This document shows positions 1 to 64,000 of a DNA stretch of 64,000 bases, piece after piece (positions within the stretch are counted from its first letter, which is position 1; each line of letters starts with the position of its first letter). Source of the DNA: Minisyncoccota bacterium (lineage in GTDB: Bacteria; Patescibacteriota; Minisyncoccia; UBA6257; GWB1-50-10); NCBI GenBank assembly GCA_041659005.1, contig JBAZZD010000001.1, forward strand, positions 16,366 to 80,365. Direction: 5' to 3'. A program made the translations under genes and the position numbers. Below the pieces are notes generated by a model. The model did not search any database, was not told where the DNA came from, and saw only the letters and a list, made by a program, of their open reading frames with translations.

Positions 1-102
1 ATTCCACAACTATCTTGCTGCTATTGATACTAGCATCTAAGAACCAACTAGTCAAGACAACTATCAATTTAAATAACTCCCCAAAGAAAAGTGAGTTACA
101 AA

Positions 103-372
103 TTACTTTTTCATAAGTAAATTTAATTTTTTTTCTCTAGATAAACGTTTTATCGCAGCCTCTCTACTTCGAGCATCCTTAAGAGTCTGGAACGTTTCCG
201 AATACTTCAAAACTACTGGCCTTCGTATTTTTGTGTAGTGCGCTCCTTTTTTTGCGTGATTATGTTCGTGTATCCTTTTTTCAAGATTGCTAGTGCTACC
301 AACATAGAGAGTCAAATCAACACACTCTACGATATAAACAACATACTGATTTAAGGTTACAGACTTCATCAA
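103..372 (-). CDS. Small stand-alone GIY-YIG (URI-domain, YhbQ-like) nuclease
   Basis: 89 aa. GIY-YIG signature YVVYIVEC..LYVGSTSNLEKRIHEHN. Overlaps engB start by 4 nt. Confidence 0.6.
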   Translation of the reverse strand: MMKSVTLNQYVVYIVECVDLTLYVGSTSNLEKRIHEHNHAKKGAHYTKIRRPVVLKYSETFQTLKDARSREAAIKRLSREKKLNLLMKK

Positions 373-938
373 ATTAAAATTTCTCTAAGCAATTCCTTTA
401 TACCAATTTTATCCTTTGTTGAGTAAGGAATAATTTGATGAGTCCCCACAAGTTCTTTTATTATTTCAAACTGCTTCTTATATTCTTTCTGTTTCAATTT
501 ATCTATTTTGTTCGCAACAATAATAATTTCTTTCCTATATTCCTCTAAACTATGAAGCATTTCTATGTCATCTTTGGTTGGACCAACTGAAGCATCAATT
601 ATTACAATAACCTTCTTTTGCTCACCATGAGAAGCAAAAAAATACCACCGTATCATTTCTTGAAGACTTTCTCTCTGTTCTCGCGAAACCTTTGCGTATC
701 CATATCCTGGAAGATCAACAAAATACAACAATTTGTTGATCAAAAATAGATTTATCATCTGAGTACGCCCAGGAAAAGAACTCGTCCTCGCCAGATCATT
801 TTGATTAACGAGGGAGTTAATGACGCTGGACTTACCAACGTTTGAACGCCCAATAAAAGCAATTTGTGGAACACCATCGCCAAAAATACCGTCACCCGCA
901 AGTGCACTTTTTATAAATTGAGCTGATTCTATCTTCAT
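369..938 (-). CDS. engB: Ribosome biogenesis GTP-binding protein EngB/YihA
   Basis: G1 motif GRSNVGKSSVINSL, DLPGYG G3 motif, about 190 aa. Confidence 0.8.
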   Translation of the reverse strand: MKIESAQFIKSALAGDGIFGDGVPQIAFIGRSNVGKSSVINSLVNQNDLARTSSFPGRTQMINLFLINKLLYFVDLPGYGYAKVSREQRESLQEMIRWYFFASHGEQKKVIVIIDASVGPTKDDIEMLHSLEEYRKEIIIVANKIDKLKQKEYKKQFEIIKELVGTHQIIPYSTKDKIGIKELLREILI

Positions 939-989
939 ATATTCAATATTATATCTAAAAACCGATTCTTAGAATCGGTTTTTAAATTG

Positions 990-1628
990 TTATTTCTTTG
1001 CTTTCTTCTTTTTCTCAACCGGTTTCTTAGTTGGTATTTTCTTTGTTTTTTCTTTCTTTTCAACTACCAATTCTTTTTTTTCTTCCTTTACTAGAACTGC
1101 TGGAATTAAAATCTTCATAATTCTATCAAGTTTTGCGTTTATTGCATCAAATTGTTCTTTATATTGATTTGTTGGCTTATCATTGCTTCTGTCATTACTT
1201 CTATTTATAGCACTGCCATTTTTTTCAAAACAATCACTGCAATAGACTGGCTTGTCCCCCGTTGGTTTAAATGGAACTTCGCATTGCCGCGCACATTTAT
1301 CGCATGTCGCATTAAACATCTGTTTATCTCTACTCATGAATGATGAATCTCTCTTGCCACCAAAACTTGGTTTTCTGAAATTATTTCCACCCGATCGCAC
1401 CGATCCGCCATCATTATCATGATTTCGAAAACAATCACTGCAATAGACTGGTCTATTTCCGGTTGGCTTAAAAGGAACTTCGCATTCTTTCTTGCAATCG
1501 CTGCAAATAACCTTGCTCATAACAGATCCTCTATCGCCACCGAAACTACGCTTGCCGGAATCTCTTCCGCCAAATCCCCCCCCTCCACCTCTTTCACTTG
1601 ATTTATTACCTCTTTTAAATATTTTCAT
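990..1628 (-). CDS. Protein with two tandem CxxC..CxxC zinc-ribbon modules (zf-trcl-like), Gly/Arg-rich N-terminus and Lys-rich C-terminus
   Basis: Motif C-x2-C-x5-CEVPFKPTG-x-(R/K)PVYCSDCF occurs twice. Low-complexity GGGGGFGGRD head and KKKKAKK tail. Confidence 0.5.
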   Translation of the reverse strand: MKIFKRGNKSSERGGGGGFGGRDSGKRSFGGDRGSVMSKVICSDCKKECEVPFKPTGNRPVYCSDCFRNHDNDGGSVRSGGNNFRKPSFGGKRDSSFMSRDKQMFNATCDKCARQCEVPFKPTGDKPVYCSDCFEKNGSAINRSNDRSNDKPTNQYKEQFDAINAKLDRIMKILIPAVLVKEEKKELVVEKKEKTKKIPTKKPVEKKKKAKK

Positions 1629-1714
1629 TATTTATATGTTGGATTTCCAACTACTTAGACTCTATTCCTTTTTTCGACAAACCGCAAATCGCCATTCTGG
1701 TCATGTTGTGTCAA

Positions 1715-3169
1715 CTAGTCTTTCTCTAAATCAAGAGTTTCATCGATGCGAATCTGACTAATAAATTCTGGGACGTGACTCACAAGAATCATTGCACCCG
1801 CATATTTATCAAGTGCCGCTGCAATTATCGGGAGGTGACGAAAATTCATATGATTTGTTGGCTCGTCGAGAATAAGAAGTCCTGGACGCAACAACACAAG
1901 CTGTGCAAGAGCAACCAATCCCTTCTGTCCCTCGGAAAGTGTTCCAATCTTTGCCTTCATCACGTTCTCTCCAATAAGAAATCCAGCAGCGGTAGAGCGA
2001 ACCTCACTTTCAGTAATCCGATCCATTACCGAAGAAAGAGAGTGATATACCGTATCGTCAAAATTTAGCGTGGAAAAATCCTGTCGGTAGTATCCAACTC
2101 GAACTCCGTCTGTAATTGTAGATTCTTTTCTATCTTTATGTGTAAGCGATTCGAGGAGTGTACTCTTTCCGATTCCATTCGGTCCTTTCAATAATAAATG
2201 CTGATTTTTTCTTAATGAGATATTTTTCTTTTTATTAGTGGGTTTGTGATTTTTAAAAACGGTATAAGAGGAAATATGTATTATGTCTCCAATAAGATCT
2301 TCTTGAGATGGAATTATAAATGGTCGAATGGTTTTATCCTCCTTTCTCACGTCTACCATTTCTTCTTCCATCTCTTCTGCCTTTTCACGCATCTTTTTTG
2401 CTACTAATCGCATCTGGCCTCCTTTGTGGGCAAAAAAGTTTGCCTTCTCTTTATTCGCCTCAACCTCTTTCGCGAGAAGTGCATTTTTTCTATTCTCTTT
2501 TTCAATGCGCAAAGAAATTTGCGCAACAACATCTGAATAATTTCCTACATACTGTTCAATTTTTCGTGTATACACATCGAGATATAACACTCCTTGTGTA
2601 AATGCGTTTAAAAATTCTGCATCATGTGAAATAACAATACATGTTTTTTTGTAATCAATGAGAAATTGAGTAAGGTGTGCGATTCCTTCTTTATCAAGAT
2701 TATTTGTTGGCTCATCAAGGAGAAGGAGATCAGGTTTTTGAATTAGTGCAGACGCAAGAAGAAGTCGTGCCTGCTGTCCACCAGAAAATGATTGTATCGT
2801 TCGATCGTGTGGAGCGTGTACATTAACGACCTCAAGCACCTCATCGATGCGAGGATCAATATCATATATCTTTTTGAGAAAACATTTTTCAAAAAATTCA
2901 CGTACCGTTAAATGCATTTCTCCACGAGGAATTACTTGGCGCGCAGTCGCAACACTTAATCCTTTTGCAACACTTATTGTTCCTGATTCTGGAGACAACA
3001 AACCAGTGATAAGTTGAAGCATGGTACTTTTCCCTGAACCATTCTGACCCATAAGTGCTGCTTTCCATCCATCGCGAAGCGAAAAATTAACCTCACTTAA
3101 AATGGGGTGATGATATCCGAAATCAAAGGATACTTTATCAAATCGTAATATAACTTCGTTGTGTGCCAT
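1715..3169 (-). CDS. ABC-F family ATPase (two ABC cassettes; translation factor / ribosome protection type)
   Basis: Two Walker A motifs (GQNGSGKST, GPNGIGKST). Two signature motifs (LSGGQQARL, LSEGQKGLV). Two Walker B motifs (LLLLDEPTNNLD, LLILDEPTNHMD). Charged inter-domain linker. No transmembrane domain. Confidence 0.8.
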   Translation of the reverse strand: MAHNEVILRFDKVSFDFGYHHPILSEVNFSLRDGWKAALMGQNGSGKSTMLQLITGLLSPESGTISVAKGLSVATARQVIPRGEMHLTVREFFEKCFLKKIYDIDPRIDEVLEVVNVHAPHDRTIQSFSGGQQARLLLASALIQKPDLLLLDEPTNNLDKEGIAHLTQFLIDYKKTCIVISHDAEFLNAFTQGVLYLDVYTRKIEQYVGNYSDVVAQISLRIEKENRKNALLAKEVEANKEKANFFAHKGGQMRLVAKKMREKAEEMEEEMVDVRKEDKTIRPFIIPSQEDLIGDIIHISSYTVFKNHKPTNKKKNISLRKNQHLLLKGPNGIGKSTLLESLTHKDRKESTITDGVRVGYYRQDFSTLNFDDTVYHSLSSVMDRITESEVRSTAAGFLIGENVMKAKIGTLSEGQKGLVALAQLVLLRPGLLILDEPTNHMNFRHLPIIAAALDKYAGAMILVSHVPEFISQIRIDETLDLEKD

Positions 3170-3220
3170 GAGTAATGTGTTTGTATCGTGTCAGCGCTTA
3201 ATTCTGCTAGAAAAACGGGG

Positions 3221-3382
3221 TGATGTCAATCCCGTTAGAGATAAGGGGGGTTATAAATGCTTATGATGTTTGTAAAAAATATTTAATTAATTCGTTAAGG
3301 TAAAAATATGACAAACGTGTAAAATCTCTAATGGGATCAATCCCGTTAGAGAGAATGGAGATTATAAATGCTTATATATTTG
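3221..3382 (+). repeat. Two imperfect ~50-bp direct repeats (3221-3272 and 3331-3382) in the divergent promoter region, each containing SD-like G-run plus a tiny ORF
   Basis: Shared blocks (g/a)tcaatcccgttagaga and ttataaatgcttat. Mini-ORFs ATGCTTATGATGTTTGTAAAAAATATTTAA and ATGCTTATATATTTGATTAATATGTAA, preceded by AAGGGGGG and TGGAGA respectively. Confidence 0.7.
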
Positions 3383-3414
3383 ATTAATATGTAAACGAAG
3401 ATAACAATACATAT

Positions 3415-4683
3415 ATGAACAGTCACACGATATGGGATGTGGCGGTAATAGGAGGAGGCCAATCAGGCATGATGGCGGCAGGAAGAGCGGCCGAGTTGGG
3501 TGCGCGTGTAATTCTCATAGAAAAGAATGAAACGCTGGGAAAAAAATTACTTATTACTGGCGGCGGAAGATGTAATCTCACTAATGCAGAACCTTCTACG
3601 CGTGCCTTTCTCTCAAAATTAAAGGGAAACGATAAGTTTCTTTTCTCTCCATTTGCTCAAATGGATATTGAAAAGACTATTTCTTTTTTCAATGATCGAG
3701 GCTTATCAACAAAAATAGAAGCCGGAAGGCGCGTCTTCCCCACAAGTGACAAGTCGCGTTCAGTACTCGACGTACTTGTTAAATACATGAAACAAGGAAG
3801 AGTCGAGATACTAACAAAAAGTTCAGTAAATACACTAATAAAAAATGTCGACAATACATTCAAAATAGAAATTAAAGATAGCAAACAAATCATTGCACGT
3901 AATGTTGTTATCGCAACTGGCGGCACATCGCGCCCAGAAACAGGATCAACAGGAGATGGCTTCATGTGGCTCGCGTCACTTGGACACACAGTAAAAGAAC
4001 CGAATGCGTCTCTTGTCCCAATCGCAATACACGATACGTGGGTAAAAACATTACAAGGTATTACACTAACCGATATTAAAATAAATGTACTTCAAAACGG
4101 AAAAAAACAATTTGGAAGATTAGGCAATATATTATTTACCCATTTTGGTATAAGCGGTCCCACTATTATTAATATGAGCAAAGATGTAAGAGATCTTTTA
4201 CAATATGGCACAGTCACAATTGAACTTGATCTATTTCCAAACCTTGATGATGGTGCAATAAACGAGAAGCTTAAAACACTCTTTATAAAGGAACAAAATA
4301 AAAAATTAATAAATGTTATTTGTGTACTTGCGCCCGTCGCAGCATTTCGGTCAATACTCATTAATCTATCAAAGATGAATCCAGACACATTCTGCCATAG
4401 TATCACACGAGAAGATCGTTTAGCGCTCGCAAAACTATTGAAAGGAGTGCCAATGAGCGTCAAGGAAATATTAGGAAAAGAAAAAGCAATCGTCACAAGT
4501 GGTGGTATTCCACTTACTGAAGTAGATACAAAAACAATGCAATCAAAACTACATAACAACCTATATCTCACTGGGGACATATTAGATATAGATAGACCAT
4601 CGGGCGGATATAGTCTTCAGTTATGCTGGACAACTGGATATGTTGCGGGAACCGCCGCCCGCAATGCGCTCAAAAAAAATTAA
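3415..4683 (+). CDS. HI0933/YhiN-family FAD-dependent flavoprotein (BaiN-like oxidoreductase)
   Basis: N-terminal dinucleotide-binding fold DVAVIGGGQSGMMAAGRAAELGARVILIEK followed by GGGRCNLTN, characteristic of the HI0933 family. Confidence 0.8.
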   Translation: MNSHTIWDVAVIGGGQSGMMAAGRAAELGARVILIEKNETLGKKLLITGGGRCNLTNAEPSTRAFLSKLKGNDKFLFSPFAQMDIEKTISFFNDRGLSTKIEAGRRVFPTSDKSRSVLDVLVKYMKQGRVEILTKSSVNTLIKNVDNTFKIEIKDSKQIIARNVVIATGGTSRPETGSTGDGFMWLASLGHTVKEPNASLVPIAIHDTWVKTLQGITLTDIKINVLQNGKKQFGRLGNILFTHFGISGPTIINMSKDVRDLLQYGTVTIELDLFPNLDDGAINEKLKTLFIKEQNKKLINVICVLAPVAAFRSILINLSKMNPDTFCHSITREDRLALAKLLKGVPMSVKEILGKEKAIVTSGGIPLTEVDTKTMQSKLHNNLYLTGDILDIDRPSGGYSLQLCWTTGYVAGTAARNALKKN

Positions 4684-5198
4684 TTTTCCAAAAGTGTTTT
4701 ATATATTGAGAAACTAGATAATTGATGTTTATTTAATCCTCTCGTTTCTCTTACTTCTTTCTGTTTTAATATTTTCAATTTCATTTTCAAATCAAGAGAT
4801 TTTTTTAATGCGCAATGAAATTCTTTTTCTATCCTGTTTGAACACTTCAAAAACCAAACTTCAATCTCCCACTTCACTTTTTTATGTTCTAACTTCAAAA
4901 CAATTATAAAGCCTTCAGGTCTGTTTTCTCTTTTAAATTTTTCAAAATCACCATATTCATACTTTTGAAATAGTCGTAAATCAACGAGTCTATTAAGTGC
5001 CGCGACTGATGCGCATCTCGGATTCTCACATACAACACAAATATCTATATCAGGATCGTACATAACATCTAAATCATATGCTCCACCTATTTCCACAACA
5101 CCAAACTCAGATAGAATATTTACTACATCTGTTCTCTTGAGAATTTCTGTGGCATATTTTTTTATCTTTTTTGAATATGAGATTAAATTCCTACTCAT
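4680..5198 (-). CDS. Nucleotidyltransferase-fold (MNT-like) protein
   Basis: GGAYDLDVMYDPDIDI resembles the GS-x-D-x-D Pol-beta NTase core. Overlaps the upstream HIT gene by 4 nt. Confidence 0.45.
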   Translation of the reverse strand: MSRNLISYSKKIKKYATEILKRTDVVNILSEFGVVEIGGAYDLDVMYDPDIDICVVCENPRCASVAALNRLVDLRLFQKYEYGDFEKFKRENRPEGFIIVLKLEHKKVKWEIEVWFLKCSNRIEKEFHCALKKSLDLKMKLKILKQKEVRETRGLNKHQLSSFSIYKTLLEN

Positions 5199-5578
5199 AT
5201 AGTAATTATTAAATTTTTTCTAATTTTATCGTCAAGAGTAAAGTCGCCTATTTTGCCTACTTTTCCAGTTAAATTCTGAATACCAAACTCTTTGTAACGC
5301 GGGACCAAATGCCAATGAACGTGATTCACCTCATCCATATACAGCAGGTAAACCTTTTTAACTTTTAAGGTTTTCATCATTGCTTTTCTTATATCATCCA
5401 CTCTATTCATCAAATATTCATAGTCGTTTCTTCTTAACAAGTGCAGATCTTTTACCTTTTTATTCCAAACTACAACTACATGCCCGCGAACAATTGGATT
5501 ATTGGCCAAACATGCATAAAGTTTTTTATCTTTATAGATAATGGCACTTTTAAATGGCTTAGGAAGACTGTCTTTCAT
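5195..5578 (-). CDS. HIT-family (histidine triad) hydrolase
   Basis: Histidine triad VNHVHWHLVPR. Confidence 0.65.
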   Translation of the reverse strand: MKDSLPKPFKSAIIYKDKKLYACLANNPIVRGHVVVVWNKKVKDLHLLRRNDYEYLMNRVDDIRKAMMKTLKVKKVYLLYMDEVNHVHWHLVPRYKEFGIQNLTGKVGKIGDFTLDDKIRKNLIITI

Positions 5579-5633
5579 ATATAGGCAATATCTTTATTGT
5601 AACAGTATTTTTTATTCTAAATTTGAAATCGTT

Positions 5634-6161
5634 TTAAAAATCAATTTTTAATTTTCTGCGTCTATAATAAATAATAAACGCAACATTAATCGCTATGAGT
5701 AGCACCCAATTGATAATGCTCACATATGGATATTCCCACCAATTCCAACCCAAAAGTCTTTGTGGATTATAATCTAAAAATGGATAAAATAAACGAGCCA
5801 GTGGATCGCCATGATGAGTAAACAGATCCAGAAAAATATGAAGGGCATATGGACAAATCAATATCCAATAACGTCTAGCAAAAACAACTAAAATACCAGA
5901 AAAAACTGCAAGACCAAGAAGGCCGTGACTATACCCATATAAGTCCCGACTCCACGCAGGTAAGGTACTCCAAACAAATGTTAAATCTAAACCTTGAGTA
6001 ACTTGTAAATAGAAAAAACCTGCTACAGTAGAAATTAAGTCTGGCAAAAAACCACCAACAAGGATTGGTATGAGTAATTTTGGTTGGCGAACAAAGGTCA
6101 TCCCCCAAACACCATGAGAAATGATGTCCATATATTTAGTTATATCATAAAAAACACCCAA
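5634..6161 (-). CDS. Membrane-bound metal-dependent hydrolase-like protein (YdjM/DUF457-like)
   Basis: Multiple TM helices. Conserved His residues (ISHGVWG, HIFLDLFTHHGDP). Confidence 0.35.
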   Translation of the reverse strand: MGVFYDITKYMDIISHGVWGMTFVRQPKLLIPILVGGFLPDLISTVAGFFYLQVTQGLDLTFVWSTLPAWSRDLYGYSHGLLGLAVFSGILVVFARRYWILICPYALHIFLDLFTHHGDPLARLFYPFLDYNPQRLLGWNWWEYPYVSIINWVLLIAINVAFIIYYRRRKLKIDF

Positions 6162-6200
6162 AGGTGTTTTTTATATTTCAATCATTCACTGTAATTAATT

Positions 6201-6320
6201 TTATTTGTGCTTTTTGTCTTTCTTTCTCGCTAGCATAGCCCGTTTTATTTCTAATCGTTTTTTTGTTTTGTGGGAGTGTGTTTTTATTGGTTTCCCGACT
6301 CCAGTACGTCTTTTTGCCAT
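6201..6320 (-). CDS. Possible unannotated 39-aa highly basic small protein
   Basis: Hand translation of the minus strand gives MAKRRTGVGKPIKTHSHKTKKRLEIKRAMLARKKDKKHK. Below the ORF-track length cutoff. No clear SD. Confidence 0.2.
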   Translation of the reverse strand: MAKRRTGVGKPIKTHSHKTKKRLEIKRAMLARKKDKKHK

Positions 6321-6487
6321 ATATATTGGTTAATTGTTTATGTTCTGAGTGTAACAGAAAATCCTAAGAAGGGAAACGTTCTTGTGCGTTCGCCATTGTT
6401 TAGAGAAAAAGTGATACAAAAACATAATCATGATAAGATTAGAAAATTGAGAAAAACACCCTACCCTAACACTACAATTTATCAGTT

Positions 6488-7189
6488 ATGTCAAAAAAAT
6501 ATTTAAAAGAACTATTTACACTTTTTCTTTCAATATCCGGTTATGTACCGAGTCACGCCACAATACTTAGAACGATTGCCATGACACTGGCCCTCGCTCT
6601 TTCTTTTTATTTTATTTACTTTCAAACACATAATTCGGGGCTTGCAATTGCTTATTTTGTACTTTCAGAATTCCTCTACATAGGTTTTGTATATTGCGTC
6701 CTATCAAAAAATGGCCTCCGACATTGGTTTATTAAAAAATGGGGCAATGAGGAAAGAGGATATTTAGCATTTGAGGCAATCCTTGGTTTTTTATTTTTTA
6801 ATAATGGGGCAAGTATTGCGTATATCTCATCTTCAACCACTGGAATTTTATTCGATTTCGTTCCGAAAAAACTCATACTTATATTGGTAATTGGAATGTT
6901 TGGTCTTGGTTTTATTGTTAAAATACTTGCAGCAAAAGCAATATCAATTGATATATATTACTGGAAAGATATGTTTTTAGGGAGAAAGATATGTGATTTT
7001 GTAATAACGGGACCATACAAATACTTCAAGAATCCAATGTATGGTGTCGGACAACTTCAATCATATGCAATTGCAATCTGGTATGGATCTATACTTGGCT
7101 TATTTGTCGCAGTAGTAAATCAATGTCTAGTGTTTTCCTTTTTCTTTTTAAAGGAAAGGGAATTTATAAAAAGAATTTATAAAAGCTAA
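6488..7189 (+). CDS. Integral-membrane methyltransferase, ICMT/PEMT family-like
   Basis: Multi-TM protein with C-terminal GPYKYFKNPMYGVGQLQSY motif typical of isoprenylcysteine/phospholipid methyltransferases. Confidence 0.45.
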   Translation: MSKKYLKELFTLFLSISGYVPSHATILRTIAMTLALALSFYFIYFQTHNSGLAIAYFVLSEFLYIGFVYCVLSKNGLRHWFIKKWGNEERGYLAFEAILGFLFFNNGASIAYISSSTTGILFDFVPKKLILILVIGMFGLGFIVKILAAKAISIDIYYWKDMFLGRKICDFVITGPYKYFKNPMYGVGQLQSYAIAIWYGSILGLFVAVVNQCLVFSFFFLKEREFIKRIYKS

Positions 7190-7686
7190 AAGGTTTATCT
7201 ATTTTTTGCGTAGAAATCGAATAATAAAATAAATAGCAGTTACCATAAAAAGTAGCAACCAAAACCAAGAAAAATAAATAAGATATTCATAAAAATATAA
7301 ACCAAACAGAATACCCAACGAAAGAAGGCAAATTTTTATAAGGCTAACTTCCCACCATTGAAATGTCCATGTTTTAAAAATTTTCATAATTCATTAAGGA
7401 TATTGCATATGACCTTCGTATAATGATAATCCGTGCTAGAAATATAATAACCTCTATATTTTGATTAGAATAAATTCAGTTTATTTTTCTAATTTTTGGA
7501 AAAATTTCAAGAAGTAGATGAAATAGAGGAAGTTAAAAAACAATAGATATTGCCATGGATTATATTGCCCTAAAAACCCTAGAAATCCCAAATACCAATG
7601 CTTGTCTCTCATATCTAAAATTATATCAAAAACAATCCCTTTAATTTTGCAATAAAAATAGCTCCGCATTGTAGAAGTTATAAAAA

Positions 7687-8244
7687 CTACTGAAGTGTTT
7701 TTATATTTGTCTTTAGCTCTCTTAATATTTTCGCAACAGCATCCTTGGCGTCTTTAGATTTTATTGTTAAGAGTCTTTTTCTGTTATCCAAATAGGTATC
7801 TGCCAACTTATCCGCCCAACCACCAGTTCCTCCGATAACAACAGTTGGGATATTTGACTGATATGCAATGGCTATTTCAGTAAGAGTTCCCGATCCGCCT
7901 GATATTGCAATTATAGCGTCACAAGAATTAACTAGAACAAACTCTCTACCGCCACCTCTTTCTAGGCCGGTAGAGATTACAACGTCAGTATCTCCATTTT
8001 TATCCCATATATCTTTGCCCTTGCCATAGGTGACGCCAACGGTAAATCCATTGACGCTTTTTGCTCCCCTTGAAGCTGCCGTGGAAAGCGAATCATAGTC
8101 CTTTTCTGCTCCATACACGGTTATGTTTCCGGAAAGCGCTATTTGTTTCCCAACGTCAAAAGCTATTTGTTCTATTTCTTTTGAATAATTTAAGTCCGCC
8201 GCCGAGCCCATTACCCCTATTTGATATTTTCTATTTTTTTTCAT
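7687..8244 (-). CDS. LOG/TIGR00725-family Rossmann-fold nucleotide-binding protein
   Basis: IGVMGSAAD N-terminus and GGSGTLTE (PGGxGTxxE-like) motif. Confidence 0.65.
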   Translation of the reverse strand: MKKNRKYQIGVMGSAADLNYSKEIEQIAFDVGKQIALSGNITVYGAEKDYDSLSTAASRGAKSVNGFTVGVTYGKGKDIWDKNGDTDVVISTGLERGGGREFVLVNSCDAIIAISGGSGTLTEIAIAYQSNIPTVVIGGTGGWADKLADTYLDNRKRLLTIKSKDAKDAVAKILRELKTNIKTLQ

Positions 8245-8395
8245 ACTTGTAAGATTAGTCTTCTACGGTTTGAATAAAAAGTAAAGAAACCCTACAAATA
8301 AGATTGCCACGTCAAAAAACGCCTCACATAACTGCAAGGTATTTTTAACCGCTCTCCATGGGACGTCGCTGGAGTGAATTTGGGAGAATAATACC

Positions 8396-8833
8396 CTAAA
8401 CCTTCTTCTCTAATGTATTAAAGATCTCATCCATAATCGACAATGTCCCAGCAATTGATTCTTTATTTTGAAGATAGTCTTCTCTACTAAACCATTTGGC
8501 ATATTGCCCCTCGGATGATACGATCACATCTCTCTCAAAATCATCATTTACACAAAAGAGGAAAAGATAGAGTTCTGCAGAGGAAAAATGCTTTGTCGCA
8601 GAAAGATTATATACTTTGAACAAACGAAAGTTTTCAGGGATTATATTAAGCTCTTCTTTTGATTCTCTCACTAATGCTTGCACGGGCGTTTCTGTCTCTT
8701 GGATGCCACCTCCAAAGAAGCCGAACATGTCTCCTCCACGTTCATGATTTTTGGCTCTTTTTTGCATAAATAAATATACCAATCCGTTAATCACCTTATA
8801 TGGGACAAGAACAGAAACTTTTCGTTTTTCCAT
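8396..8833 (-). CDS. NUDIX hydrolase
   Basis: NUDIX box GGGIQETETPVQALVRESKEELNI (Gx5Ex7REUxEExGU). Confidence 0.75.
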   Translation of the reverse strand: MEKRKVSVLVPYKVINGLVYLFMQKRAKNHERGGDMFGFFGGGIQETETPVQALVRESKEELNIIPENFRLFKVYNLSATKHFSSAELYLFLFCVNDDFERDVIVSSEGQYAKWFSREDYLQNKESIAGTLSIMDEIFNTLEKKV

Positions 8834-8942
8834 GACATCATTAAATCATTTCATAATTTTAAAGTCTACAAAAAGAAAAAATAACCCATATTCTATGTGG
8901 GCTATTTTTTGCTCTAGGGATGCGACTCTAACTTATCAAAAC

Positions 8943-9560
8943 CTAGTGATTATATTGTTGAATCTTAAATACATGTATTTCTTCTGCACTAGAGTCCTCA
9001 GATAACTCCAATAATTCAGAATTTCCAAAATGAAACATCATTAATACCTGCTTCCAATCTAAATTATAGTAAGTCGCATAAATCATTTTCCCAAAATCGC
9101 CATGAGTGACTAAGAGTATATTTCCGTTTGTGTATTTTTCCTTTAGGGAGATGAGCAGCTTTTTAGCGCGCGCAACTAATTGAGGAAATGTTTCTGATCC
9201 TTCGGGGCTTAGGAAATAACAGATGGTATCAGTCTCAATAATGTCTGGGAAACACATTTCTTTTATTTTCTTTTGTTGCTGACCCGTCATAACGCCAAAA
9301 TCTCGCTCAATTAAATCAGCAAGTGGTTCAGGCTTCTTATTACCAATAATATTGGTAATTATTTCTGCTGTTTTATATGCCCGCTGAAGCGGAGATGAAT
9401 AGACATAATCAAAATAAATTCCAGTCTCTTTTATCTTTTCTGCAGTCTCTTTCGCTTGCTCAATCCCCTTTTCTGATAATGGTTGATCACGATGACCATT
9501 TAAAATACCACTCGCATTATCGAGATCTTGTCCGTGTCTAGCTAAATAAATTTTGAGCAT
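8943..9560 (-). CDS. Histidine phosphatase (phosphoglycerate mutase) family protein
   Basis: N-terminal IYLARHGQ (RHG catalytic motif) and downstream LLVTHGDFG. Confidence 0.7.
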   Translation of the reverse strand: MLKIYLARHGQDLDNASGILNGHRDQPLSEKGIEQAKETAEKIKETGIYFDYVYSSPLQRAYKTAEIITNIIGNKKPEPLADLIERDFGVMTGQQQKKIKEMCFPDIIETDTICYFLSPEGSETFPQLVARAKKLLISLKEKYTNGNILLVTHGDFGKMIYATYYNLDWKQVLMMFHFGNSELLELSEDSSAEEIHVFKIQQYNH

Positions 9561-9730
9561 ATTAATAAAAGTTCTGGTGTCACATCCACCCTCTAGATGG
9601 TATGGAGTTTCTGGACTGTCCTATCTCCGTCAAAAGTCATTATTTTCGCTAACAAAATTTTGACAGGGATGAGTCGGTTTCACCAAATTTATCTGCTCTG
9701 CCAGTGGGACGCCGTTGGAAATAATTTAGT

Positions 9731-9758
9731 GGAATAAAAATCCCCATAGTATGGGGAT
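9731..9758 (-). terminator. Rho-independent terminator candidate downstream of 9803..10318
   Basis: Hairpin TCCCCAT/ATGGGGA followed on the minus strand by a T-run. Confidence 0.45.
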
Positions 9759-9802
9759 GTCTCAAGTTTTGCTTAACTTTTGAAAAATTAAGCAAATTCC
9801 GA

Positions 9803-10318
9803 TTACATTTTTCTGCTGTCATATGCCCAATGTAAAACAGCCTGTCTTTGAGTGGGACGGCAGGTCAAATCTTTCGTTCGGCAATTCTTTCTTATCTGTG
9901 ATATATGTCGACGGATTGCTTTCCATCGCTTGATCTGTAGTTCATCTTCAATGGGAAGTCTTCTACCCATATAGTATCGGCAATACCACTGAAACCAACC
10001 TCTTGGATCATCCTTGTAAATCCAACCTTTTTTTCTCCAAACGGACAAGGGCTGACTGGCGTTCACTTTAAAAAAATTCAGCGTGTCATCATGATGTTCC
10101 GGCGAAAGTTTGGCGCGCGTAAACCAGTCTTTGGGAAACTCTTTCTTGCAATCGGTCATATATTTGCCGCCAAAAACGCCGAGCATGAGCATCTGTTTTG
10201 GCGTAAGCTCCGGTTTGAAATCCGGATGAAAATTTCGTCCCACCGGTTCGGTAAGTTGGTATTTGTAGCCCCTCTGGAATTTATCGTTTACTTTGACGGT
10301 CTTTTTCATAGATTTCAT
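9803..10318 (-). CDS. Hypothetical protein
   Basis: 171-aa ORF with Trp/Arg-rich segments (GWFQWYCRYYMGRR). No family recognised. Confidence 0.4.
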   Translation of the reverse strand: MKSMKKTVKVNDKFQRGYKYQLTEPVGRNFHPDFKPELTPKQMLMLGVFGGKYMTDCKKEFPKDWFTRAKLSPEHHDDTLNFFKVNASQPLSVWRKKGWIYKDDPRGWFQWYCRYYMGRRLPIEDELQIKRWKAIRRHISQIRKNCRTKDLTCRPTQRQAVLHWAYDSRKM

Positions 10319-10423
10319 TATTGACGATTATACCACTCTTTATATAATTTTATGGTATAATATTATTATATGTGTTGGAGGTCGAAACGCATACTGAGTA
10401 AAATTAAAAACTAACAAAACATT

Positions 10424-10630
10424 ATGAACAAACTCAATGCTTTCGACTGGCTTGCTGTGGTACTAGTTATCGTCGGTGGCCTAAACTGGGGATTAGTCGG
10501 TATTTTCAACTTTGATCTCGTGACCACCATCTTCGGTGATATGTCCGCGCTCTCAAGAGTCGTGTACGCGCTCGTCGGACTTGCTGCCGTCTATCTCGCC
10601 GCTATATCCATGAAGCTTGCTAAGCAGTAA
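10424..10630 (+). CDS. DUF378-family small membrane protein
   Basis: 68 aa, two TM helices, conserved GGLNWGLVG motif. Confidence 0.6.
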   Translation: MNKLNAFDWLAVVLVIVGGLNWGLVGIFNFDLVTTIFGDMSALSRVVYALVGLAAVYLAAISMKLAKQ

Positions 10631-10661
10631 GCTTTTTCTATTTAAATAAAAATCAAACAAG

Positions 10662-10691
10662 AAACCGTCTCTTTAACGAGCGGTTTTTTGT
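10662..10691. terminator. Bidirectional rho-independent terminator between convergent genes
   Basis: AACCGTCTC..GAGCGGTT hairpin followed by TTTTTTG. Confidence 0.5.
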
Positions 10692-10693
10692 TG

Positions 10694-11368
10694 TCATTCA
10701 ATCTCAATCATTACTTCGTTTCTATTGAGCCACGGGGCGGTAAATGGCGCATTGTATCCAGCATATTCAGGTAATCCTTTCGGCATAATAGAATCTCGTT
10801 CTAAAAATTTGAGTAGTTCTTGTTTTTTATCTGCGACACGATCAGCATTTCTAAACCACGAAAACCTCAACGCTGCCACTTTTCGTGCCTCTTGGGGAAC
10901 AATCTTCACTTCGGGATTATTTGGTTTTGGCAGTGTCTCAAGTGAATATTCAAACGGCATAACAAATGAGATAATCCTTTTTGTATTATTTCCGGTTTCA
11001 ACTACCGGCGCAGTCATGGTCAAGACCTCACTCTCTTTTTCCATGACCGGAGTGGTCATTGCTATCTTTTCGGACTCTGCCTCTGTTACTGGAGCGGTCA
11101 TGGCAATGCCGGTTTGTTTCGTGTTATTGCCGAAAATATAATCAGCGAGAACACGGAAGCCTTGATTGAGCGCTTCATTATAAGTACCGGATACTTCAAC
11201 TTTAGCGGTAAGATATGGTTTATACAAACGTATTTCGTACCCCTCACTCTTCTCTACGACAGTATATTCAGGTGTTTTTACTGAGCGATTTAAAAAATAA
11301 CTAACCGCCGTCCACACGAGAAGTATGGCGACGATAACCAAAAGTATTATGTATATGATTTTTTTCAT
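10694..11368 (-). CDS. SOUL heme-binding family protein with N-terminal TM anchor
   Basis: YEIRLYKP..A..GF..L..YIFGNN pattern and repeated IAMTAPV segments typical of SOUL/HBP proteins. Confidence 0.55.
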   Translation of the reverse strand: MKKIIYIILLVIVAILLVWTAVSYFLNRSVKTPEYTVVEKSEGYEIRLYKPYLTAKVEVSGTYNEALNQGFRVLADYIFGNNTKQTGIAMTAPVTEAESEKIAMTTPVMEKESEVLTMTAPVVETGNNTKRIISFVMPFEYSLETLPKPNNPEVKIVPQEARKVAALRFSWFRNADRVADKKQELLKFLERDSIMPKGLPEYAGYNAPFTAPWLNRNEVMIEIE

Positions 11369-11547
11369 TTGTATAGGAGCTAACAGATTGATTATAACAA
11401 ATAATTATAATAATGATTAAAATTCTCCGCTCCGATGGATAGCGGATGTTAGAACTATAATTGAGAAACAAGAAGGATATATTCATATTCCTGACTTTAA
11501 AATGTATGCTGATTTATAGTTCACCTCACCACTCCACTCACTGTATT

Positions 11548-13050
11548 TTATTGCTTTGTTGTAACTTTTACTTCTGGATAATTAGATAATATCTCACTAG
11601 GAAAAGAAGCGTCGCTATTATTAAGATACTTATCAAAAAAAGATAAGATATAATCGTTAGTTATCCGTTTCATTGTATTGGCATCTATTTTACCAGTCAT
11701 GCCAATAAATTTAGTGCCTGGCATTATTATCTGATTATCATCAAAATTCATATGCTTACTACCTGAAATTGTAACCAAATAAAGCTTATTTTTGAATTGA
11801 TTAATAATAAAATCATTTACTCCAGAAAACGGTTCACTATACATTGTTATAAAAGGTTGCTGAATTTCACCACTAATCACACCGCCCCACTGAAATCCAT
11901 CCATATTAACACCAGCTTTGAAACGATTATCAATTAAACAAACCTGACCAGCCACTGCCCCCCCCATTGAATGGCCCAAAATTCCTAGACGAGATAAATC
12001 AAGTTTATTATAAAAAATATTGTCTTGTTGTAAATTAATTTTTTCTATTTCATTAATCATAAATTGAATATCATCTGTTCGCACATGCAAAACGGTATTC
12101 ATAAATACATCGCTATTCAATATTTGTTTGGCAATTTCTTTTTTTTCATTTACATCAATACTTGTCCAAAATTTTTGCCAAAGCGGCGTAGTAGTCCTTT
12201 GACCTTGTTGATAACTTTCAAGATGTTCTTTGCTAAATGGTATTATTTTACCATCGGAAGAAACTATAGATTGAGATTCATAGGGCTGATTTAAAGCAAA
12301 TACAATATAACCATGACTAGCTAACTCCTCCATCAATATCTGATAATCATCATAATTTGATAAAAAACCATTTGAAAATACAAGTACTGGATATACTGAC
12401 TGTTGATTTGAAACTGGTATATCTAAGTATGAATTAGTTTTTATCAAATTATAATGTCCAAAAATAAAGTTAGGTGTTCCTCCAGATTCAATTGAACCAA
12501 TCAGCGAGGTATCTTTTCTATAAATCATTGAATTTCCTACGGTCAAATCAGCTGGATACCATATTCTAGATATAAATTCACGATGATCAGTTGAATCTTC
12601 GGTAAATACTTCGGGGCGATTTATATCAGAAAAAGACATAAATGTCGTTCCTACTGCATAGTTACCACTTGGCTTTGGTAAGTTCACCACGGGAAATAAA
12701 TACAAAACAAAACCTGAAATTATTAAATATAATAAACCAAAAATAATAAGAATATATCTTAATATTTTAAATTTTCGTGACCCTATTTTGTTTATATGAT
12801 CTTCTTTTAATATTTCAATTTTTCTTCGTTTGATTCTAATTATACTTATTATACTAATAATGAATAAAATACTAGTTAAAATATATATTGGAATCATTTG
12901 CCACTGATATTTTACAAAAATTAGATGAATTACTATCAAGAATACCGTTAAGCCAGATAAAAAATTCATCCAATGTGATCTTCTTATTCCTGAAAATAAA
13001 AATCCAATTAAGGCTAGAAACAATAATGTGAAAATTGAAATTTTAAACAT
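11548..13050 (-). CDS. Membrane-anchored alpha/beta-hydrolase (lipase/esterase-like)
   Basis: Multi-TM N-terminus. GHSMGG nucleophile elbow (GxSxG). Confidence 0.6.
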   Translation of the reverse strand: MFKISIFTLLFLALIGFLFSGIRRSHWMNFLSGLTVFLIVIHLIFVKYQWQMIPIYILTSILFIISIISIIRIKRRKIEILKEDHINKIGSRKFKILRYILIIFGLLYLIISGFVLYLFPVVNLPKPSGNYAVGTTFMSFSDINRPEVFTEDSTDHREFISRIWYPADLTVGNSMIYRKDTSLIGSIESGGTPNFIFGHYNLIKTNSYLDIPVSNQQSVYPVLVFSNGFLSNYDDYQILMEELASHGYIVFALNQPYESQSIVSSDGKIIPFSKEHLESYQQGQRTTTPLWQKFWTSIDVNEKKEIAKQILNSDVFMNTVLHVRTDDIQFMINEIEKINLQQDNIFYNKLDLSRLGILGHSMGGAVAGQVCLIDNRFKAGVNMDGFQWGGVISGEIQQPFITMYSEPFSGVNDFIINQFKNKLYLVTISGSKHMNFDDNQIIMPGTKFIGMTGKIDANTMKRITNDYILSFFDKYLNNSDASFPSEILSNYPEVKVTTKQ

Positions 13051-13257
13051 AAATTAAATGTATTGTTTTATTATTGATAATACCACCACTTGAACAAATA
13101 AAAAACACTGATTATATCAATGTTTTTTTAAATGGCTCCGAGCTGTGCAGGAACTTAGAACCGTTATTTTAAGCGGTTGGCACTCCTACGAAATGGACGC
13201 GGCCGTTAAAATGCTCCGGGGAGAGGAACCGTTCGACTTGATTGATTAAAAAGTCAG

Positions 13258-14367
13258 TTACTTATTTTTTAAACCTTCTAAGTACTCATCCACCGCTTTG
13301 ATAAATATCTTAGGTTTTGCCAAATGAACATCATGTATGGCGTTTACTTTTACCACTTTAATATCTTTGATAATCGAACGGATTTTCTCAACATTGTTAT
13401 TATCCAACGCACCGATCAACCCCCAAGTTTTATGTCTCGACCAATATGCATGTATCAATAAAACAGGACATTTAATTTTTTTCAGTGTTTCTTCCGGATC
13501 AAAACCTTCGGTTAGTCTTCCGTCAATTGTCGCTTTTGAAAAATCGACATCATACTCACTTATAAATTTTAATCCTGCCCTTTGGTCAAACCTGGCATTA
13601 AGCAAATCATATTTTCTGGATGGACGAATTTTTTTATTAAATTCAAGGCTCATTGCTCTATAACTTGCTATAAAAGAAGGCATAAACAAAAGCTTTTCTT
13701 TACCTTCTATTGGAATCCCTTGTTTAGCGAAAAAGCCTTTTATGTCTCTTTTTGGTTTTCCAAGTGTTTCTATCGCGGTTTCAAAAAGGCGATACATGAA
13801 TTTTTCTTCTTTGATTCTTGGATACATTGAAGAAAAAAGAGGAGGGTCTTCGCTAATTGCTACAGAAACATTTTCGGGAGCATTGGCTGCCAGCCAAAGC
13901 GAAAGGATGCCTCCCGAAGAAAGTCCGGATACAATCGCGGGGTTTTTGATAACATTTTTCAAAAATTCTTTAAGGTCTTCCCCGATGATGTTATATGAAT
14001 ATTTTCCAGGAGTGTGCGTTGATTTTCCATGGCCCCTAATATCAACAACAAAAACGTGATAATTTTTTGAAAAATGAGGCATCACAAGTTCATATCCCTG
14101 CCAGAACTCCATTTGACCCGGAATAAATAACAACGAAGGACCATTACTTGGACCCTCAACATAATTTAAAGTTACTTTACCGGTATTAAATTTCTTTTCA
14201 GTAAATCCTTTGGGGATAGTTTCAACAGAAAGTCTAAACGGATTAAAAGTCTTTACAAGTAAAAAAACTATTACTCCCAGAAATATCCAGAATCCAGGCA
14301 CATGATAAACTACCATGGCTAAAATCGCCAATATCCCTAAAGCACCGTAAATGATCGCCCTGCTCAT
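13258..14367 (-). CDS. Alpha/beta-hydrolase fold protein with N-terminal TM
   Basis: VVDIRGHGKS and GLSSGG (GxSxG) motifs. Confidence 0.65.
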   Translation of the reverse strand: MSRAIIYGALGILAILAMVVYHVPGFWIFLGVIVFLLVKTFNPFRLSVETIPKGFTEKKFNTGKVTLNYVEGPSNGPSLLFIPGQMEFWQGYELVMPHFSKNYHVFVVDIRGHGKSTHTPGKYSYNIIGEDLKEFLKNVIKNPAIVSGLSSGGILSLWLAANAPENVSVAISEDPPLFSSMYPRIKEEKFMYRLFETAIETLGKPKRDIKGFFAKQGIPIEGKEKLLFMPSFIASYRAMSLEFNKKIRPSRKYDLLNARFDQRAGLKFISEYDVDFSKATIDGRLTEGFDPEETLKKIKCPVLLIHAYWSRHKTWGLIGALDNNNVEKIRSIIKDIKVVKVNAIHDVHLAKPKIFIKAVDEYLEGLKNK

Positions 14368-14417
14368 TTGTGTATTTTTATTATACCAGTATTCAATATG
14401 TAAAATATTTCCATAAA

Positions 14418-14702
14418 CTATTTCTTTTCTTTAGGCGGTCCCCACTGCCAGCGTGGTTTTTCTCCTTTCCAATATCCGAAAATGAATATAAGCGCAATCA
14501 TGAGCAGAAAGCCCAAGAGTGCCGCACCTGGTGCGTCATCGGTATCTCCAACATAAATACCGGCAATAACAATAGCTATTCCGATGATCACAATAAGCCA
14601 GCCTTGCCATTTCACCGGCACCCAGCCCCAGCCGTAGAGCTTGGCCTTGAACCAGTAACCCTGCGGATTGTCTTTTAAATATTTTATGTATTGTTTAAAC
14701 AT
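14418..14702 (-). CDS. Small 2-TM membrane protein, last gene of the defense-like operon
   Basis: 94 aa. Two hydrophobic helices. W-rich (WGWVPVKWQGW). 18-nt gap to the upstream gene. Confidence 0.4.
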   Translation of the reverse strand: MFKQYIKYLKDNPQGYWFKAKLYGWGWVPVKWQGWLIVIIGIAIVIAGIYVGDTDDAPGAALLGFLLMIALIFIFGYWKGEKPRWQWGPPKEKK

Positions 14703-14720
14703 ATATATTATCTGTTGTTT

Positions 14721-15284
14721 TTAATGCGATAGAAACTTTCCTAATAATCGCTCTTTAACCTGATAAAGCTCTTCTTTAGTAAACACATCCTGATAATCCC
14801 AAAGACGTCCATTTGAACTAAAAGCGTTCAAATAGTGCTCACAGTAAATTTTTGGATTAATAAAGATCGTGTCATCGCGTTTTTCCCAGCCTAGAGCGGA
14901 GGTGTAATCATAGCCAATATCGTAACCGCCGATACCAAGCCATTGATGAGCGAGTATATTACGCCAATTATGGATTGATTCGGCCACCTGAGAAAACCTC
15001 GTGTCAGATGTATCACCGTCAACAAATTTCTCCAAAAATAATTTATATCCCTCAGGACCGCTTTTGTTGAAAAAACCTTCGGAGATCGTAAGTGCGACCG
15101 CGTGAATACCAAGAAACATAAGTGATGTTTGATAGTGATCATCCTCGGTTGTTAAACGAATTTCGTTGTTAAAGAAATTAGCAATAGAATTCAAAAGTGT
15201 TTCTATAATTTCTACAGGAGAACCATTTTGAAAACGTTTGATTCTTTTCTCCAGTGGCTCCAAATTGTGTGCTCGATTTTCCAT
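14721..15284 (-). CDS. Hypothetical protein with HEPN-like Rx4H motif
   Basis: WRNILAHQW matches the R-x4-H-x-aromatic HEPN signature. Co-operonic with the STAND-like gene. Confidence 0.4.
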   Translation of the reverse strand: MENRAHNLEPLEKRIKRFQNGSPVEIIETLLNSIANFFNNEIRLTTEDDHYQTSLMFLGIHAVALTISEGFFNKSGPEGYKLFLEKFVDGDTSDTRFSQVAESIHNWRNILAHQWLGIGGYDIGYDYTSALGWEKRDDTIFINPKIYCEHYLNAFSSNGRLWDYQDVFTKEELYQVKERLLGKFLSH

Positions 15285-15296
15285 CGTTGTTAATAA

Positions 15297-16166
15297 TTAA
15301 GGGTTACAAAATCTTATATAAACTCTTCGTAATTTATTACATAATTCGGGAATATTTTTTTTATCGACGTCTTCTGATTTAGGTATTTTATAATCACGAT
15401 GCACCATTTTATTTACCTCGTTTTTAAATACCCTGACTAAACTACACAAATCCTCAACCAAATCTTTGAAATCATAAAAGGCAGATGAATTTGCCTTTAA
15501 ATTATCAATTAATTTATCAAGATTTAAAATTCTTCCGTTAGTTGTGTCATACCATAATTGGTGATTTTGCTGTATATATTTTCCATTTTCATCCCGTTCC
15601 CTGAAAACTATTTCAAAAACTCTATGAATTATGCATTCTATTAATTTTCTGGTTAGAATCATCACGGCTAAATAAAGTCCTTCTCTATAGCTCTCATTTA
15701 TTTCTTTTTTTATGTAATCTAAAAATGGATCATTAAAATCATACTGTAAAAAATCTAAACTATTTTGAACCCCACTTATTTCTTCTTCTAATAATTCTAT
15801 TTTGTTTTGCGAAATATCTAGTTTGAAATTGGATTTTTTTACTTCGTCTAATAATTCTGGATACCATTTTTTAATATAGGTTCCGTAATAATTCCAGTTA
15901 TCTCTTTGTGTATTTTTTATTTTTTCATCAAAAATTACTTTCTCTAAAATGGCTAAATATCTATATGAAGGAACTCTTTGCATAAACTGAGCAAAATTAT
16001 TTTGCTCAGTACTCATGAATGAATAGGCCTCAAAGTTACTATAAAAATTATCGGGTAAATTAATCCCGTTAGCTTTTAAAAAATCAACAAATCCACCATT
16101 TTCATAACAGTGTATGTATAGCTTTTCAGATAATTCCCATATTCTGTTATTAATTATTAAAGCCAT
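15297..16166 (-). CDS. Hypothetical protein (operon partner of the Mrr-NTPase gene)
   Basis: 289-aa ORF, 3-nt gap to the upstream gene. No family recognised. Confidence 0.45.
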   Translation of the reverse strand: MALIINNRIWELSEKLYIHCYENGGFVDFLKANGINLPDNFYSNFEAYSFMSTEQNNFAQFMQRVPSYRYLAILEKVIFDEKIKNTQRDNWNYYGTYIKKWYPELLDEVKKSNFKLDISQNKIELLEEEISGVQNSLDFLQYDFNDPFLDYIKKEINESYREGLYLAVMILTRKLIECIIHRVFEIVFRERDENGKYIQQNHQLWYDTTNGRILNLDKLIDNLKANSSAFYDFKDLVEDLCSLVRVFKNEVNKMVHRDYKIPKSEDVDKKNIPELCNKLRRVYIRFCNP

Positions 16167-16169
16167 ATT

Positions 16170-19100
16170 TTACGATTTTGGCGATATAAGTTCCTCACCT
16201 TCATCTAGGTGTCTTTTTATATCGTCAGCGATTGATCCAGTTAAAGAATCTACATAGTTTTTTATAACTCCTGGCTGGCACTTGGCGCTTATTTTTTCTA
16301 ATGCTTCTTTTTTATTTACTAATGCAGGTGGAGCTTGCCCTACTGTGGAACTATAACTACCACTTATCACCTGATGAGTAAAAACGTCTTTTGCTTCATC
16401 TAACACCCCTGCTTTTTCGGCCGCCATCAAAAAATTCAAAAACAAATCAATTGTATCTGCACCAAAAGAGATGCCAAAAAAAGCATTAGTAGCTATTTTC
16501 AAACTTTCTGCGTCTCCAGTCTTTATTTTGTCACCAATATAGTGCAATAAATAGTCGCCGTGTTCACTATCATGACCACCAATGCTTTTACCCAAAAATC
16601 CATCAATATCGAAAGAGAATAAAAGTTCCTCATTTCGCCAAAAATTAATTTTATCCATCAATTTTGCAAAATCATCATAGTTCTTAATTAGCTCCGTAGC
16701 CGAACGAAAACCGTCAAAGGGAATTGCATCAAATTTTTCAGCGCCTCTATTTTTAAAATATTCGCTCTGTTTTTTGAGACGATATTCAACCAATTCAATA
16801 AACTGATCCAAATCACCATTAAGTGCAAATTTTAATAGATCGTCTGTGTGATAATCTACCGAAGGGATATCTTTTATTATTTCAAATAATTTTTTACGAA
16901 TTTTATCTAAATCACCGCTTGGTAAATTCCAATTTACGGCATTGTGAACTAGAAAATCGAACATATCTAATACGTTGCTGTTGACTACACCACTTAAAGA
17001 CTGCTCAAGAATATTCACAACCTGGTTTTTTTCTGTTTGATCCCTGTCCTTAAAAATAAAATAAGAACGATGAAGAATAAGATTCTTAAGATAATCATCT
17101 GCTTTCTCAATAATCTGAGATATCCACGGCATAAATTCTGCCGTAGAAACATTATGTCGTATTATAAGGTCTAAAAGATTGTCTACAGCTTGGCGTTGAA
17201 GATTATTTAAATCTCCTAAGATTCGGCTAGCATATTTCATTATGTATTGTTTATCCCTATCGGAGGCAACTCTATAAATTCCGAGATGGAATCTATTAGG
17301 AACACTACTCAACAAATTTTCATCATCTACGATCTCAATAAATGATTGGTTATTGAATTTAGACCAAGTCTCAACTAAAGGAATAGTCTGCCATTGAGTA
17401 ATTCCCTTCACTTCATTCTCAAGTTCATATAAGTATTTAATAATCTCGGCTCTGCTTTTATATTTATTAGATAGCCTTTTTACTACCTCATCCAACTCTT
17501 CCTGTGGAAAATCATGAAGTCGAAAGTGATTATGAACAAGCCAAGACCATCTATCGCTCTCGGGGGCTCCAGACTCTATTTTTTTAAAATCGGAAATAAT
17601 CAAATCATGAGCCACAAAATATCGAAAAATAATGTATTCCATTGATCTCGGAAAATTTCTAAGTATGCCAGCAATTTTATCGCTCAAATCTAAATAAATA
17701 TTATTATTAGCCCAATATCTAACAAGAACGTCTTCGATAGAACTAAGCACCTCATGAGAACTTGTTTCGCTAATTAATTTCTCTAACCATTCAATAGCTT
17801 TTGTTTTATCGGATAGAATCCTCTTCCAAAAATCATCGCTTGTGGAGGTTGCCTCGTGACCGATGTCATCAACAATTTCCACGCCTATTTTTTTAATCTT
17901 GTCATTGGAGTGAAGAACCAACTTTTTCAGGACATCCATTCCTACATCTCTAAACTCATCCACTGGTTTTTTGTATATACCTTCATAACGCAGAATTCTT
18001 CTACCAAAAGTTATTTGGTTACCGTAACTTTCCCTATGTTCATGCGATCCAGAAAGGGATTCCAAGACACCATCGCTAGCAAGCCTTGCTTCGAGTTCGG
18101 TACAATTTCCTTTGCTAACCCAATCCAATAATTCCTTTAGTGATTGAGTAGCTGAAGCTATATTTACTTCAATGGGTGATATCGCTTGTTTTATAAGACT
18201 AGCGGGCTTGTAATTATCGTAAGTACCCTTAAGGTCTTTCTGGGCAAGATAAAGAATCAATTTTAATATTGCTTTTTCAAATCCAGGTACATGCAAAACA
18301 TGGTAAATGACTGGCCCATAAGTATCCCGATTTAGTCCATATGAATTCTGTGTATTCGATGAATTTACATAGGCATAAACCAAACTGATTGCCTCTTCAG
18401 GGGCTAAAAAAGCAATAGAAGCAGCGAGTTCTAATATTTTAGATTTAGATGAATCGGATGTCTCAGATGTTTCATTAATCCATTTTTGGAAAAGCTCCTT
18501 CACGGCTTCGTTCGCCGAATTCGTATCCTTATGTCTAGATGCAGCTGCCAAATTTGCTGTGAGTTGTTTAGGGTAGATAGATAACCAATTCTCAAACATT
18601 TCGTTCGCTAAATCTTTTCCATTTTCTTTATCTAATTCTACAGAAAGATAGATATCTCCTTTCATGTCAGGATTAAATCTTATCGAGGCGCCAACAACAC
18701 GAAGAATTTTTGCCTCAATAAGTTTATTCAGAGCTTCGTTTATTAAATCTACTTTTAATTCCAAAACAGTTGCCAACTTATCAAGCACATTATTTCCACG
18801 TTTTTCTTTTGAAAATGGGACAATAATAGATAGCTCTCTTAAAAAAGCCTTTGAGTTGCGTTCATCTAATACACCCTTAAGTGCGTTTACGGTTTCTTGG
18901 TCTAAATTATCTTTAATCTGCTTTTTAACTTGACTCGGGTTTAAGTCGCCACCCTTAATAAGTTTTCCTGTCGTGATTATTAAAAACAAATTTCCATTTA
19001 GTTCTTTTACGATTCTTTCTGGATGATTAATCTTTTTTGAATCAGCTGCTAGATTTAAAATTTCTATAAGTTCCTTCTCGGAAAGATGAGGTAACTCAAG

Positions 19101-20027
19101 TAAATTATAATTATCTACCCGCTGCGAATCCGCTAAATTCTTAACAATTTCTTTCCCAGAACTGCGACAAGACAAGACAACCTTTAACTTTCCAGGAGAA
19201 AATGTCTTAGTGTGAGCAATTAATTTTCTTGTATCGTCTAAATATCTTTCAGCGTCATCTAGAAATATCAAGGAATTCTTTTCGTGATCTAACTCATTGA
19301 TAGCTTCGTTAATATCTCTAATCCCAGGTCGACAAAACCATGTTTGAATACCTGGCCATAAAGAATCGCCATTTTTTCCAGATTCTACAATAAAATGTGT
19401 TTTTCCATAGCCACCTCCAGAATGAACAATAAGAAGATTAGATGTATTTTTTTGTATAAATTCCTTTAAAATATTTACTGATTCTTCTCGGCCGACAAAA
19501 ACTCCTTTAAGAAGCGGCTCTGATTCGGCGAATACATGAGCTGGAACGAATGTTGGTTCTTGGGGATCGCCAAAGTAGTTATGCCTTAATAGCGGATATT
19601 GAGTTGTTTTACTTTCTAAGTTGGCTCGCGGCCAAATAAATAACTGATCGACGAATTTTTTATTTTCGTTTAGCTTCTCAAGTTTACCTATATGATCGTC
19701 GGTGCCTATTCTCAAATCAGCATTTGTCGCAACCAGTAAAAAATTCACTTTATTCTTCTTTGCCTTTTCTAACTCCTTTTTAATCTCTCTCTGTAATTGT
19801 TTATAGGCTGCCTCAAGATTATGTTTGGTCCATTTCGCTTGGAAATTCCAAACACCCTTAAGACCCATATATGGTCCGTCATAACGCCCATCCCAACCGC
19901 CATCTGCTCCAATTTCCGGATTGCTTGAGAGAAAAGCGGGGTGGTTAATTTCTAATGCAAAAAGATCGTTTACTAAACGTTGGAAGTCTCTATCATTATT
20001 GATTTTATTCCAATCTAGGTTTTTCAT
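16170..20027 (-). CDS. Large defense-like protein: N-terminal Mrr-like restriction endonuclease domain + P-loop (STAND-like) NTPase + long helical-repeat C-terminus (Avs-like architecture)
   Basis: N-terminus GADGGWDGRYDG..FQAKW (Mrr_cat-like PD-(D/E)xK). Walker A LIVHSGGGYGKTHF. Walker B LIFLDDAERY. About 950 aa of helical repeats. Start overlaps the res stop (ATGA). Confidence 0.6.
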   Translation of the reverse strand: MKNLDWNKINNDRDFQRLVNDLFALEINHPAFLSSNPEIGADGGWDGRYDGPYMGLKGVWNFQAKWTKHNLEAAYKQLQREIKKELEKAKKNKVNFLLVATNADLRIGTDDHIGKLEKLNENKKFVDQLFIWPRANLESKTTQYPLLRHNYFGDPQEPTFVPAHVFAESEPLLKGVFVGREESVNILKEFIQKNTSNLLIVHSGGGYGKTHFIVESGKNGDSLWPGIQTWFCRPGIRDINEAINELDHEKNSLIFLDDAERYLDDTRKLIAHTKTFSPGKLKVVLSCRSSGKEIVKNLADSQRVDNYNLLELPHLSEKELIEILNLAADSKKINHPERIVKELNGNLFLIITTGKLIKGGDLNPSQVKKQIKDNLDQETVNALKGVLDERNSKAFLRELSIIVPFSKEKRGNNVLDKLATVLELKVDLINEALNKLIEAKILRVVGASIRFNPDMKGDIYLSVELDKENGKDLANEMFENWLSIYPKQLTANLAAASRHKDTNSANEAVKELFQKWINETSETSDSSKSKILELAASIAFLAPEEAISLVYAYVNSSNTQNSYGLNRDTYGPVIYHVLHVPGFEKAILKLILYLAQKDLKGTYDNYKPASLIKQAISPIEVNIASATQSLKELLDWVSKGNCTELEARLASDGVLESLSGSHEHRESYGNQITFGRRILRYEGIYKKPVDEFRDVGMDVLKKLVLHSNDKIKKIGVEIVDDIGHEATSTSDDFWKRILSDKTKAIEWLEKLISETSSHEVLSSIEDVLVRYWANNNIYLDLSDKIAGILRNFPRSMEYIIFRYFVAHDLIISDFKKIESGAPESDRWSWLVHNHFRLHDFPQEELDEVVKRLSNKYKSRAEIIKYLYELENEVKGITQWQTIPLVETWSKFNNQSFIEIVDDENLLSSVPNRFHLGIYRVASDRDKQYIMKYASRILGDLNNLQRQAVDNLLDLIIRHNVSTAEFMPWISQIIEKADDYLKNLILHRSYFIFKDRDQTEKNQVVNILEQSLSGVVNSNVLDMFDFLVHNAVNWNLPSGDLDKIRKKLFEIIKDIPSVDYHTDDLLKFALNGDLDQFIELVEYRLKKQSEYFKNRGAEKFDAIPFDGFRSATELIKNYDDFAKLMDKINFWRNEELLFSFDIDGFLGKSIGGHDSEHGDYLLHYIGDKIKTGDAESLKIATNAFFGISFGADTIDLFLNFLMAAEKAGVLDEAKDVFTHQVISGSYSSTVGQAPPALVNKKEALEKISAKCQPGVIKNYVDSLTGSIADDIKRHLDEGEELISPKS

Positions 20028-22387
20028 AATTCAAGTGCCATCCATTCTTTCCAATCATCCTGTTCGCATTTCTCCCAATCATAAATAGCCTTGTCGCTGA
20101 TGTGCCAGGCACGATTGCGTTCAATGACAATACCGCCGAAAAGCTTCTTGTTTTTCTGATCGGCAATGTATTTCTGCAAAGCTTCGGCTTTAGCTTTGGT
20201 GTAGGTTATACCGTCCCGATCACCGGAGTCTTTGACTTCAAACAAACCGATTCGACCGTCGGCAAACTTCACTAAATAGTCCGGGTAGAACGTATAGATG
20301 CCTCCGGCATATTCGTACTTTATGCCAAAGTAATCCTGCTTATTCTCTCCATTTTTCCACCACCAATCAATCTTAGAGGCGTTGTCGTTCAAGAATGACT
20401 CAAACTCACGTTCTGGCTTTGAGCGATCCACATTGAGATAACACGGATCATAAGCATACTTTTTCGCTTTTACGATTTCATCGGTGTACTCGTTATAAAA
20501 CTGCTCAGGCTGAAGCTCAAAAGGATATCGCTGTTCGCTTTCCTCGATACGCTCTCGGACTTCCTGCTCTTTAACAGCCTTATAGTTATCAATCGCCGTA
20601 GCCAGTACGTGCTCAAAGTAGCCACGATTTTTATCGTGCAAGAAAACCTTCTGCGCCATGAGCATATTTTCCTCACCCCAGCTCTTTGAGCCGAGCACCC
20701 CCTGAAACCAGAGATAGATGGCCGCTTTAACCGACGGGACCGAACGCTTCACGTTCTTGAAAGGTCCGAGATTGTTTTTAATGGTCTGCTCAAAAAAGAC
20801 CATGAGCTCGTCGGCCGCCACCTGAAGCTTGGCAAAACCTTCGGCACCGAGCTTACCCTCAAGCTCATCAAAACTTTTTATATCCAAATGCGTATCGGCG
20901 ATAATTTCTTGCTGATACTTCTTGATATTGAGATCAACGCCCTTGCTCTCAACTTTCTTGGCGTTCTCCGCTGGTTTATTTTTGCGTGATACGCCAAAGT
21001 ATTTATTGGCTGTTTCTTCAAAGACATCGTGGAAGCTGGATGTGACATCGCCATAATCCGCTCGAGCTTTGTAGTACGACTCTATCTTGAGCGATTTGTA
21101 ATCCTTTGTGCGTCCAGCTCGCAAATGCTTGATGATGTTCGGATTGTATTCTTCCTTTTTAACTTCGATTGATTTGAGATTGGTATAGATATAACCACGA
21201 TTGAGCATTTCGTGTCCGTAGTGTCGCTGTTCCGGCATACGCAAAATACGGCCAACAGTTTGGATTTCAAAGACGATATTATGTGTCTCTCGAAACTTCA
21301 CAAGAATGTGTGCTCGAGGACAATCCCAGCCGGTATCAATGGCTTGCTTGAAAATAAGAAATTCAATCTCGTTATCCGGCTCGGCGATCCAATCAATAAG
21401 CTCTGACTTCTGTTCGGCCAGCCAGATAGCCAGCTTGCCGTTGCCGTGCCCATCTTTACGTTCAACGATACTCTTACCAGCCAGAAATTTCTTCACTGCT
21501 TCGATCTTTTGGTCACCAGCTTCTGCGGTAGGAATCTGTACCAGAACCAAAGGATTGATATGTGATCCTTCTTTTTCAAATACCTTTTTAAGTTCTAGAC
21601 GCTTACGATAGGCGGCCTCGAGTACAGCTGATTGTGAGTCATCTTCGGAAGCGGCGATTTTCTCTATATCCTCGTTGATGATGATTTCTTTCTTAATCAT
21701 ACCTTCGTCAATCACATCTTTCGGCTCGACTATGACATAGCCAGCACCGCCTCGAGCCAGTTCCTGGGTAAAACCGAGCTCCTGCTGTGGCCGACGGGGA
21801 GTAGCGGACATTTCGATCACAATATCTGCACCGATAAGGTCGCGGAGCTCATTTGCCCGGGCTGTGTCAGCACTTACGTGGCTCTCATCAATAATAAGAA
21901 TGATTTTACGTTGCTCTCTGGTCTTCTCGAGCACATCCCGAAAATTTAACTTCTCGCCGTCTTTCATGACCAAGTTTTTCCAATCTCCGGATTCACGTTC
22001 CTTGCTTCGAAGTTTTTCCCAGTTGGCGACCACGACTTCGTTTTGCACGATCCGTTCACGCCCACCGCTAAAGGCATTCTCGACAGATGTAACTCGAGGG
22101 AAACCAGCGAATACCTTTTCGAGCGAATGTTTGCTCTGTAAATGAAGCTCACCCTTACCGATACTCATCCAAACAAAGCAAAAATCTTCTTTGGGGAGTT
22201 CTTTGATAATACCCTCGATGTACTTAGCCATCATGATGGTCTTACCCGAACCAGTGGGAGATTGAAAGACGCACACTTCGCCCGGGCCGTCATAACCCAA
22301 AAGCTTGACCGTTGTTTCGATCAGCTGATTAACGGCTTTTTCTTGATAAGGTTTAAGATCAATATTCATAAATTTGTTTATATACAT
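20024..22387 (-). CDS. res: Type III restriction enzyme Res subunit (SF2 helicase + endonuclease)
   Basis: Walker A FQSPTGSGKT and IIDESH (DEAH-like) box. Overlaps mod by 29 nt. Confidence 0.75.
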   Translation of the reverse strand: MYINKFMNIDLKPYQEKAVNQLIETTVKLLGYDGPGEVCVFQSPTGSGKTIMMAKYIEGIIKELPKEDFCFVWMSIGKGELHLQSKHSLEKVFAGFPRVTSVENAFSGGRERIVQNEVVVANWEKLRSKERESGDWKNLVMKDGEKLNFRDVLEKTREQRKIILIIDESHVSADTARANELRDLIGADIVIEMSATPRRPQQELGFTQELARGGAGYVIVEPKDVIDEGMIKKEIIINEDIEKIAASEDDSQSAVLEAAYRKRLELKKVFEKEGSHINPLVLVQIPTAEAGDQKIEAVKKFLAGKSIVERKDGHGNGKLAIWLAEQKSELIDWIAEPDNEIEFLIFKQAIDTGWDCPRAHILVKFRETHNIVFEIQTVGRILRMPEQRHYGHEMLNRGYIYTNLKSIEVKKEEYNPNIIKHLRAGRTKDYKSLKIESYYKARADYGDVTSSFHDVFEETANKYFGVSRKNKPAENAKKVESKGVDLNIKKYQQEIIADTHLDIKSFDELEGKLGAEGFAKLQVAADELMVFFEQTIKNNLGPFKNVKRSVPSVKAAIYLWFQGVLGSKSWGEENMLMAQKVFLHDKNRGYFEHVLATAIDNYKAVKEQEVRERIEESEQRYPFELQPEQFYNEYTDEIVKAKKYAYDPCYLNVDRSKPEREFESFLNDNASKIDWWWKNGENKQDYFGIKYEYAGGIYTFYPDYLVKFADGRIGLFEVKDSGDRDGITYTKAKAEALQKYIADQKNKKLFGGIVIERNRAWHISDKAIYDWEKCEQDDWKEWMALEL

Positions 22388-24089
22388 CTAATATCTTTTG
22401 AGGAATGGGTTCGAGCGTAACACCATGCCAGTTAGCGAACTCTGTTTTTGAAAGACCTGTGGCATCGAGCGTGAAGCAGTAAAGTATTTTCTCACCATCA
22501 ATTTCCTTTAGCTCTTTTTTCAAGGCGGGCAATGATTTACGGTCCAAAGAATAGTAAACAGCCAGCGTTTTATTGCCTTGTTGGAATATACGATAGTGAT
22601 CGGTCTTTTTTACTTCATCAAACACGCCTTCTCGCAAACAAAGCATCTCGGTGCATTCCTGTGTAATCCGTATCTTAAAGTCATCGCCGTTGGCGTTCTT
22701 TTTTACGAATTTTGTCTTGAAATATTTAAGAGAGCCACCCGTACCCGGCACTTTTACATTTTCAGAATTTTTATATCCTCCAGATACATTTTTCAGTCGA
22801 GGATAGCAAACTTCCGTACAAATATTGCCCTCGTCATTAGTACAAAGTATAAATTCTCTTTTTCCACCGTCCTGATTAAGTTCAAGAACTGCGTGACCCG
22901 TAGTACCTGAACCGGCAAAAAAATCGAGAACAATCCCGTCTTTTTTGATGGAGAGATTGATACATTTTTTAATTAGCTCAACTGATTTAGGGAAGTCAAA
23001 AAGATGCTGATGAAACATACTTTTCAAAACCTCTTTCCCGTTTTCGTTGTTTATGTTTTTATCTAACCATAAAGCTTTTTCTTTGGTTGTAGCTGTTTCT
23101 CCATTCTGCTTTATAAGACGATCTTTTCTATAGACTCGCCAAGCACCTGTTGAAACCTTTTTACCGACAAGATCAGTTATTTCCTTGGCGACTTTTTCTT
23201 TACCCCATGTCCAGCAACCGTCTTCGTTTTTAGAGTTGCGTGGGTAGACCTCAACATAGCCTTTCTTGTTAGTTAAAGAAACTACACCATTTTTTAAATC
23301 AACAAAAAGTGGGTAATAAAGATTTGGTCGGTTCTTTCGATTAAAGACAGGGTTACGATTTCTTAATTCCAAGAGACGATATTTCCCTTTCTCGTCCTCT
23401 TTATCATATTCGGCCAGCATTTCCTCACCTTTAGTAGGTTCTATAATTTGTGCAATGTTAAAATCCTTGGCGAAAACTAAAATATATTCAAAAGTTTTTG
23501 CGAAATGTTTATCAAGCGTTCTGCCTCGCGGATTTAGTTGGACAACAAGTTGAGCAATAAAGTTTTTCTCTCCAAAAATATCATCACATAATAGTTTAAG
23601 GTGCGAGACTTCATTGTCGTCTATGCTAATGAAAATAACCCCGGAGTCCTTAAGTAGGTTTTTTGCGAGCTGAATTCTCTTTGCCATAAAAGAGAGCCAT
23701 TTACTGTGCCGATATGCATCTTCTCTGTCGACGTAATTGTCATTATATTTAAAGTCCTTGTTGCCCGTGTTATACGGCGGATCAATATAGATCACATCAA
23801 CCTTACCTTGATGCGTAAAATTCAAAACTGAGAGAGCATGATAATTATCTCCCTCGATCAAAATATTAACCGGCCTGGACGGGTCCTTGTCAGTAATTTC
23901 CTTAGAACCGATTTCTTTTAGTACCGGTAAAGCATTCTCTGCATCTTTCTCAAATTGTTCTTTGACTTTTTCCTCATCCCAAATAAGCCCGTACTTCTTT
24001 CGGGACTCCAACTTCTCAACAATTTTGACTAACTCTTCTTTGCTGAGTTGGGAGTAGTCTTTTCCATTTTTGGCGATTTCCTTTTGCAT
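22359..24089 (-). CDS. mod: Type III R-M DNA methyltransferase Mod subunit (N6A/N4C beta-class)
   Basis: Motif IV IYIDPPYNTGN and motif I VLDFFAGSGTTGHAV. Confidence 0.8.
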   Translation of the reverse strand: MQKEIAKNGKDYSQLSKEELVKIVEKLESRKKYGLIWDEEKVKEQFEKDAENALPVLKEIGSKEITDKDPSRPVNILIEGDNYHALSVLNFTHQGKVDVIYIDPPYNTGNKDFKYNDNYVDREDAYRHSKWLSFMAKRIQLAKNLLKDSGVIFISIDDNEVSHLKLLCDDIFGEKNFIAQLVVQLNPRGRTLDKHFAKTFEYILVFAKDFNIAQIIEPTKGEEMLAEYDKEDEKGKYRLLELRNRNPVFNRKNRPNLYYPLFVDLKNGVVSLTNKKGYVEVYPRNSKNEDGCWTWGKEKVAKEITDLVGKKVSTGAWRVYRKDRLIKQNGETATTKEKALWLDKNINNENGKEVLKSMFHQHLFDFPKSVELIKKCINLSIKKDGIVLDFFAGSGTTGHAVLELNQDGGKREFILCTNDEGNICTEVCYPRLKNVSGGYKNSENVKVPGTGGSLKYFKTKFVKKNANGDDFKIRITQECTEMLCLREGVFDEVKKTDHYRIFQQGNKTLAVYYSLDRKSLPALKKELKEIDGEKILYCFTLDATGLSKTEFANWHGVTLEPIPQKILDVYKQIYEY

Positions 24090-24095
24090 AAAATT

Positions 24096-24287
24096 TTATT
24101 TCTTCTTACGTTTAACATTGCTCGTGTCCTCAAGAAAAGCATTTAGGTCCGACTGCTTGATCCGCCAGACTCCGAGCTTGGATGCTTTAAGCCGGCCGGC
24201 TTCGATGTACCGTGTGACCGTGCGTGTATGCACTCGTAAAATTTTAGCGACTTCCTCAATCGTAAAAAGTTTTTCGATTTCGTTCAT
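24096..24287 (-). CDS. Excisionase-family/MerR-like HTH DNA-binding protein
   Basis: 63 aa. LFTIEEVAKILRVHTRTVTRYIEAGRLKASKLG matches the Xis-family HTH. Immediately upstream of mod. Confidence 0.7.
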   Translation of the reverse strand: MNEIEKLFTIEEVAKILRVHTRTVTRYIEAGRLKASKLGVWRIKQSDLNAFLEDTSNVKRKKK

Positions 24288-24400
24288 AAAAATATATTAG
24301 TCGTTGATACCATTTTACCGCTTCTGCTTTTCGTTGTCAAAAACGCCGTCTTTTGTCATAATGAGCTTAACAACAAAAAGAGCACACTGTTTTAACAATA

Positions 24401-24470
24401 AGGATATCACTATATCACTCTGTTGATATAGTAAGTGGCTTTACTATCTCAGTTGATTGATATAGTAAAT
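24401..24470. repeat. Iteron/operator-like cluster of short direct and inverted repeats
   Basis: GATATCACTATATCAC. Two copies of TTGATATAGTAA and its inverse TTACTATCTCA within 70 bp. Confidence 0.4.
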
Positions 24471-24618
24471 TTAGTGAATGCCAATGCAACAAAAGTGTAT
24501 TACTGTCGAAAAGTGAACTGGAAAGGACTTTAAACACCCTTTCCAGTTAAAAAACGAAGCTGAACTCCATTAACTTCTTGTCAGCTTTTGTCAGATCAGC
24601 TGTCCACAGAAATGGGTG

Positions 24619-24648
24619 TTGACGGTCCCTAGAGAAATCCGCTAAAAT
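24619..24648 (+). promoter_or_regulatory. Sigma70-like promoter candidate
   Basis: TTGACG (24619-24624), 18-bp spacer, TAAAAT (24643-24648). Confidence 0.35.
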
Positions 24649-24654
24649 ATACAT

Positions 24655-24790
24655 ATCAGAGTTAGTTGGTCTGACGGCGACTGAATTCTCAGTCTAAACG
24701 TGACGGGACTACGACTACTGTTATCAGCACTGCCATTTGGTGTGTGCATTTGATGACAAGAGTCGTGGTCCCGTTTTTTGTTTTCCAGCT
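24655..24790 (+). ncRNA. Candidate small RNA (promoter to strong intrinsic terminator, no ORF)
   Basis: Internal hairpin GACTGAattcTCAGTC. Terminal 14-bp stem ACGGGACTACGACT/AGTCGTGGTCCCGT (24703-24774) followed by TTTTTTGTTTT. Confidence 0.3.
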
Positions 24791-24895
24791 CGCTCTGCTG
24801 ATAAATAATTTCCCTCTGAGGCTAAGGTGCCTCGATTAGACCGACGAATTTGATTAGACGGATAAAGGCTAGCTCCCGGCAGGGGCCAGCCTTTT

Positions 24896-25096
24896 ATGTT
24901 GCCCCAAGAAGCAATCCAAGAATTTAAAACACTGTACGAAAAACGCTACGGCGTAAAGCTCTCCGATGAGGAGGCTGCTTTGCGCGCGAATAATCTTTTC
25001 AAACTTTACAAGATCACCTACATGGGTGAGCCAAACATCGACGACTTCAAAGAAAAAGTAGTGAAAAGCCATGACCTCAACACCAACCACAATTAG
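24896..25096 (+). CDS. Hypothetical small protein
   Basis: 66-aa ORF in the GC-rich segment. No family recognised. Confidence 0.3.
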   Translation: MLPQEAIQEFKTLYEKRYGVKLSDEEAALRANNLFKLYKITYMGEPNIDDFKEKVVKSHDLNTNHN

Positions 25097-25379
25097 CGAA
25101 ATACAGTTCTACCCGGTTAAACCCCAGGACGGCCTCCTTGGGTTTGTTTCGTTTGTCCTGGACAGCAAATTCTGGATGGGATCGGTGGCTGTTTTCTCCA
25201 GGCGCGAGGGCGGATACCGGCTTGTGTATCCAACACGCAAAGTTGCCGGACAAAACATTAATATTTTTCATCCAATTAACCACGAAGTCGGCATCCTGGT
25301 CGAAAAAGCCGTCAGTGAAAAAGTAGCTGAAATATTTAGTGAATCATATGAACAAACCGAACCGGACAACACGTGGTAA
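25071..25379 (+). CDS. SpoVG-family protein
   Basis: ISEIQFYPV..DGLLGFVSFVLD..F.....V....EGGYRLVYPTRK....INIFHPIN..VG..VEKAV aligns with the conserved SpoVG core (..HPIN..). Confidence 0.6.
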   Translation: MTSTPTTISEIQFYPVKPQDGLLGFVSFVLDSKFWMGSVAVFSRREGGYRLVYPTRKVAGQNINIFHPINHEVGILVEKAVSEKVAEIFSESYEQTEPDNTW

Positions 25380-25779
25380 AAGCTTAAATTTCTTTCCGGC
25401 TCCTCACCTGGTCTTCGATGACGACCGGCTGAAGAATTCGCTCACGCACGCCGAGCGGGATTTTCTCATGGTTATCTGCCACCTCTCAAACCGCTATGCA
25501 AATGCAGCCGGCTGGTTTTGGCATACCGATCGATTGTTTACCACGCGCGAAGACAAGGAGCGCGGGTTCGCTTCGTTTGGGTTTAGCAGATCAACATGCC
25601 GCCGGGTGAGAAAGAAGCTTGCCGGTCTTGGACTGATAGAAACCAGACCGGGAACATCGGAACGTGGCCGGTGGGCCGGAACTTTGTATCGCCTTAACCC
25701 CAGACTTCTCCAGCCTGCCGGGGTTCATAATGAAGCACGGTCAGGTGTCTTAGAGAATCATGGCCCGGGTCCACCATGA
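25339..25779 (+). CDS. Hypothetical protein with winged-helix-like C-terminal region
   Basis: CRRVRKKLAGLGLIETR resembles a wHTH recognition helix/wing. GC-rich codon usage. True start uncertain (overlaps SpoVG-like ORF). Confidence 0.35.
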   Translation: MNHMNKPNRTTRGKSLNFFPAPHLVFDDDRLKNSLTHAERDFLMVICHLSNRYANAAGWFWHTDRLFTTREDKERGFASFGFSRSTCRRVRKKLAGLGLIETRPGTSERGRWAGTLYRLNPRLLQPAGVHNEARSGVLENHGPGPP

Positions 25780-26063
25780 AGCACTTAGTAATAAAGATTG
25801 AGTAAGAAAGAAACAATAAGAGAGCTTAAATAAAGCGAGATGGCTCGTCAAAAATTAAAAAATAGGGGTTGGGCAAAGCTTGGGTGAAACTTGGGCAGAT
25901 TTTCGAGAAGATAACCAAATAAAAGGCGAACAAAATCGGTACAAGAATAGATACCCAACCTGTAAATAAAGGCGTAAAATGTAAGTAATTAAGTGTTTGA
26001 CTTCTTTCGACCTTAGGACCATGTTGTGCTTAGGTCGAGAAAATAATTAATGAAAACAATCAT

Positions 26064-26927
26064 ATGACAAACAAAGCCAAAATAACCACCGTAATCGCCC
26101 TTGTAGCGGTCTTTGGTGCAGGATTCGGGGTTTATTACCTTCTAGGAAACAAAGCACCGCGCGGAGGCACGAATACAGACGTAGCCTCAATTACGACATT
26201 CGAGCAATGCTCTGAGGCCGGTTACCCGATCGTTAAGCATTATCCAGATCAGTGCAAAACTCCGGACGGTAGAATTTTTGTAAACGACAATCCTCCAAGC
26301 CAAACAGAGCTTGTGAAAGCCGAGCAAACAATTCGAACGTTCATGGGAGAGCTGAATCTGGAGTTGCAATACACCGGACAAAATAATCATCCCACGAATT
26401 TTGCCGTCTTAAGCAACGTTAAACAGAACGACGGCGGATTTACGGCCGACAATCCCGAAGAATGGGACCGGCCGGTCTACATCTTCCAGCAAACAGATTA
26501 CATCAACGACCGCTGCGAAGTTTATCAATATCAGGTAACGCAAAAAACGAATCAGGTCGTGGAAATCGGAATTGTCTATCCGATAGAACGCAACGCTACC
26601 ACGCCAGGTAATTGCCCTGGTAACGGATCGCTGGAAACTCCGCTGAAGACCAAAGCTGAAATCGAACAAATTGCCTTCGCTTATTTCGGCAGAGACCCGG
26701 AACACACGAAATTCATGCTTCGCTCCGACATCCAGCTTAAATACATCTCAAGCAAACCAGGCGCAGCAAACCCGGCTGCCAATGAATGGCAATGGGAAGA
26801 CAAAAACGCCTCACTGCCGGACGGACTGACCGGCGATCCGTGGCAGCACCCGATTGCCAGAATCATAATATCAAGTGGCGGTAAACTGATTTACTATCTG
26901 AACACCACCGACTTATTCCAAAACTAA
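26064..26927 (+). CDS. Secreted/membrane-anchored hypothetical protein
   Basis: N-terminal TM/signal (ITTVIALVAVFGAGFGVYYLL). GC-rich. No family recognised. Confidence 0.5.
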   Translation: MTNKAKITTVIALVAVFGAGFGVYYLLGNKAPRGGTNTDVASITTFEQCSEAGYPIVKHYPDQCKTPDGRIFVNDNPPSQTELVKAEQTIRTFMGELNLELQYTGQNNHPTNFAVLSNVKQNDGGFTADNPEEWDRPVYIFQQTDYINDRCEVYQYQVTQKTNQVVEIGIVYPIERNATTPGNCPGNGSLETPLKTKAEIEQIAFAYFGRDPEHTKFMLRSDIQLKYISSKPGAANPAANEWQWEDKNASLPDGLTGDPWQHPIARIIISSGGKLIYYLNTTDLFQN

Positions 26928-26928
26928 T

Positions 26929-28512
26929 ATGAACCAGGAAGTACAACCAAAACTCAAGTACTTCCTCTACGCTCGAAAATCTTCAGAACAAGAAGACAGA
27001 CAGGTCCTTTCGATTGACTCGCAAAAGAGCGAATTGGAAGCACTCGCAAAACGGGAAAAGCTTCAGATTGTGGAGCGTCTCGAAGAATCCTATTCAGCCA
27101 AAGCACCAGGCCGGGAGATCTTTAACGCGATGATAAAACGAATAGAGAAAGGTGAAGCGGAGGGCATTGTTGCGTGGCATCCGAACCGGCTCTCACGTAA
27201 TTCCGTGGACACCGGCTACCTGGTCTACCTTATGGACCAGAATAAACTCCTCGAAATCCGAACACCCGGACAGGCATTTAAGAATTCGCCAAATGATAAA
27301 TTTTTACTAAACCTCCTGTGCAGCCAAGCCAAACTCGAAAACGACAACAAGGGCGTGGACGTAAAACGTGGACTCAGGCGCAAAGTAGAGATGGGCTGGC
27401 ATCCGGGCGTTGCTCCAATCGGCTATATGAATACGCCGGACAAAATGAAAGGTTTTAAGACGATCCGCAAAGACCCGAAGATGTTTCCGATAATCCGGAA
27501 AATGTTCGATATGATTTTGAGCGGTACATACACCGCGCCACGTGTCCATGAAATTGCCGTCAATCAATGGGGCTTAAAGAAACTCGCCCGAAGCGGTTTC
27601 TACCGCGTGCTTTACAATTCCTTTTACTACAGTTGGTTTGAGTGGCCGGCCGGATCGGGCAACTGGCACAAGGGCAAGCACGAACCGATGATCACGCGCG
27701 ATGAATATGACCGCGTTCAGGCACTCCTTGGCCGTGGCAGCAAGCCAAAACCAGAAGCACATTCATTCGCATATACCGGAATGATCCGATGTGGTGAATG
27801 CGGATGCATGGTAACGGCCGAGAATAAAATAAAGAAAAATAAGAACGGCAATGTCCACCACTACACTTATTACCACTGCACGAAACGCAAAGGTCCATGC
27901 GCTCAGAAATGCATAGAAGTGAAAGAAATGGAAAAGCAGATTACCGGCACGCTTGCTAAAGTCCGGCCACCGGAAGAATTCCACGGCTGGGCAATGAAGT
28001 GGCTGCAGAACGAGAACGGTCGCGAAGCGGCCGACCGCAATGCGATCCTCTCTAATCAGCAGAAAAATTACGAAGCATGTGTGCGGAAACTGGACGCGCT
28101 TATAGATATGCGTGCAGCTGGGGAAATTAGTGAAGAAGAATTTGCACGAAAAAAATCAACGATCAATCAGGAGAAAGCAAAACTGCATGAGCTTTTGAAT
28201 GATACTGACGCGCGGGTGGACAGCTGGCTGCAGACGGCCGATAACGTGATCAAGTTCGCAACAGACGCCAAAGAAGCATTTACGGAACGGGGCCAGCACG
28301 CGAGAAAAGTCATTTTATCCGCCTTAGGTTCGAACCTCCTCCTAAAGGACAAAAACATAAGCATTGACACGGATTCTGCGCTTCTGCCGATGATTCTCGT
28401 CTCAAATTCGTCCGCAAAAAATTCTGGCACGTTCGAACCTCCGAATGAAGGCTCTAATAAAGAGAAAAGCCACGCTTTTGACGTGGCAAATCCCATGTGG
28501 CTCCCCGGGTAG
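26929..28512 (+). CDS. Large serine recombinase (phage-integrase type)
   Basis: Resolvase N-terminal domain YARKSSEQEDRQVLSIDSQ with catalytic Ser. Recombinase domain. C-terminal zinc ribbon CGECGCMV..YYHCTKRKGPCAQKC. Last ~14 nt overlap tRNA-Asn. Confidence 0.85.
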   Translation: MNQEVQPKLKYFLYARKSSEQEDRQVLSIDSQKSELEALAKREKLQIVERLEESYSAKAPGREIFNAMIKRIEKGEAEGIVAWHPNRLSRNSVDTGYLVYLMDQNKLLEIRTPGQAFKNSPNDKFLLNLLCSQAKLENDNKGVDVKRGLRRKVEMGWHPGVAPIGYMNTPDKMKGFKTIRKDPKMFPIIRKMFDMILSGTYTAPRVHEIAVNQWGLKKLARSGFYRVLYNSFYYSWFEWPAGSGNWHKGKHEPMITRDEYDRVQALLGRGSKPKPEAHSFAYTGMIRCGECGCMVTAENKIKKNKNGNVHHYTYYHCTKRKGPCAQKCIEVKEMEKQITGTLAKVRPPEEFHGWAMKWLQNENGREAADRNAILSNQQKNYEACVRKLDALIDMRAAGEISEEEFARKKSTINQEKAKLHELLNDTDARVDSWLQTADNVIKFATDAKEAFTERGQHARKVILSALGSNLLLKDKNISIDTDSALLPMILVSNSSAKNSGTFEPPNEGSNKEKSHAFDVANPMWLPG

Positions 28513-28572
28513 GACTCGAACCTACAACCATCGCGTTAACAGCGCGCCGCTCAACCATTGAGCTACCGGGGA
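28498..28572 (-). tRNA. tRNA-Asn (GTT)
   Basis: Hand-folded cloverleaf. Acceptor TCCCCGG/CCGGGGA. D-arm GCTC-AATGGTT-GAGC. Anticodon loop CTGTTAA. T-arm GTAGG-TTCGAGT-CCTAC. Encoded CCA. Confidence 0.8.
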
Positions 28573-28642
28573 ATATTGTTTCCTATAAGGAACATAAGCA
28601 ATTGTAACAAAAAAGCGCCCAATGTAAAGTTCATTGTGACGC

Positions 28643-29023
28643 TTAAAAAACTCTTATAATCTCTAAAATTTGACCCTTTACCGATTCCTTCATATCCTCC
28701 TCTTCTTCGGAAACTACAACTATCGGAATTAATGGATGACTCTTCCTATGCCCCTCAACTAGATGGAGCCCAGTAACCTGAATGGGAATGACAACTCTCT
28801 CTAATCGCATAACTACGATATAAAAATCAATTCCGTCTATAATGTCTGCATATCCAAATTTCGGAGTCTTTATAAACTCAAGTATTTGCTTTTCTTTTTT
28901 CATCTTTGCGAGAACATCGAAAACTAAACCCTCTCGCCTATCACCTCGTTCTGCTGATCCTGGAAGATCATTCATCGATCGTTTCAGTATTCGCTCACGG
29001 AGCGACTCAAAACTGGAATCCAT
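28643..29023 (-). CDS. Hypothetical protein
   Basis: 126-aa ORF between two tRNA loci. No family recognised. Confidence 0.4.
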   Translation of the reverse strand: MDSSFESLRERILKRSMNDLPGSAERGDRREGLVFDVLAKMKKEKQILEFIKTPKFGYADIIDGIDFYIVVMRLERVVIPIQVTGLHLVEGHRKSHPLIPIVVVSEEEEDMKESVKGQILEIIRVF

Positions 29024-29209
29024 ATAGTCGCCTCAAATTTGTTAGTATGTTTAAGAACCTGTTTAGTATGCACCAAAACAAGAAAAAAATGCAACATTGA
29101 AAAAAAACGCGATCTTTTGTATAGTAAACTTCATACTTAAGAAAACTGATAATCATGAAGCCCCTATAGCTCAGTTGGTAGATCCGCCGTGGCGGACTCT
29201 TAAGCAAAT

Positions 29210-29464
29210 ATGTTCTTCGTCTATTTAATAAAAAGTAAAACATCAGGAAAAATATATATTGGACAAACGATAAATCTTGAAAAAAGATTAATGCGGCACA
29301 ATGGAATACTTCCAACAAAAAATTCATCATTCACTAATAAACAAGGGGAAAATTGGGAGGTACTATATACAGAACAATTTAAAACAAGAACAGAAGCAAA
29401 AAAGAGAGAAAGAGAATTAAAATCAGGAAAAGGTAGAGAATTTCTTAAAAATCTAATACAGTAG
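29210..29464 (+). CDS. Small GIY-YIG (URI/YhbQ-like) nuclease, copy 1
   Basis: 84 aa. FFVYLIKSKTSGKIYIGQTINLEKRLMRHN is the GIY-YIG core. Confidence 0.6.
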   Translation: MFFVYLIKSKTSGKIYIGQTINLEKRLMRHNGILPTKNSSFTNKQGENWEVLYTEQFKTRTEAKKRERELKSGKGREFLKNLIQ

Positions 29465-29520
29465 TAATAAGCCCCTATAGCTCAGTTGGTAGATCCGCCG
29501 TGGCGGACTCTTAAGCAAAT

Positions 29521-29775
29521 ATGTTCTTCGTCTATTTAATAAAAAGTAAAACATCAGGAAAAATATATATTGGACAAACGATAAATCTTGAAAAAAGATT
29601 AATGCGGCACAATGGAATACTTCCAACAAAAAATTCATCATTCACTAATAAACAAGGGGAAAATTGGGAGGTACTATATACAGAACAATTTAAAACAAGA
29701 ACAGAAGCAAAAAAGAGAGAAAGAGAATTAAAATCAGGAAAAGGTAGAGAATTTCTTAAAAATCTAATACAGTAG
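29521..29775 (+). CDS. Small GIY-YIG (URI/YhbQ-like) nuclease, copy 2 (identical)
   Basis: Identical translation to 29210..29464. Confidence 0.6.
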   Translation: MFFVYLIKSKTSGKIYIGQTINLEKRLMRHNGILPTKNSSFTNKQGENWEVLYTEQFKTRTEAKKRERELKSGKGREFLKNLIQ

Positions 29776-29781
29776 TAATAA

Positions 29782-29854
29782 GCCCCTATAGCTCAGTTGG
29801 TAGAGCAGTTGCCTCTTAAGCAAACGGTCCTAGGTTCAAATCCTAGTGGGGGCA
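29782..29854 (+). tRNA. tRNA-Lys (CTT)
   Basis: Cloverleaf. GCCCCTA acceptor. D-arm GCTC-AGTTGGTA-GAGC. Anticodon loop CTCTTAA. T-arm CTAGG-TTCAAAT-CCTAG. 3' acceptor TGGGGGC+A. CCA not encoded. Confidence 0.8.
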
Positions 29855-29860
29855 CAAATT

Positions 29861-29890
29861 AAAAAATCCAAATTTGTTTGGGTTTTTTAA
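29861..29890 (+). terminator. Weak intrinsic terminator after tRNA-Lys
   Basis: AAAAAATCCAAAtttgTTTGGGTTTTTT. Confidence 0.4.
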
Positions 29891-29994
29891 TTTCTACTAG
29901 AATTTGAACAAAAGAGGGGTCGGGAGAACATTTCGGTCTCCCGCGTAGGAAATAGCCCGAAGGGCGTTTAGAAACCGAAGGTTTCTAAGGAGCG

Positions 29995-30024
29995 GAGCGA
30001 CGTTCAATTCCCTAGTGGGGGCAC
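29995..30024 (+). other. Diverged partial tRNA-Lys 3' fragment (T-loop + 3' acceptor strand) at the end of a structured ~130-nt segment
   Basis: GTTCAATTCCCTAGTGGGGGCACAA compared with the intact GGTTCAAATCCTAGTGGGGGCACAA. Preceded by three GAA-loop hairpins (GGGAGA..TCTCCC, GCCCgaaGGGC, TTAGAAACCgaaGGTTTCTAA). Confidence 0.5.
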
Positions 30025-30126
30025 AAATACCAAATTCCTACAGAGATGTCAGAATTTGAATTTTTAATTATTAATTTCTAATTTTTAAATAATAAGAATT
30101 CGAACACTTTCAGTCTACCTAATAAA

Positions 30127-30154
30127 ATCCCCCAAATACGGGGGTTATTTTTTA
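30127..30154. terminator. Bidirectional rho-independent terminator
   Basis: CCCCCaaatacGGGGG followed by TTATTTTTTA. Confidence 0.55.
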
Positions 30155-30390
30155 TCTTCATTTTTTTCTGAACGTTTTAAGCGTCCTTCAAGGATATATT
30201 TTTCTCCAAATACTTTAGCTCCTCCATGTGTGACATAATGTTCTGCGGCTTCTTCTCTGGTAGGTGTACGTCCCAATTTTTGAGACGCGTAATACATATT
30301 GTCCGCGCCAAGTATTTCTTTTTTCTCAAGTTCGAGATATTCAGCAAGAGATAATACTAATTTCCCTGTTTCAGGATCTGTTCTTGCCAT
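30145..30390 (-). CDS. Hypothetical small protein
   Basis: 81-aa ORF. No family recognised. Confidence 0.35.
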   Translation of the reverse strand: MARTDPETGKLVLSLAEYLELEKKEILGADNMYYASQKLGRTPTREEAAEHYVTHGGAKVFGEKYILEGRLKRSEKNEDKK

Positions 30391-30468
30391 TACAACTCCA
30401 AATTGTTAATAGTGCTAAAAATGATACTACTCAATACAGAAAAAATCAAAAAATGATAAATTTCAGAA

Positions 30469-31392
30469 TTATCGATCAAAGATAGAAATGAGATATGCAT
30501 CAACCTCGCGTTGAGTGAGATCGTAAAAATTTTTATTTTCGTCGTGAAGTTTTTTCGCAAGTGCCACCCCTACAAATCGCCAATGCCATGGCTCATATTG
30601 ATAATATGCATTTCCCTTTGGATACGAAAGAATAAACCCATATCGATATGCATTTTCTACAAGCCATTTATATTCAGGTTTACTTTCAAAATCTTTTACT
30701 AATTTTTTTATTATCGGAGTTGTAAAATCAACGGTCGTACCAAGTTGATGTTCTGAATATCCTTGATCAGCAGAAAATTGATTCGCACCAGAACCATAGA
30801 GTACTTTATATCCAGTCTTTACAGATATTTGATCGTCAAACGAACGGTATGCTGAAACAATCTTTAGATTTACTCCAGCATTTTTGGCATCGGACATCAT
30901 CACCGAGAGAAAAGGAATTACGTCCCCGTGAAAATACAACTCCCCTTCTGTATTAAGAAGATACTGTCCATCTATTCTCGAAAGTTTTGAAGGAATATAA
31001 TTCTCGCTCAAAAAATAAATTTTAGAATATTTCTTTAGAAGTTCCTTATCGGTTTGGCTTAGTTTTTGTAATGTCCCCACCACTCCTGATATGCTCCGGA
31101 TCTGAGATTCAAACATTGTATTTTTTGCCTGTTCCGTCTGAAGATTATTTGAAAGATTTGAATTAGTAGTCTTCTCGCTATTAAGTAAGTCGGTTAAATC
31201 AATATTCTCAACTTTAGCACGCAAAAAAAGTTCTTTTATATGAACCAGTGATCGCTCAGACAATGAGATTTCGCTCATTAATGATTTATTCTTTTCTATT
31301 GAATCAAAATAAAAAAATGCTCCATAGGCAAATCCACTAATAGTCAAAAGCATGACAAAGATAAAAATAACTCTTTTTATGTTAATTCCCAT
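30469..31392 (-). CDS. M15-family D-alanyl-D-alanine carboxypeptidase (VanY/LdcB-like) with TM anchor and coiled-coil
   Basis: SAYRSFDDQ. SEHQLGTTVDF (H-x6-D zinc site). EPWHWRF motif. Confidence 0.75.
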   Translation of the reverse strand: MGINIKRVIFIFVMLLTISGFAYGAFFYFDSIEKNKSLMSEISLSERSLVHIKELFLRAKVENIDLTDLLNSEKTTNSNLSNNLQTEQAKNTMFESQIRSISGVVGTLQKLSQTDKELLKKYSKIYFLSENYIPSKLSRIDGQYLLNTEGELYFHGDVIPFLSVMMSDAKNAGVNLKIVSAYRSFDDQISVKTGYKVLYGSGANQFSADQGYSEHQLGTTVDFTTPIIKKLVKDFESKPEYKWLVENAYRYGFILSYPKGNAYYQYEPWHWRFVGVALAKKLHDENKNFYDLTQREVDAYLISIFDR

Positions 31393-31434
31393 ATATCAAG
31401 ATTCTACCACAATAATTTGAAGTGAAGTTTTTAA

Positions 31435-32535
31435 TTATTTCAAAATTTCCCAAAGTTTTGGATCGCTTTCCCCATCAATACGAAATATCATAATCCCTCT
31501 AAGTCCATATTTCTTTGCAAGTTTTATTTTGTCTTGAATTGCATATGCATCAGAAAATGAAATAAATCGCAAAGAACTTGTAGTGTTGCCGAGTGTTGAA
31601 GATGCATATGTTAATCCAAATTCGCCGGCGCTGTTCCTCGCTCCATTTTTATTAGTGCGCGTGAGAATCTCTGATACATCATTGTAGGTGACACTCCGCA
31701 ATTTTTCATATTTTACAGTACTTGATGATTCAGTTGTTGAAAGTGCATACTCATATCCAAAATTTGCAACACCAAGTATTAGTTTTTCTTTTTTAATAGA
31801 TTTAAGTGTCTCTTTTATCACCTTCTCAGTCCATTCTTTGTCCGCCACTGGCATATAATAGTTCCCTTTTATCTGTTTCTTCTTATTTAAGAGTAAATCA
31901 ATAGATCCTTGTCCGTATGCCATAATACGCACTTCATCGCATACTTTTCCTAATTCCTTAAAATCATTTGCATATTCAAGATCTTTTGGAATTTTTACAA
32001 AACGGGAGGACACGGGAGTTCTCGCCTCAATAGTACATGAAAGCATCTTTTTTCTTTTTGTTAATTCTTTCTTTAATTCAGTTAAAAATTTAGTAAAATA
32101 TACTCGCGTATCTGCAAATTTATTTTCATAATCAATATCAACACCATCAAAATCATTTTGATCAATAAGTGTAATTATATTTTTTATATGTATACTACGG
32201 AGCGTTGAAGAAGAAAGTATTGTATGTATCTCATTGCCTTTCATCCATGAGATCGTGGGAATAATTGTTTTTCCTTCACTTCCCGCAAGCTCAAGTAACT
32301 GAAGCCAACTCTCTTCTTGTAATTTCATTGCATCCCATATTTTTCCATTTTTTTGAACCTCATACGAAAATGGGCTAATTGTCCTTATTTTTGAAATATT
32401 TTTTGCGACTTCTGGAACTGCAGCAATTCGTTTCCAGTAAGGAATCCATACACCATAAGAAAATTTTGTTGCGCTAAGAACAAACATTGGCGCAATAAAA
32501 ACTACTATGCCTAAAAATACACACAACCGCTTCAT
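31435..32535 (-). CDS. Secreted GH18-like glycoside hydrolase
   Basis: Signal peptide. Catalytic-type motif FDGVDIDYE (DGxDxDWE-like). Confidence 0.6.
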   Translation of the reverse strand: MKRLCVFLGIVVFIAPMFVLSATKFSYGVWIPYWKRIAAVPEVAKNISKIRTISPFSYEVQKNGKIWDAMKLQEESWLQLLELAGSEGKTIIPTISWMKGNEIHTILSSSTLRSIHIKNIITLIDQNDFDGVDIDYENKFADTRVYFTKFLTELKKELTKRKKMLSCTIEARTPVSSRFVKIPKDLEYANDFKELGKVCDEVRIMAYGQGSIDLLLNKKKQIKGNYYMPVADKEWTEKVIKETLKSIKKEKLILGVANFGYEYALSTTESSSTVKYEKLRSVTYNDVSEILTRTNKNGARNSAGEFGLTYASSTLGNTTSSLRFISFSDAYAIQDKIKLAKKYGLRGIMIFRIDGESDPKLWEILK

Positions 32536-32592
32536 TGTTTTGTATCCTATATCCTTTTCTTATGATTCGCAATTAAAACCGTCCTTAAATTC

Positions 32593-35307
32593 CTATGAAC
32601 AGCCCCCCGATGAGGTGCCACACTGAAGACACGTTTGACAGGTTCCTGTACGAACCATCATTCCTCCACACTTTTTACACACCGTGTCCCCCGCTGCTTG
32701 TCCTTTACTGAACGTCGTCCTTGCTTCTGTATCTATTGGATTCTTCGCCATTACTGAAACCGATGTTTTTAACTCTTTTATTTCAATATGATTTCCGTTC
32801 TCTGCTGGTAACATACCAAATTCAGAAAGATCGTCAGCAGAAAGAAAACGAAGTGAAAGATACCTGAAAATATAATCAGCAATACTCGTTGCTATTTTTA
32901 TATTCGGATTTTCGGTAAACCCGGCCGGTTCAAATCGTGTATAAATAAATTTACGAGCAAACTCTCTAAATGGGACTCCATATTGAAGTGCCATGGAGAC
33001 CGAAATTGCAAATGTATCTAAAAGTCCAGAAAGGGTACTTCCTTGTTTTGACATCCGAATAAAAATTTCTGCAAGTGTTCCGTCTTCAAACATGCTATAG
33101 GTGAGATATCCACTATGTCCGGCAATAGAAAATTTGTGAGTTTCAGAAACTCTGGTCATCGGCAGTCTTTTCCTCAAAGGGATCTCGCTATGTTTTTGTG
33201 AATTCTTTTTTTCTGAAGTGTTAAGAGGTTGTGTTGCTTTTGATCCATCACGATACACGGCAAATGCCTTTATTCCAAGTTTCCACGCCATAAGATATGA
33301 CTCAGCAATCTCATCAACGCTTGTCTCATTTGGCATGTTAAATGTTTTTGAAATTGCCCCAGAAATAAATGGTTGAACTGCCGCAACCATTTTTACATGA
33401 CCCCTCCAAGAAATAGTACGGCTACCTTTTGCTGGACGCGCCGCACAATCAAATATCGGAAGGTGTGAATCTTTGAGATGTGGAGCTCCTTCGATTGTTG
33501 CCTCACTCGCAATCCAAGAAAGAATTTCACTTCTCTCGGTTTCATTGTATCCAAGTTTTGAGAGTGCTGGCTCAACACATGAATTTACAATCTTCATCCA
33601 TCCCCCACCAACCAACTGTTTCATTTTTACAATTGCAAAATCTGGCTCAACACCAGTGGTGTCGCAATCCATCATAAATGAAATTGTCCCTGTTGGTGCA
33701 AGAACTGTCACTTGTGCATTTCTATATCCCGATTTTTCTCCAAGTTCATACGCTTCATCCCAAACAATCTGTGCTTCCTTTCCAAGTTTCTTATCATCAA
33801 GATACATTATGTCAACATTTCGGGATGCCACTTGATGCATTTTTATTATTTGAAGCATTGCCTCACGGTTTATTTCATACGCCTCAAAGACACCCATCCG
33901 CTTTGCAATGACCGATGAGAAACGGTATGCCTCTCCAGACATGAGTGAGGTAATCGCACCCGCCCACGCACGCCCCTCTTCTGAATCATAAGGAATTCCT
34001 TTTGTCATAAGGAGAGCTCCTAAGTTTGCATATCCAAGCCCCAATTGACGCATTTTATGTGTATTTTCGCCTATTCTATCGGTAGGATAACTCGATGCAT
34101 CAATGATAATTTCTTGGGCAAGAATGAAAATATCAACTGCGTGCCGAAATTCTTTTACGGCGAATGTGCCGTCCGCACGAGTAAATTTCATTAAATTAAT
34201 TGACGCGAGATTGCACGCGGAGTTATCAACGTGCATATACTCCGAACATGGATTTGATGCGTTAATTCTTCCTGAATTCGGACATGTATGCCACTTATTA
34301 ATTGTCGTATCAAATTGCACACCTGGATCTCCACATTCCCACGCAGCTTTTGCAATTTCATTTAGTATGTCGCGTGCACGATATGTTTCAGCAACACGTT
34401 TTGAAACAATATGTTTTGTTTGCCACTCTCCATCTTTTTCTGCAGCATCCATAAATTCGTCAGAGATGCGCACCGAATTATTCGCATTCTGATATTGAAT
34501 TGAATTCCATGCGTCGTCATTTAAATCTCCCATATTAAATCCAGCGTCCATTAGTGCGTGAATTTTTTTCTCTTCTGCTGCTTTTGTACGAATGAACTCC
34601 AAAATATCTGGATGATCAATGTTTAATACAACCATTTTCGCAGCACGTCGTGTTGTTCCACCAGACTTAATCATTCCCGCAACTGAATCTGCACCACGCA
34701 TAAATGAAATTGGACCAGATGCCTGTCCACCCTTAGAAAGTGGTTCACTTTTTGAACGAAGTGAAGAAAGATTTATTCCTGCTCCAGAACCACCTTTGAA
34801 AATTAATCCTTCAGTTTTTATCCAATCAAGAATAGAACGCATATCATCTTCTACTGAAAGAATAAAACATGCGGAACATTGCGGCTTCTCTTTTGTTCCA
34901 ACATTAAACCATACAGGACTATTAAATGACCCCTTTTGATTTAATAATATATGTATCAATTCATCTTCAAAAATTTGTGCTTGTTTTATATTTGTAAAAT
35001 ATCCAAACTTCTCTCCCCATGTACGAATTGTTTTTGCAACGCGTGTTATCATCTGTTTCGCACTTTCTTCTCTATCAGATGATCCAAGTTTCCCACGAAA
35101 ATATTTTGATACAGTAATATTCACTGCGTTTGGCGACCAAAATTCTGGAAATTCAACATTTGATTGTTTAAAGGAGGCAACACTTGCATCACGAATAACC
35201 CAACGAACTTCATCAAACGGATGTATATTTTCTTTTGTAAACATCCGACGTAGCGTGATCTGACTTTTTGTTTTTACTGTTCCTTTTTCTAGTTTCCTCG
35301 TTGCCAT
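32593..35307 (-). CDS. nrdJ: Class II (adenosylcobalamin-dependent) ribonucleoside-triphosphate/diphosphate reductase
   Basis: 904 aa. Active-site region NPCSEYMHVDNSACNLASINL. C-terminal CxxC..CxxC zinc ribbon. Confidence 0.85.
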   Translation of the reverse strand: MATRKLEKGTVKTKSQITLRRMFTKENIHPFDEVRWVIRDASVASFKQSNVEFPEFWSPNAVNITVSKYFRGKLGSSDREESAKQMITRVAKTIRTWGEKFGYFTNIKQAQIFEDELIHILLNQKGSFNSPVWFNVGTKEKPQCSACFILSVEDDMRSILDWIKTEGLIFKGGSGAGINLSSLRSKSEPLSKGGQASGPISFMRGADSVAGMIKSGGTTRRAAKMVVLNIDHPDILEFIRTKAAEEKKIHALMDAGFNMGDLNDDAWNSIQYQNANNSVRISDEFMDAAEKDGEWQTKHIVSKRVAETYRARDILNEIAKAAWECGDPGVQFDTTINKWHTCPNSGRINASNPCSEYMHVDNSACNLASINLMKFTRADGTFAVKEFRHAVDIFILAQEIIIDASSYPTDRIGENTHKMRQLGLGYANLGALLMTKGIPYDSEEGRAWAGAITSLMSGEAYRFSSVIAKRMGVFEAYEINREAMLQIIKMHQVASRNVDIMYLDDKKLGKEAQIVWDEAYELGEKSGYRNAQVTVLAPTGTISFMMDCDTTGVEPDFAIVKMKQLVGGGWMKIVNSCVEPALSKLGYNETERSEILSWIASEATIEGAPHLKDSHLPIFDCAARPAKGSRTISWRGHVKMVAAVQPFISGAISKTFNMPNETSVDEIAESYLMAWKLGIKAFAVYRDGSKATQPLNTSEKKNSQKHSEIPLRKRLPMTRVSETHKFSIAGHSGYLTYSMFEDGTLAEIFIRMSKQGSTLSGLLDTFAISVSMALQYGVPFREFARKFIYTRFEPAGFTENPNIKIATSIADYIFRYLSLRFLSADDLSEFGMLPAENGNHIEIKELKTSVSVMAKNPIDTEARTTFSKGQAAGDTVCKKCGGMMVRTGTCQTCLQCGTSSGGCS

Positions 35308-35469
35308 GCACTCACTCTACCATAGGTATAAATCTTTACTATGTTCACAACTCCATGACAATATAAAGAACTGAGCCAACTGTCCACCCCAGATACCATT
35401 TGATACATTTTTATACAAAAAACACTCACAAAAACACATTTATAGAATATTTTTGTGGCACAAAACCGT

Positions 35470-36687
35470 CTATTTTTTCTTCTTTCTCAAAAATGCTGGT
35501 ATTTCCCACTCTTCTTCACTCTCAGTTTCAGGTAATTTCTGTTTTTCTTCAGAGGATTTTGCTTTTTCTTTAAATTCCTCCTGTTTTTGTGCCTCGTGGT
35601 GTGTAATCTTCGGTATCTCCTCCGTCATAAAAAGTGTTGGAGCTATCATTCTCTGCGAAAATACCCCATTAAAACCAGTCGCAATTACTGTTACCTTTAT
35701 GCTCTTATCCTTCAAGCTCCTATCATAATATGAACCAAAAATAACTCGAGCATTTGCATCAAGTCCTGAGGATACCGCACTTGCAATCTCATGCACCTCC
35801 ACCATTTTTATATCTTTTCCTCCCGCAATACTAAATAATACACTTCGGGCACCATCAATTGATATTTCAAGGAGTGGTGAGTTAAGTGCTGCCTGTATTG
35901 CCTTGTTGGCCCTGTCGCTGCCTGATCCCAATCCGATACCAATAAGCGTAGTTCCTGCGTCTTTTAATGTTGCACGAACATCCGCAAAATCAACGTTAAT
36001 AAGCCCAGGAGTGTTTATGAGTTCAGCAAGTGATTGTACTCCGTTTTTAAGTATTTCATCAATAAACCCAAATGCCTTTGCCATTGAGGTTTCTTTATCT
36101 ATTAAACTGAAAATTCTGTCATTTGGAATTACAACTAACGCGTCAACCTTGTCCTTCAAGCGAGTAATTCCTTCTTGCGCAATTTGCGTACGTTGTGAAC
36201 CCTCAAACATGAATGGCTTTGTAATAATTCCAATAGTTAATATTCCTTTTTCTTTTGCAACTTCCGCAACAACTGGCGCAGCACCAGTTCCCGTTCCGCC
36301 ACCAAACCCTGCCGTCACAAACACAATATCTGCTCCATCAACTAATTCTCCAATTTCAGATCGATTTTCTTCTGCTGCCTGTTTTCCAATTTCTGGATTC
36401 ATTCCAGCTCCAAGTCCACGAGTTAATGCCTTCCCAATATACACTTTGCGATGGGCAGAAACAAAATCAAGATCCTGTGCGTCAGTATTAATTGCGATAA
36501 ATTCAACTCCACGAACGCGTTCTGGCGACTCCATCATTCGTGATATCGCATTCCCTCCTCCACCACCAACACCAATTACCTTAATTTTTGCTGGTTGCAC
36601 AGAAGATTTTTTTACTATCTTTTGCATCTTTGAAATTTTCTCTTCAACTTTTTTTGACGCAGATAATTTGGTTTGTTTTTTCTTCAT
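35470..36687 (-). CDS. ftsZ: Cell division GTPase FtsZ
   Basis: GVGGGGGNAI. Tubulin signature GGGTGTGAAPVVA. Confidence 0.9.
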   Translation of the reverse strand: MKKKQTKLSASKKVEEKISKMQKIVKKSSVQPAKIKVIGVGGGGGNAISRMMESPERVRGVEFIAINTDAQDLDFVSAHRKVYIGKALTRGLGAGMNPEIGKQAAEENRSEIGELVDGADIVFVTAGFGGGTGTGAAPVVAEVAKEKGILTIGIITKPFMFEGSQRTQIAQEGITRLKDKVDALVVIPNDRIFSLIDKETSMAKAFGFIDEILKNGVQSLAELINTPGLINVDFADVRATLKDAGTTLIGIGLGSGSDRANKAIQAALNSPLLEISIDGARSVLFSIAGGKDIKMVEVHEIASAVSSGLDANARVIFGSYYDRSLKDKSIKVTVIATGFNGVFSQRMIAPTLFMTEEIPKITHHEAQKQEEFKEKAKSSEEKQKLPETESEEEWEIPAFLRKKKK

Positions 36688-36740
36688 TATTCAAAATTTG
36701 TATTATTTATTAGTACCACACTCTCCCATTCTATTCAATT

Positions 36741-37967
36741 TTATGGAATCAAATTCTTCATAAAAGACATTGCCCGGTCTGAGAATTTAGATCCCCATAC
36801 TTCTTTTTTTTCTTCACTCATTCCCCACAATAGCAATCCAAGCGCACTTGAAAATTCAGGATCATCTAGTAAATCATGATACGTTGGTGTAGTGATTTCA
36901 AATGGAGTGAGATCAGGAAATCCAACCTGAATCGGAAGATGAAGCTTTTCTCTCATATACTCAGTAATTCCTGGCAATTTTACTCCTCCTCCAGTAAGTA
37001 CTACTCCACCAGGGAGTTGGACAGTTCTTCCAAGTGTTACTAAATCTTTACTAATTACATCAATTATTTGCTCAAGACGAGCTTCAATAATTTCACATAA
37101 AAATCTCTTCGAAATATCTCCGTGTGCAGAAGGATCTAAATCAGAAAGGTTAATAGTTTCTTTTTTTGGTATTGTTCGCGCAATTGCATATCCATACCCA
37201 GTTTTTAATTTTTCGGCAATTGCAATTGAAGTTGTAAAACCAATAGCAATATCATTTGTTACATATCCCATACCAATTGGAATACACCGCGTATGTAACA
37301 CCTTCCCCTCCTCATACACAGCGATTGTTGTAGTTCCAAAACCAAAATCAACGAGTAAAACACCAAGATCTTTTTGTCGTTTTGAGAGTGATGCCCGTGC
37401 GGACGCAAGTGGATTAAAAATTACACCACCGACAGTAAGCCCTGCACGCTCAGCATTTTTTAGTAATGCATTTACATGCGGAGCAAATGCTTCAACAATA
37501 AGCGTACTTACTTCGAGTCGATTTCCAGTCATTCCAAGTGGATCGGCAATATCCCCAACATCATCAACAAAAAATTCTCTCACCACATTGTGAAGTACAA
37601 GTTTGTTATTCGCAAGTTTTACTGCTCGAGACGCCTGTACTACTCGATCAATGTCATCTTGTTGAATCTCTTGATCTGCACGAGCAACCGCAACAATCCC
37701 ACGAGACATTCTTGACCACACTTGCTCACTGGAAAAGTTTAAGAAAACATTTTTTGTTGCGCTCTTTGAAATACGTTCAAGGTCTTGTGTTATGCTTCGT
37801 AAACACTGACTAGCATCTTCAACATCAGTAAGTACTCCACGTTTAAATCCTTGTGATGGCTGCTTAAAAGCGGTCACCACTGAGAGTGTTCCATCTTTTT
37901 TAGGAGTCGCAACAACTCCTTTCACTTGCGATGATCCAATATCTAAACTTGTAATAATTGTTGCCAT
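36741..37967 (-). CDS. ftsA: Cell division protein FtsA (actin-like ATPase)
   Basis: N-terminal LDIGSSQVKGVV phosphate-1 motif. About 408 aa. Immediately upstream of ftsZ. Confidence 0.85.
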   Translation of the reverse strand: MATIITSLDIGSSQVKGVVATPKKDGTLSVVTAFKQPSQGFKRGVLTDVEDASQCLRSITQDLERISKSATKNVFLNFSSEQVWSRMSRGIVAVARADQEIQQDDIDRVVQASRAVKLANNKLVLHNVVREFFVDDVGDIADPLGMTGNRLEVSTLIVEAFAPHVNALLKNAERAGLTVGGVIFNPLASARASLSKRQKDLGVLLVDFGFGTTTIAVYEEGKVLHTRCIPIGMGYVTNDIAIGFTTSIAIAEKLKTGYGYAIARTIPKKETINLSDLDPSAHGDISKRFLCEIIEARLEQIIDVISKDLVTLGRTVQLPGGVVLTGGGVKLPGITEYMREKLHLPIQVGFPDLTPFEITTPTYHDLLDDPEFSSALGLLLWGMSEEKKEVWGSKFSDRAMSFMKNLIP

Positions 37968-38022
37968 TGGTAGATATAAAAAATCCTAAATCCTGCGCCG
38001 CACACATTGTGATTCGAAGAAT

Positions 38023-38442
38023 TTAAGACTTAACAATAAAAGAAAGAATCTCATCCTCGACCCCTTCCATTACTATCCTATCACGTTTTTCTTCGTGCGT
38101 GTATCCCAATAAATGCAACAAGCCATGGACAGCAAGAAGTTCAATATCTTGTCTCTGTTTTTTAATGAATTCTGGAGCAAGATATACTTCGCCGAGATAA
38201 TTGTGCTTATCAGCACGCGGAAATCCATGCGTCTCAAAACTCAACACATTAGTGATTTTTTCTATCCCACGAGTCACATTATTTATTGTGCGCATTTGAC
38301 TGTTCGTAACAAGATAAACTTCAACAGTCCCCTTCTTTTTTAATTTTTTAAGTGCTTTTTCACATGCATTTTTTGCAACCGCCGCATATCCATCATATCC
38401 TTTTTTTGAAACAATAAGCTCTACCAATTCCATATATTTCAA
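38023..38442 (-). CDS. ybeY: rRNA maturation RNase YbeY
   Basis: Metal-binding HGLLHLLGYTHEE (H-x3-H-x5-H). Confidence 0.85.
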   Translation of the reverse strand: MKYMELVELIVSKKGYDGYAAVAKNACEKALKKLKKKGTVEVYLVTNSQMRTINNVTRGIEKITNVLSFETHGFPRADKHNYLGEVYLAPEFIKKQRQDIELLAVHGLLHLLGYTHEEKRDRIVMEGVEDEILSFIVKS

Positions 38443-38445
38443 TTG

Positions 38446-38481
38446 TACCTCAAAACAAAAAAATCTGCTTTTTAGGCAGAT
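38446..38481 (-). terminator. Hairpin + T-run between yqeY-like gene and ybeY (terminator/attenuator candidate)
   Basis: ATCTGC..GCAGAT stem followed on the minus strand by a T-run. Confidence 0.35.
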
Positions 38482-38482
38482 T

Positions 38483-38941
38483 TTATTTTAGTATTTCTTT
38501 TATAATTTTCGTCACCACAGTTCCATCTACCTTTCCTTTCAAATCTTTCATCACTATACCCATTACCTTTCCAAAATCTGACGCTGGTGGATTTCCCATT
38601 GTTTCTATTTGTTTCTGAATAATTATCCGAACCTCTTCTTCATCCATTTGTGGAGGAAGAAACTTCTCAATAATTATAAGTTCTTTTTTTTCTTTATCCG
38701 CGAGATCACTGCGATTGCCCTGTGTATATAATCCAATTGCTTCTTTTCGTTTTTTTACCTCGCGCGTCACCACCTCAATAACCTCTTCTTCGGAAAGTTC
38801 TGACGCTCCAGTCTTTCCTCTTTTTTCTATTTCCCTATTTTGAAGTGCCGCTAAAAGCAATCTGAGCGTTTCTACAACGCTCATATTCCTTGCCCGCAAC
38901 GCCTCAGTATATTCATTATGAATTGTCGCTTGCGTCGCCAT
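38483..38941 (-). CDS. GatB/YqeY-domain protein
   Basis: 152 aa. EALRARNMSVVETLRLLLAAL matches the YqeY family N-terminus. Confidence 0.75.
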   Translation of the reverse strand: MATQATIHNEYTEALRARNMSVVETLRLLLAALQNREIEKRGKTGASELSEEEVIEVVTREVKKRKEAIGLYTQGNRSDLADKEKKELIIIEKFLPPQMDEEEVRIIIQKQIETMGNPPASDFGKVMGIVMKDLKGKVDGTVVTKIIKEILK

Positions 38942-38951
38942 AGTAAATAAA

Positions 38952-39167
38952 TTACTTATGTCCGTATTTTTTTATCTTAGCCATCTCGGATCGCTTCTCA
39001 ATACGATACAATGCCGCTCCACGTCGTTTGGTCTTATTTGCTGTTCTGGTCGTAAATGTACGTTTACGAGTTTCTTTTACCAATCCACTTTGTTGTACCT
39101 TTCTATTAAAACGATAAATAAGTGAGTTTGGAGCCTCTCCTTCTCTTTTTCTTGCTTCAATTGCCAT
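38952..39167 (-). CDS. rpsU: 30S ribosomal protein S21
   Basis: 71 aa, basic. SLIYRFNRKVQQSGLVKETRKRTF pattern of bS21. Confidence 0.8.
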   Translation of the reverse strand: MAIEARKREGEAPNSLIYRFNRKVQQSGLVKETRKRTFTTRTANKTKRRGAALYRIEKRSEMAKIKKYGHK

Positions 39168-39582
39168 GTTTGTTATTTATAATGCGATTTTTTATTTCTG
39201 TCAACGATTCGCTTGGTGAATTTTGAACAACGCTGTGAATAGAATTTCCCCCATCATTTTTCCACCGAGGAATTATGTGAATATGTAAGTGATCAACGGC
39301 CTGCCCTGCACATTTTCCATGATTGATCCCGATAGTAAATCCGTCGGGATTTAGACACTCTTTAAGAATTTTTGTCACTTTCTTTAACGCAGTAAAAATA
39401 TTCAATATTTCTGAATCAGCAACATCAAGAATAGTCTCACAATGAATTTTTGGAAGTATCATCGTGTGACCCGGCGCAATCGGATGAATATCAAGCACTG
39501 CACGAACATGCTCATCTTCATAAATTGTCTCAGAAGAAAATGTGCCGTTTGCTATATTACAAAAAATACAATCTTCCTTCAT
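39157..39582 (-). CDS. HIT-family (Hint-like) hydrolase
   Basis: CIFCNI N-terminus. Histidine triad DHLHIHIIPR. Confidence 0.8.
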   Translation of the reverse strand: MKEDCIFCNIANGTFSSETIYEDEHVRAVLDIHPIAPGHTMILPKIHCETILDVADSEILNIFTALKKVTKILKECLNPDGFTIGINHGKCAGQAVDHLHIHIIPRWKNDGGNSIHSVVQNSPSESLTEIKNRIINNKHGN

Positions 39583-39586
39583 GAGT

Positions 39587-40867
39587 TTATTTTAGCCATT
39601 TTCTTACCTGTTCGGGAAGTTTCTCGGCAAGAAGTATTTCTTGTGCTCCTGTTTTTATATTCCGAATTATTACCGTTCCTTCAAATGCCTCCTTCTGCCC
39701 AACAATAAGCGTAACCCCCGCCTCTTTCTCTGCCGCTTTCAATTGTAATCGCAAAGTCTTTTTTCCCAGCTCTTCAGCAACAGGAATTCCCGCACTACGA
39801 AGCTCATTAATAAGTCGAACGCTCATTTTTTTTGCTTGTTCCCCTACTGCAATAAAAAATGCTTTTGGTTTTTCTTTTTTTTGTGGGTGGAGTCCTTTTG
39901 TCTTCATTCGCTCCATTACTCGACATAAACTAAGAGCAACCCCAACACCATGAATTGTCTTTCCAAATAACATCTCTGCCAAATAATCATATCTGCCACC
40001 ACCAGCAAGCGAAAGCAGATCACCACCCGAAACGATTTCGAACACGGTACGATTATAATATTCTTTTTCGCGAACAAAATAGGGATCTGGTTCGTACGAA
40101 ATTCCATTCTCCTCAACAAATTCAAGTACGGATTTAAAATGGTTATTGCATCCCTGACAAAGAAAATCAAGAATGATTGGCGCATCAGCGCGTAATGCTT
40201 TACATGAATTCTCTTCACATAAAAAACAGTGCATTGGGTTTGTTTCAACTGTTTCTTTACAATCCTCACATAACTTTTGTTTCTTTAGATATGCTTTTAA
40301 TTTATCACGATAGTTACTTCTACACACCTTGCATCCCATTGTATTAATTTTTACTTTAAGTTCAGTAAATTTTAGTTGTTTTAACATCCCAATCGCGGCA
40401 AGCATTACCTGTACGTCATACACGGGATCATTGTCTCCAACAATATCAAACCCCCATTGTTTTATTTCTCGTTCAAATCCATCTTTTATTTTTCCATTAC
40501 GAAACACTGGACCGTATTGAAATACACGAAGTGGGGAAGAAAAATATCCAAGTCTATGTTCTACATAGCTGCGAAGTACTGGCGCAGAAAGATCCGCGCG
40601 CAATGCCAGCTTTCCCTCTTTTGTTTCAATCCTAAATAATCGTTTTTCTGCTTGTTCCTTACATGTGCCGGCGCTTTTTAAAAATAGATCTACGTTTTCA
40701 ACAATGGGAGTTTCGATATATGCAAAATCAAAAATATCTGCAACTGAATGTCCCGCATCAAGAATTGCACGCCACCACTCACCATCTTTTGGATGAAGGT
40801 CTTTCATTCCTTGAACACTTACGATATCTTGTGGTGATTTTGTATTTTTTTGTTTTTTCATTTGCAT
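39587..40867 (-). CDS. hisS: Histidyl-tRNA synthetase
   Basis: Class II motifs: LRVFQYGPVFRNGK and LAGGGRYDYL. Anticodon-binding C-terminus. Cys-rich insertion. Confidence 0.85.
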   Translation of the reverse strand: MQMKKQKNTKSPQDIVSVQGMKDLHPKDGEWWRAILDAGHSVADIFDFAYIETPIVENVDLFLKSAGTCKEQAEKRLFRIETKEGKLALRADLSAPVLRSYVEHRLGYFSSPLRVFQYGPVFRNGKIKDGFEREIKQWGFDIVGDNDPVYDVQVMLAAIGMLKQLKFTELKVKINTMGCKVCRSNYRDKLKAYLKKQKLCEDCKETVETNPMHCFLCEENSCKALRADAPIILDFLCQGCNNHFKSVLEFVEENGISYEPDPYFVREKEYYNRTVFEIVSGGDLLSLAGGGRYDYLAEMLFGKTIHGVGVALSLCRVMERMKTKGLHPQKKEKPKAFFIAVGEQAKKMSVRLINELRSAGIPVAEELGKKTLRLQLKAAEKEAGVTLIVGQKEAFEGTVIIRNIKTGAQEILLAEKLPEQVRKWLK

Positions 40868-40874
40868 ATATTAA

Positions 40875-41417
40875 TTAATATGTTGCAGGCTTAAATGCAC
40901 TCACTGCGTTAAATGGCCAAAGACGAAGCTTCACCACACCAGTCACCTCTCCTCGTGTAAGCGAACCCCACGAACGTGAATCATAACTGAAATCACGATT
41001 ATCTCCCATAACAAAGTATTCGTTTAGAGAAAGCGTCTCGTCAACATCTTTTTGAATACTCATTCCTGATATATATGATTCTTTCAATTCAATCTTTTTT
41101 TCGTCTACTCCATATACTACGACGGAATCGCCTCGCACCACCACTCTTTCTCCCGGAAGACCAATGATGCGCTTTATGTAATAGGTTTTGTGATCACCTG
41201 GATATTTAAACACAACCACTTCACCACGCATGGGCTCTCTAAATCGATACGCAAGCTCGTCAACCAAAAGATAGTCCCCATCTTTAAAATTTGGTTCCAT
41301 GCTTGATCCGCTCACTAAAAACGGTTGTGCAATAAAAGTTCGTACTAACAGGACTGCGATCACTGCGACAGCAACTGTTTCAACGACTTCGAATAAAGAC
41401 CAGAAAAATTTTCTCAT
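40875..41417 (-). CDS. lepB: Signal peptidase I
   Basis: GSSMEPNF catalytic Ser box and KRIIGLPGE box. Confidence 0.8.
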   Translation of the reverse strand: MRKFFWSLFEVVETVAVAVIAVLLVRTFIAQPFLVSGSSMEPNFKDGDYLLVDELAYRFREPMRGEVVVFKYPGDHKTYYIKRIIGLPGERVVVRGDSVVVYGVDEKKIELKESYISGMSIQKDVDETLSLNEYFVMGDNRDFSYDSRSWGSLTRGEVTGVVKLRLWPFNAVSAFKPATY

Positions 41418-41471
41418 GTATGTATGGGTAAGTAGCGGTCTAGCTCTTAGTATGCGATAATTTTACTCAAG

Positions 41472-42008
41472 ATGACCAGAGAGTTCAACCCTCACACTAT
41501 ATCCCTCATTGTCGGACTTGGGAACCCTGGAAAAGAATATGAAAATACATTTCACAATGCAGGCCGATTGATTATTGAAACAATTCTTAAAACTCAATCG
41601 CTTTCTTCTCCAAAACATTCGTTTTCATATACAAAAATTGGACAGTTCACTTTTATGATTCCTAATATTTACATGAATGAATCGGGACTAGCAGTTAATG
41701 ACGCACTTACTTATTTCAAGTTTTTACATTCCTCGCTCCTCATCATTCATGATGATGCCGATTTACAAATTGGAACCGCAAAACTGCAATTTGGAAGAGG
41801 AGACGCCGGACATAATGGAATAAAATCAATCGTCAAAGCACTTGATACAGAAGAATTTTGGAGATTCCGCATAGGAATACGAAGAGAAGAAAGTGAGGGA
41901 GAAAAGAGAAGAAAAGCAGAATCGTTTGTTCTCTCTCAAATAAAAAAATCTGAGAAGAAAATTTTTCAATTGGAGGCTGAAACAATAAAAAAAATGCTAG
42001 TAATCTAA
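41472..42008 (+). CDS. pth: Peptidyl-tRNA hydrolase
   Basis: LIVGLGNPGKEYENTFHNAGRL and GHNGIKS motifs. Confidence 0.85.
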   Translation: MTREFNPHTISLIVGLGNPGKEYENTFHNAGRLIIETILKTQSLSSPKHSFSYTKIGQFTFMIPNIYMNESGLAVNDALTYFKFLHSSLLIIHDDADLQIGTAKLQFGRGDAGHNGIKSIVKALDTEEFWRFRIGIRREESEGEKRRKAESFVLSQIKKSEKKIFQLEAETIKKMLVI

Positions 42009-42029
42009 TACTCTTCTAAAAAGAGTATT
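42007..42029. terminator. Hairpin between convergent pth and downstream gene
   Basis: AATACTCTTctaaaAAGAGTATT. Confidence 0.35.
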
Positions 42030-42034
42030 ATTGT

Positions 42035-43531
42035 TTACTGAGAAAATCTGAAAGAAATTTGGAAACCAACTGAACCATCATCTCTTGTAGCAATCTGAGA
42101 AACAAGAAGATTTACATCAGTAAAATCTTTCTCTTTTGTAAGAACATTTTTAAAATCAACAATTGAATTAGTATCCGCTCCATGCGCAAGCATAGAGATT
42201 GAATCACCTACATTTCCAACATCAATTTTATCAATTGTAATTCCACTTGCTTTTGTGATTGTTTGAATTCTACTAAAAAACAGCGGCCATTGTTTTTTGG
42301 TTAATTCGATTGTACTAACATTTCTAACAAGGGAATTGAAAATATTCACATCACTTTCTAAGCGGGCAAGTTCTTCTTTTGGAATATTTGCACTAAAAAT
42401 CGCAAGATTGCTCCGTGTTTTTGAAAGTTCATTTCCAATAATATATGCGCTTCCCGCAAAAAAAATAAATAAAAGTCCAAGCACAGAAACATAAATCCCC
42501 CTCCATAAATATATAAACCGTATTGTCTGCTCTCTAAGAAAGAAGTCTCCTGAAGAAGTTGACATAAAATTGATTGCATCCCCAAATTTATACGAAGCAT
42601 TTTCTCTCAGGGCCGCTCCAATTACTGCATACCATGACGACGGAATATTCCACGATGGAATGGAAAAAAGTACGGTAGGAAGTGAAAAACGAGTTTGCAC
42701 AAATTTCTGCATTCCTTCTTCGAATCCCGGAGCAACCAAAAATACTCTCTCGGGTGCTTCGCGAAATTTACTAACAGAAAAATTTATTACACGTTGGAAT
42801 TCATCTGCAACAACCGACTCGAAATAGTCTTTTGTAATTTCTTTTTTATCTCCCTGTATTGATCCCCATGATTTAAAATAATCAAAATACAATGATTTAT
42901 TCTTTATAATTGATAAATTCATACCGTCAGAAGAAATATGCATAAGTAGTGCTGGCTTTTCTCCTGTTATATTTGCAAGCGCAATAAGTCTGGCAAGCGA
43001 GAGCGAAGGAAATTCAAATGCCACAGTAGAAAACCGTGATTCCTCAAGCGCATGTCGAATTGTATCAACAAATGCCTTATCAACAAATGCTCCCAATAAT
43101 TCAAACTGATCTTGTGTCTCGCGTGCTATTTGCCAACTCATGTATGAATGGTCAATAGACATCGGAGAAATCATTTGAATATTTAAATTTGCCGATTCCT
43201 TTAATTTATCTAATCCAATATTTGGAACAGTGAAGCTTTGTGTATACACACCAGAAGAAGGAAGGATAATCGTTAATGGGATAGTTACTTTGGGATCATT
43301 TAAGAGGGCATTATGAAGTTGTGCTAATGCATCTTTAAATTTATTTACATCAATTACTCGTCCTTCTCGAATCACTCCATAAGGAAGTTTTATTGTAAGC
43401 GGACGCACATTGCCTGCCTCAATAGAAAGATACTGCAGCGCTGCATCCGTTATCAAAAGCCCGCCAACATTTGGTTTCGAACTTAACCGTTCAAGAAAAT
43501 ATTTTATCTTTTGAGTTATTTTAGAATCCAT
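42035..43531 (-). CDS. PilM-like (actin-fold) N-terminus fused to TM/PilN-like region; putative type IV pilus/competence assembly protein
   Basis: N-terminal VGGLLITDAALQYLSIE resembles the PilM/FtsA-like fold. Single TM around residue 340. Weak. Confidence 0.35.
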   Translation of the reverse strand: MDSKITQKIKYFLERLSSKPNVGGLLITDAALQYLSIEAGNVRPLTIKLPYGVIREGRVIDVNKFKDALAQLHNALLNDPKVTIPLTIILPSSGVYTQSFTVPNIGLDKLKESANLNIQMISPMSIDHSYMSWQIARETQDQFELLGAFVDKAFVDTIRHALEESRFSTVAFEFPSLSLARLIALANITGEKPALLMHISSDGMNLSIIKNKSLYFDYFKSWGSIQGDKKEITKDYFESVVADEFQRVINFSVSKFREAPERVFLVAPGFEEGMQKFVQTRFSLPTVLFSIPSWNIPSSWYAVIGAALRENASYKFGDAINFMSTSSGDFFLREQTIRFIYLWRGIYVSVLGLLFIFFAGSAYIIGNELSKTRSNLAIFSANIPKEELARLESDVNIFNSLVRNVSTIELTKKQWPLFFSRIQTITKASGITIDKIDVGNVGDSISMLAHGADTNSIVDFKNVLTKEKDFTDVNLLVSQIATRDDGSVGFQISFRFSQ

Positions 43532-43542
43532 TGTTTTGCTGC

Positions 43543-43989
43543 TTACTGTACAGGACGTTCATTCACTGATCGTAGTTCCGCAAGCCCCGTTGTCGTGTCC
43601 ATTAATAATACTGCAACGAGTTTGCGCTGTCTTGTTCCTGCGGCTCCCAATGCAGTAATTGTATATTCACAATTTTCTCCTACTAATTCGCGCGATGAAG
43701 AAATATTCGCAGTATCTTGATCAATATTAAATGAATAAGGAGAAAGATCGCCGCACAAAGAACCAAGGCGTACAAGACGAATTTGAGCATCACGAATTCC
43801 GGATGATGCCACTGAAAGTGCACGAGCAGAAAGACGCTCTCCCATTCCAGAACTGCTCAAAAAATATGTTACAAACGATCCAGCAACCGCAATTTCCAAG
43901 ATAAGTCCACTGATAAGAATAATAAATGCGAGCGTTGCCTGTCCTGTTAGAAATTTAACGGGATAGAGTTTAATTTCATTTTTATACAT
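43543..43989 (-). CDS. Hypothetical N-terminal-TM protein (possible pilin-like/PilO-like)
   Basis: Hydrophobic N-terminus LTGQATLAFIILISGLILEIAV. Weak pilin-like. Confidence 0.25.
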   Translation of the reverse strand: MYKNEIKLYPVKFLTGQATLAFIILISGLILEIAVAGSFVTYFLSSSGMGERLSARALSVASSGIRDAQIRLVRLGSLCGDLSPYSFNIDQDTANISSSRELVGENCEYTITALGAAGTRQRKLVAVLLMDTTTGLAELRSVNERPVQ

Positions 43990-44118
43990 AAATTAGGTGT
44001 CAACGAAATAACGAACGGGAATGCAATTATTATCTCCACCGAAACCCGCCGGTACTTATTGCGCACCATTATAATCATCATAGCAAAAATCCGATGCGGT
44101 TGCATCGGATTTTTCATG

Positions 44119-44574
44119 TTATTTCTTTTCTTCCTGTTGTGGAGCCTGCTGAACTGGAGCTTGTTGTGCTGGCACTTGTTGCTGCACTTGTTGTTGTCCC
44201 GGTTGCGGAGCAAGATCAGGATTTTGAGTAAACACCTTTGCAAGTTCACTATCGTCGCGAAGTGTTGTAAACCATACAACCTCCGAACGATTAATCTTCA
44301 TAAAATCCGACGGACCCCAAAAGACATTCTTAAATCGCTGAACGCTTACTGGATTCTTTTGATCGGCTTGGTTTACCTGCAAGAGATATGGCTCTTTCAA
44401 ACCAAAATATGGAAATCGAACCAGCTTTCCAAAATATAAATCGCCCGTTTTTAAATACACCGCAGTATAAGTTGGCTTCCCAATCAACTCTTTAACTATC
44501 ACGAACCCTGCGAGTAAGACGAGAAGAACAATTATAACAATAAGAAGGACCTTGTTTGTTTTATTTATGCTCAT
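44119..44574 (-). CDS. Membrane-anchored protein with Q/P-rich C-terminal tail
   Basis: N-terminal TM. C-terminal QQQVQQQVPAQQAPVQQAPQQEEKK. Confidence 0.3.
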   Translation of the reverse strand: MSINKTNKVLLIVIIVLLVLLAGFVIVKELIGKPTYTAVYLKTGDLYFGKLVRFPYFGLKEPYLLQVNQADQKNPVSVQRFKNVFWGPSDFMKINRSEVVWFTTLRDDSELAKVFTQNPDLAPQPGQQQVQQQVPAQQAPVQQAPQQEEKK

Positions 44575-44598
44575 AGAAATATTATAGCATACTGCATT

Positions 44599-45516
44599 TT
44601 ATTGATTATGAAATGACTCATAGATGTTTAATATTGCTTTTATTGCGTCTCCAACCGAAATATTATTCTGCCGATATGGAACGTCGGTAACATCTCCTGC
44701 TGCCCAAATACCCTTGCATGTCGTCGCTTGCGTTCGGGCGTCAACAATAATCGCTCCATATTGATTGACCTCCACAAGTCCAGAAACAAGCCCACTATTC
44801 GGAGTTGCCCCAATTTCTACAAACACCCCTTCAACCGCAAAAGCTCTTTCTCCTCCTGTTTTTAAATCAGTAAATACAATTTCTGTAACCATTCCGTTCC
44901 CCTTTATTTCTTTCGTTTCCGCATCATAAATAATTTCTACCTTTTCCTCATTCTTTATTTTTTCTTGTGTTATTGGATCTCCTTTTAATTCTTTTCCGTG
45001 GTGCAATAAAAATATTTTTTTGGCATAGGGAATTAAATCAATTACTGCCTCAAGTGCCGAATTCCCCCCACCAACAACCGCAACCGACTTATCCCCAAAC
45101 AATGGGGCATCACAGATTGAACAATAAAATACACCCCTTCCTTCAAATTCTTTTTCTCCAGAAACATTTAATTTCTTTCGTCCGCTTCCCGAAGCAATAA
45201 GCACTGTTTTTGTTTCAAATTGTTTTAATTTTGTTGATACAATAAATGTTCCATCATCTTTTTTCTCAATGTGTTCTACTCGTTCTCCTTCGACAATTTC
45301 TATTTCTTTTTGTGTACGCAAATGTTTTTCAAACGACTGAGCAAGTTCAAGTCCAGAAATAGATGGTATGCCGATCCAATTCTGTATGTCGGCGGAAACT
45401 ACAGACTGTCCGCCGAAGGAATCTGTTATCACAAGTGCATGCAATCGTTTTCTCCCCGCATAAACCCCCGCGGATGTAGCCGCTGGTCCACCACCAATAA
45501 TTATAAGATCATACAT
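44599..45516 (-). CDS. trxB: Thioredoxin-disulfide reductase
   Basis: FAD motif IIGGGPAATSAG. Redox CSICD. NADPH motif VVGGGNSALE. Confidence 0.85.
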   Translation of the reverse strand: MYDLIIIGGGPAATSAGVYAGRKRLHALVITDSFGGQSVVSADIQNWIGIPSISGLELAQSFEKHLRTQKEIEIVEGERVEHIEKKDDGTFIVSTKLKQFETKTVLIASGSGRKKLNVSGEKEFEGRGVFYCSICDAPLFGDKSVAVVGGGNSALEAVIDLIPYAKKIFLLHHGKELKGDPITQEKIKNEEKVEIIYDAETKEIKGNGMVTEIVFTDLKTGGERAFAVEGVFVEIGATPNSGLVSGLVEVNQYGAIIVDARTQATTCKGIWAAGDVTDVPYRQNNISVGDAIKAILNIYESFHNQ

Positions 45517-45559
45517 AAATTTATAAGATTTAAATTAGAATTTAAAATGTTCAAATTGG

Positions 45560-45727
45560 TCATTATTCTTCTGGTGGAGTGAAATTCCACATGACAAACA
45601 GAGAAATGAGGCATCCAGAAAGAATATTGCTCCACAACGCAATATTATATGAGGAGAATCCAAGTATCCATGGAGAGACAAGAACCCAAATCCCCAAACC
45701 AAATACTAACCAATAATTCCAACTCAT
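45560..45727 (-). CDS. Possible 55-aa SPW-motif small membrane protein (unannotated)
   Basis: Hand translation MSWNYWLVFGLGIWVLVSPWILGFSSYNIALWSNILSGCLISLFVMWNFTPPEE. Below the ORF-track cutoff. Confidence 0.25.
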
Positions 45728-45761
45728 AATAATAGTATAGGATGATTTTAAAAAAATAAAA

Positions 45762-45789
45762 ACTGTCCAGTTTAAACGGGACAGTTTTT
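45762..45789. terminator. Bidirectional intrinsic terminator
   Basis: AAAAACTGTCCagtttaaacGGGACAGTTTTT. Confidence 0.55.
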
Positions 45790-45811
45790 AAATGGGAAAT
45801 TCTTATTTCTA

Positions 45812-46618
45812 TTACTTTTGATTCAACACTTCTTCCATAGCCGTCTTGAATTGTTCCACGGGCATATATCCATTAAGTGGAAGATATTGTCCATTTGGAG
45901 CAATAACAACTGAGTATGGGGTTCCTTGAAGTCCTGAATTATTTCCATCATCAATATTTGTCTGAATTAATTTATCAAACTTTCCTGAGGTCAGACACTT
46001 TTTAAAATCCTCTTGATCAATCCCAACTTCTGTTGCAAATTTTGGAAGTAGCGTTAAATCAAGACCGTCATTTGATTTTGTTGATTCAAATATTTTATCA
46101 ACATAATTCCAAAATGCATTCTCTCCGCCCAAGTTCGCAGCACATTCTGTCGCAATTGCTTCCTGTTTTGCCTGTTTATGTAACGCGGCAAGCGGAAAAT
46201 TTCTCAAAATAAATTGAATTTTTCCTGGCATTTCTTTCATAACCTGTTTCAATACGAGATGATATTCTTTGCAATATGGACACTCAAGATCAGTGAACCC
46301 AATAATTTTTATCGGTGCGCTATCTGGCCCAAGTTTGTGGTCCTTATCCGAAATTGGTCTCACATTTTTTGGCAATCGTTCGCTTGCCACATTTGGATTT
46401 TTTGCCTCATTTCCCACAACATTGTTTTCTTCGTTATTATTTCCAGTCTGTTTCCCTGCATTAAAAAATACCGCCCCCGCAATTAATGCGGCAGCAATAA
46501 GAATACTTGCGGGAAGTAAATAATCTTTATTTTTTTTCGTTTCTTTATGTTCTTCGTGTTCCATAGAAATAATTATAATATATATGACTTCTAATGCAAT
46601 AAAAGATTTTTTTATCAT
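45812..46618 (-). CDS. DsbA-like thioredoxin-fold thiol:disulfide oxidoreductase with N-terminal TM
   Basis: CPYC active site in a thioredoxin-like domain. TM anchor. Confidence 0.7.
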   Translation of the reverse strand: MIKKSFIALEVIYIIIISMEHEEHKETKKNKDYLLPASILIAAALIAGAVFFNAGKQTGNNNEENNVVGNEAKNPNVASERLPKNVRPISDKDHKLGPDSAPIKIIGFTDLECPYCKEYHLVLKQVMKEMPGKIQFILRNFPLAALHKQAKQEAIATECAANLGGENAFWNYVDKIFESTKSNDGLDLTLLPKFATEVGIDQEDFKKCLTSGKFDKLIQTNIDDGNNSGLQGTPYSVVIAPNGQYLPLNGYMPVEQFKTAMEEVLNQK

Positions 46619-46695
46619 CTACATTAAATTCAAAATATTGACAAGTTCCTCAGTTCGTTCTATTATAGAATTATCATTAATAAAAGGGAGGCAAA

Positions 46696-47094
46696 ATGCC
46701 TACTAAAAAGTTTTATTCATATAATTTTATGAATAATGTTCCAGCAAACGAATTAAAAAACAGCGCATCGGTATTCATGAATGTCCCACTCTCTAACTTT
46801 AAAAGAAGTGCGGGTTGCGCGCATGGAAGTGCTGAAAATCTACAAGAATCCGACATTGGGAAAAAATTTGATGTCGAAATATTGGATCCGGTAAAAATTG
46901 GAATTTGCACGCTAGTTGGTTTTGGATTTGATGCAATTCCAGATCCTAAATTTAGAGAAGTGTGTAAAGAAGCATCCAAAGAAGGAGACAATCCGTTTTT
47001 TGGACACCTTGTCCCAATATTTATCCAAGAAAACGAAGGGAAACAAACAATTATTGCAGTAAAAGCAATATTTTGTGATGCGACTCCGAAATAA
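46696..47094 (+). CDS. Hypothetical protein
   Basis: 132-aa ORF followed by a terminator. No family recognised. Confidence 0.35.
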   Translation: MPTKKFYSYNFMNNVPANELKNSASVFMNVPLSNFKRSAGCAHGSAENLQESDIGKKFDVEILDPVKIGICTLVGFGFDAIPDPKFREVCKEASKEGDNPFFGHLVPIFIQENEGKQTIIAVKAIFCDATPK

Positions 47095-47112
47095 AGAAAA
47101 AATCAAATCACA

Positions 47113-47142
47113 TCCCCCGCTTCCGCGGGGATTTTTATTTTA
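47113..47142 (+). terminator. Rho-independent terminator
   Basis: CCCCGCttccGCGGGG followed by ATTTTTATTTT. Confidence 0.55.
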
Positions 47143-47160
47143 TTTCCTTCTTATAAAATA

Positions 47161-47198
47161 TGATAACAGTTACCAACGGCCGTTGGTAACTGTTATCA
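47161..47198. repeat. Palindromic element copy A (perfect 38-bp palindrome)
   Basis: TGATAACAGTTACCAACGG|CCGTTGGTAACTGTTATCA. Confidence 0.9.
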
Positions 47199-47251
47199 GC
47201 CCTACTCTTAGGTAGACACTTCCGCTCAGAATCAATGAGATTGCTGTCTAA

Positions 47252-49357
47252 TTATTTTTTTCCGATTTTTATCCACCATTCGTGCGGAGATTGGCTTGTT
47301 TCGGTATATGAGCATGTTCCGCTACACGCTTCATTCTTCCCTGGACCAATTCCCCACCCTGCTCGCCCAATAGTTGGAGTATCCGTGTTCTTACTCGCAA
47401 TTTTCCACCCCATATCGGTTCCTCGATAAGCCCCAGGCACGTCAAGCCCAAACCAATATGGAACTTCTGGATCAAGTGTTATTGGATTTTCAAAACTAAG
47501 TATGACCTCGGTGCCCTGATCAATTGAAGTATAATTTCCGATCTGAGCTTTTCCGATAACCGTATCAAAATCAGGAAGTCCAGATGGAAACGACGGATAC
47601 ATAATCAGTCGTAATCCAGAGTCGTACACACTATGTTTCCACGTCTTTAGGCCAACCACATCAAATGTTGTTGTTGAATGCACCAATATATTTTGATATT
47701 CTGCCTCATCATTATCAGTATTATATGCGGGTGAATTTCCTGCGTGATATTTATAATCATCTGATTCAGTTTGGGATATGAGAACAGTTGGAGCTACTAG
47801 CCCAATACTTTCGCTAACGATTTCTGAATAATTTCCATCAGTATCTTTCGCGCGAATATGCGCATACGTCGGAAATTCCATTCCGGTAATAAATGATGTG
47901 GTTGTGTTTCCTCCAACATCTTTCCACACAAGAGAACTTGTGGCAGTTGACGAAGAAATCGCAACATCATTTACTAACCCCCCATCTCTTGAATCTAAAT
48001 CGATTGGATTATTCCATTGTAACGTTATAGAAGATTTATTTGTTGTATATTCTGATTGAATTGGTCCATTGGAAACAGGATTTTCCCCTTTATTTTCTTC
48101 TGAATTAAAATAGTATCGCGTTGCATCACGAGTTATTGGATTAAAATATCGTTCCGACGCCGTAAGATCCAATGAATAAAATGCAAATGTTACATAATCA
48201 CTTGGCAAAAACTGCATTTGTCCCTCTGGCAGAACTGGTTTTAAAATAATCACATTATCTTCGGTATAATTTATGCTGTAATTTCCTGATCCTGGCCCGT
48301 ATCCAAGACAATTTCCGGCTCCTCCTGGGAATACCACATCTTTTGTCTGCGACTCATATCCATGACATCCAGGAAATCTAAGCGTGAGCGTATCGGGTAA
48401 ATTTTCAAATTCTTTTGTTTGTCCAGTAAGCTCTGCGTCTTTATTAAAGTACACCACTAATTTTCGTTCATGATTCTGGTCATTAAAATCAGGTATGAAC
48501 GGATATTGTTCTGTGGTTAATTCAATAATTGGTTCACTATTTCGCGTTCCAAAATATACCTGACCCACATAACTTGGTACTGAAATAGAAATGTCTACAG
48601 GAGCGGAACACGCATAATCACGATCGCACGCCTTTAATTGAAATGAATAGTCTTTTCCAACATACAGAGGAACATATGAAAATGTGGTTGAAGCGGTATG
48701 TACAATTTGCGTTGTGCTTGTACCAGAAACCAGCGTGACATCATACCACGCACCATTTCCCTCACTATCCGTTGACGTGCTCCACGAAAAATTAATTACA
48801 TTGCTATTTTGAATATATTCAGCGTATGTCTCTTTTCCATTTTGTTTTTCAGGGGGCGGTGGGGCATCACGTGGCTCGATCATGCTTGCACCATTTTGTG
48901 GAGTTGGATTATCTCGTACTTCAAAATCCGAATGCATAAGTTCCGTGTCGCATGCATTTCCTTGAAATTCTCCCGAACCATTTGTGATTGCAGAGGCACA
49001 CATATTTCCATTCCACGCACGTCGCTCAAGTGACTTTCCATTTGATAAATCAAAGTCTTTGTAATTTACAAAATCAACAACATCAACATCATTTACTGAC
49101 TCAATTTTCTCGTCATTTTTTACCAAAAATACGAGTCCGCCAGTTTGCGCACTAGACATTGAAAATGTGCGATGGGAAAGATCGGGCGTGGTTGATGCAC
49201 TATATCCATCGTCTCCATTAACACTTAGTCCACGCGCGATAAGAAAATATACTTCTCCACGAATTGAGGAGGATGCAATAAAATTTTTCTTAGAAACCGT
49301 CTCGGGTGTTATTTCCTCTGCTAATCCAGACGCATATTGAATTGACCATCCAGTCAT
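47252..49357 (-). CDS. Large Ser/Thr/Asn-rich putative surface protein
   Basis: 701 aa. beta-rich low-complexity composition. Directly downstream (different frame) of the LTD/PKD protein. Confidence 0.5.
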   Translation of the reverse strand: MTGWSIQYASGLAEEITPETVSKKNFIASSSIRGEVYFLIARGLSVNGDDGYSASTTPDLSHRTFSMSSAQTGGLVFLVKNDEKIESVNDVDVVDFVNYKDFDLSNGKSLERRAWNGNMCASAITNGSGEFQGNACDTELMHSDFEVRDNPTPQNGASMIEPRDAPPPPEKQNGKETYAEYIQNSNVINFSWSTSTDSEGNGAWYDVTLVSGTSTTQIVHTASTTFSYVPLYVGKDYSFQLKACDRDYACSAPVDISISVPSYVGQVYFGTRNSEPIIELTTEQYPFIPDFNDQNHERKLVVYFNKDAELTGQTKEFENLPDTLTLRFPGCHGYESQTKDVVFPGGAGNCLGYGPGSGNYSINYTEDNVIILKPVLPEGQMQFLPSDYVTFAFYSLDLTASERYFNPITRDATRYYFNSEENKGENPVSNGPIQSEYTTNKSSITLQWNNPIDLDSRDGGLVNDVAISSSTATSSLVWKDVGGNTTTSFITGMEFPTYAHIRAKDTDGNYSEIVSESIGLVAPTVLISQTESDDYKYHAGNSPAYNTDNDEAEYQNILVHSTTTFDVVGLKTWKHSVYDSGLRLIMYPSFPSGLPDFDTVIGKAQIGNYTSIDQGTEVILSFENPITLDPEVPYWFGLDVPGAYRGTDMGWKIASKNTDTPTIGRAGWGIGPGKNEACSGTCSYTETSQSPHEWWIKIGKK

Positions 49358-49448
49358 ATCAATGGTGCTTGTGCTTGGATTGTATAGCTCAATAAATTCA
49401 TCCCCCGCATCTACTCCTCCATACTGAATTTCAGAAATTACTATGTGA

Positions 49449-51731
49449 TCAGCTTTCCTCCCCCCCGCTTGGTTCTATTGATACCGTAGTAGTCGCAAGT
49501 GTATATTCATCTTCATTGTCATACACGCTAACTTCAGCGATATAAGTTCCAACAGTAGAATAGGTATGCTCTGTTGTGTTTATCACCGACGTAAATTCTG
49601 TCTCATCGCCAAATTTCCATATATATTTTTCAATTATTCCATCGGGATCAGTTGAAGATGCAAACAGTGTTACCACATCGCGTTCCTTTGGTTCGCCTGG
49701 GGTAAATGAGAATTCAACAATTGGTTTTTGATTTGTATGTGGCGGAGTATATTTATTTTCTTCTCCTGGTGTTGGCGTTGACGGATACCAAGAATTCGCA
49801 ATCTTCTGTAATGAATTTCCATCGCCATTCGCACCATACGAACTAAAATATTCTGCCTCTCCTAAATTGCGAACATTTCCAAACATCGCAAGTGTATCGC
49901 GAGTATTTGAAAGGGCCATGGCGCTTTTCCACAACGAACCAACATAATTGGGGAAATTTTCTAAAAATTTCTCTGGCGAATTCGCAATAACTCCATATTC
50001 ATGTGACACAAGAACATCATTCCCACGCCATAACGAGAGGGCATGCTTTTGTCCTGATTCTACAAACCGAAGATTCTTTATTGTCACCGTTGAAGTTCCC
50101 GAGTTATATATTTCTACCCATTCACTCCCCGTATCACTTCCCACCGCATTATACATAATCTCCGTGATATCAATTTTTACGTTTGGATATTCGTCAGTCA
50201 CAACATATGCGCCACCAGAACCGCCGCTTGATGCCGCTCGCGTAGTTGTATTACCTGCTGTCTGCGTTGACGTCGCGACGGTCGTAGTGGTGATGGTCGT
50301 CGTTGTAATTGTTGTGGTTGTGATTATCTGCTGAGCTGCCTCAGTTGTTGTCGCAATAAATTCAGATCGAATTGGTCTTTCAAAAACTACTTCTTGTTGT
50401 GGTTGTATTTCTAATTGTGTCTGCATCTCCTGTTGTTCTTCTGGTTGCTCTACCAACTCCACATTATTTTCTTTATTTACCAATTCTTCGTTTGTGTTAT
50501 CTATTATTATTTCTGGAATAATTGTTTCACTATCAGAAACAACCAAATTAGATGACGCATCATTTTTTGTCTTTTGTTGAGGATCTCCACTTATGAGCGA
50601 AATGATTGCGTCAGAAACGGTTCCAAATAATTCCGCAACCGCATTAAATGCGCGCCCCGCCTCACCAATAAATGAAAATGCTGGCGTACGAAATGCATGC
50701 CGATCAATTCCTAAAATATGTGGTGCGAACTCATTCGCAATTTTCTGATCCTCCCCCTGCTTCAAAAATAATTCAATTACTCCCGCGCCGCCCTGAACTG
50801 CTTTTGATGCAAGCCGAGAAAAATATGAACCGAGAATAATTTTACTTTCAGAAAAAATTAATTCCTTTTTTAGTGAAACGGTATCGCTATTTTTTCTTTT
50901 AACCTCGGCTATTTTGAATTTTTCTCCCTTTTCATTAATCACATATGCATAATTTCCATCAGTATTAACAACTTTCGGATTTTCATATTTTGGATCGTTA
51001 ATCGTATCTTTTGAAAAGAAATATTTATTTGAGTATTCCGCCATTGCACCTAACGAATCCTGAATTGTCGCGAACGAAACTACTGGCTTTCCTTCTTTTA
51101 TAAGCACCTCGGGAATATGTAAATTTTTAATTGAACTACTATTCCACACAACAGCGTACGCCTCATAGGGAGAGCCCTCGTCTCCCGTCACTTCCTTGAG
51201 TGGCGCATGTGAATCATTCCGCGTATGATCGGGCATCGCCATATCTTCGAACAAGTGAAGCGCATGTCCCAATGCTTTCATTGCTGCTTCTCTGTCGTTT
51301 TTTGCATATGCTTGAAGTCCAGTTCTCCACGAATTGTCTCCTCCATATCGCACATAATCATACTGCGCCAGGTCGTTCACCGCCCATTCAGGTACCGAAA
51401 GTGGCTCTCGCGAGATAATCCCCACACGAGCAAATGCTTGTGTTGCAAGTGCTGGAGTATCCCCTTGGTGTTCCCCTGTCCATCCCTCATTTCTCACAGG
51501 ATCATAAAAATGATTCACCCATCGAGGTGTAATGTCCTCATTTTTACTTCCTTCAATAATCAGTTTCTGATCACTTTCAGAAATTTTTGTGTCAGGATGC
51601 GTGAGATTATAAAATCTCAAAATTTCCTGAGTGAGTGCAGGATGAGTAGTGTCGTCGTCATACGCAAATACAGAAGGTACTGAGCACAGAAATATTCCCA
51701 AGAAAACAAACAAAGTTTTCCTAAAATTCAT
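49449..51731 (-). CDS. Secreted large protein with lamin-tail-domain (LTD)-like and PKD-like regions and a Thr-rich linker
   Basis: Signal peptide MNFRKTLFVFLGIFLCSVPSVFA. TTTITTTTITTTTV linker. LTD-like ITEIMYNAVGSDTGSEWVEIYNSG. C-terminal PKD-like DPDGIIEKYIWKFGD. Confidence 0.6.
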   Translation of the reverse strand: MNFRKTLFVFLGIFLCSVPSVFAYDDDTTHPALTQEILRFYNLTHPDTKISESDQKLIIEGSKNEDITPRWVNHFYDPVRNEGWTGEHQGDTPALATQAFARVGIISREPLSVPEWAVNDLAQYDYVRYGGDNSWRTGLQAYAKNDREAAMKALGHALHLFEDMAMPDHTRNDSHAPLKEVTGDEGSPYEAYAVVWNSSSIKNLHIPEVLIKEGKPVVSFATIQDSLGAMAEYSNKYFFSKDTINDPKYENPKVVNTDGNYAYVINEKGEKFKIAEVKRKNSDTVSLKKELIFSESKIILGSYFSRLASKAVQGGAGVIELFLKQGEDQKIANEFAPHILGIDRHAFRTPAFSFIGEAGRAFNAVAELFGTVSDAIISLISGDPQQKTKNDASSNLVVSDSETIIPEIIIDNTNEELVNKENNVELVEQPEEQQEMQTQLEIQPQQEVVFERPIRSEFIATTTEAAQQIITTTTITTTTITTTTVATSTQTAGNTTTRAASSGGSGGAYVVTDEYPNVKIDITEIMYNAVGSDTGSEWVEIYNSGTSTVTIKNLRFVESGQKHALSLWRGNDVLVSHEYGVIANSPEKFLENFPNYVGSLWKSAMALSNTRDTLAMFGNVRNLGEAEYFSSYGANGDGNSLQKIANSWYPSTPTPGEENKYTPPHTNQKPIVEFSFTPGEPKERDVVTLFASSTDPDGIIEKYIWKFGDETEFTSVINTTEHTYSTVGTYIAEVSVYDNEDEYTLATTTVSIEPSGGEES

Positions 51732-51746
51732 TGTTGTGTAATTAAA

Positions 51747-52265
51747 TTAGATTTCTATAATTTTCCAAATTCCGTTCGGATACAGTTTCAAATTTAAAAG
51801 TATATCTCCATTGAAACCAAATCGCTGATTCTCTTGAGAATAAATTCCATCATTATTCAAAATCTTTTTGATTTCCGAAATATATATATTTACTTCTTGT
51901 TTCTCTGATTTTTTTAGTTTTTCTAGCTCTTTCTGTTGTCTTGTCCCAATAAAATACTTACTCGCAAGTTCATAGTCCCCTTTTTCAACTGCAGAAATAT
52001 AGAGAGAAAGTGTCTCCTGTGGAGTCTTCCCACCATAAGTATCTTTCATCGCCTCTTCATAATCCGCTTTTTGAATATCAAGAATCACTTGGTTTAGCTG
52101 ATCCACTGCCCGCATGTTCTGCCATCTATCATATTCAGCGAGTAAAAAGATCACAGCAACAACTGTAATGATAATCAGTATAAAAATCACAAATTTCCGC
52201 ACTGCTTTTGTAGATTGTGAAGGTTGTGGGAGGGGTTGAAGTATTTTTTGTATTTCTGGATTCAT
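51747..52265 (-). CDS. Membrane-anchored hypothetical protein
   Basis: 172 aa, single N-terminal TM. Confidence 0.4.
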   Translation of the reverse strand: MNPEIQKILQPLPQPSQSTKAVRKFVIFILIIITVVAVIFLLAEYDRWQNMRAVDQLNQVILDIQKADYEEAMKDTYGGKTPQETLSLYISAVEKGDYELASKYFIGTRQQKELEKLKKSEKQEVNIYISEIKKILNNDGIYSQENQRFGFNGDILLNLKLYPNGIWKIIEI

Positions 52266-52271
52266 AAAAAG

Positions 52272-52517
52272 TTATTTGTTAGTTTGTTCCTCGCTTGCCA
52301 TCGGAAGAAACTGAGTTGTGCGCGTATCATTTAATACATTATCAATTTTTGCCTGTTGATTTTGCTCATACACAGAAATTGAATAAAGCCCCGTTATCGC
52401 AAACGAAACGATTCCCAAAAATCCAATAACAAAATACCAATACGCGGATCTGCGATGATGGTTAAGATCAAGTGTATTCACACTTGGAAGTTGTGGAGGA
52501 ATAATAAAAGTTTCCAT
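52272..52517 (-). CDS. Small membrane protein
   Basis: 81 aa, one TM. Confidence 0.35.
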   Translation of the reverse strand: METFIIPPQLPSVNTLDLNHHRRSAYWYFVIGFLGIVSFAITGLYSISVYEQNQQAKIDNVLNDTRTTQFLPMASEEQTNK

Positions 52518-52610
52518 AAAAAACGAACACGATTTACATGTTCGTTGTTCTTTCTTATTTTTATTGTATCAAAAAAAATATTTCATTTTTTATTATTCCT
52601 GTGGATAACT

Positions 52611-52726
52611 TAGGACTCGCAAAGATTGTAAACTTTTTTGAGCCCGCTCCATATATCGACAAGCCGACTTGTCGATATATAGGCCGCTTGGCCAAGTCCT
52701 AGTCTCAAAAAAATTTACAATCTTTT
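52611..52726. repeat. Complex nested inverted-repeat region with perfect 13-bp-arm palindrome core (52651-52680)
   Basis: ATATATCGACAAGccgaCTTGTCGATATAT at the centre. Flanking modules TAGGACT and AAAGATTGTAAAyTTTTTTGAG present in both orientations. Confidence 0.6.
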
Positions 52727-52949
52727 CTCGTTGGGGAAAATGGAGACTTGGGGATTTAGTCTCCTTACGCAGAAATATTTGCTCATTTTAAAAAAAGAAA
52801 AAATCTTAGTCTCCAAAAATCTATAACCCTCTCTCGTTTGTAAGGTAAAGATTTTATAATTCAATCTCCTCATCAAATCTGTTGAAGTCCGACTTCAACA
52901 GATTGTCTCAATAGATCGGAAAGTAATAAAAAGACCCCATAGCGAGGTC

Positions 52950-53426
52950 TTACTCTTTATTAGCACCGAGAGATATGAGTTCCGAGAATAAATCCATTGA
53001 TGTTCGTCCTTCAACTTTAGAGACAAGAGATGAATCAACTTCGCGCTCGTTCCAAGTAAGCGACGTTGGTCCTCCCATAACGTCCATAACAGTGGAAATT
53101 CCACGCTCCTCATCAGTTCTTAGGAGAACACCAATCGCATAGACATTAGGAGCAATTGGCCACCGCACTACTTGTCTCCCCTTCAATGCATCGGGAAACA
53201 TTTCCTGAATAAACGCTTTTTTTATTATATGTTTCTTAATTTTCTTCAATAATTCCTTTAGAAAGCCGGTCGCCATAATAATTGGAATCACGAGAAGAAT
53301 CTTAAAAATAAAATTGTCCGTAATAATTCCCAATGGACCCGAAATAATATTCCAAAAAAGATAGATGAGTGCCACCATTATCCATGGAACTAACCCACCT
53401 CGAAAATATCTAATTAAAATTTTCAT
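52950..53426 (-). CDS. Multi-TM membrane protein, hypothetical
   Basis: 158 aa, about 3 TM helices. Confidence 0.4.
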   Translation of the reverse strand: MKILIRYFRGGLVPWIMVALIYLFWNIISGPLGIITDNFIFKILLVIPIIMATGFLKELLKKIKKHIIKKAFIQEMFPDALKGRQVVRWPIAPNVYAIGVLLRTDEERGISTVMDVMGGPTSLTWNEREVDSSLVSKVEGRTSMDLFSELISLGANKE

Positions 53427-53515
53427 CGTTCTACACTCCTTTCAATTTTTAAAATGCTGTGCATACTATGCATTTTATTTGATAAATATGCAAATTAGGG
53501 TAGTATGAAAGCGTT

Positions 53516-54841
53516 ATGGGAATTCACAAAAAATCCCTTCTCCTCATTGGGGATATCATCGTGCTCTATATAGCACTTGCGGGTACACTCCTCGTTCGAT
53601 ATCGCAATATCGGCCTATTTAAAGAGAACTGGAGCCTACACATCGCCCCATTCTCCATAATCTTCATCCTGTGGATCATTGTGTTTTACTGGACCGATCT
53701 CTACCGCTATAAAGCGTTCAGGAGCCGCGAATGGCTACTAAAGGCACTATCAGGCGGGATTATACTCTCAGCAGGACTTTCAATAATTTTCTTCTATCTA
53801 TTTCCTACCGTTTTTGGAGTCATGCCAAAAACAAACCTCCTTATTTTTAGTGCTGTTTCTTTTTTTCTTTTGTATTTTTGGCGAATGCGCATTCGAACGT
53901 TATTCGTAAAAAATGCAGCAAACACTATTGTGCTCGGTAATACCCCACTCCTTTCTTCCACTGTTCAATTTTTAAAAGAAAACCCACAAATCGGATTTAA
54001 CGTTACCGAATGGATTCAGGTAGTAACAAAAGAAGCACTTGAATCTCTCCCAACAAAAATAACACAAACTGATTCGCATCTTATTGTTGTACAAAAAAAC
54101 GCATTAACCGATCCAAAAACACTTTCAGCACTCTATAAACTTCTTCCACTTGAAACATCCGTAATGACTTTTTCAAATTTTTACGAAGCGGTTTTTGAAA
54201 AGGAACCAATAGAAGAACTCAACGAAAGCTGGTTCATTGAACACATCACCGTTCGCAGACCACTCTACGATATGGTAAAACGCACAACTGACATTGTTGC
54301 CGCAATTATGATGATTATTATTTTCATTCTCCCATCCATATTTATCGCATTATTTATAAAACTCTCATCGAGTGGGAAAATTATTTATTCACAAATACGC
54401 ATAGGAAAAAATAATATTCCATTCACACTCTACAAATTTAGGAGTATGCGGGCAGATGCCGAAAAAGATGGCGCACAATGGTCAAAAGAAAATGACAATC
54501 GCACTACAAAAATTGGAAAATTTTTACGATACACACATCTTGATGAACTTCCACAAACATGGAATATACTCCGCGGAGATATCTCGCTTGTTGGCCCTCG
54601 TCCTGAACGCCCAGAATTTACTAAAACACTTGAAAAAGAAATTCCGTTTTACAACATTCGCCACATCATCCGCCCAGGATTCACCGGACACGCACAGGTA
54701 AATTATCGTTATGGCGCATCGGTAGAAGATTCAAAAGAAAAGCTCGCATACGACATTTATTACATAAAACATCGCTCAACTATTACCGACAATTTCATTG
54801 TCCTCAAAACAGTGAAAATGATATTCGTAAAACTTATTTAA
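53516..54841 (+). CDS. Polyprenyl-phosphate sugar phosphotransferase (WbaP/EpsL-like bacterial sugar transferase)
   Basis: N-terminal TM region. C-terminal domain YKFRSMRADAE..LDELPQ..NILRGDISLVGPRPERPEF (PF02397-type). Confidence 0.8.
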   Translation: MGIHKKSLLLIGDIIVLYIALAGTLLVRYRNIGLFKENWSLHIAPFSIIFILWIIVFYWTDLYRYKAFRSREWLLKALSGGIILSAGLSIIFFYLFPTVFGVMPKTNLLIFSAVSFFLLYFWRMRIRTLFVKNAANTIVLGNTPLLSSTVQFLKENPQIGFNVTEWIQVVTKEALESLPTKITQTDSHLIVVQKNALTDPKTLSALYKLLPLETSVMTFSNFYEAVFEKEPIEELNESWFIEHITVRRPLYDMVKRTTDIVAAIMMIIIFILPSIFIALFIKLSSSGKIIYSQIRIGKNNIPFTLYKFRSMRADAEKDGAQWSKENDNRTTKIGKFLRYTHLDELPQTWNILRGDISLVGPRPERPEFTKTLEKEIPFYNIRHIIRPGFTGHAQVNYRYGASVEDSKEKLAYDIYYIKHRSTITDNFIVLKTVKMIFVKLI

Positions 54842-54872
54842 AAATATTTCAATAAAGTCTTATATCCCAAAA

Positions 54873-54910
54873 TGATAACAGTTACCAACGACCGTCGGTA
54901 ACTGTTATCA
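54873..54910. repeat. Palindromic element copy B
   Basis: TGATAACAGTTACCAACGACCGTCGGTAACTGTTATCA (one mismatch in the stem). Confidence 0.9.
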
Positions 54911-54924
54911 TTTAGCATTAATGT

Positions 54925-55518
54925 TTATTTAGTTACTGTCCCTCGTTTTGTTACCTCAAATACATGAACGTAATTAAATATTCCTAAGTCATAAAGATCC
55001 TCGATGAAATTTTTGGGGATTTTTTTATTTCCAATCCATACACTTTGCTGTAAAAGCGAAAACCCCATTTCCTTTAACGTCTCGCGGATCCAACTCCGTT
55101 TTTCTTTTATCTTCTCTGGTATATCAAATGCAACAATAGTATAATTTTTCTGATTCTCACATAAATATTCCCTTGGTTTTTTCTTTCGTATTTCCTTTAT
55201 TGAGTCCCTTCCATCCCCCGACAGTTTCCACTTCTTGCTTTTTCGTTCTACGAGTCCCTGTTTTTCAAGGCTAAGAAGTACGTTATAAAACGAAATTTTT
55301 GTATTCCTCGGTATTTTTATCTCTTTTTTATTTTTTATAGGAACTCCAAAATAAGCATGGGCATAACGATTATGCATATCAGTCGGATTGAGGAAAATAT
55401 TTGCGAAAATTTCAGCAGTAGAAAATGCACCCTCCTTCAAAACTTCTAAGACGAGGTGTGACTTCGTTCCCCATCTTTTTTTCTTTTTTATTGAAATTAA
55501 TTTTTTATCCATAATCAT
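54925..55518 (-). CDS. Winged-helix DNA-binding protein with C-terminal Cas2/VapD-like ferredoxin-fold domain (PaaX-like architecture)
   Basis: wHTH-like LVLEVLKEGAFSTAEIFANIF..LSLEKQGLVERK. C-terminal TIVAFDIPEKIKEKRSWIRETLKEMGFSLLQQSVWIG resembles the Cas2 beta1-alpha1-beta2 core (YDV..R..v...L...G.RvQ.SVf). Confidence 0.45.
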   Translation of the reverse strand: MIMDKKLISIKKKKRWGTKSHLVLEVLKEGAFSTAEIFANIFLNPTDMHNRYAHAYFGVPIKNKKEIKIPRNTKISFYNVLLSLEKQGLVERKSKKWKLSGDGRDSIKEIRKKKPREYLCENQKNYTIVAFDIPEKIKEKRSWIRETLKEMGFSLLQQSVWIGNKKIPKNFIEDLYDLGIFNYVHVFEVTKRGTVTK

Positions 55519-55550
55519 TTTCTTTGTTTTCTTTATTTCAGTATACCACA

Positions 55551-55592
55551 GGTGATAACAGTTACCGACGACCGTCGGTAACTGTTATCACC
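55551..55592. repeat. Palindromic element copy C (perfect 20-bp arms, AC centre)
   Basis: GGTGATAACAGTTACCGACGacCGTCGGTAACTGTTATCACC. Confidence 0.9.
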
Positions 55593-55695
55593 CCCTGTTG
55601 TGTATATATTAATTAATTTTTTATGAAGAATAAACAAGAATCAGATAAAGCAAGGGTGGAATTTTAGAGAAAAATAGGTACAATGGGATATATCT

Positions 55696-57156
55696 ATGAT
55701 ACCGAAGATTAAGTCATTCCTTTTTGAAAACAAGACAGAGGCACAAACAATTGCAAAAAACACCTTTTGGCTTACATTCGGAATGATCGTGAGCCGTTCT
55801 ATTCGAGCAATAATGATCATGTACGCCGCTCGAGTCCTTGGAACTGAAGGATACGGTGTTTTTTCATACGCACTCAGTTTTGCCGGACTTTTTGGTGTAT
55901 TTTCTGATATGGGGCTCTCTGGAATTCTCACAAGACAAGCCGTCCAAGAACCAGAAAAAATAAAAACATATATTTCGACCACGTTTTTTCTTAAACTTAT
56001 TGCACTTGTTGTTACTATATTTATCACTATCTTCATTGGACCTTACCTTACCAATGTTAAGGGGATTCAAGAACTTCTCATCGTGGTAAGTGCGCTTCTT
56101 GCATTTGACTCGCTTCGTGGATTTGCGTTTTCTATCGCACGAGCAAAAAATAAAATGCAAATTGAGTCTGGCGCAAATGTCCTCACCGATGGACTCATTA
56201 CCCTCTTAGGAATTCTCGCGTTATTTTTATATCCATCAGCAAAATTTCTTGCATATGGATACACAATGGGTGTAGTTCTGGGGACCACAATAACATTTTT
56301 TATTCTTCATAAAGATTTTTCAGGAATCTTCAATCATTTCAATAAAGAAACTGCAAAACTTGTACTTCGTAGTTCATGGCCATTTGCGCTTATGGGGCTT
56401 TTTGGCGGACTGATGATTAACATAGACGTACTTGTCATTGGATGGTTTCGAACTGCGCATGATTTAGGACTGTACGGAGCCGCGCAACGACCAATTGTGT
56501 TTTTATATGTGCTTCCTTCATTATTTGCCGCAAGCATTTTCCCAATTATAAGTCGCTACGTAAAGGAAAAAAAAACTGATTTGATAAAACGAATGATAGA
56601 AAAATCCATTTCCATTTCAATGATGTTTGCATTTCCTCTTCTTGTTGGAGGCGTTATCGTTGGGGTTCCGCTTACAGTATTTATCTTTGGGGGCGCATTC
56701 ATTGATGCATCATCACCATTTCAAATATTACTTCTCACCGTACCGTTAGTATTTGCCGGTTCAATTATGGGAAATGTATTGTTTGCGCACAACAAACAAA
56801 AAACATTTATTGTTGGATACGGACTTGGCGCACTTGCAAATATTGTGCTTGATCTTATTCTTATACCTCCTTATGGCGTAACCGGTTCAGCATTCGCAAC
56901 TCTTGTTTCTCAAATTTTCTCCAATGGATGGCTTTGGCTTAATATGCAAAAAACAATTCCGTTTTCTTTGTTTCCGCATATAAAAAAAATCATAATCGCA
57001 TCTATTGGAATGGGAATTGTGTGTTTTCTCGTTTCCACACTTTCTCCTCATGTGCTTTTCACTATAGGAACGGGGGGCGCCGTATATCTTGGATTGCTTA
57101 TCTTACAAAAAGAGCCACTTTTACAAAAACTCAACCCAAAAATGTTAGTGGAGTAG
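55696..57156 (+). CDS. Wzx-type polysaccharide/oligosaccharide flippase (MOP superfamily)
   Basis: 486 aa, about 12-14 TM helices. N-terminus typical of PST family (TFWLTFGMIVSRSIRAIMIMYAARVLG). Confidence 0.75.
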   Translation: MIPKIKSFLFENKTEAQTIAKNTFWLTFGMIVSRSIRAIMIMYAARVLGTEGYGVFSYALSFAGLFGVFSDMGLSGILTRQAVQEPEKIKTYISTTFFLKLIALVVTIFITIFIGPYLTNVKGIQELLIVVSALLAFDSLRGFAFSIARAKNKMQIESGANVLTDGLITLLGILALFLYPSAKFLAYGYTMGVVLGTTITFFILHKDFSGIFNHFNKETAKLVLRSSWPFALMGLFGGLMINIDVLVIGWFRTAHDLGLYGAAQRPIVFLYVLPSLFAASIFPIISRYVKEKKTDLIKRMIEKSISISMMFAFPLLVGGVIVGVPLTVFIFGGAFIDASSPFQILLLTVPLVFAGSIMGNVLFAHNKQKTFIVGYGLGALANIVLDLILIPPYGVTGSAFATLVSQIFSNGWLWLNMQKTIPFSLFPHIKKIIIASIGMGIVCFLVSTLSPHVLFTIGTGGAVYLGLLILQKEPLLQKLNPKMLVE

Positions 57157-57163
57157 TAATCAT

Positions 57164-57203
57164 ATGATAATCAATAAAAACGACCGTTTTTATTGATTAT
57201 CAT
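57164..57203. repeat. Palindromic element copy D (perfect 19-bp arms, AC centre, same ends and centre as A-C but different middle)
   Basis: ATGATAATCAATAAAAACGacCGTTTTTATTGATTATCAT. Confidence 0.9.
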
Positions 57204-57274
57204 AGTTCCTTTCAAATATGAAAGGGAATTGTTGACATATGAAAATCCATTTTGCTTTTTACCTATTTAAACAT

Positions 57275-58021
57275 TTAAATCAAAAACTGTGTTAGTTTTG
57301 AAAGTATTCTTCGAGCAATAAAGAACGAAGGAATTTTTAGATTATTAACCAGCCAAGCCCTTTTTAATTCTTTCCAACCAATCCTTCTCTGCCCAATATC
57401 GCGTCCGGAAGCGCCACCATTATACATTCGGACCAAAACGCGCGGGAAATATTTTATGTTTACCCTATAAATTTTTAAAATCCTTAAAATAAATTCATAG
57501 TCGCCTGCTATCTTAAAATTAGAGTTAAACAAACCGCATTTTTCATAAACCGTTCGGTGCAAAAATAAAGCGGGATGCGGGATAATCCAACCATTATTTA
57601 ATTTATTTTCCCGATACTCCCCCGCCCGCCATATTCTTGTCATCTTATTAACATCAGTAGAAAAATATCCCACGTCACCGTAAACTGCCTCAATCTTTTC
57701 ATCCCTAAAAGCTTCAATGACATTTGCTAAAACTTTATCGTTATCAAATAAGTCATCAGAATTTAAAATCCCGATAATTTTCCCGCTGGCCATTTTAATT
57801 CCCCTATTCATCGCATCGTAGATACCGTTATCTTTTTCACTTACCCAATAAAAGATTTTATCGTTATATTTTTTTATAATATCAACAGTTCCGTCGGTTG
57901 ATCCACCATCAATAACAATATGTTCTACATCAACATTCTTCTGAGAAAGAACGCCCTGAATCGTAGCCTCTATGGTTAGAACACTGTTATAACAAGGAGT
58001 TACAATAGAAATTTTCATCAT
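57275..58021 (-). CDS. Family 2 glycosyltransferase
   Basis: ISIVTPCYNS, HIVIDGGSTDGT, DDL motifs. Confidence 0.8.
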   Translation of the reverse strand: MMKISIVTPCYNSVLTIEATIQGVLSQKNVDVEHIVIDGGSTDGTVDIIKKYNDKIFYWVSEKDNGIYDAMNRGIKMASGKIIGILNSDDLFDNDKVLANVIEAFRDEKIEAVYGDVGYFSTDVNKMTRIWRAGEYRENKLNNGWIIPHPALFLHRTVYEKCGLFNSNFKIAGDYEFILRILKIYRVNIKYFPRVLVRMYNGGASGRDIGQRRIGWKELKRAWLVNNLKIPSFFIARRILSKLTQFLI

Positions 58022-59169
58022 TGATATACTTGTTCTATGCGCCTTGCAATGATGCGGGGATCGAATTCTTTACTAACAAGATCTTTTCCTGCAATAATAT
58101 AATTATTGCGAATTTTGTCGTTAGTATAGGTTTGTAAAAGCGCCTCAGCAATTACTTTCTCATTTAAAGAAACAACACTCCCCGCTCCATATTGTGAAAC
58201 AACATCACTGATACCAACATATTCTGAGATAACAATTGGTACCCCAACTGCAAGTGCCTCAGCGGGAGCCATTCCAAAATTCTCTGAATAAGAAGTAAGC
58301 GCAAACACGCGAGCTTCGCGCAAAAGCATTAAACGATCATTTCCCGATACAAGCCCAGTAAAAATTACCCTGTTTGAGATATTAAGATCGCGAATAATAT
58401 TCTGTAATGAATGTAATGTGTTTTCATCTGGACCAGCAATTACTAACTGCGCGTCTTCCATCTCTTCCTTCTCACACAAAAGAGAGAACGCATGAACTAA
58501 ATAGTCAATTCCTTTTTTCCAATTAAGGCGTCCAAAATACAAAATATATTTTCCCCGCATGATTCCAAAATGTTTAAAAATTTGTTCATCCAAGAAAAAA
58601 TTGTTTAACTCGCCTACATCCAATGCGTTGGGAATAACACACGATGGAAGAGAAAGTTTTGTAAAAGAGAGAAACTCTTTTTTTTCAAAGTTTGAAGTAA
58701 AATGGATTAATTTTGCGTGCTTATAGATATTTTTTAGGATTATCTGATATAATAACATTTTTTTAAAAAAGCTCTTTTTTTTCACAAGTGCGACATCCAT
58801 AGAACCGCGAGGAGAAAAAACAAATGGGCGCTCATGACACACAAAAAATTTTCCTGAAATCCAACACATCGGATCCCAAGTAAGATGGATATGAAATATA
58901 TCGAATGACTTATGAGTTTTTCTTAAAGCAGAAATAAAAGAAAATGAAAATCTCCATGTCCGCACCCCCCAAGAAGAAAAATAGTGGACTACTACCCCAT
59001 CAATAATTTTCTCACGCGAAATATTTTCAGAAAGTCCGAACGTTGTCGTATACACAGAAACTGAATGCCCCAATTTAACAAGTTCGGAAGCAAGTAAATG
59101 TACCGAACGAATGGGACCACCCCATCTAACCGACGGATAGTATGCTGGAATAATAAAGCAGATTTTCAT
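58018..59169 (-). CDS. Family 4 (GT-B) glycosyltransferase
   Basis: C-terminal SENFGMAPAEALAVGVPIV (EX7E). Confidence 0.75.
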   Translation of the reverse strand: MKICFIIPAYYPSVRWGGPIRSVHLLASELVKLGHSVSVYTTTFGLSENISREKIIDGVVVHYFSSWGVRTWRFSFSFISALRKTHKSFDIFHIHLTWDPMCWISGKFFVCHERPFVFSPRGSMDVALVKKKSFFKKMLLYQIILKNIYKHAKLIHFTSNFEKKEFLSFTKLSLPSCVIPNALDVGELNNFFLDEQIFKHFGIMRGKYILYFGRLNWKKGIDYLVHAFSLLCEKEEMEDAQLVIAGPDENTLHSLQNIIRDLNISNRVIFTGLVSGNDRLMLLREARVFALTSYSENFGMAPAEALAVGVPIVISEYVGISDVVSQYGAGSVVSLNEKVIAEALLQTYTNDKIRNNYIIAGKDLVSKEFDPRIIARRIEQVYQ

Positions 59170-59184
59170 AAAAACAAATTGAAA

Positions 59185-59856
59185 TCATTTTAAAAAACTA
59201 TAGAAAAATCTTAAAATAGATCTAACAAAATTTTCTAGTTTTTCCTTAAAGATAAGCTTTTTTAAATAACAACTCTTAAAATCACTATCTTGAATAGAAC
59301 TAATTCTCTTGCCAACAATCATACTAAACAGAGAAATATCCTTTAAATCATTTTCTATAAAAGAGTTTTCCTTTCTCATCTTAACGAAAACTCCAGAAGC
59401 CTCAGGATCATCTTTTAAAGAAAATATTTTAAAATCAGAAAATATCTTTTGCATGTCTTCTTTTTCATACCGCCAAAAATCATAAGGATAAGCATGAAAA
59501 TGAAAACCGCGAGATCGAGTTGTTATTATAATTGTTCCTTCCGGTTTACAAATTTTTTTTATATTTGATATAACGGTTTTCCAATCCCTTACATGTTCCA
59601 TTAATTCCGTTGAAATAACGACATCAAAGCTTTCTTTGCCAAACTTATCCACAAGGGAAGAGGCATCACACACGAAATCAACTCCAGGACCATCTTTTAT
59701 ATCAACCCCAATATATTTCTTTGGATTCAACAGGCCAACAATCGATCTGACGCTTCCATTTACGTCATATGAACCAACTTCTATAACATCTTTGCCCTCT
59801 ATTTCGTTTCTTTCTATATTCTCCGCAACATATAATATACAACTTACATGACACAT
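59185..59856 (-). CDS. Class I SAM-dependent methyltransferase
   Basis: Motif I-like VIEVGSYDVNG, FDVVISTELMEHV, KPEGTIIIT. Confidence 0.55.
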   Translation of the reverse strand: MCHVSCILYVAENIERNEIEGKDVIEVGSYDVNGSVRSIVGLLNPKKYIGVDIKDGPGVDFVCDASSLVDKFGKESFDVVISTELMEHVRDWKTVISNIKKICKPEGTIIITTRSRGFHFHAYPYDFWRYEKEDMQKIFSDFKIFSLKDDPEASGVFVKMRKENSFIENDLKDISLFSMIVGKRISSIQDSDFKSCYLKKLIFKEKLENFVRSILRFFYSFLK

Positions 59857-59877
59857 AAAATAAATTTTAAAATATAA

Positions 59878-60849
59878 TTAATATCCTACGACTGTTATGT
59901 ATTTATTTTCGAAATACTCTTTTTTATTTTTGTAATATTCCCAATCAATTCCGTTTTTCTGAAATACAATTTGTGGAATATTTCCATAATACGAAGCAAA
60001 TGCGCCAAACGTACTATTAGAGCCTATTATACAGTCCACCATAGAAAGTTCAAGTAGGTCTCCAATGCTTTTTTCGTTGCGCTCTAAAAAAACATTGAGC
60101 CCAGAAAATATATCTAAATTAACATCACCGTCAGAAAAGACTAGAAAAACAACATTAGAAACATTCAATGAAAAAAAATCTATGTATTTCCGCAATATGA
60201 TCATAATTTCTTCATCAGAGAAATAAAATAATCCATTGGCAAAATAAAGATAATCTCCTTTTCGAATATGTACCCCAACGACAGTCGCATATGATTCCCT
60301 GTATTTCTTAATGCGCTCTCGAGCAGTAATGATGTATTGTTCTTTTGGCAAAAAATACTCCTTTATCTCACTTCTATATTTCAAGATGCCAACAGGATTA
60401 CGAAATAGCCAACCACTAAAATACAGAAAACTTTTTGTTTTTTCTCTATCAAATTCTAATATCTCTTGAGAGGTGCATTGCGAAGGAGGTAAATAAACAG
60501 GAATATTATGTTCGCAATCATGAGTCGCTCGCAGTATATGATCTGGATTTATTAGTTTTATAATGACAACACAAAATTGGTACAATTTTCTCATTACACA
60601 CCTATACCCACGAGCACAAATGGAATTATCGTTTTTAAAGTGAAAATAAATGAATTCTAAAAAATCAAAAAGAAAATTTCCAGAAGAAAAATGAAAATAC
60701 TTTCCATATTCAAAAAATGAATAATTATTACATTTATATTTTTTTTCTAAGCAATATGCGTATACACTCACGAAAAGCCACAATTGGTTCGCAAGCTGCC
60801 CCCCATTGTGTTCTAAAATAATTATCTTCTTCATTTTTTGGTAAAACAA
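59878..60849 (-). CDS. GT11-like (alpha-1,2-fucosyltransferase family) glycosyltransferase
   Basis: GVHIRKGDY matches the GT11 HxRRGDY motif. Confidence 0.5.
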   Translation of the reverse strand: MFYQKMKKIIILEHNGGQLANQLWLFVSVYAYCLEKKYKCNNYSFFEYGKYFHFSSGNFLFDFLEFIYFHFKNDNSICARGYRCVMRKLYQFCVVIIKLINPDHILRATHDCEHNIPVYLPPSQCTSQEILEFDREKTKSFLYFSGWLFRNPVGILKYRSEIKEYFLPKEQYIITARERIKKYRESYATVVGVHIRKGDYLYFANGLFYFSDEEIMIILRKYIDFFSLNVSNVVFLVFSDGDVNLDIFSGLNVFLERNEKSIGDLLELSMVDCIIGSNSTFGAFASYYGNIPQIVFQKNGIDWEYYKNKKEYFENKYITVVGY

Positions 60850-61568
60850 AACATACCGGTCCCAAACCCTCTCGCAGCGTCGTATGCATTAAATATTTCC
60901 TTTCCGTATAAGTACTTTTCTTCGATACACGAAAGTCCAGAAAAAATCTTAAAAACATAATCCCTCGTAAATGCTCTATGTGCATTACAATACGATATAT
61001 TCTCACGATCAACAGGAACAGAAATATATAAAAATCCCCCAGGGGCAAGCACGCGACAAAGCTCCTTTGCTGCTTTTTCTGATCCAAATGCATCTATTGA
61101 ATCTCCATAACGACCCAAACCAATATGCTCAATAACACAAATAGAACTTAGGGACGCAATGCTTCCATCATCAAAAGAAAGAGAGCAAATATTCCCCTTC
61201 ATGAACGACAATCCTTGAAGAGGAAGTTCAACCGGGCGTATATCTATCATCGTTGTCGGAACATACTGAGAAATAATACTCACCAAACCTATATGAGATC
61301 CAACGTCACAATGACGAGTGGGTTTGTGTTTAAAAATCATGGAAGCGCACCATGCATTTTGATAGAAATAAATAGGATCAATGGGGGTTATTTTCGTCTT
61401 ATCAGAAAAAATTGGATACAAATATAAAATTGATGCTCTGAATTCCTTATTTTTCTTTTGAGAATAGAAACTCAAAAAAAACATTGGAGCTTCATAAAAA
61501 AATCTAAAAACATTAAAACGAATGCCCCTCAAACAAGAAAATAATCGATATAATAATTTTAAAAACAT
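60831..61568 (-). CDS. Methyltransferase-like protein (DUF268-like)
   Basis: CDVGSHIGLVS (motif I-like), LAPGGFLYISVP. Confidence 0.4.
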   Translation of the reverse strand: MFLKLLYRLFSCLRGIRFNVFRFFYEAPMFFLSFYSQKKNKEFRASILYLYPIFSDKTKITPIDPIYFYQNAWCASMIFKHKPTRHCDVGSHIGLVSIISQYVPTTMIDIRPVELPLQGLSFMKGNICSLSFDDGSIASLSSICVIEHIGLGRYGDSIDAFGSEKAAKELCRVLAPGGFLYISVPVDRENISYCNAHRAFTRDYVFKIFSGLSCIEEKYLYGKEIFNAYDAARGFGTGMFCFTKK

Positions 61569-61571
61569 AAA

Positions 61572-62813
61572 CTAAGATTTTGACGCGACACTATTTTCAA
61601 AAGCACGAACAATACCAGAAATGTCATGAGCATGATCATAACTGGAAATAATTTCACGAGAACGTATTCCAAATTGATTTCTTTTAGAAGAATTATTGAT
61701 AAGATCACTTAAATATCGAGAAAGATATTTAATGTTACCCAACGGAAAAACAAAACCGTTCTCTCCGTGATGAACAAGATCAACTCCACATCCAACCATA
61801 TCAGAAACGATAATAGGAAGACCAAAATTCATCGCTTCATTTACAACAAGTCCCCACGTTTCTCCTGATCCCGATGGCAAAACAAAAATATCGGCAAGAA
61901 TATAAAATTCCGAAATTTCAGACGGATACCTAATTCCAAGAAGAGTAACATTTTTTATATTGTTGTCTGCGACATATTTTTCAATATCTCCTCTTAGTGG
62001 GCCATCTCCGACAAAAACGAGAACAGCATTATCCAATTGAGTATTATGAAAAGCAGAAAGCAAATCCAACGGTCTTTTCTTTTCTATCAATTTCCCAACG
62101 AATAACACGACTATGGAAGAAGGATTTATTCCAATTTTAATCTTTTTCTCATTTTTTTTAGATCGCAACGTCTCTGCTTGTTTTTGAAAAAAGATATTAT
62201 CTACGGAATACGGAACAAAAAATAATTTAGAATCTGGAATTCCATAGAATTGGTAAAACTTCTTATTTTGCTCTCCAATATAAAGAAATGCGGAAATAAA
62301 AGGAAATAACACCTTCCCCAAAAGAATCTTTTTTATAAAAATGTTAAATCGAGACTTTAAAATCTCTTGATTATATGGACTTTCAACACGAAGAAATATA
62401 GGAATTTTAAAAAAACGCGCCGCGAAAAAAGTTAACCAGTTAGAAAAAAAGTTCCAGCTATGCATGAAAATCGCATCATGATGAGCGGTCTTTATATTCC
62501 AAATAATTGAGGGATTTATGAGACTGAAAAAACTTCCAAAATTAGGAGAAAAAGAAAAATTTTTTAAAAACCGATAATTAATTCCAGTAAGAATATCTTT
62601 GTCATACCATTTAACAACTCTATTAAAAGTTTTATCAAGTCCTTCTTTTATCCCAAAATCAGAACAAAAATAAATACGCTCCTCTAAAATTTCATTATTA
62701 TGTATCTCTCTAAAAAGTCCCAAAAAATAATGTATGGGATGAGACATTATGACGCCAAGTGTATACTTCTTCTTCATACAAACGAAATTAAATTTCTCAA
62801 AATAACGCTCCAC
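61572..62813 (-). CDS. Family 4 glycosyltransferase
   Basis: SGSGETWGLVVNEAMNFGLPIIVSD (EX7E motif). Confidence 0.7.
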   Translation of the reverse strand: MERYFEKFNFVCMKKKYTLGVIMSHPIHYFLGLFREIHNNEILEERIYFCSDFGIKEGLDKTFNRVVKWYDKDILTGINYRFLKNFSFSPNFGSFFSLINPSIIWNIKTAHHDAIFMHSWNFFSNWLTFFAARFFKIPIFLRVESPYNQEILKSRFNIFIKKILLGKVLFPFISAFLYIGEQNKKFYQFYGIPDSKLFFVPYSVDNIFFQKQAETLRSKKNEKKIKIGINPSSIVVLFVGKLIEKKRPLDLLSAFHNTQLDNAVLVFVGDGPLRGDIEKYVADNNIKNVTLLGIRYPSEISEFYILADIFVLPSGSGETWGLVVNEAMNFGLPIIVSDMVGCGVDLVHHGENGFVFPLGNIKYLSRYLSDLINNSSKRNQFGIRSREIISSYDHAHDISGIVRAFENSVASKS

Positions 62814-63880
62814 CTTTTGCCAATAGCAGCAATATTAAATCTTTCAGTAAAAATATTAAATGCATTAGTAGAAATGACAGACATTAGATTAGCATCATTT
62901 TTTAAAAGATACAAAGCATTAATGATCGATTCTGAATCAGCAAAATTACAAAAAATTATATCTCTCTTATCGGAAAAAACAGATAAAACGGCAACCCCAC
63001 GCGCAGTAATAATTGGCTTTTTCATCGCACATGCATCATAAATCTTTGTTGGAACAACAAGGTTTGCTTGTTGAGTGTCGCCAAATTGTCCCAAACAAAT
63101 ATCCATATCTGCCATAATTTCAGCTAACTTCTCCGGAGAGACTACATCATAAAATTGTATATTTTTCAATTTTAGCTTTTTTGCTACATCAATAGTCTCC
63201 AATTTTAATGGGCCATCTCCAATAACAATAAATGTAAATGTGGCATCGTTACGCAATGTAAGTTTATAAGCAGCGTCAACAATGTATTTCATCCCGTGAA
63301 GAGGATAGAAGCTCGAAACACAAAAAATTTTAATGGCTTCATGTTGTTTCATTTTTCTAGGATAATAAATTTCATTATCAGAACCAACGGGAATAAAGCA
63401 AAGTTTTTTAAATGGAATATGAAAAACTTCATGAAAATAATGCATGTGTTCGCTTGTATCCAAAATAACAAGATCGGAAAAAAAACAGGATAAAAAATCT
63501 AAACAAAAAAAATATATTCCATATATTGAAAATGGTTTAAATTTCTTTAGATCGCGAACAAGAACATGAAAATAAGAGATGAACGCATCAAAAACAAGCG
63601 GCTTTCTAAAAAAAATAGAAAATATTTTTGCCACAAAAACATAAGATTGTCCTGCGGCACTTACTATAATACAATCTACATCCGATATAACAGAAAAAAG
63701 ATCACGACTTAAAAAATATAATCGTAATATTTTATTTTTATTCGAATTATTGCACTCAATAACTGAAATGCCCACACCTCTTAATGCTTTTATTGTAATA
63801 CGAACTCGCGCATATGACGGATCATAACTACCAAAATAAACAACTTTCATATAATTCCTATTACTTATCTTTTTAGGCAT
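62774..63880 (-). CDS. GT-B (GT4/GT1-like) glycosyltransferase
   Basis: C-terminal VPTKIYDACAMKKPIITARG resembles the GT-B nucleotide-sugar binding region. Confidence 0.55.
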   Translation of the reverse strand: MPKKISNRNYMKVVYFGSYDPSYARVRITIKALRGVGISVIECNNSNKNKILRLYFLSRDLFSVISDVDCIIVSAAGQSYVFVAKIFSIFFRKPLVFDAFISYFHVLVRDLKKFKPFSIYGIYFFCLDFLSCFFSDLVILDTSEHMHYFHEVFHIPFKKLCFIPVGSDNEIYYPRKMKQHEAIKIFCVSSFYPLHGMKYIVDAAYKLTLRNDATFTFIVIGDGPLKLETIDVAKKLKLKNIQFYDVVSPEKLAEIMADMDICLGQFGDTQQANLVVPTKIYDACAMKKPIITARGVAVLSVFSDKRDIIFCNFADSESIINALYLLKNDANLMSVISTNAFNIFTERFNIAAIGKRWSVILRNLISFV

Positions 63881-64000
63881 GTGCGATTCATTTTTTTATT
63901 ATCTCTACTTAAAAAATCTATTAATAACAAATAGTGCCCAAACTCTGGACCAGTGCAATCTTCTAGCTGCAAATGCGTTAAGAATTTTTGACGTCTCTTT

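Follow-up and report, generated by a model that had tools for sequence, protein, structure and literature searches.

The window, a 64,000-nt stretch of DNA from a Candidatus Paceibacterota genome, carries a compact row of seven open reading frames (ORFs) at positions 14418-24287, all on the minus strand. From the 5' end of the row, and with the promoter-like site that precedes it, the features are:

24312..24340, minus strand: best sigma-70-like promoter match of the region, TTGACA-17-TAAAAT (11/12), 25 nt 5' of the HTH start
24096..24287, minus strand: HTH_17/excisionase-family DNA-binding protein, 63 aa, first gene of the probable operon
22359..24089, minus strand: Mod methyltransferase of a Type III restriction-modification (R-M) system, 576 aa, matched in PADLOC, Pfam and the PDB
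20024..22387, minus strand: Res of the Type III R-M system, 787 aa, an SF2 helicase with a C-terminal PD…EVK nuclease motif
16170..20027, minus strand: BIG, a 1285-aa nuclease-STAND protein (NCBI MFA5870300.1, locus tag WC842_00180)
15297..16166, minus strand: 289-aa HEPN-fold protein, often partnering BIG
14721..15284, minus strand: 187-aa protein with an invariant W-R-N-x-x-A-H, closing many Patescibacteria defence operons
14418..14702, minus strand: 94-aa protein with two hydrophobic segments

Mod shares 29 nt with Res, Res shares 4 nt (ATGA) with BIG, leaving no intergenic space ahead of BIG, and the gaps downstream of BIG are, in order, 3, 12 and 18 nt. The coordinates and junctions of this minus-strand row match those of the first-pass annotation, and the motifs quoted there (GADGGWDGRYDG…FQAKW, GGGYGKT, LIFLDDAERY and WRNILAHQW) are all found in the translations. 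The HTH/Mod junction is given as an 8-nt overlap, with the HTH end listed at 24096 and the Mod start at 24089. Because BIG starts ATGAAA, any in-frame ORF running in from upstream necessarily stops at that TGA; the 4-nt ATGA overlap with BIG is also seen at another locus, L089, there with an unrelated Type IIG gene.

A consensus scan finds no convincing internal promoter or terminator between the HTH and the 94-aa gene. The scan reports consensus matches only, for a phylum with little-known promoters, and promoter-like sites overall are not above the shuffled expectation. Judged by their spacing, the seven genes probably form one co-transcribed operon. Low dN/dS among three near relatives (BIG, 0.06-0.10; 289-aa gene, 0.03-0.23; 187-aa gene, 0.06) shows that these ORFs are not there by chance.

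The HTH gene and the Type III R-M pair

The excisionase-type HTH proposed for the upstream gene is confirmed as a member of the HTH_17 family, both by Pfam (1.1e-16) and by TIGR01764 (44.3 bits, above its cut-off of 28.8). The protein also matches the PADLOC model mad1 (1.7e-10), with NCBIfam MAD1 reaching only 28 bits, short of its cut-off of 80. A MADS system (the mad1 HTH with mad2-mad8) was rejected, as MAD1 falls below its cut-off and no other mad model is among the top matches listed for the other six genes. In the related locus L098 an HTH with 67% aa identity precedes a different R-M, and in L004 the HTH is a pseudogene with stops.

The identification of a canonical Type III Mod and Res is upheld by PADLOC, Pfam and PDB matches and by the PD…EVK motif. 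Mod belongs to the Type III (beta-class N6-adenine) methyltransferase family (PADLOC MTase_III 1.8e-91; Pfam N6_N4_Mtase 1.9e-38; PDB matches to Mbo45V at 3.5e-66 and to EcoP15I Mod at 3.3e-33). Res combines an SF2 helicase/ATPase (Pfam ResIII 4.7e-19; PADLOC REase_III 2.6e-17) with a C-terminal PD-(D/E)xK nuclease: the motif YPDYLV…LFEVKD is read straight from the translation with PD…EVK intact, and the nuclease region has a weak HMM match only (E 0.0038). As in EcoP15I-like Type III R-M, mod precedes and overlaps res, the Mod models match, and SF2 helicase motifs in Res are joined by a PD…ExK at its C-terminus. Unlike that type, the window Res falls in a short subfamily (~740-790 aa), which matches no solved structure by sequence at E ≤ 0.01, and an HTH_17 gene overlaps the mod start.

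On the Staphylococcus aureus plasmid pWBG746 a pair of homologous genes, for a methyltransferase (586 aa) and a helicase (740 aa), stands alone. The size and solitary position of that pair indicate that the window Res is full length and, together with the mod/res overlap, that mod-res is an autonomous unit. The apparently complete Mod/Res pair, preceded by the HTH_17 regulator, would restrict unmethylated incoming DNA. Cleavage by enzymes of this type is ATP-dependent and needs two unmethylated sites in inverse orientation.

The nuclease-STAND protein BIG and the small genes behind it

Three regions can be delimited in BIG:

19518..20027, minus strand: PD-(D/E)xK (Mrr/FokI-like) nuclease domain, residues 1-170
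19158..19490, minus strand: P-loop STAND NTPase core, residues ~180-290, with Walker A GGGYGKT at 204-210 and Walker B LDD at 256-258
16173..18680, minus strand: large C-terminal region, the presumed sensor, residues ~450-1285, conserved throughout the family

For the N-terminal domain, a confident model predicts a restriction-endonuclease fold, and the best structural match of this model is the nuclease domain of EcAvs4. The fold and a D…QxK motif are those of the Mrr, MspJI and AspBHI-type modification-dependent enzymes. The Mrr-like PD-(D/E)xK domain originally proposed therefore stands as fold and motif but not as a sequence family, since none of 14 N-domains of the BIG family matches Mrr_cat or Mrr_cat_2 even at E ≤ 10. 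The second element of that proposal, a P-loop NTPase, holds. Pfam PF25199 (nSTAND_NTPase5) is matched by 18 of 18 family members, at best with E 5e-13; the window protein itself scores 2.2e-5 (24.8 bits, below the 34-bit cut-off). The NTPase also has a weak NB-ARC match. Walker A and B are invariant, the residues conserved in every member being G205, G208, K209, D257, D258, R261 and R288.

The C-terminal region (~830 residues) contains no Pfam domain or Pfam repeats, and is presumed to be the sensor by analogy with the architecture of Avs proteins, in which a large C-terminal sensor, built of repeats or helices, binds a phage protein. Distant relatives keep the NTPase and the C-terminal region with a different N-terminal domain: a methanogen clade has a hydrophobic, possibly membrane-spanning N-terminus, and P0082 has SMEK_N instead. 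The family is small, with 335 clusters (50% identity, E ≤ 1e-3) among 1.84 billion representatives, and all 82 near full-length homologues are annotated as hypothetical.

BIG resembles Avs4 (EcAvs4, PDB 8DGF) in joining an N-terminal nuclease effector, Mrr-like in Avs4, to a central STAND-class P-loop NTPase; the analogy is drawn from architecture and from the fold of one domain. In contrast with Avs4, the BIG NTPase falls in Pfam nSTAND5, a HEPN-fold partner gene is frequent, and the hosts are Patescibacteria, Acidobacteriota, KSB1 and archaea. Nor is there a detectable sequence relationship: BIG matches no PADLOC model at E ≤ 0.01, AVAST models included, and a PDB search with the BIG profile at E ≤ 1 returns no Avs chain. 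On this basis a place for BIG in one of the named Avs families, by the Avs1-5 models or the Avs4 sequence, was rejected. Within the scope of PADLOC-DB v2.0.0 and the PDB, and so apart from the 589 clades of PMC13581612, BIG represents a new Avs-like family. In the mechanism predicted from Avs4, the C-terminal ~830 residues would serve as the binding site for a phage component, whereupon the nSTAND5-type NTPase would oligomerise in an ATP-dependent manner. This would join the N-terminal PD-(D/E)xK domains, and the assembled nuclease domains would degrade DNA, aborting infection.

BIG could instead be an NTP-dependent, modification-dependent restriction enzyme of Type IV character, an Mrr-type nuclease driven by its P-loop NTPase. 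It would then cover modified-DNA phages that escape the neighbouring R-M, as GmrSD-like TgvAB and BrxU do in Type I and BREX loci. The nuclease fold with its D…QxK motif and the recurrent adjacency of BIG to R-M genes agree with this role, and the complementary pairing logic has a precedent (PMC11411939). Yet the closest structure is the Avs4 effector domain rather than a Type IV enzyme, and the NTPase is of STAND type (nSTAND5, weak NB-ARC) rather than a McrB, GmrS or SF2 motor. The long C-terminal region and the swapping of N-terminal domains are hallmarks of STAND sensors, and no recognisable modified-base-binding domain (SRA, YTH or winged-helix Mrr_N) was detected in BIG. A modification-dependent enzyme is thus quite improbable.

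The 289-aa protein, initially left without an assignment, has the four-helix HEPN fold. The canonical HEPN Rx4-6H is absent as a conserved motif from its family, in which R173, K174, E177, R182, N252, H256, D258 and Y259 are invariant. BIG occurs without the 289-aa gene and the 289-aa gene without BIG; the protein is a facultative BIG partner and would act as a second effector or a regulator.

The 187-aa protein has 332 homologues. The Rx4H motif pointed out earlier is indeed present, and W107-R108-N109-x-x-A112-H113 does not vary among 50 homologues; as in the HEPN Rx4-6H motif, R is followed by a polar residue. One of these 50 members matches a HepT-like model at E 0.037; the protein has no significant Pfam or PDB sequence match, and hhalign finds no relation to the 289-aa family. 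By its motif, the 187-aa protein is putatively HEPN-like. Its gene lies 3-12 nt behind CBASS, Hachiman, a helicase operon, an SMEK_N/MC8/DUF2326 operon and a gene for a 536-aa unknown, and at least six different types of Patescibacteria defence operon end with it. Compared with the L004 and L098 copies, dS of the 187-aa gene is saturated, whereas that of BIG and the 289-aa gene is only 0.1-0.46. The RNxxAH tail gene has a separate history and is common to many Patescibacteria defence operons.

The 94-aa product contains the two hydrophobic stretches expected of the 2-TM peptide first proposed, and has no family match above cut-off in Pfam, PADLOC or NCBIfam. Its sole recurrence is a copy with 88% aa identity in L098; it is absent from L004 and from other loci with the 187-aa gene. 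This membrane peptide trails the 187-aa gene within this element lineage.

The mobile element and its exchanged cargo

The operon lies between features of an integrative element:

28498..28572, minus strand: tRNA-Asn (GTT), the element edge, found by ARAGORN and Rfam
26929..28512, plus strand: large serine recombinase, 527 aa (Pfam Resolvase 1.1e-19, Zn_ribbon_recom, SHOCT)
25071..26927, plus strand: element backbone genes, SpoVG-like (25071-25379, a weak match), 146-aa (25339-25779) and 287-aa (26064-26927)
24409..24468, no strand: two 26-nt direct repeats with internal palindromes, a possible operator
13133..13234, no strand: ~100-nt GC-rich conserved segment, possibly the right element end or a target-gene remnant

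L098 carries the same serine-recombinase element. The two recombinases are 95% identical (aa), and the three backbone products are 82-89% identical (aa) to their L098 counterparts with gene order kept. By blastn the backbone match (86.5% nt) spans 24409-28529, starting at the direct repeats and stopping within the tRNA-Asn. L004 also has a tRNA-Asn on the same side of BIG, and in L094, L095 and L008 recombinase homologues of ~45% occupy the upstream side in divergent orientation. At the other end, the GC-rich segment is 88% identical to L098 15969-16070 and 78% identical to L004 15335-15408, where it comes directly after the 187-aa gene; it has no Rfam match.

Within this conserved frame the cargo is a mosaic. 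In L098, BIG is ~95% identical and the mod/res slot is occupied by a Type II DpnII-type R-M, with 91% nt identity over BIG and the 289-aa gene. In L004, BIG is ~94% identical and is preceded by a decayed HTH only, with no R-M; a block of high identity (95-99%) begins exactly at the BIG ATG and comprises BIG and the 289-aa gene, and weaker homology (70-83%) runs on through the 187-aa gene. No homologue of the window Mod or Res occurs in 88 related loci. Mod-Res-like pairs, BIG and the 289-aa gene are each found alone elsewhere. The defence neighbours of BIG relatives are diverse, including Type I, II, IIG and ISP-like R-M, GmrSD, AbiJ, Fic, HEPN, SIR2, Cas1, NucS-like and Schlafen/AlbA genes.

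These comparisons speak against the first-pass view of a single dedicated mod-res-STAND-HEPN-TM system: the R-M is swapped or absent in the closest loci, the 187-aa gene trails CBASS, Hachiman and others, and the TM peptide recurs only in L098. It is fairly likely that 13.1-28.5 kb of the window is an integrative element at tRNA-Asn whose cargo is one compact, probably co-transcribed operon stacking separable defence modules. The best explanation for an R-M and BIG lying side by side is that defence layers are packaged, and traded, as cassettes; the R-M slot between HTH and BIG differs in content from relative to relative by such swaps. P2/P4 defence hotspots are organised similarly, a conserved backbone flanking cargo with defence genes exchanged between close relatives (PMC9122126). 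Unlike those hotspots, which phages or satellites carry, this cargo is borne by a large-serine-recombinase element of Patescibacteria, with the conserved 187-aa RNxxAH gene marking one boundary of the cargo.

Association of BIG with R-M systems

The proposed link between R-M and BIG survives as a generic adjacency to five R-M classes, not as one to Type III specifically. At ~10 of 39 informative loci the immediate neighbour of the BIG homologue is an R-M of Type I, II, IIG, ISP-like or III, and an R-M gene lies within 5 kb of BIG at 14 of the 39, as a raw count. BIG is directly 3' of, and co-oriented with, Type III genes in the window, Type II in L098, Type IIG with HKD-Snf2 in L089 and L001, Type I in L091, L037 and L058, and an ISP-like gene in L057. 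In L029 it is inside hsdM-Fic-AbiJ-BIG-hsdS-HEPN-hsdR, and in L026 it is ahead of hsdS-hsdR. There is zero intergenic space between R-M and BIG in the window and L089.

Abutting five R-M classes, twice without a gap, goes beyond simple co-location and could point to a functional link. BIG, with or without the 289-aa protein, might be a companion or guard of whichever R-M precedes it, sensing phage anti-restriction proteins or restriction failure and responding with nuclease-mediated abortive infection, by analogy with PrrC and EcoprrI or with PARIS. The composite first described would then be a real two-layer unit, one not specific to Type III. PrrC lies within the EcoprrI locus and is known for a physical interaction with its R-M; what BIG shares with it is a place in R-M operons, appended (window, L098, L089, L091) or embedded (L029). 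One element lineage, moreover, replaces but keeps an R-M between HTH and BIG.

Several observations oppose such a coupling, which is unlikely overall. That one protein should interact physically and specifically with R-M systems of five unrelated architectures is implausible. No R-M adjoins BIG in L004, L090, L008, L010, L017, L013 or L028; the L004 copy is intact and under purifying selection with its R-M gone, and in the archaeal genomes L013 and L028 BIG sits amid housekeeping genes. A PrrC-type guard, tied obligately to the R-M complex and silenced by it, was rejected, BIG being intact without an adjacent R-M in L004, L090, L008, L013 and L028. R-M genes are also the commonest defence genes, and the placing of independent defences within or behind R-M, BREX or Hma loci is already documented as 'guilt by embedding' (Payne et al. 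2024, bioRxiv 10.1101/2024.01.29.577857), TgvAB being located inside a Type I R-M (PMC11411939). BIG is like these embedded defences in being an independent gene inside or right after an R-M operon, co-oriented and probably co-transcribed; it differs in being a STAND NTPase family not in PADLOC-DB v2.0.0, and in occurring with five R-M classes, not one.

The archaeal copies amid housekeeping genes, the carriage of BIG by serine-recombinase elements and the rarity of this wholly uncharacterised family would also suit a role outside defence, in which BIG and its small partners serve the element (addiction, exclusion, partition) or housekeeping, with the R-M neighbourhood incidental. This is very improbable: the tripartite nuclease-STAND architecture, N-terminal effector swapping and dense defence neighbourhoods fit antiviral STANDs, and neither BIG nor the 187-aa gene was found in IMG/VR viral contigs.

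Under the preferred reading of separable modules packed as cassettes, with the anti-phage activity of the operon itself a prediction, BIG is a rare, unnamed Avs-like family of Patescibacteria, other little-studied bacterial phyla and archaea. The Avs systems tested by experiment come mainly from enterobacteria, so BIG would extend Avs4-like nuclease-STAND immunity to lineages with poorly known defence. The presence of Type III, Type II or no R-M in one slot between the same HTH and STAND gene, within one element lineage, illustrates cleanly, in a natural setting, how defence layers come to be assembled. A bolder proposal, a long shot, holds that BIG and its HEPN-fold partner are a STAND 'restriction companion' selected to sit behind any R-M and firing when restriction is evaded or inhibited, and, separately, that the 187-aa RNxxAH protein is a universal accessory RNase or regulator at the 3' end of unrelated Patescibacteria defence operons (BIG, CBASS, Hachiman and others). 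Either pattern, BIG beside five R-M classes or the 187-aa gene at the end of at least six operon types, would be new biology if it reflected true function rather than packing. Together, the companion and the shared tail gene would give immunity in these ultra-small bacteria a cassette grammar in which a regulator leads, an exchangeable R-M follows, an abortive sensor comes third and a common tail gene closes the row.

Gene content and layout of the operon

The window comes from a Candidatus Paceibacterota MAG. The seven ORFs of the operon, all on the minus strand, have exactly the positions given in the first-pass annotation, the overlaps and gaps described there are confirmed, and every motif it quoted is present in the translations.

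ORFs of the operon, in order of transcription (window coordinates)
24096-24287, minus strand, HTH, the HTH_17 gene heading the operon
22359-24089, minus strand, Mod, of the Type III R-M pair
20024-22387, minus strand, Res, of the same pair
16170-20027, minus strand, BIG, the 1285-aa nuclease-STAND protein, identical to MFA5870300.1 (locus tag WC842_00180)
15297-16166, minus strand, 289-aa gene
14721-15284, minus strand, 187-aa gene
14418-14702, minus strand, 94-aa gene

The junction overlaps are 8 nt (HTH/Mod), 29 nt (Mod/Res) and 4 nt (Res/BIG), and gaps of 3, 12 and 18 nt follow the BIG, 289-aa and 187-aa genes. The ATGA overlap between Res and BIG arises because BIG starts with ATGAAA. The best promoter-like site (24340-24312) is located just upstream of HTH, with zero space for one before BIG. 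Across three close relatives dN/dS is low for BIG (0.06-0.10), the 289-aa gene (0.03-0.23) and the 187-aa gene (0.06), so all three are real, constrained genes.

The earlier gene-level annotations are largely correct; the 289-aa protein, which had been called unknown, is now assigned a HEPN fold. Searches against PADLOC, NCBIfam and Pfam matched HTH, Mod and Res and gave no match above curated cut-offs for the 289-, 187- and 94-aa proteins, nor any PADLOC match for BIG. HTH belongs to the excisionase family HTH_17 (Pfam 1.1e-16; TIGR01764 above cut-off). A MADS identity for the operon was rejected, as the resemblance to mad1 is confined to HTH and scores below the NCBIfam cut-off. Mod is a Type III methyltransferase (PADLOC MTase_III 1.8e-91; EcoP15I Mod 3.3e-33), and Res combines a ResIII/SF2 helicase domain and REase_III matches with a C-terminal nuclease motif, YPDY…FEVKD, read directly from the translation. 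A homologous methyltransferase (586 aa) and helicase (740 aa) stand alone on the Staphylococcus aureus plasmid pWBG746, which indicates that the 787-aa Res is full length and that such pairs exist without a STAND gene.

Mosaic structure and the mobile element

Two close BIG relatives, at loci L098 and L004, share different parts of the operon. In L098, BIG is 95% identical to that of the window at the amino acid level, and the backbone is also the same: the recombinase is 95% identical, the 287-aa, 146-aa and SpoVG-like genes are 82-89% identical, and window 24409-28529 aligns at 86.5% nucleotide identity. The L098 HTH_17 protein has 67% amino acid identity to HTH, and the place of mod/res is taken by a Type II DpnII-type R-M system (PADLOC MTase_II 2e-99, REase_II 8.5e-96, MTase_II 2.6e-85), after which BIG and the 289-aa gene (91% nucleotide identity), the 187-aa gene (83% amino acid identity) and the 94-aa gene (88%) resume; this is the sole recurrence of the 94-aa peptide. 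In L004, BIG is 94% identical and homology is limited to window 14749-20029. It begins at the BIG ATG; the HTH gene upstream is a pseudogene interrupted by in-frame stops, and R-M genes are absent. Identity between the window and L004 is 83-91% at the 5′ end of BIG, 95-99% from mid-BIG through the 289-aa gene and 70-83% in the 187-aa gene, with none beyond.

The first-pass annotation had proposed a single new multi-gene system. Homologues of the window Mod or Res are absent from all 88 BIG loci, and the proposal is unsupported because the arrangement is a mosaic across relatives. Under the best-supported model, separable modules are stacked in a cargo operon, probably co-transcribed, of a serine-recombinase element. 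GC content is 0.41-0.49 over Res, HTH and the recombinase backbone and 0.38 in Mod (window 20000-29000), 0.27-0.36 over BIG and the 289-aa gene, and 0.37 in the window as a whole, a mosaic that agrees with a cassette history. rRNA was discarded as the source of the higher GC at 25-29 kb, since Rfam finds only two tRNAs. An element-maintenance function for BIG itself, as cargo of such an element, is of lower probability than a defensive one.

The serine recombinase (26929-28512) adjoins a tRNA-Asn gene. A duplicated tRNA-Asn 3′ segment that could serve as an att repeat was looked for and not found, and other repeats in the 13-29 kb region are chance-like, except for one pair. This pair, at 24409-24468, consists of two 26-nt direct repeats, each with a TATATCA…TGATATA palindrome, upstream of the HTH promoter-like site and exactly at the start of the L098 backbone homology; it is a candidate HTH operator or cassette boundary. 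A T-arm-like sequence (GTTCGAACCTCC…) occurs twice within the recombinase gene, at 28328-28348 and 28431-28451, in its 3′ part shortly before tRNA-Asn; both copies may be left from past integration events at the tRNA.

On the other side, the operon is followed on its own strand by genes for two alpha/beta-hydrolases of 369 aa and 500 aa (11548-14367), of which the longer is PAF-acetylhydrolase-like; GC falls to 0.27-0.29 around 12-13 kb. A GC-rich segment of ∼100 nt (window 13133-13234; L098 15969-16070; L004 15335-15408) is 78-88% conserved beyond the cargo genes and is kept in all three close relatives despite different surrounding genes, and the 369-aa hydrolase gene falls within the part that it bounds. 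The segment possibly marks where the element ends on the right, or else is left over from the integration target; Rfam reports nothing above threshold in 12.9-14.8 kb.

Small genes downstream of BIG

The 187-aa family comprises 332 homologues at 58-84% identity, the named ones nearly all from Patescibacteria, with an invariant W-R108-N-x-x-A-H113 motif. Its profile has no credible match in PDB or Pfam, the gene was not found on IMG/VR viral contigs, and an hhalign probability of 1.5% indicates that the 187-aa and 289-aa families are unrelated. The gene stands last, after gaps of 3-12 nt, in at least six unrelated defence operon types, including that of BIG and the following.

Homologues of the 187-aa gene behind other operons (locus coordinates)
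L092 6001-6564, after CBASS with CD-NTase and Cap15
L093 6001-6561, after an SF2-helicase operon
L094 7001-7561, after a 536-aa unknown, by a homologous serine recombinase
L095 7001-7564, after Hachiman HamA/HamB, by a homologous recombinase
L096 7001-7567, after an SMEK_N/MC8/DUF2326 operon

Terminator-like hairpin sequence lies 3′ of the gene in L092 and L093, and no junction motif before or after it is conserved across eight loci. Among close relatives dS is saturated for the 187-aa gene, versus 0.1-0.46 for BIG and the 289-aa gene, which together with the drop in identity shows that its history is separate from theirs. A ParB_N-N6_N4 methyltransferase gene of ∼440 aa lies at most a few kb from the 187-aa gene (L092 1924-3246; the end of L094; L095 10501-11826), and L093 1-802 holds an N6_N4 methyltransferase of 426 aa, cut by the locus end and without a ParB_N match. 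These islands may have a second conserved landmark in this gene. A homologue of the 289-aa protein (42% identity) occurs alone at L099 9001-9873, far from any BIG homologue and among FG-GAP/CARDB, Laminin_G_3 and Por_Secre_tail genes.

BIG as an Avs-like STAND protein and its R-M neighbours

The window BIG matches Pfam nSTAND_NTPase5 below threshold, and all 18 diverse full-length homologues match it (best E 5e-13), with invariant Walker A and B residues. A full-length profile against PDB returned marginal DnaA/DnaC P-loop matches and nothing else. For the N-terminal 170 residues, nothing meaningful came from Pfam, even at E<=10 with 14 members, or from a profile run against PDB, and this domain was resolved solely by structure prediction. 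Remote relatives keep the NTPase and C-terminal region and differ in their N-terminal domains, and such effector swapping is typical of antiviral STANDs. The family is rare: among 1.84 billion representatives it forms 335 clusters at E<=1e-3, falling to 103 at E<=1e-30. Its bacterial hosts are Patescibacteria, Acidobacteriota, KSB1 and one Gammaproteobacteria MAG, and its archaeal hosts span several lineages, including methanogens, Theionarchaea, Bathyarchaeia and Halobacteria; IMG/VR viral contigs yielded none.

Judging from its architecture and the fold of one domain, BIG most likely acts like Avs4. On binding of a phage component to the presumed sensor, the C-terminal ∼830 residues, BIG would oligomerise in an NTP-dependent manner, and the clustered PD-(D/E)xK nuclease domains would then be activated, aborting the infection. 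At the sequence level BIG falls outside every named Avs family tested. The literature yielded nothing on nSTAND5 apart from unrelated ecology papers, and a 2026 census of STANDs comprises 589 clades (PMC13581612). By comparison with PADLOC and the named Avs families, BIG counts as a new member of the Avs-like STANDs, as yet uncharacterised.

Other lineages show their own neighbours. In seven Methanoculleus/Methanomicrobiales loci (L015 11330-12721, L016, L019, L065, L068, L070, L071) the nuclease is replaced by an N-terminal domain opening with a stretch that is hydrophobic and may span the membrane. All seven have a conserved 89-aa gene 3′ of BIG, and in five of them a ∼372-aa gene comes next; Pfam has no family for either. 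Directly upstream of BIG in a ∼56% identity clade is a 185-aa family (L001 9431-9988, L024 430-987, L091 9441-9998), 71% identical between loci and without a Pfam or PADLOC match, which may be an alternative small partner. In a ∼30% identity clade the same position is held in 11 loci (L034 934-1791, L037, L040, L041, L043, L044, L045, L052, L058, L066, L078) by a ∼285-aa protein with a weak PIN match (E 8e-4), another clade-specific partner. A bAvd and reverse-transcriptase pair of diversity-generating-retroelement (DGR) type lies ∼6 kb downstream of BIG in L091 (19989-21413); DGR-mediated diversification of STAND-linked sensors has been reported for some bacteria (10.1101/2023.09.22.558884).

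R-M genes of several kinds accompany BIG. A Type IIG + HKD-Snf2 system is directly upstream in L089, with a 4-nt overlap, and also in L001. Type I R-M lies upstream in L091, L037 and L058, and an ISP-like enzyme in L057; L026 has the order BIG-hsdS-hsdR, and in L029 BIG is embedded as hsdM-Fic-AbiJ-BIG-hsdS-HEPN-hsdR. Counting distinct loci whose context extends 4 kb or more on one side, 14 of 39 have an R-M gene within 5 kb of BIG, about 10 of them contiguous and co-oriented; the enrichment, judged from this raw count, is suggestive, not proven. The remaining copies have no R-M nearby, and some adjoin housekeeping genes. An Hma system with BIG as HmaC was rejected: PADLOC gives no HmaC match, and in both L089 and L001 the gene upstream encodes a complete, full-length Type IIG enzyme. 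Independent defences embedded in R-M, BREX and Hma loci are an established pattern (10.1101/2024.01.29.577857; PMC11411939). Two readings that tie BIG to its neighbours, as a companion or guard of R-M or as a Type IV-like complement to it, are each of lower probability than the model of separable modules. The association of BIG with five R-M classes merits follow-up, as does the 187-aa tail gene common to unrelated defence operons of Patescibacteria.

Follow-up and report, generated by a model that had tools for sequence, protein, structure and literature searches.

One gene in the 64,000-nt stretch of Minisyncoccota DNA analysed here (the window; GC 0.37) probably specifies an Avs-like immune receptor of the antiviral STAND type, made as a single chain, a reading to which we assign a probability of about 70%. 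Its computed basis comprises the identities of three domains, the conservation of catalytic and NTP-binding residues, Avs4 and Avs5 as the best-matching solved structures, a defence-island context and the swapping of N-terminal domains among homologues. Ligand-induced oligomerisation, proximity activation of the nuclease and abortive infection are proposed by analogy with Avs3, Avs4 and Avs7.

Domain architecture and conserved residues

The single 1285-aa reading frame of the initial annotation was borne out (Table 1), and its start is backed by family conservation from residues 3-6 (LDW). Homology searches recovered 82 homologous clusters, nearly all full-length and collinear, so the frame is not a chance one; every family member is annotated as hypothetical. 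The motifs first read from the sequence, GADGGWDG, QAKW and the Walker A and B segments, are all present and turned out to be the most conserved positions among 45-75 homologues: E26, D42, D46, G208, K209 and D257 are invariant, and Q63, K65, D258, R261 and R288 are conserved in at least 90%. The structure was predicted in two parts, split at residue 166. The proposed layout of effector, NTPase and sensor was tested part by part, and all three parts held.

Table 1. Features of the nuclease-NTPase-solenoid gene and its neighbours in the window
Feature	Positions	Strand	Basis
Whole gene, 1285-aa nuclease-STAND NTPase-solenoid protein	16170..20027	-	ORF list; 82 homologues; NCBI MFA5870300.1 (annotated hypothetical protein)
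PD-(D/E)xK (Mrr-type) nuclease domain, residues 1-165	19533..20027	-	Predicted
GADGGWDG loop, residues 40-47, with D42 and D46 (predicted metal-binding acidic residues)	19887..19910	-	Invariant columns; just before strand 2 of model
QAKW, residues 63-66, Q-x-K variant of (D/E)xK catalytic motif, strand 3	19830..19841	-	Q63/K65 at least 90% conserved; model strand 56-65
P-loop nucleotide-binding core, residues ~180-315	19083..19490	-	Five-strand alpha/beta core in model; PF25199 match 180-289; weak AAA+ matches, profile positions 164-298
Walker A GGGYGKT, residues 204-210	19398..19418	-	G208 and K209 invariant
Walker B LIFLDD, residues 253-258, then A-E-R261	19254..19271	-	D257 invariant; D258, R261 at least 90%
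R288, predicted sensor-1 arginine, end of strand 4 (VVLSCR)	19164..19166	-	At least 90% conserved; closes model strand 116-123
Helical lid and winged helix, residues ~316-455	18663..19082	-	Model helices 152-237, then two helices and hairpin at 246-286
Alpha-solenoid, presumed sensor, residues ~456-1285, one beta-hairpin insert ~662-677	16173..18662	-	Model; Foldseek matches to Avs4 and HEAT/ARM solenoids; architecture-exclusive
289-aa gene, 3 nt downstream of NTPase gene; frequent, not obligate companion	15297..16166	-	43-61% identical homologues directly downstream in other loci
187-aa gene, last of 5.3-kb cassette; WRNILAH (R-x4-H pattern)	14721..15284	-	92% DNA block; 80% aa identity in L011
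Type III restriction subunit (Res); stop overlaps NTPase start codon	20024..22387	-	ResIII 4.7e-19; PADLOC REase_III; ATGA overlap
Type III methyltransferase (Mod)	22359..24089	-	N6_N4_Mtase 1.9e-38; PADLOC MTase_III 1.8e-91
HTH_17 (excisionase/MerR-like) small gene, operon head	24096..24287	-	PF12728 1.1e-16
Large serine recombinase, 3' end overlaps tRNA-Asn (28498..28572, -)	26929..28512	+	Resolvase and Zn_ribbon_recom; tRNA; GC 0.44-0.49 vs 0.29-0.38 in flanks

The N-terminal domain has the alpha-beta-beta-beta-alpha-beta core of PD-(D/E)xK nucleases; an acidic residue precedes strand 2, and strand 3 carries a (D/E/Q)xK motif. Fold and motif agree with the Mrr-like N-terminus first proposed, but the Mrr_cat profile does not: at E <= 1, PF04471 matched neither the full protein nor any of 33 N-terminal domains. 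One Cap4_nuclease match (E 0.033) turned up among the 33 domains in Pfam, and the PDB, searched by sequence and by profile, returned nothing for the nuclease domain. The fold and the acidic ... Q-x-K active-site pattern are common to the nuclease heads of Mrr/Mrr_cat (PF04471), MspJI/AspBHI and Type ISP enzymes. Unlike in Mrr-type restriction nucleases, however, the domain is fused here to an NTPase switch and not to a DNA-recognition domain.

In the AF2 model (pLDDT 88.3), residues ~175-451 are predicted to form a P-loop core, a helical lid and a winged helix, in the order of a NOD module, and the winged-helix hairpin bears an invariant RF-PD--GD motif (R450, F451, P453, D454, G457 and D458). 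This order is common to Cdc6/ORC AAA+ proteins too, and is necessary but not sufficient for STAND. When aligned over the 45-75 sequences, the Walker A segment fits the GxxxxGK[ST] pattern and the Walker B segment the hhhhD(D/E) pattern expected of STAND proteins. Leipe et al. in 2004 reportedly listed among STAND traits a conserved sensor-1 arginine that closes strand 4.

The first assignment had been drawn from motifs with no database hit. No match indeed rises above threshold, but a sub-threshold match to PF25199 (nSTAND_NTPase5) was found in the protein, with 24.8 bits and E 2.2e-5 against a gathering score of 34. Besides this, Pfam, NCBIfam and PADLOC searches with the protein yielded only matches to Hda (the best NCBIfam match, E 0.0024) and PDC-M58A (E 0.024). 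PF25199 alone among Pfam families matches the central domain of all members tested (8/8, 24.8-44.9 bits), and the match is precomputed for 79 of the 82 homologues. Three of seven relatives reach its gathering score and the other four score 27.7-33.2, with weak NB-ARC and NPHP3_N matches besides. Since close relatives stay at ~33 bits and only more distant members pass (42.7-44.9 and 34.1), the family sits at the edge of the PF25199 model. The Pfam entry covers only the ~145-residue NTPase core and gives no function, and a literature search for 'nSTAND5' found nothing relevant.

These matches also bear on a reading in which the protein is not an immune receptor, but an AAA+ protein that resembles Cdc6/ORC or a clamp loader, is joined to a nuclease and acts in replication, repair or mobile-element maintenance. 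With the central region, PDB searches by sequence and by profile returned only weak AAA+ matches (DnaI loader, 0.0024, then MgsA, RFC and DnaA), which together with the Hda match and the recombinase-bearing island would fit such a role. We consider it highly improbable, as the AAA+ matches lie far below family thresholds and are confined to the P-loop core, whereas all members have a STAND family as their top Pfam match and sensor 1 is an arginine, as in STAND proteins. Moreover, tblastn searches of plasmid and phage collections gave no match, and the solenoid, the swappable effector, the patchy cross-domain spread and the defence neighbours are typical of Avs/NLR proteins rather than replication factors.

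The C-terminal region, initially described as helical over ~950 aa, is indeed an all-helical, irregular alpha-solenoid with HEAT/ARM-like matches, but the presumed sensor spans only ~830 aa; the model assigns the remaining ~170 aa to the NTPase module, as its helical lid and winged helix. The ~830-residue sensor is strongly conserved, collinear across the family and exclusive to the nuclease-NTPase-solenoid architecture, and no specific structural relative of it was found with Foldseek.

Relationship to Avs proteins and family spread

An effector, an NTPase and a large sensor are joined in one chain, which is the arrangement of Avs proteins in the broad sense. In the structural comparison that had been suggested, the best Foldseek matches in the PDB for residues 166-1285 were Avs4, followed by Avs5, with a global TM to Avs4 of only 0.14-0.19 and a structural-alignment identity of 12-16%. 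Judged by sequence, the protein is Avs-like and not a sequence-level member of Avs1-5. When the protein and seven diverse members were scanned, the PADLOC Avs models gave no match (the best was Avs2, E 0.0029, in 1/8 members), and Avs4 in PADLOC was not matched at E <= 0.1. Neither phmmer nor hmmsearch found a match to 8dgf.

Avs4 (EcAvs4-Mrr, PDB 8DGF) has the identical order of an N-terminal Mrr-type PD-(D/E)xK nuclease, a STAND NTPase module and a large C-terminal helical sensor, and is of a similar size class (~1540 aa vs 1285 aa here). In contrast to Avs4, the NTPase here lies near Pfam nSTAND5. The solenoid lacks a specific match and so gives no ground for presuming that it recognises the portal. 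A literature search on Avs4 catalytic mutants found nothing relevant. In Avs5 (AVAST type 5; EfAvs5, 9JAP and 9NC9), the NTPase likewise belongs to a 'novel STAND' Pfam family, nSTAND3 (PMC12931631), but Avs5 carries a SIR2 effector and forms filaments, whereas a nuclease effector and nSTAND5 are found here.

The family is rare, occurring in 24 of 185,579 species genomes, and among 1.84 billion cluster representatives 158 contain its sensor. Members are MDD8019995.1, HRZ95530.1, MBU7028783.1, HDQ23226.1 and WP_424722022.1, among others. The range takes in CPR bacteria as well as further bacterial phyla and several archaeal phyla. The N-terminal position is variable: the nuclease is replaced by SMEK_N in Sulfurovum and by an unrelated ~215-aa domain in Methanoculleus, and an extra HTH precedes it in some members.

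Genomic setting and companion genes

The gene sits in a defence island. By raw counts, known defence genes adjoin the gene or lie within 5 kb of it in at least 10 of ~19 non-redundant loci (numbered L below), compared with a defence-neighbour background of 0.0153 used in PMC13581612. The neighbouring genes include Type I, Type III and MmeI-like restriction-modification (R-M) systems, GmrSD, SIR2 and TIR, as well as integrases and recombinases. In the window, the overlap of the serine recombinase gene with tRNA-Asn likely marks the island boundary, and an Rfam search returned two tRNAs and nothing else. The best promoter-like site (24340..24312) lies upstream of the HTH_17 gene; the scan for promoters and terminators gave site counts no higher than in shuffles, and only the placement of this best site is suggestive.

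R-M contexts of the three types recur among the loci, and the gene is often inside the operon or fused to it. The protein could then be a second-line sensor of the adjacent R-M system, responding for example to anti-restriction proteins or to lost R-M activity, with its nuclease firing only once the first line is disabled. PrrC in a Type Ic operon and PARIS, for Ocr, offer parallels. Co-orientation inside or directly after such operons is seen in at least five lineages: the NTPase-gene ATG overlaps the stop of the Type III res gene as ATGA in the window, an MmeI-like methyltransferase gene overlaps by 4 nt in L005 and L032, and the gene lies between hsdM and hsdS in L007, immediately after hsdR in L024 and after an MmeI-like module in L002. 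We regard this reading as quite improbable. A specific physical interaction is unlikely because the R-M partners are of unrelated types, and several loci have no R-M nearby (L003, L006 and some among L020-L028). Furthermore, a 94%-identical relative, L011, carries the same NTPase-289aa-187aa cassette amid housekeeping genes without R-M, with a decayed HTH_17 copy immediately upstream of the NTPase gene. The 92% DNA homology with L011 covers 14749..20029 and ends 2 nt before the NTPase ATG, indicating that the junction with res is a recombination seam and not a co-evolved unit. Unrelated defence genes embedded in R-M operons are common in defence islands. PrrC in the EcoprrI Type Ic operon is likewise a defence gene inserted in an R-M operon, but it has no homology to the present protein, whose R-M association is not obligate (L011, L003, L006). 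Type III R-M as an obligate partner is ruled out by the 94% relative lacking it.

The tight linkage of two conserved small genes could point to a multi-component system, in which the NTPase protein depends on the 289-aa product, the 187-aa product or both, each serving as effector, inhibitor/antitoxin or adaptor. Homologues of the 289-aa gene (43-94% identity) lie immediately 3' of the NTPase gene in L004, L005, L006, L011 and L014, as in the window, and nine pairs of contigs of equal length in the NTPase and 289-aa match lists suggest more co-location. The gaps of 3 nt and 12 nt in the cassette indicate co-translation, and the NTPase-289aa-187aa block has been inherited as a 5.3-kb unit at 92% identity. 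Polar residues are invariant in the 289-aa family (R173, K174, E177, R182, N252, H256 and D258), and the 187-aa protein has an R-x4-H pattern. We find such a system unlikely, since the 289-aa gene is missing beside the NTPase gene in L001, L002, L003, L007 and most of the distant members, and other copies have no accompanying NTPase gene: one inside a Type I operon (L008), one alone (L009) and one near TIR (L010). In addition, L011 alone yielded a homologue of the 187-aa gene, and the family assignments of both small genes are sub-threshold (DUF5677 in 3/34, HEPN_RES_NTD1 in 2/34 and DUF4145 in 1/34 members). As each occurs without the other, the 289-aa gene is ruled out as an obligate partner.

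It is likewise rather unlikely that the conserved, architecture-exclusive sensor recognises a trigger class new to Avs, with the 289-aa and 187-aa proteins as co-effectors or inhibitors. Such a trigger might be a protein common to CPR and archaeal viruses, with methanogenic or other archaea as candidate hosts, or an anti-restriction factor. The latter option is prompted by the gene having been fused repeatedly to R-M operons of the Type I, Type III and MmeI-like kinds, and would make the protein a candidate dedicated R-M back-up guard.

Proposed mechanism and implications

Avs1-4 bind the terminase or the portal directly (PMC13581612), and in Avs3, Avs4 and Avs7 a Cap4 or Mrr nuclease mediates tetramerisation, with two nuclease dimers as the active sites (10.64898/2026.08.25.746987). 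For the Avs-like receptor we favour, these precedents suggest that the resting protein would be an autoinhibited monomer whose C-terminal alpha-solenoid binds a conserved protein of the infecting virus. Binding would free the P-loop/lid/winged-helix module for nucleotide-dependent oligomerisation, which may pair the N-terminal Mrr-type PD-(D/E)xK domains into active dimers; these would cut DNA indiscriminately and abort the infection. In the window, the 5.3-kb NTPase-289aa-187aa cassette has been joined to the Type III R-M genes behind a shared HTH gene, in a serine-recombinase island, and the outcome is likely a co-transcribed two-layer defence and not an obligate complex.

Lee et al. 2026 distinguished 589 STAND clades and at least 90 Avs families (PMC13581612), and the present work adds a well-modelled candidate family of Avs-like proteins to this class, few of whose families have known triggers. 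Such rarity is unusual for a family that reaches from CPR/Patescibacteria into several further bacterial phyla and at least five archaeal lineages, and its spread together with the conserved sensor suggests that a conserved viral fold is recognised in hosts with poorly known viruses. Because CPR genomes are small, devoting 3.9 kb to one immune gene is a considerable outlay. Two cultured Methanoculleus strains, which have relatives of the protein with a different N-terminal domain, provide an experimental entry point, and the module seam between the HTH gene, Mod-Res and the NTPase cassette is a clean case of defence-module shuffling behind a shared regulator.

Domain architecture of the NTPase protein

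The initial annotation proposed, from sequence alone, that the window encodes a 1285-aa protein combining an Mrr-like nuclease, a STAND-like NTPase and helical repeats, as in antiviral STAND (Avs) proteins. The gene is indeed a single uninterrupted 1285-codon open reading frame on the minus strand, and the motifs quoted for it were all found: GADGGWDG (residues 40–47), QAKW (63–66), GGGYGKT (204–210) and LIFLDD (253–258). Homologues were found in 82 of the 5.8 billion protein clusters searched; all are annotated as 'hypothetical' and nearly all comprise proteins of 1265–1350 aa that span the query end to end. MFA5870300.1, from a Candidatus Paceibacterota MAG, has the same sequence. Across alignments of 45 and 75 members, conservation is highest in the quoted motifs, with E26, D42, D46, G208, K209 and D257 invariant and Q63, K65, D258, R261 and R288 conserved in at least 90% of members. 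Together, the reading frame, motifs, homologues and residue conservation confirm the observation far beyond chance.

The N-terminal domain (residues 1–172) was modelled from a 33-sequence alignment with a pLDDT of 89.6 and a pTM of 0.84. The model has the alpha-beta-beta-beta-alpha-beta order of PD-(D/E)xK nucleases, with E26 at the end of helix 1, D42 and D46 before strand 2, and Q63-x-K65 on strand 3. Further down the structural ranking of this domain stand R.BspD6I, AF1548, LlaBIII, AspBHI, N.BspD6I, FokI, MspJI, Can2 and Card1, after which the ranking tails off through many restriction and CBASS/CRISPR-ancillary nucleases. No member matched Mrr_cat (PF04471) by HMM, whether the full protein or the 33 N-terminal domains were searched, and a PDB search with the N-terminal-domain profile returned nothing meaningful. 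Thus, the Mrr-like call holds for fold and active-site pattern, but not for HMM membership of PF04471.

Residues 166–1285, modelled from a 75-sequence alignment (pLDDT 88.3, pTM 0.72), run from a P-loop core through a helical lid and a winged helix to an alpha-solenoid of ~830 residues interrupted by one beta-hairpin insert only. The core is five-stranded: Walker A follows strand 1, Walker B lies on strand 3 and strand 4 terminates in R288. The winged-helix hairpin carries an invariant RF-PD--GD motif. The sole Pfam match is nSTAND_NTPase5 (PF25199), at 24.8 bits and under the gathering score of 34; seven diverse relatives score 27.7–44.9 bits, three of them reaching or exceeding the threshold, with minor NB-ARC and NPHP3_N matches among them, and a precomputed PF25199 match exists in 79 of the 82 homologues. 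In Foldseek searches of the PDB, Avs4 ranked first (8dgf_B and 8dgf_A, E 1.3e-7) and EfAvs5 next (9jap, E 7e-6), followed by HEAT/ARM solenoids including transportin-3, CAND1 and CRM1. The TM-scores are just 0.14–0.19, as expected for flexible multidomain chains, and the predicted structure alone does not separate STAND proteins from their AAA+ cousins. We consider a non-immune AAA+ role very improbable. The STAND assignment rests on the sensor-1 arginine, the hhhhDD pattern that the Walker B region shows (LIFLDD), the Pfam family and the tripartite architecture taken together. No PADLOC Avs model matched the protein, placing it outside Avs1–5 by sequence. Overall, the domains and residue conservation, demonstrated computationally, support the nuclease-STAND-solenoid, Avs-like interpretation.

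Genomic setting and relation to restriction-modification

Six minus-strand genes are packed closely together here, with the NTPase gene in fourth place; they include a Type III methyltransferase (Mod) and restriction (Res) pair (see table). In a promoter scan that was overall not above chance, the top site falls immediately upstream of the HTH_17 gene. Upstream of the operon, a large serine recombinase gene overlaps a tRNA-Asn gene at its 3' end, and GC content is raised to 0.44–0.49 across 24–28 kb, against 0.29–0.38, indicating that the region is an integrated mobile island bearing a defence operon. A SpoVG-like and a 287-aa reading frame lie between the operon and the recombinase gene.

Coordinates of features in the window and in homologous loci of other genomes (L-numbers)
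Feature	Locus	Position	Strand	Remark
HTH_17 gene (operon gene 1)	window	24096..24287	-	
Type III Mod gene (2)	window	22359..24089	-	
Type III Res gene (3)	window	20024..22387	-	
NTPase gene (4)	window	16170..20027	-	ATGA overlap with res
289-aa gene (5)	window	15297..16166	-	3-nt gap
187-aa gene (6)	window	14721..15284	-	12-nt gap
SpoVG-like ORF	window	25071..25379	+	sub-threshold, 28.1 vs 29.6 bits
287-aa ORF	window	26064..26927	+	no family match
Large serine recombinase	window	26929..28512	+	Resolvase + Zn_ribbon_recom + SHOCT
tRNA-Asn	window	28498..28572	-	overlapped by recombinase 3' end
Seam region with HTH_17 remnant	L011	9783-10001		remnant decayed, stop-riddled
187-aa homologue	L011	14744-15307		80% aa identity
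SNF2-PLD + MmeI-like module	L005	366-8447		
SNF2-PLD + MmeI-like module	L002	2110-8847		
SNF2-PLD + MmeI-like module	L032	2551-10004		
Homologue with ~215-aa N-terminus	L026	7307-11272		
Homologue with ~215-aa N-terminus	L027	4779-8726		
Homologue with ~215-aa N-terminus	L030	9338-11929		
Homologue with SMEK_N	L034	8551-12522		Sulfurovum MAG
289-aa homologue	L008	8001-8888		
289-aa homologue	L010	8001-8873		
289-aa homologue	L009	8001-8873		

Homologues in other genomes adjoin Type I restriction-modification (R-M) and GmrSD genes (L001), sit between hsdM and hsdS (L007) or directly after hsdR (L024), follow a SIR2 gene with an integrase nearby (L003), lie beside TIR and integrase genes (L004), or reside on a conjugative-type element (L006). 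In L002, L005 and L032, the homologue follows a module of SNF2-PLD and MmeI-like methyltransferase genes, with a 4-nt overlap in L005 and L032. These recurrent neighbours, a fused SNF2-PLD protein (~1060–1090 aa) and the methyltransferase (~1140–1180 aa), make up a module that may be R-M-like or DISARM-like; L005 adds an SLFN/AlbA_2-HATPase_c_4 gene.

In another Patescibacteria MAG, a copy of 94% identity (L011) is surrounded by ABC-transporter, P-type ATPase and LytR genes, showing that the R-M link is not obligatory. Thus, while the R-M neighbours would fit a protein acting as an R-M guard, we regard that role as quite unlikely. The DNA common to the window and L011 is one 5,281-bp block of 92% identity, which corresponds exactly to the NTPase-289aa-187aa cassette, its boundary falling 2 nt before the NTPase start codon. 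L011 retains a remnant of the HTH_17 gene immediately upstream of its NTPase gene, and in the window Mod-Res therefore lies precisely between HTH_17 and the cassette (HTH_17 to Res, 20024..24287). The junction is a seam left by insertion or deletion of a module, and GC content steps across it from 0.45 in res to 0.35 in the NTPase gene.

The 289-aa and 187-aa companion genes

The 289-aa protein is one of about 90 members (~290 aa) of an unannotated family with no Pfam domain. In the window and in L004, L005, L006, L011 and L014, its gene immediately follows the NTPase gene, an arrangement that would suit an obligate multi-gene system comprising the NTPase, 289-aa and 187-aa genes. Such a system is unlikely: other NTPase loci are without the 289-aa gene, and 289-aa homologues also occur without the NTPase gene, in a Type I operon (L008, ordered hsdR-hsdM-[295 aa, 4-nt overlap]-[306 aa]-hsdS), near a TIR gene (L010) and in isolation (L009). 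A homologue of the 187-aa protein was found only in L011. Both genes are treated as frequent co-travellers rather than defining parts.

The invariant residues of the 289-aa family (R173, K174, E177, R182, N252, H256 and D258) and a few sub-threshold matches to DUF5677, HEPN_RES_NTD1 and DUF4145 suggest, without establishing, a HEPN-like fold. The 187-aa protein had no significant family match; it carries WRNILAH, an R-x4-H pattern resembling the HEPN RNase motif.

Family distribution and proposed mode of action

Only 24 family loci were found among 185,579 species-representative genomes, and the sensor alone matches 158 of 1.84 billion cluster representatives. In full-length matches, proteins of ~1270–1300 aa, it occupies the same position, indicating that it hardly occurs outside this architecture. 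Bacterial members come from Patescibacteria, Acidobacteriota, KSB1, Omnitrophota, Armatimonadota, Bacteroidota, Gammaproteobacteria, Sulfurovum and a Bdellovibrio-like bacterium, and archaeal members from Methanobacterium, Methanoculleus (two cultured strains, M. formosensis Afa-1 and M. methanifontis FWC-SCC3; L026 and L027), Methanomicrobiales, Theionarchaea, Halobacteria and Bathyarchaeia.

The N-terminus varies across the family. Some members have an HTH ahead of the nuclease. A distant Sulfurovum homologue carries SMEK_N (PF21941, E 1.3e-27) in the nuclease's place, and the same Pfam domain is also present in P0082. Methanoculleus and Methanomicrobiales homologues keep the NTPase and sensor, the nuclease being replaced by an unrelated, partly hydrophobic domain of ~215 aa. 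This domain, which opens with a hydrophobic stretch (WWAWMIEGIMGSLITAALIEWA) and matches no Pfam family, may thus be a membrane-acting effector. Such rarity, together with a patchy distribution across domains of life and swapped effectors, is typical of mobile immune genes.

The Avs paradigm is the best-supported account of the gene. By analogy, the sensor would bind a conserved viral protein, the NTPase module would then oligomerise, and the Mrr-type heads would be brought together to degrade DNA and abort infection. Each step is supported for analogues by published Avs work: Avs1–4 bind terminase or portal directly (PMC13581612), and Avs3, Avs4 and Avs7 tetramerise via a Cap4 or Mrr nuclease, with active sites built from the two nuclease dimers (10.64898/2026.08.25.746987).

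A 2026 survey of prokaryotic STAND proteins delineated 589 clades, associating 198 of these with defence, and counted at least 90 families of Avs sensors, nSTAND clades included (PMC13581612). Against these numbers, the nuclease-STAND-solenoid protein is another, uncharacterised case of a known class. Its appeal lies in its rarity, its conserved sensor, a range that takes in CPR bacteria as well as archaea, and repeated attachment to R-M operons.

Follow-up and report, generated by a model that had tools for sequence, protein, structure and literature searches.

A probable integrative island at the 3' terminus of a tRNA-Asn gene in a Patescibacteria genome, with a large serine recombinase of its own

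Genes and signals next to the tRNA-Asn gene

All coordinates refer to the window, that is, the whole stretch of 64,000 nt analysed (contig JBAZZD010000001.1, assembly GCA_041659005.1, positions 16,366 to 80,365), from a genome of Candidatus Paceibacterota (Patescibacteria/CPR). A tRNA-Asn(GTT) gene is present on the reverse strand at 28498..28572 (ARAGORN; Rfam 66 bits) and, facing it on the forward strand, a gene for a large serine recombinase (LSR) at 26929..28512, with 527 aa as integrated and the Pfam domains Resolvase, Zn_ribbon_recom and SHOCT. The LSR matches the phrog_95 integrases at 1e-61 and could be aligned to residues 11-441 of SPbeta SprA. The AF2 model of P0005, a protein 89% identical to it, matched the SPbeta, Bxb1 and PhiC31 integrases with E values of 1e-19 to 1e-13.

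The LSR gene closes a conserved core module, whose order is promoter, structured leader RNA, orf66, SpoVG-like gene, Rep-like wHTH gene, gene for a variable membrane protein, and LSR, all of them on the forward strand. The promoter (TTGACG-18-TAAAAT, 24619-24648) is followed by a leader or sRNA of about 130 nt (24655-24786) that ends in an intrinsic terminator. The first-pass annotation had listed this region as a candidate sRNA, and it proved to be a real conserved structured RNA: it is kept in 19 loci, RNAalifold gave 31 pairs, 11 with compensatory changes, and its MFE was -59.9 kcal/mol (z -6.9). The comparison with Rfam returned no family. The best-conserved gene of the module is orf66 (24896..25096, 66 aa), with an identity of 76-100% across 21 loci (87-100% excluding L003) and its exact sequence on 18 contigs; family searches, including Pfam and PHROGs, gave no match. 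The 102-aa product of the next gene (25071..25379) had been called SpoVG-like, a name that is weakly supported, with a Pfam SpoVG score of 28.1 bits under a cutoff of 29.6, 24 bits in NCBIfam and an E value of 0.06 over the full length of PDB 2i9z (SpoVG); a SpoVG gene is also found in the module of L050, a 52%-identical relative. The wHTH-like ORF of the same annotation encodes a 146-aa protein (25339..25779) that weakly resembles the N-terminus of phage replication initiators (phrog_270 2.7e-6, phrog_428 1.3e-3). The predicted secreted protein was borne out as a 287-aa membrane or secreted protein with one N-terminal hydrophobic helix (26064..26927), whose gene is the variable slot of the module: L002, L003 and L006 carry different genes there, and conservation is limited to the 5' ~150 nt, in some loci.

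To the left of the module, a 63-aa DNA-binding protein of the HTH_17/excisionase family is encoded on the reverse strand (24096..24287; Pfam HTH_17 1e-16; TIGR01764 44.3 bits against a cutoff of 28.8; MAD1-like; PHROG excisionase) by the first gene of a leftward operon. A divergent control region (24312..24468) contains the leftward promoter (TTGACA-17-TAAAAT, 24340-24312) and two imperfect 26-nt repeats with inverted repeats within them (24409-24468). These are the iteron-like repeats assigned before to the GC-rich segment; the repeats exist, but in L012 and L023 they accompany the HTH_17 gene and not the core module. The candidates for the directionality factor are orf66, the SpoVG-like protein and the HTH_17 protein.

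Further left on the reverse strand there is a type III restriction-modification system (20024..24089; Res 20024-22387 and Mod 22359-24089; Pfam ResIII and N6_N4_Mtase; PADLOC REase_III 2.6e-17 and MTase_III 1.8e-91). It is followed by a gene for a 1285-aa protein (16170..20027) with a weak P-loop/STAND NTPase signal (nSTAND_NTPase5, 24.8 bits, cutoff 34) and no match in PADLOC, which is a candidate defence gene. In operon with it are two ORFs of 187 and 289 aa (14721..16166) without matches in Pfam, PADLOC or PHROGs, and beyond them, also on the reverse strand, lies a 369-aa alpha/beta hydrolase gene (13258..14367; Pfam Abhydrolase_1 9e-14). The last group (9699..13134) includes a 171-aa ORF (9803-10318, reverse) and genes with Pfam matches to DUF378 (10424-10630, forward), SOUL (10694-11368, reverse) and a PAF-AH-like hydrolase (11548-13050, reverse), and a terminator-like hairpin on the reverse strand at its right end (13100..13128; fold -12.6 kcal/mol, z -3.9), followed by AAATGGCTC.

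Base composition

The segment 24300-28572 had been described as richer in GC than its flanks, and the quantitative analysis agrees, with 47.0% GC in this segment against a mean of 36.6% outside. For the core (24561-28503, 47.5%) the excess corresponds to z = 5.5, taking as background 408 four-kb windows outside the island (sd 2.0, max 40.2), and the tetranucleotide distance was maximal at 24-26 kb. GC3 was 50-58% in the core genes versus 20-33% in host genes. The Res gene, at 45%, forms another GC-rich patch. The left cargo, from 13.1 to 20.0 kb, has the GC of the host (35%), so that composition alone would not assign it to an island.

Boundaries of the inserted DNA

The boundaries were obtained by comparison with L048, a syntenic related contig that is without the whole region. 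Positions 694-2043 of L048 match window 9698-8351 and positions 13-697 match window 29182-28500, i.e., the host flanks 8351-9698 and 28500-29182 are fused directly at the tRNA-Asn gene. The two alignments have in common four bases, GCTC, which are the only core shared between the junctions; therefore, the 18.8 kb of window 9699-28499 are inserted DNA with a 4-bp core at either edge. This core is found at the outer left junction, between host trailer and insertion (9695..9698, the attL of the composite insertion), at the right junction, where the L048 alignment stops (28500..28503, attR), and a third time internally at 13135..13138. The insertion consists of two tandem cassettes, unit B (9699-13134) and unit A (13139-28499, 15.4 kb). 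The left boundary of unit A is defined by the internal GCTC together with a conserved left-end block that begins there in six loci; an empty site for unit A alone was not found. Unit B is missing at the L048 empty site and is a recombinase-less cassette, in which tblastn detected no recombinase remnant; homologues of its genes adjoin recombinase elements in L026 and L003.

At the right junction, the element side is conserved in 17+ loci, whereas past it each host has an acceptor stem of its own. Among 16 distinct tRNA junctions (15 tRNA-Asn and one tRNA-Gln) the element sequence is conserved up to TGGCTC(C) and then the host acceptor stem follows; the end of the element is GCTC at 28500-28503 or lies within TGGCTC(C), 28498-28504. 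The overlap of recombinase and tRNA noted in the first-pass annotation is real; its length is 15 nt rather than about 14, and it represents a shared core of 4-7 bp with the recombinase ORF running into host tRNA antisense. The window has only this one copy of the 3' part of the tRNA. The element supplies the terminal ...GCCA of the tRNA-Asn, that is, the last bases are replaced by identical ones plus an encoded CCA, which is absent from the uninterrupted L048 gene, ending in ...GGAG|CAGATAAA. It also brings a replacement terminator: the intrinsic terminator of the tRNA-Asn (28469..28487, reverse strand; GCCACGTCAAAAGCGTGGC then TTTTCTCTTT; terminator scan, fold z -2.1) lies on the antisense strand within the final ~15 recombinase codons. 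Compensatory changes were observed in 3 of its 7 stem pairs (15 distinct sequences, 17 cells), stemming from about three sequence lineages, and 0 of 500 shuffles reached the score.

A probable attachment site within the recombinase gene

In the integrated form, the final three codons and the stop of the LSR gene are host tRNA antisense. Peptides read from tRNA antisense form the C-terminal end of 52 of 116 homologues, and a 52%-identical LSR overlaps a tRNA-Gln. The left end of unit A (13136..13249, forward strand) contains a P' arm and a conserved extension of 36 codons in frame with the LSR C-terminus (L RAVQELRTVILSGWHSYEMDAAVKMLRGEEPFDLID followed by a stop). Since the left end extends the LSR frame by 36 codons, we infer that attP lies inside the recombinase ORF, and integration seems to split this gene. 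After excision, the LSR gene of the circle would cross the junction and acquire, from the left end of the island, a conserved C-terminal tail of 36 aa, which integration would exchange for a short run of tRNA-antisense codons. Some public ORFs fuse an LSR C-terminus to the tail, for example P0169 (...KSRAFGSAHPIWLRAVRELRTV...), whose source could be tandemly arrayed elements and not a circle. The tail was modelled at pLDDT below 50 and so offers no structural clue to its role.

The half-sites are consistent with this position. Each of the 16 distinct tRNA arms has the motif GAAC at offset 19 from the core, whereas the offset is 24 in five of the six left-end arms and in five junctions where the LSR is followed by non-tRNA sequence. 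The T-loop-like TTAGAAC of the P' arm is thus exactly 5 bp farther from the core than the TCGAAC of the tRNA, which would correspond to the attP-versus-attB half-site geometry of LSRs; half-sites sharing a motif displaced by 5 bp are reportedly what Rutherford et al. in 2013 would lead one to expect. The left end of unit B (9695..9737, forward strand) has a degenerate P'-like arm with a short tail (GCTCTGCCAGTGGGACGCCGTTGGAAATAA...TAA), in which TTGGAAA, at core offset 21-27, matches the offset of TTAGAAC in unit A.

Nature and extent of the element

Taken together, we consider it likely that unit A is an integrative genomic island mobilised by its own LSR and integrated at the 3' terminus of tRNA-Asn. 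The absence of the region from L048 and the recurrence of the module elsewhere support the earlier proposal of a horizontally acquired, tRNA-adjacent integrative element, and the related-genome comparison it called for to define att sites gave the GCTC core. Many Patescibacteria MAGs have this core, with an 86-98% identical recombinase, at tRNA-Asn; relatives were found in MAGs with the labels Vogelbacteria, Parcubacteria, Paceibacterota, Kuenenbacteria and WWE3. The genes to the left of the core differ from case to case and are mostly anti-phage (in unit A, the type III system and the NTPase-like operon). No transfer genes (relaxase, capsid) are found in the island; we infer that it is excised and transferred, and it may replicate through the Rep-like protein.

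It should be noted that the GC-rich 4.2 kb only (about 24.3-28.5 kb) could be mobile, the R-M and NTPase genes being an older, unrelated defence island at a tRNA-Asn hotspot. The compositional anomaly is confined mainly to 24-28.5 kb, and similarity between loci mostly begins at about 24.56-24.64 kb. However, the recombinase-frame tail and P' block are at 13136 and not at 24.5 kb, a GCTC-plus-P' structure is absent near 24.3-24.6 kb, and the same block is kept 4.9-11.5 kb left of the recombinase, with cargo between, in five other loci (L003, L013, L017, L023, L026). In every locus inspected the defence genes lie precisely in the interval that separates the core from the left end. We regard this reading as quite unlikely; the 24.3-28.5 kb segment is foreign, as first proposed, but it is only the conserved core of unit A, in tandem with unit B, and the R-M operon, suspected to be part of the same island, falls inside unit A.

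The proposal that the recombinase is a domesticated or inactive relic in a fixed island, its in-frame tail being an untranslated DNA-binding footprint, fits the poor model of the tail, the loss of a recombinase by unit B at the same site, and the searches for a circular form: the excised circle or attP junction of the exact element had 0 matches in viral contigs, and a metagenome scan gave essentially chance matches only, plus one related junction. We still find it unlikely, as the LSR reading frame is unbroken and its catalytic motif (Y-x-R-x-S18) conserved, and its DNA shares 94% identity with copies that lie between other flanks in other hosts, an argument for recent transfer. Moreover, conservation of the tail reaches about 105 nt, well past a half-site of ~25 bp, and in 6/6 loci its reading frame stays open over 37-51 codons without in-frame stops, while other frames carry stops in several; synonymous and non-synonymous differences occur about equally often. 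A degraded prophage or phage satellite with a serine recombinase as integrase is very improbable: the nearest named families are phage-type (the phrog_95 integrase, the excisionase and the replication-initiator-like wHTH), but capsid, terminase, portal, tail and lysis genes are absent from the 15.4 kb and from the relatives inspected, for the LSR the best phage match reaches 26% identity at most, and no viral contig contained the junction. A satellite hijacking a helper is possible.

Comparison with known systems

The LSR-borne island of unit A shares features with several families of elements. The SCC/SCCmec elements of staphylococci are cassettes moved by LSRs, with tandem arrays that include recombinase-less members and are rich in anti-phage defence genes (PMC11470126). 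In both systems genomic cassettes are moved by large serine recombinases (CcrAB/CcrC in SCC), enter a conserved housekeeping gene at its 3' end and leave that gene functional, and form tandem arrays with recombinase-less cassettes and anti-phage enrichment. However, SCC targets rlmH/orfX instead of a tRNA gene, and the LSR described here falls outside the Ccr orthologues (80 bits with the CcrB model, cutoff of 900); moreover, the island has a single recombinase gene at its very end, probably spanning attP, and its host phylum is Patescibacteria. With the phage LSRs (SPbeta SprA, PhiC31, Bxb1, A118/LI) our recombinase shares the catalytic domain, recombinase domain, zinc ribbon and coiled coil, a short crossover core without a long repeat, and P' and B' half-sites with a common motif displaced by 5 bp. 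They differ in sequence (15-26% identity) and in their known targets, which are protein-coding genes or intergenic sites, and the island carries no phage genes.

Serine integrases at t(m)RNA genes have been rated rare and unproven (14/297; PMC7192596). The tRNA islands of tyrosine integrases (P4-like, Islander-type) also abut a tRNA gene, have the integrase gene at the tRNA-proximal end, restore the tRNA with element-borne sequence and carry adaptive cargo, but they use a tyrosine integrase and leave a repeat of 15-50 bp of the tRNA, whereas here there is none and the att core has 4-7 bp. An attP inside the int gene is known from the archaeal SSV1-type integrases, of elements that target tRNA genes, and in the integration-dependent immunity of mycobacteriophage BPs attP is inside the repressor gene. 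When SSV1 integrates, its int gene is cut close to the 5' end and is left non-functional. In these cases, as probably here, attP in a coding sequence means that integration changes the end of a protein (PMC8371274, PMC4557955); however, they are tyrosine recombinase systems, while the island uses a serine recombinase and only the last 36 codons would be exchanged. Finally, the tycheposons of Prochlorococcus, with a large serine recombinase in 27 of 937 (bioRxiv 10.1101/2020.12.28.424599), are likewise small cargo-carrying integrative elements at tRNA genes of streamlined genomes, some with replication genes; they are mostly tyrosine-recombinase elements of a different phylum, and the likeness described here is one of features.

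Insertion and boundaries

The most likely reading of this region is a defence island mobilised by a serine recombinase at the 3' end of tRNA-Asn, which forms the tRNA-proximal member of a two-cassette array and carries attP, the junction of the presumed circle, inside the recombinase gene. The insertion could be delimited with a related contig that does not have it (L048), reached through the host ORF of 126 aa to the right of the tRNA, which has a 78%-identical homologue there. There the flanks are joined at tRNA-Asn and provide the empty site: positions 13-697 of L048 correspond to window 29182-28500 (85%) and positions 694-2043 to window 9698-8351 (88%), with the tRNA at the joint and gene order conserved over 10 kb. 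Since the 4-bp core GCTC is common to both alignments, window 9699-28499 (18,801 bp) is the insertion. Copies of GCTC are present at 9695-9698, at 28500-28503 and at an internal junction, 13135-13138. Unit A (13139-28499) is the recombinase element. Its neighbour, unit B (9699-13134), encodes a 171-aa ORF, DUF378, a SOUL protein and a PAF-AH-like hydrolase, and has no recombinase; a degenerate arm like the left end of unit A (P') forms its left end, and a terminator hairpin with AAATGGCTC its right end. Two other contigs were considered as empty sites and rejected: L001 is identical to the window and still contains the recombinase end, and L047 is syntenic on the right side but ends at the tRNA-Asn position.

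Tandem arrays are also present in the related contigs L010, L013 and L026. In L010, a recombinase of the same type is followed by a P'-like arm and then by a second element, whose recombinase (32% identical) overlaps tRNA-Asn and shows the arrangement of hairpin plus TGCTCC again; in L013 and L026, neighbouring recombinase remnants were observed. The gene set of unit B (9803-13050; with TspO in relatives) recurs beside serine-recombinase elements in L003 (54-878) and in L026 (10570-15201), where genes of this type are flanked by a P'-like tail on one side and the remnant of a recombinase 3' end on the other. Unit B may represent a second cassette family with its recombinase lost or borrowed.

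The first-pass annotation had proposed a foreign, GC-rich segment belonging to an integrative element, and the composition agrees with it. The mean GC of the window is 37%, and the stretch 24561-28503 reaches 47.5%, versus 36.6% (sd 2.0, maximum 40.2) in 408 four-kb windows outside the island (z = 5.5). GC3 is 50-58% in five genes of this stretch compared with 20-33% in flanking host genes, and the tetranucleotide distance to the host is greatest at 24-26 kb. The proposal was right in kind, but the extent assumed was too narrow, as the GC-rich stretch is only part of the insertion 9699-28499.

The recombinase

The identification of the gene at 26929-28512 (+, 527 aa) as a large serine recombinase, already suggested from the sequence, was confirmed by several searches. 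Pfam matches are Resolvase (1.1e-19, residues 12-156), Zn_ribbon_recom (26.7 bits, above the cutoff of 25.3) and SHOCT; PF07508 was graded 'faint' in close homologues. The catalytic motif is Y14-A-R-K-S18, with S18 conserved in at least 90% of 64 homologues. In addition, the protein matches the phage 'integrase' family phrog_95 at 1e-61 and aligns with the SPbeta integrase SprA over residues 11-441. The AF2 model of a public relative (P0005, 89% identical) matches the structures of the SPbeta, Bxb1 and PhiC31 integrases with E values from 2e-19 to 1e-13 and contains two long helices at 351-452. The protein has the features by which large serine recombinases are recognised, namely a catalytic serine domain together with recombinase and zinc-ribbon domains and a coiled coil, and unit A is a bona fide element of this kind. 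Integration by attP x attB recombination, and excision with the help of a directionality factor, would be the activities expected of such an enzyme; the orf66, SpoVG-like and HTH_17 proteins described below are candidates for this factor.

The recombinase is only distantly related to characterised phage integrases (15-26% identity), and no close relative was found in phage or plasmid records. It corresponds to NCBI MFA5870307.1, from a Candidatus Paceibacterota MAG, although searching contigs for the exact protein yielded no hit, and more than 6,400 proteins match it at E <= 1e-10. Close homologues (85-98% identical) come from groundwater and other metagenomes, as well as from MAGs labelled Vogelbacteria, Parcubacteria, Paceibacterota, Kuenenbacteria and 'Patescibacteria group'.

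The tRNA end of the element

Both ARAGORN and Rfam confirmed tRNA-Asn(GTT) at 28498-28572 (-), and the overlap with the recombinase noticed in the first-pass annotation holds, amounting to 15 nt. When recombinase 3' ends from 20 loci were aligned, conservation ran to ...AATCCCANNTGGCTC(C), beyond which tRNA acceptor stems vary with the host (CCGGG, GGAGA, GGGAG, GGCGG, others). This demonstrates that the recombinase ORF reads into the host tRNA in antisense, and for this reason the close homologues measure 527-565 aa, with tails such as ...WLRGWDSNPRP. The alignment contains 16 distinct tRNA junctions, 15 at tRNA-Asn and one at tRNA-Gln. Such tRNA-antisense C-terminal peptides, found in 52 of 116 full-length top matches, are a family-wide habit; in a relative with 52% identity, the overlap is with tRNA-Gln(TTG) and measures 61 nt, and a SpoVG gene is again located upstream.

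The uninterrupted tRNA gene of L048 ends ...GGAG/CAGATAAA (the slash marks the junction) and CCA is not encoded; in the window, ...GAGCCA of tRNA-Asn comes from the element. On the tRNA strand, 11 bases downstream, GCCACGTCAAAAGCGTGGC is followed by TTTTCTCTTT, and a terminator scan calls an intrinsic terminator at 28469-28487, whose hairpin folds with a z of -2.1 and is antisense to the recombinase codons for ...KSHAFDVA.... When 15 distinct sequences are compared, substitutions on both sides are seen in three of the seven stem pairs (GCCACG/CGTGGC, GCGYCGC/GCGACGC, GCCGAG/CTCGGC), giving 17 compensated cells and a covariation score reached by none of 500 shuffles. A single stretch of DNA appears to serve as recombinase C-terminus, as tRNA terminator on the other strand and as recombination half-site.

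Some irregular junctions should be mentioned. In L015 (11570-11643), an 87%-identical recombinase lies at tRNA-Gln(CTG) with the junction TGGCTCG, and in L022 (4170-4300) the recombinase frame continues into DNA whose translation resembles the central part of a guanylate kinase, and this could reflect a pseudo-site or a chimeric assembly; both cases are signs of off-target or relaxed specificity. In L011 (11570-11640) and L018 (11570-11624), only the part of tRNA-Asn between the anticodon loop and the 3' end is matched (...TTAC/ACGTG... and ...TTAC/ACTTG...), and ARAGORN calls no tRNA at these positions; an intron or other anticodon-loop insertion, or a truncated gene, could be present. On the Vogelbacteria contig L009 (12023-12114), ARAGORN reports a 92-nt 'tRNA-Asp(atc)' about 380 nt past tRNA-Asn, odd in length and anticodon, possibly a spurious prediction or a tRNA that contains an intron.

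The left end and the probable position of attP

At the left end of unit A, a block of about 105 nt (13136-13249) is found again in five relatives (L003, L013, L017, L023, L026), 4.9-11.5 kb to the left of their recombinases. It opens with CTCCGAGC..., immediately after TGG/ATG, in frame with the recombinase end ...NPMWL, and a circle-type joining would give ...NPMWL-RAVQELRTVILSGWHSYEMDAAVKMLRGEEPFDLID and a stop. The recombinase reconstituted from the circle would have 560 aa and end ...NPMWLRAVQELRTV...DLID, versus the 527 aa of the integrated form. This frame is open for 37-51 codons in all six loci, with stops in several of them in the alternative frames, and synonymous and non-synonymous codon differences are about equal among the six. 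Furthermore, public small ORFs bear the tail, and some fuse it to a recombinase C-terminus; one of these, P0169 (...NKEKSRAFGSAHPIWLRAVRELRTVILSGWHSYEMDAAV...), from a contig of 583 bp, may derive from a circle or from a tandem array. From the open in-frame tail, the codon differences and the public fusions, we conclude that attP would lie within the recombinase gene, and that integration would swap its last 36 codons. The tail may have a function of its own; in the AF2 model of a tailed homologue it is unstructured or of low confidence and therefore offers no mechanistic clue. At the attL of L003 (964), L017 (1473), L023 (58) and L013 (874), the host trailer supplies an in-frame ATG (GTG in L013) just before the tail codons, and gene callers therefore predict ORFs of 41-80 aa that are mostly tail (P0170-P0181).

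With the G of GCTC as the starting point, each of the 16 distinct tRNA arms has the T-loop GAAC at offset 19. Five of the six left-end blocks have a GAAC (usually TT[A/C]GAAC) at offset 24, as do all five junctions where the recombinase is followed by sequence other than tRNA (L003, L010, L026, L029, L032); between the right half-sites the motif is displaced by 5 bp. In the LI/A118 integrase structure of Rutherford and colleagues from 2013, the zinc-ribbon motif is said to lie 5 bp further out in attP than in attB. Judged by this same outward shift, the left-end block would act as a true P' arm mimicking the T-arm of the tRNA. No convincing symmetric motif was found in the left (P and B) half-sites. 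The contigs L003-L005 were considered as attP or as a separate context and were rejected, since they represent a single context, a recombinase and then another P'-like arm.

Search for excised forms

We infer that unit A can be excised. Excision would create the attP junction ...GACGTGGCAAATCCCATGTGGCTCCGAGCTGTGCAGGAACTTAGAACC..., and would leave the attB ...ATCAATGTTTTTTTAAATGGCTCCCCGGGTAGGACTCGAACC... after loss of unit A, or ...CACCAAATTTATCTGCTCCCCGGGTAGGACTCGAACC... after loss of units A and B. The attP pattern (AATCCCANNTGGCTCCGAGC) had no match in viral contigs; its 17 matches in metagenome contigs comprise 16 unrelated chance matches and one related contig (L032), with no circular form. 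The 9.3-kb contig L049, with a tailed recombinase, was evaluated as a circle; it shows no terminal repeat and is therefore not demonstrably circular.

Conserved module and variable cargo

The contigs of relatives share one module order: a 66-aa ORF (orf66, 24896-25096, +), a 102-aa SpoVG-like ORF, an ORF of 142-146 aa, one or two variable membrane or secreted proteins, and the recombinase. The orf66 protein is 76-100% identical across 21 loci (87-100% without L003). To the right of the module the host genes differ between loci, and to the left the cargo differs: type I R-M and Fic in L002; AbiEii, DpnI, an OLD-family ATPase and DUF4365 in L003; HTH_17, an HATPase_c_3 protein, HNH, an Eco57I-like enzyme and XhoI in L006; type II R-M and PD-Lambda-3_B in L009; another type III R-M in L010; a SIR2/pAgo-associated protein in L012; and a type II endonuclease in L020. 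In the window, PADLOC identified type III R-M (Mod 1.8e-91, Res 2.6e-17); the rest of the cargo consists of a 1285-aa protein (weak STAND-NTPase signal), two unassigned ORFs and an alpha/beta hydrolase. The 1285-, 289-, 187- and 171-aa proteins and orf66 had no usable match in PADLOC, Pfam or PHROGs. The first three are encoded by an operon at 14721-20027 (-), with a weak STAND/P-loop signal in the 1285-aa protein; flanked by known defence genes, it is a candidate for an uncharacterised defence system.

As for the module proteins, the SpoVG-like ORF (25071-25379) scores 28.1 bits in Pfam (threshold 29.6) and 24 in NCBIfam (threshold 108), and its alignment with PDB 2i9z is full-length but weak. 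The 146-aa protein shows weak likeness to the N-termini of phage replication initiators (phrog_270, 2.7e-6), and the element may be able to replicate. A 63-aa HTH_17 protein belongs to the excisionase family (TIGR01764 above cutoff).

Between the leftward HTH_17/R-M operon and orf66 lies a control region with a leftward promoter at 24340-24312 (11/12 match), two 26-nt repeats that travel together with the HTH_17 gene, and a rightward promoter, TTGACG-18-TAAAAT, at 24619-24648. A leader RNA of about 130 nt, with a predicted start near 24655 and a long terminator hairpin at its end, is kept in 19 loci and was analysed by RNAalifold and single-sequence folding; 31 pairs are predicted, 11 of them with compensatory changes, and the folding energy of the window copy is -59.9 kcal/mol (z -6.9). 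No Rfam family matched it. A column-wise single terminator model was dropped because the stem register varies between subgroups. Base pairing is possible between the 5' segment AGTTGGTC and the 5' strand of the terminator stem, which makes an attenuator-type switch a possible reading of the leader. A second GC-rich hairpin at 24864-24898 (GGCTAGCTCCCGGCAGGGGCCAGCC followed by TTTT), kept in 19/19 loci, stops 1 nt short of the start codon of orf66; it may occlude or position its ribosome-binding region.

The neighbouring tRNA-Lys

Outside the insertion, two perfect 311-bp tandem units occupy 29158-29855, directly upstream of an intact tRNA-Lys(CTT) (29782-29855). Each contains the first ~23 nt of tRNA-Lys, a GC hairpin, the anticodon-loop-like CTCTTAAGCAAA and an 84-aa GIY-YIG ORF (Pfam 2.5e-16). 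L048 has no such unit and L047 one with a 167-bp deletion. The arrangement suggests a small GIY-YIG element which copies the 5' half of the tRNA and was recently amplified. In addition, the last 18 nt of tRNA-Lys with its trailer (CCTAGTGGGGGCACAAAT, 29842-29869) are repeated 169 bp downstream (30011-30038), perhaps an att repeat left behind at tRNA-Lys by an element that was excised or has decayed.

Significance

To our knowledge, the mobile elements of Patescibacteria/CPR have barely been described, and we found no paper on such elements in Patescibacteria in a literature search that covered few subscription journals. The present family is precisely delimited and widespread; it has att sites and a conserved module for control, and its anti-phage cargo can be exchanged. 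The apparent overlap of recombinase C-terminus, terminator and half-site would be a clear example of several constraints layered on one sequence. Short sites are all that serine integrases require, and host factors are dispensable. We know of almost no genetics for CPR bacteria, and enzymes recognising a conserved tRNA end could become integration tools for them.

A broader generalisation is tentative, and we consider it rather unlikely: that the large Patescibacteria clade of this recombinase (more than 6,400 homologues, E <= 1e-10) constitutes a tRNA-targeting cassette system, with attP in the gene, a dual-use P arm, a P' mimicking the T-arm and tandem defence arrays. The 36-aa tail swap could then be a built-in sensor of the integration state that sets directionality or stability, the P arm would double as tRNA 3' end and terminator, and the P' mimicry of the T-arm would let resident junctions be re-used. 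If true, this would be an SCC/integron-like platform shuffling exchangeable defence cassettes in ultra-small bacteria. The elements would presumably pass between cells, in hosts for which we know of no conjugation machinery.

Comparison with known systems

Several known types of element differ from this one. In prophages, virion structural and packaging genes are expected; the PHROGs matches of ten ORFs were only integrase, excisionase and replication-initiator-like, and the other ORFs are non-phage by Pfam or PADLOC. Unlike tRNA islands of tyrosine integrases, the scanned ORFs of 9.7-28.6 kb contain no Phage_integrase match. Moreover, with up to 3 mismatches allowed in the window, the tRNA-Asn 3' end was found only in the tRNA itself, and the missing distal att repeat fits a serine and not a tyrosine mechanism. 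The shared core, as determined from the empty site, is the 4-bp GCTC. An attP within a coding gene occurs in SSV-type tyrosine integrases and in the repressor of mycobacteriophage BPs; for a serine integrase, we found no description in the literature covered, which included few subscription journals. Large serine recombinases have been reported in 27 of 937 tycheposons and related cryptic elements (bioRxiv 10.1101/2020.12.28.424599). Mageeney et al. (2020) counted t(m)RNA use by serine integrases in 14 of 297 islands and termed it unreported and needing proof (PMC7192596); for the clade described here, targeting of tRNA 3' ends, rated rare and unproven at that time, is documented by an empty site and 16 independent tRNA junctions.

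Functionally, SCC/SCCmec is the closest system: its cassettes are moved by serine recombinases, insert into the 3' end of a conserved gene, occur in tandem arrays with some recombinase-less members and carry defence cargo (PMC11470126). Units A and B likewise form a tandem array with a recombinase-less cassette and repeated GCTC cores at 9695, 13135 and 28500. However, the NCBIfam scores for Ccr are low (CcrB 80 bits with a cutoff of 900, CcrA 62 with 700, CcrC 36 with 900), and the target is tRNA-Asn instead of rlmH (orfX). Lacking a Ccr orthologue and with a target other than rlmH, unit A is not a member of SCC, the system that it most resembles in function.
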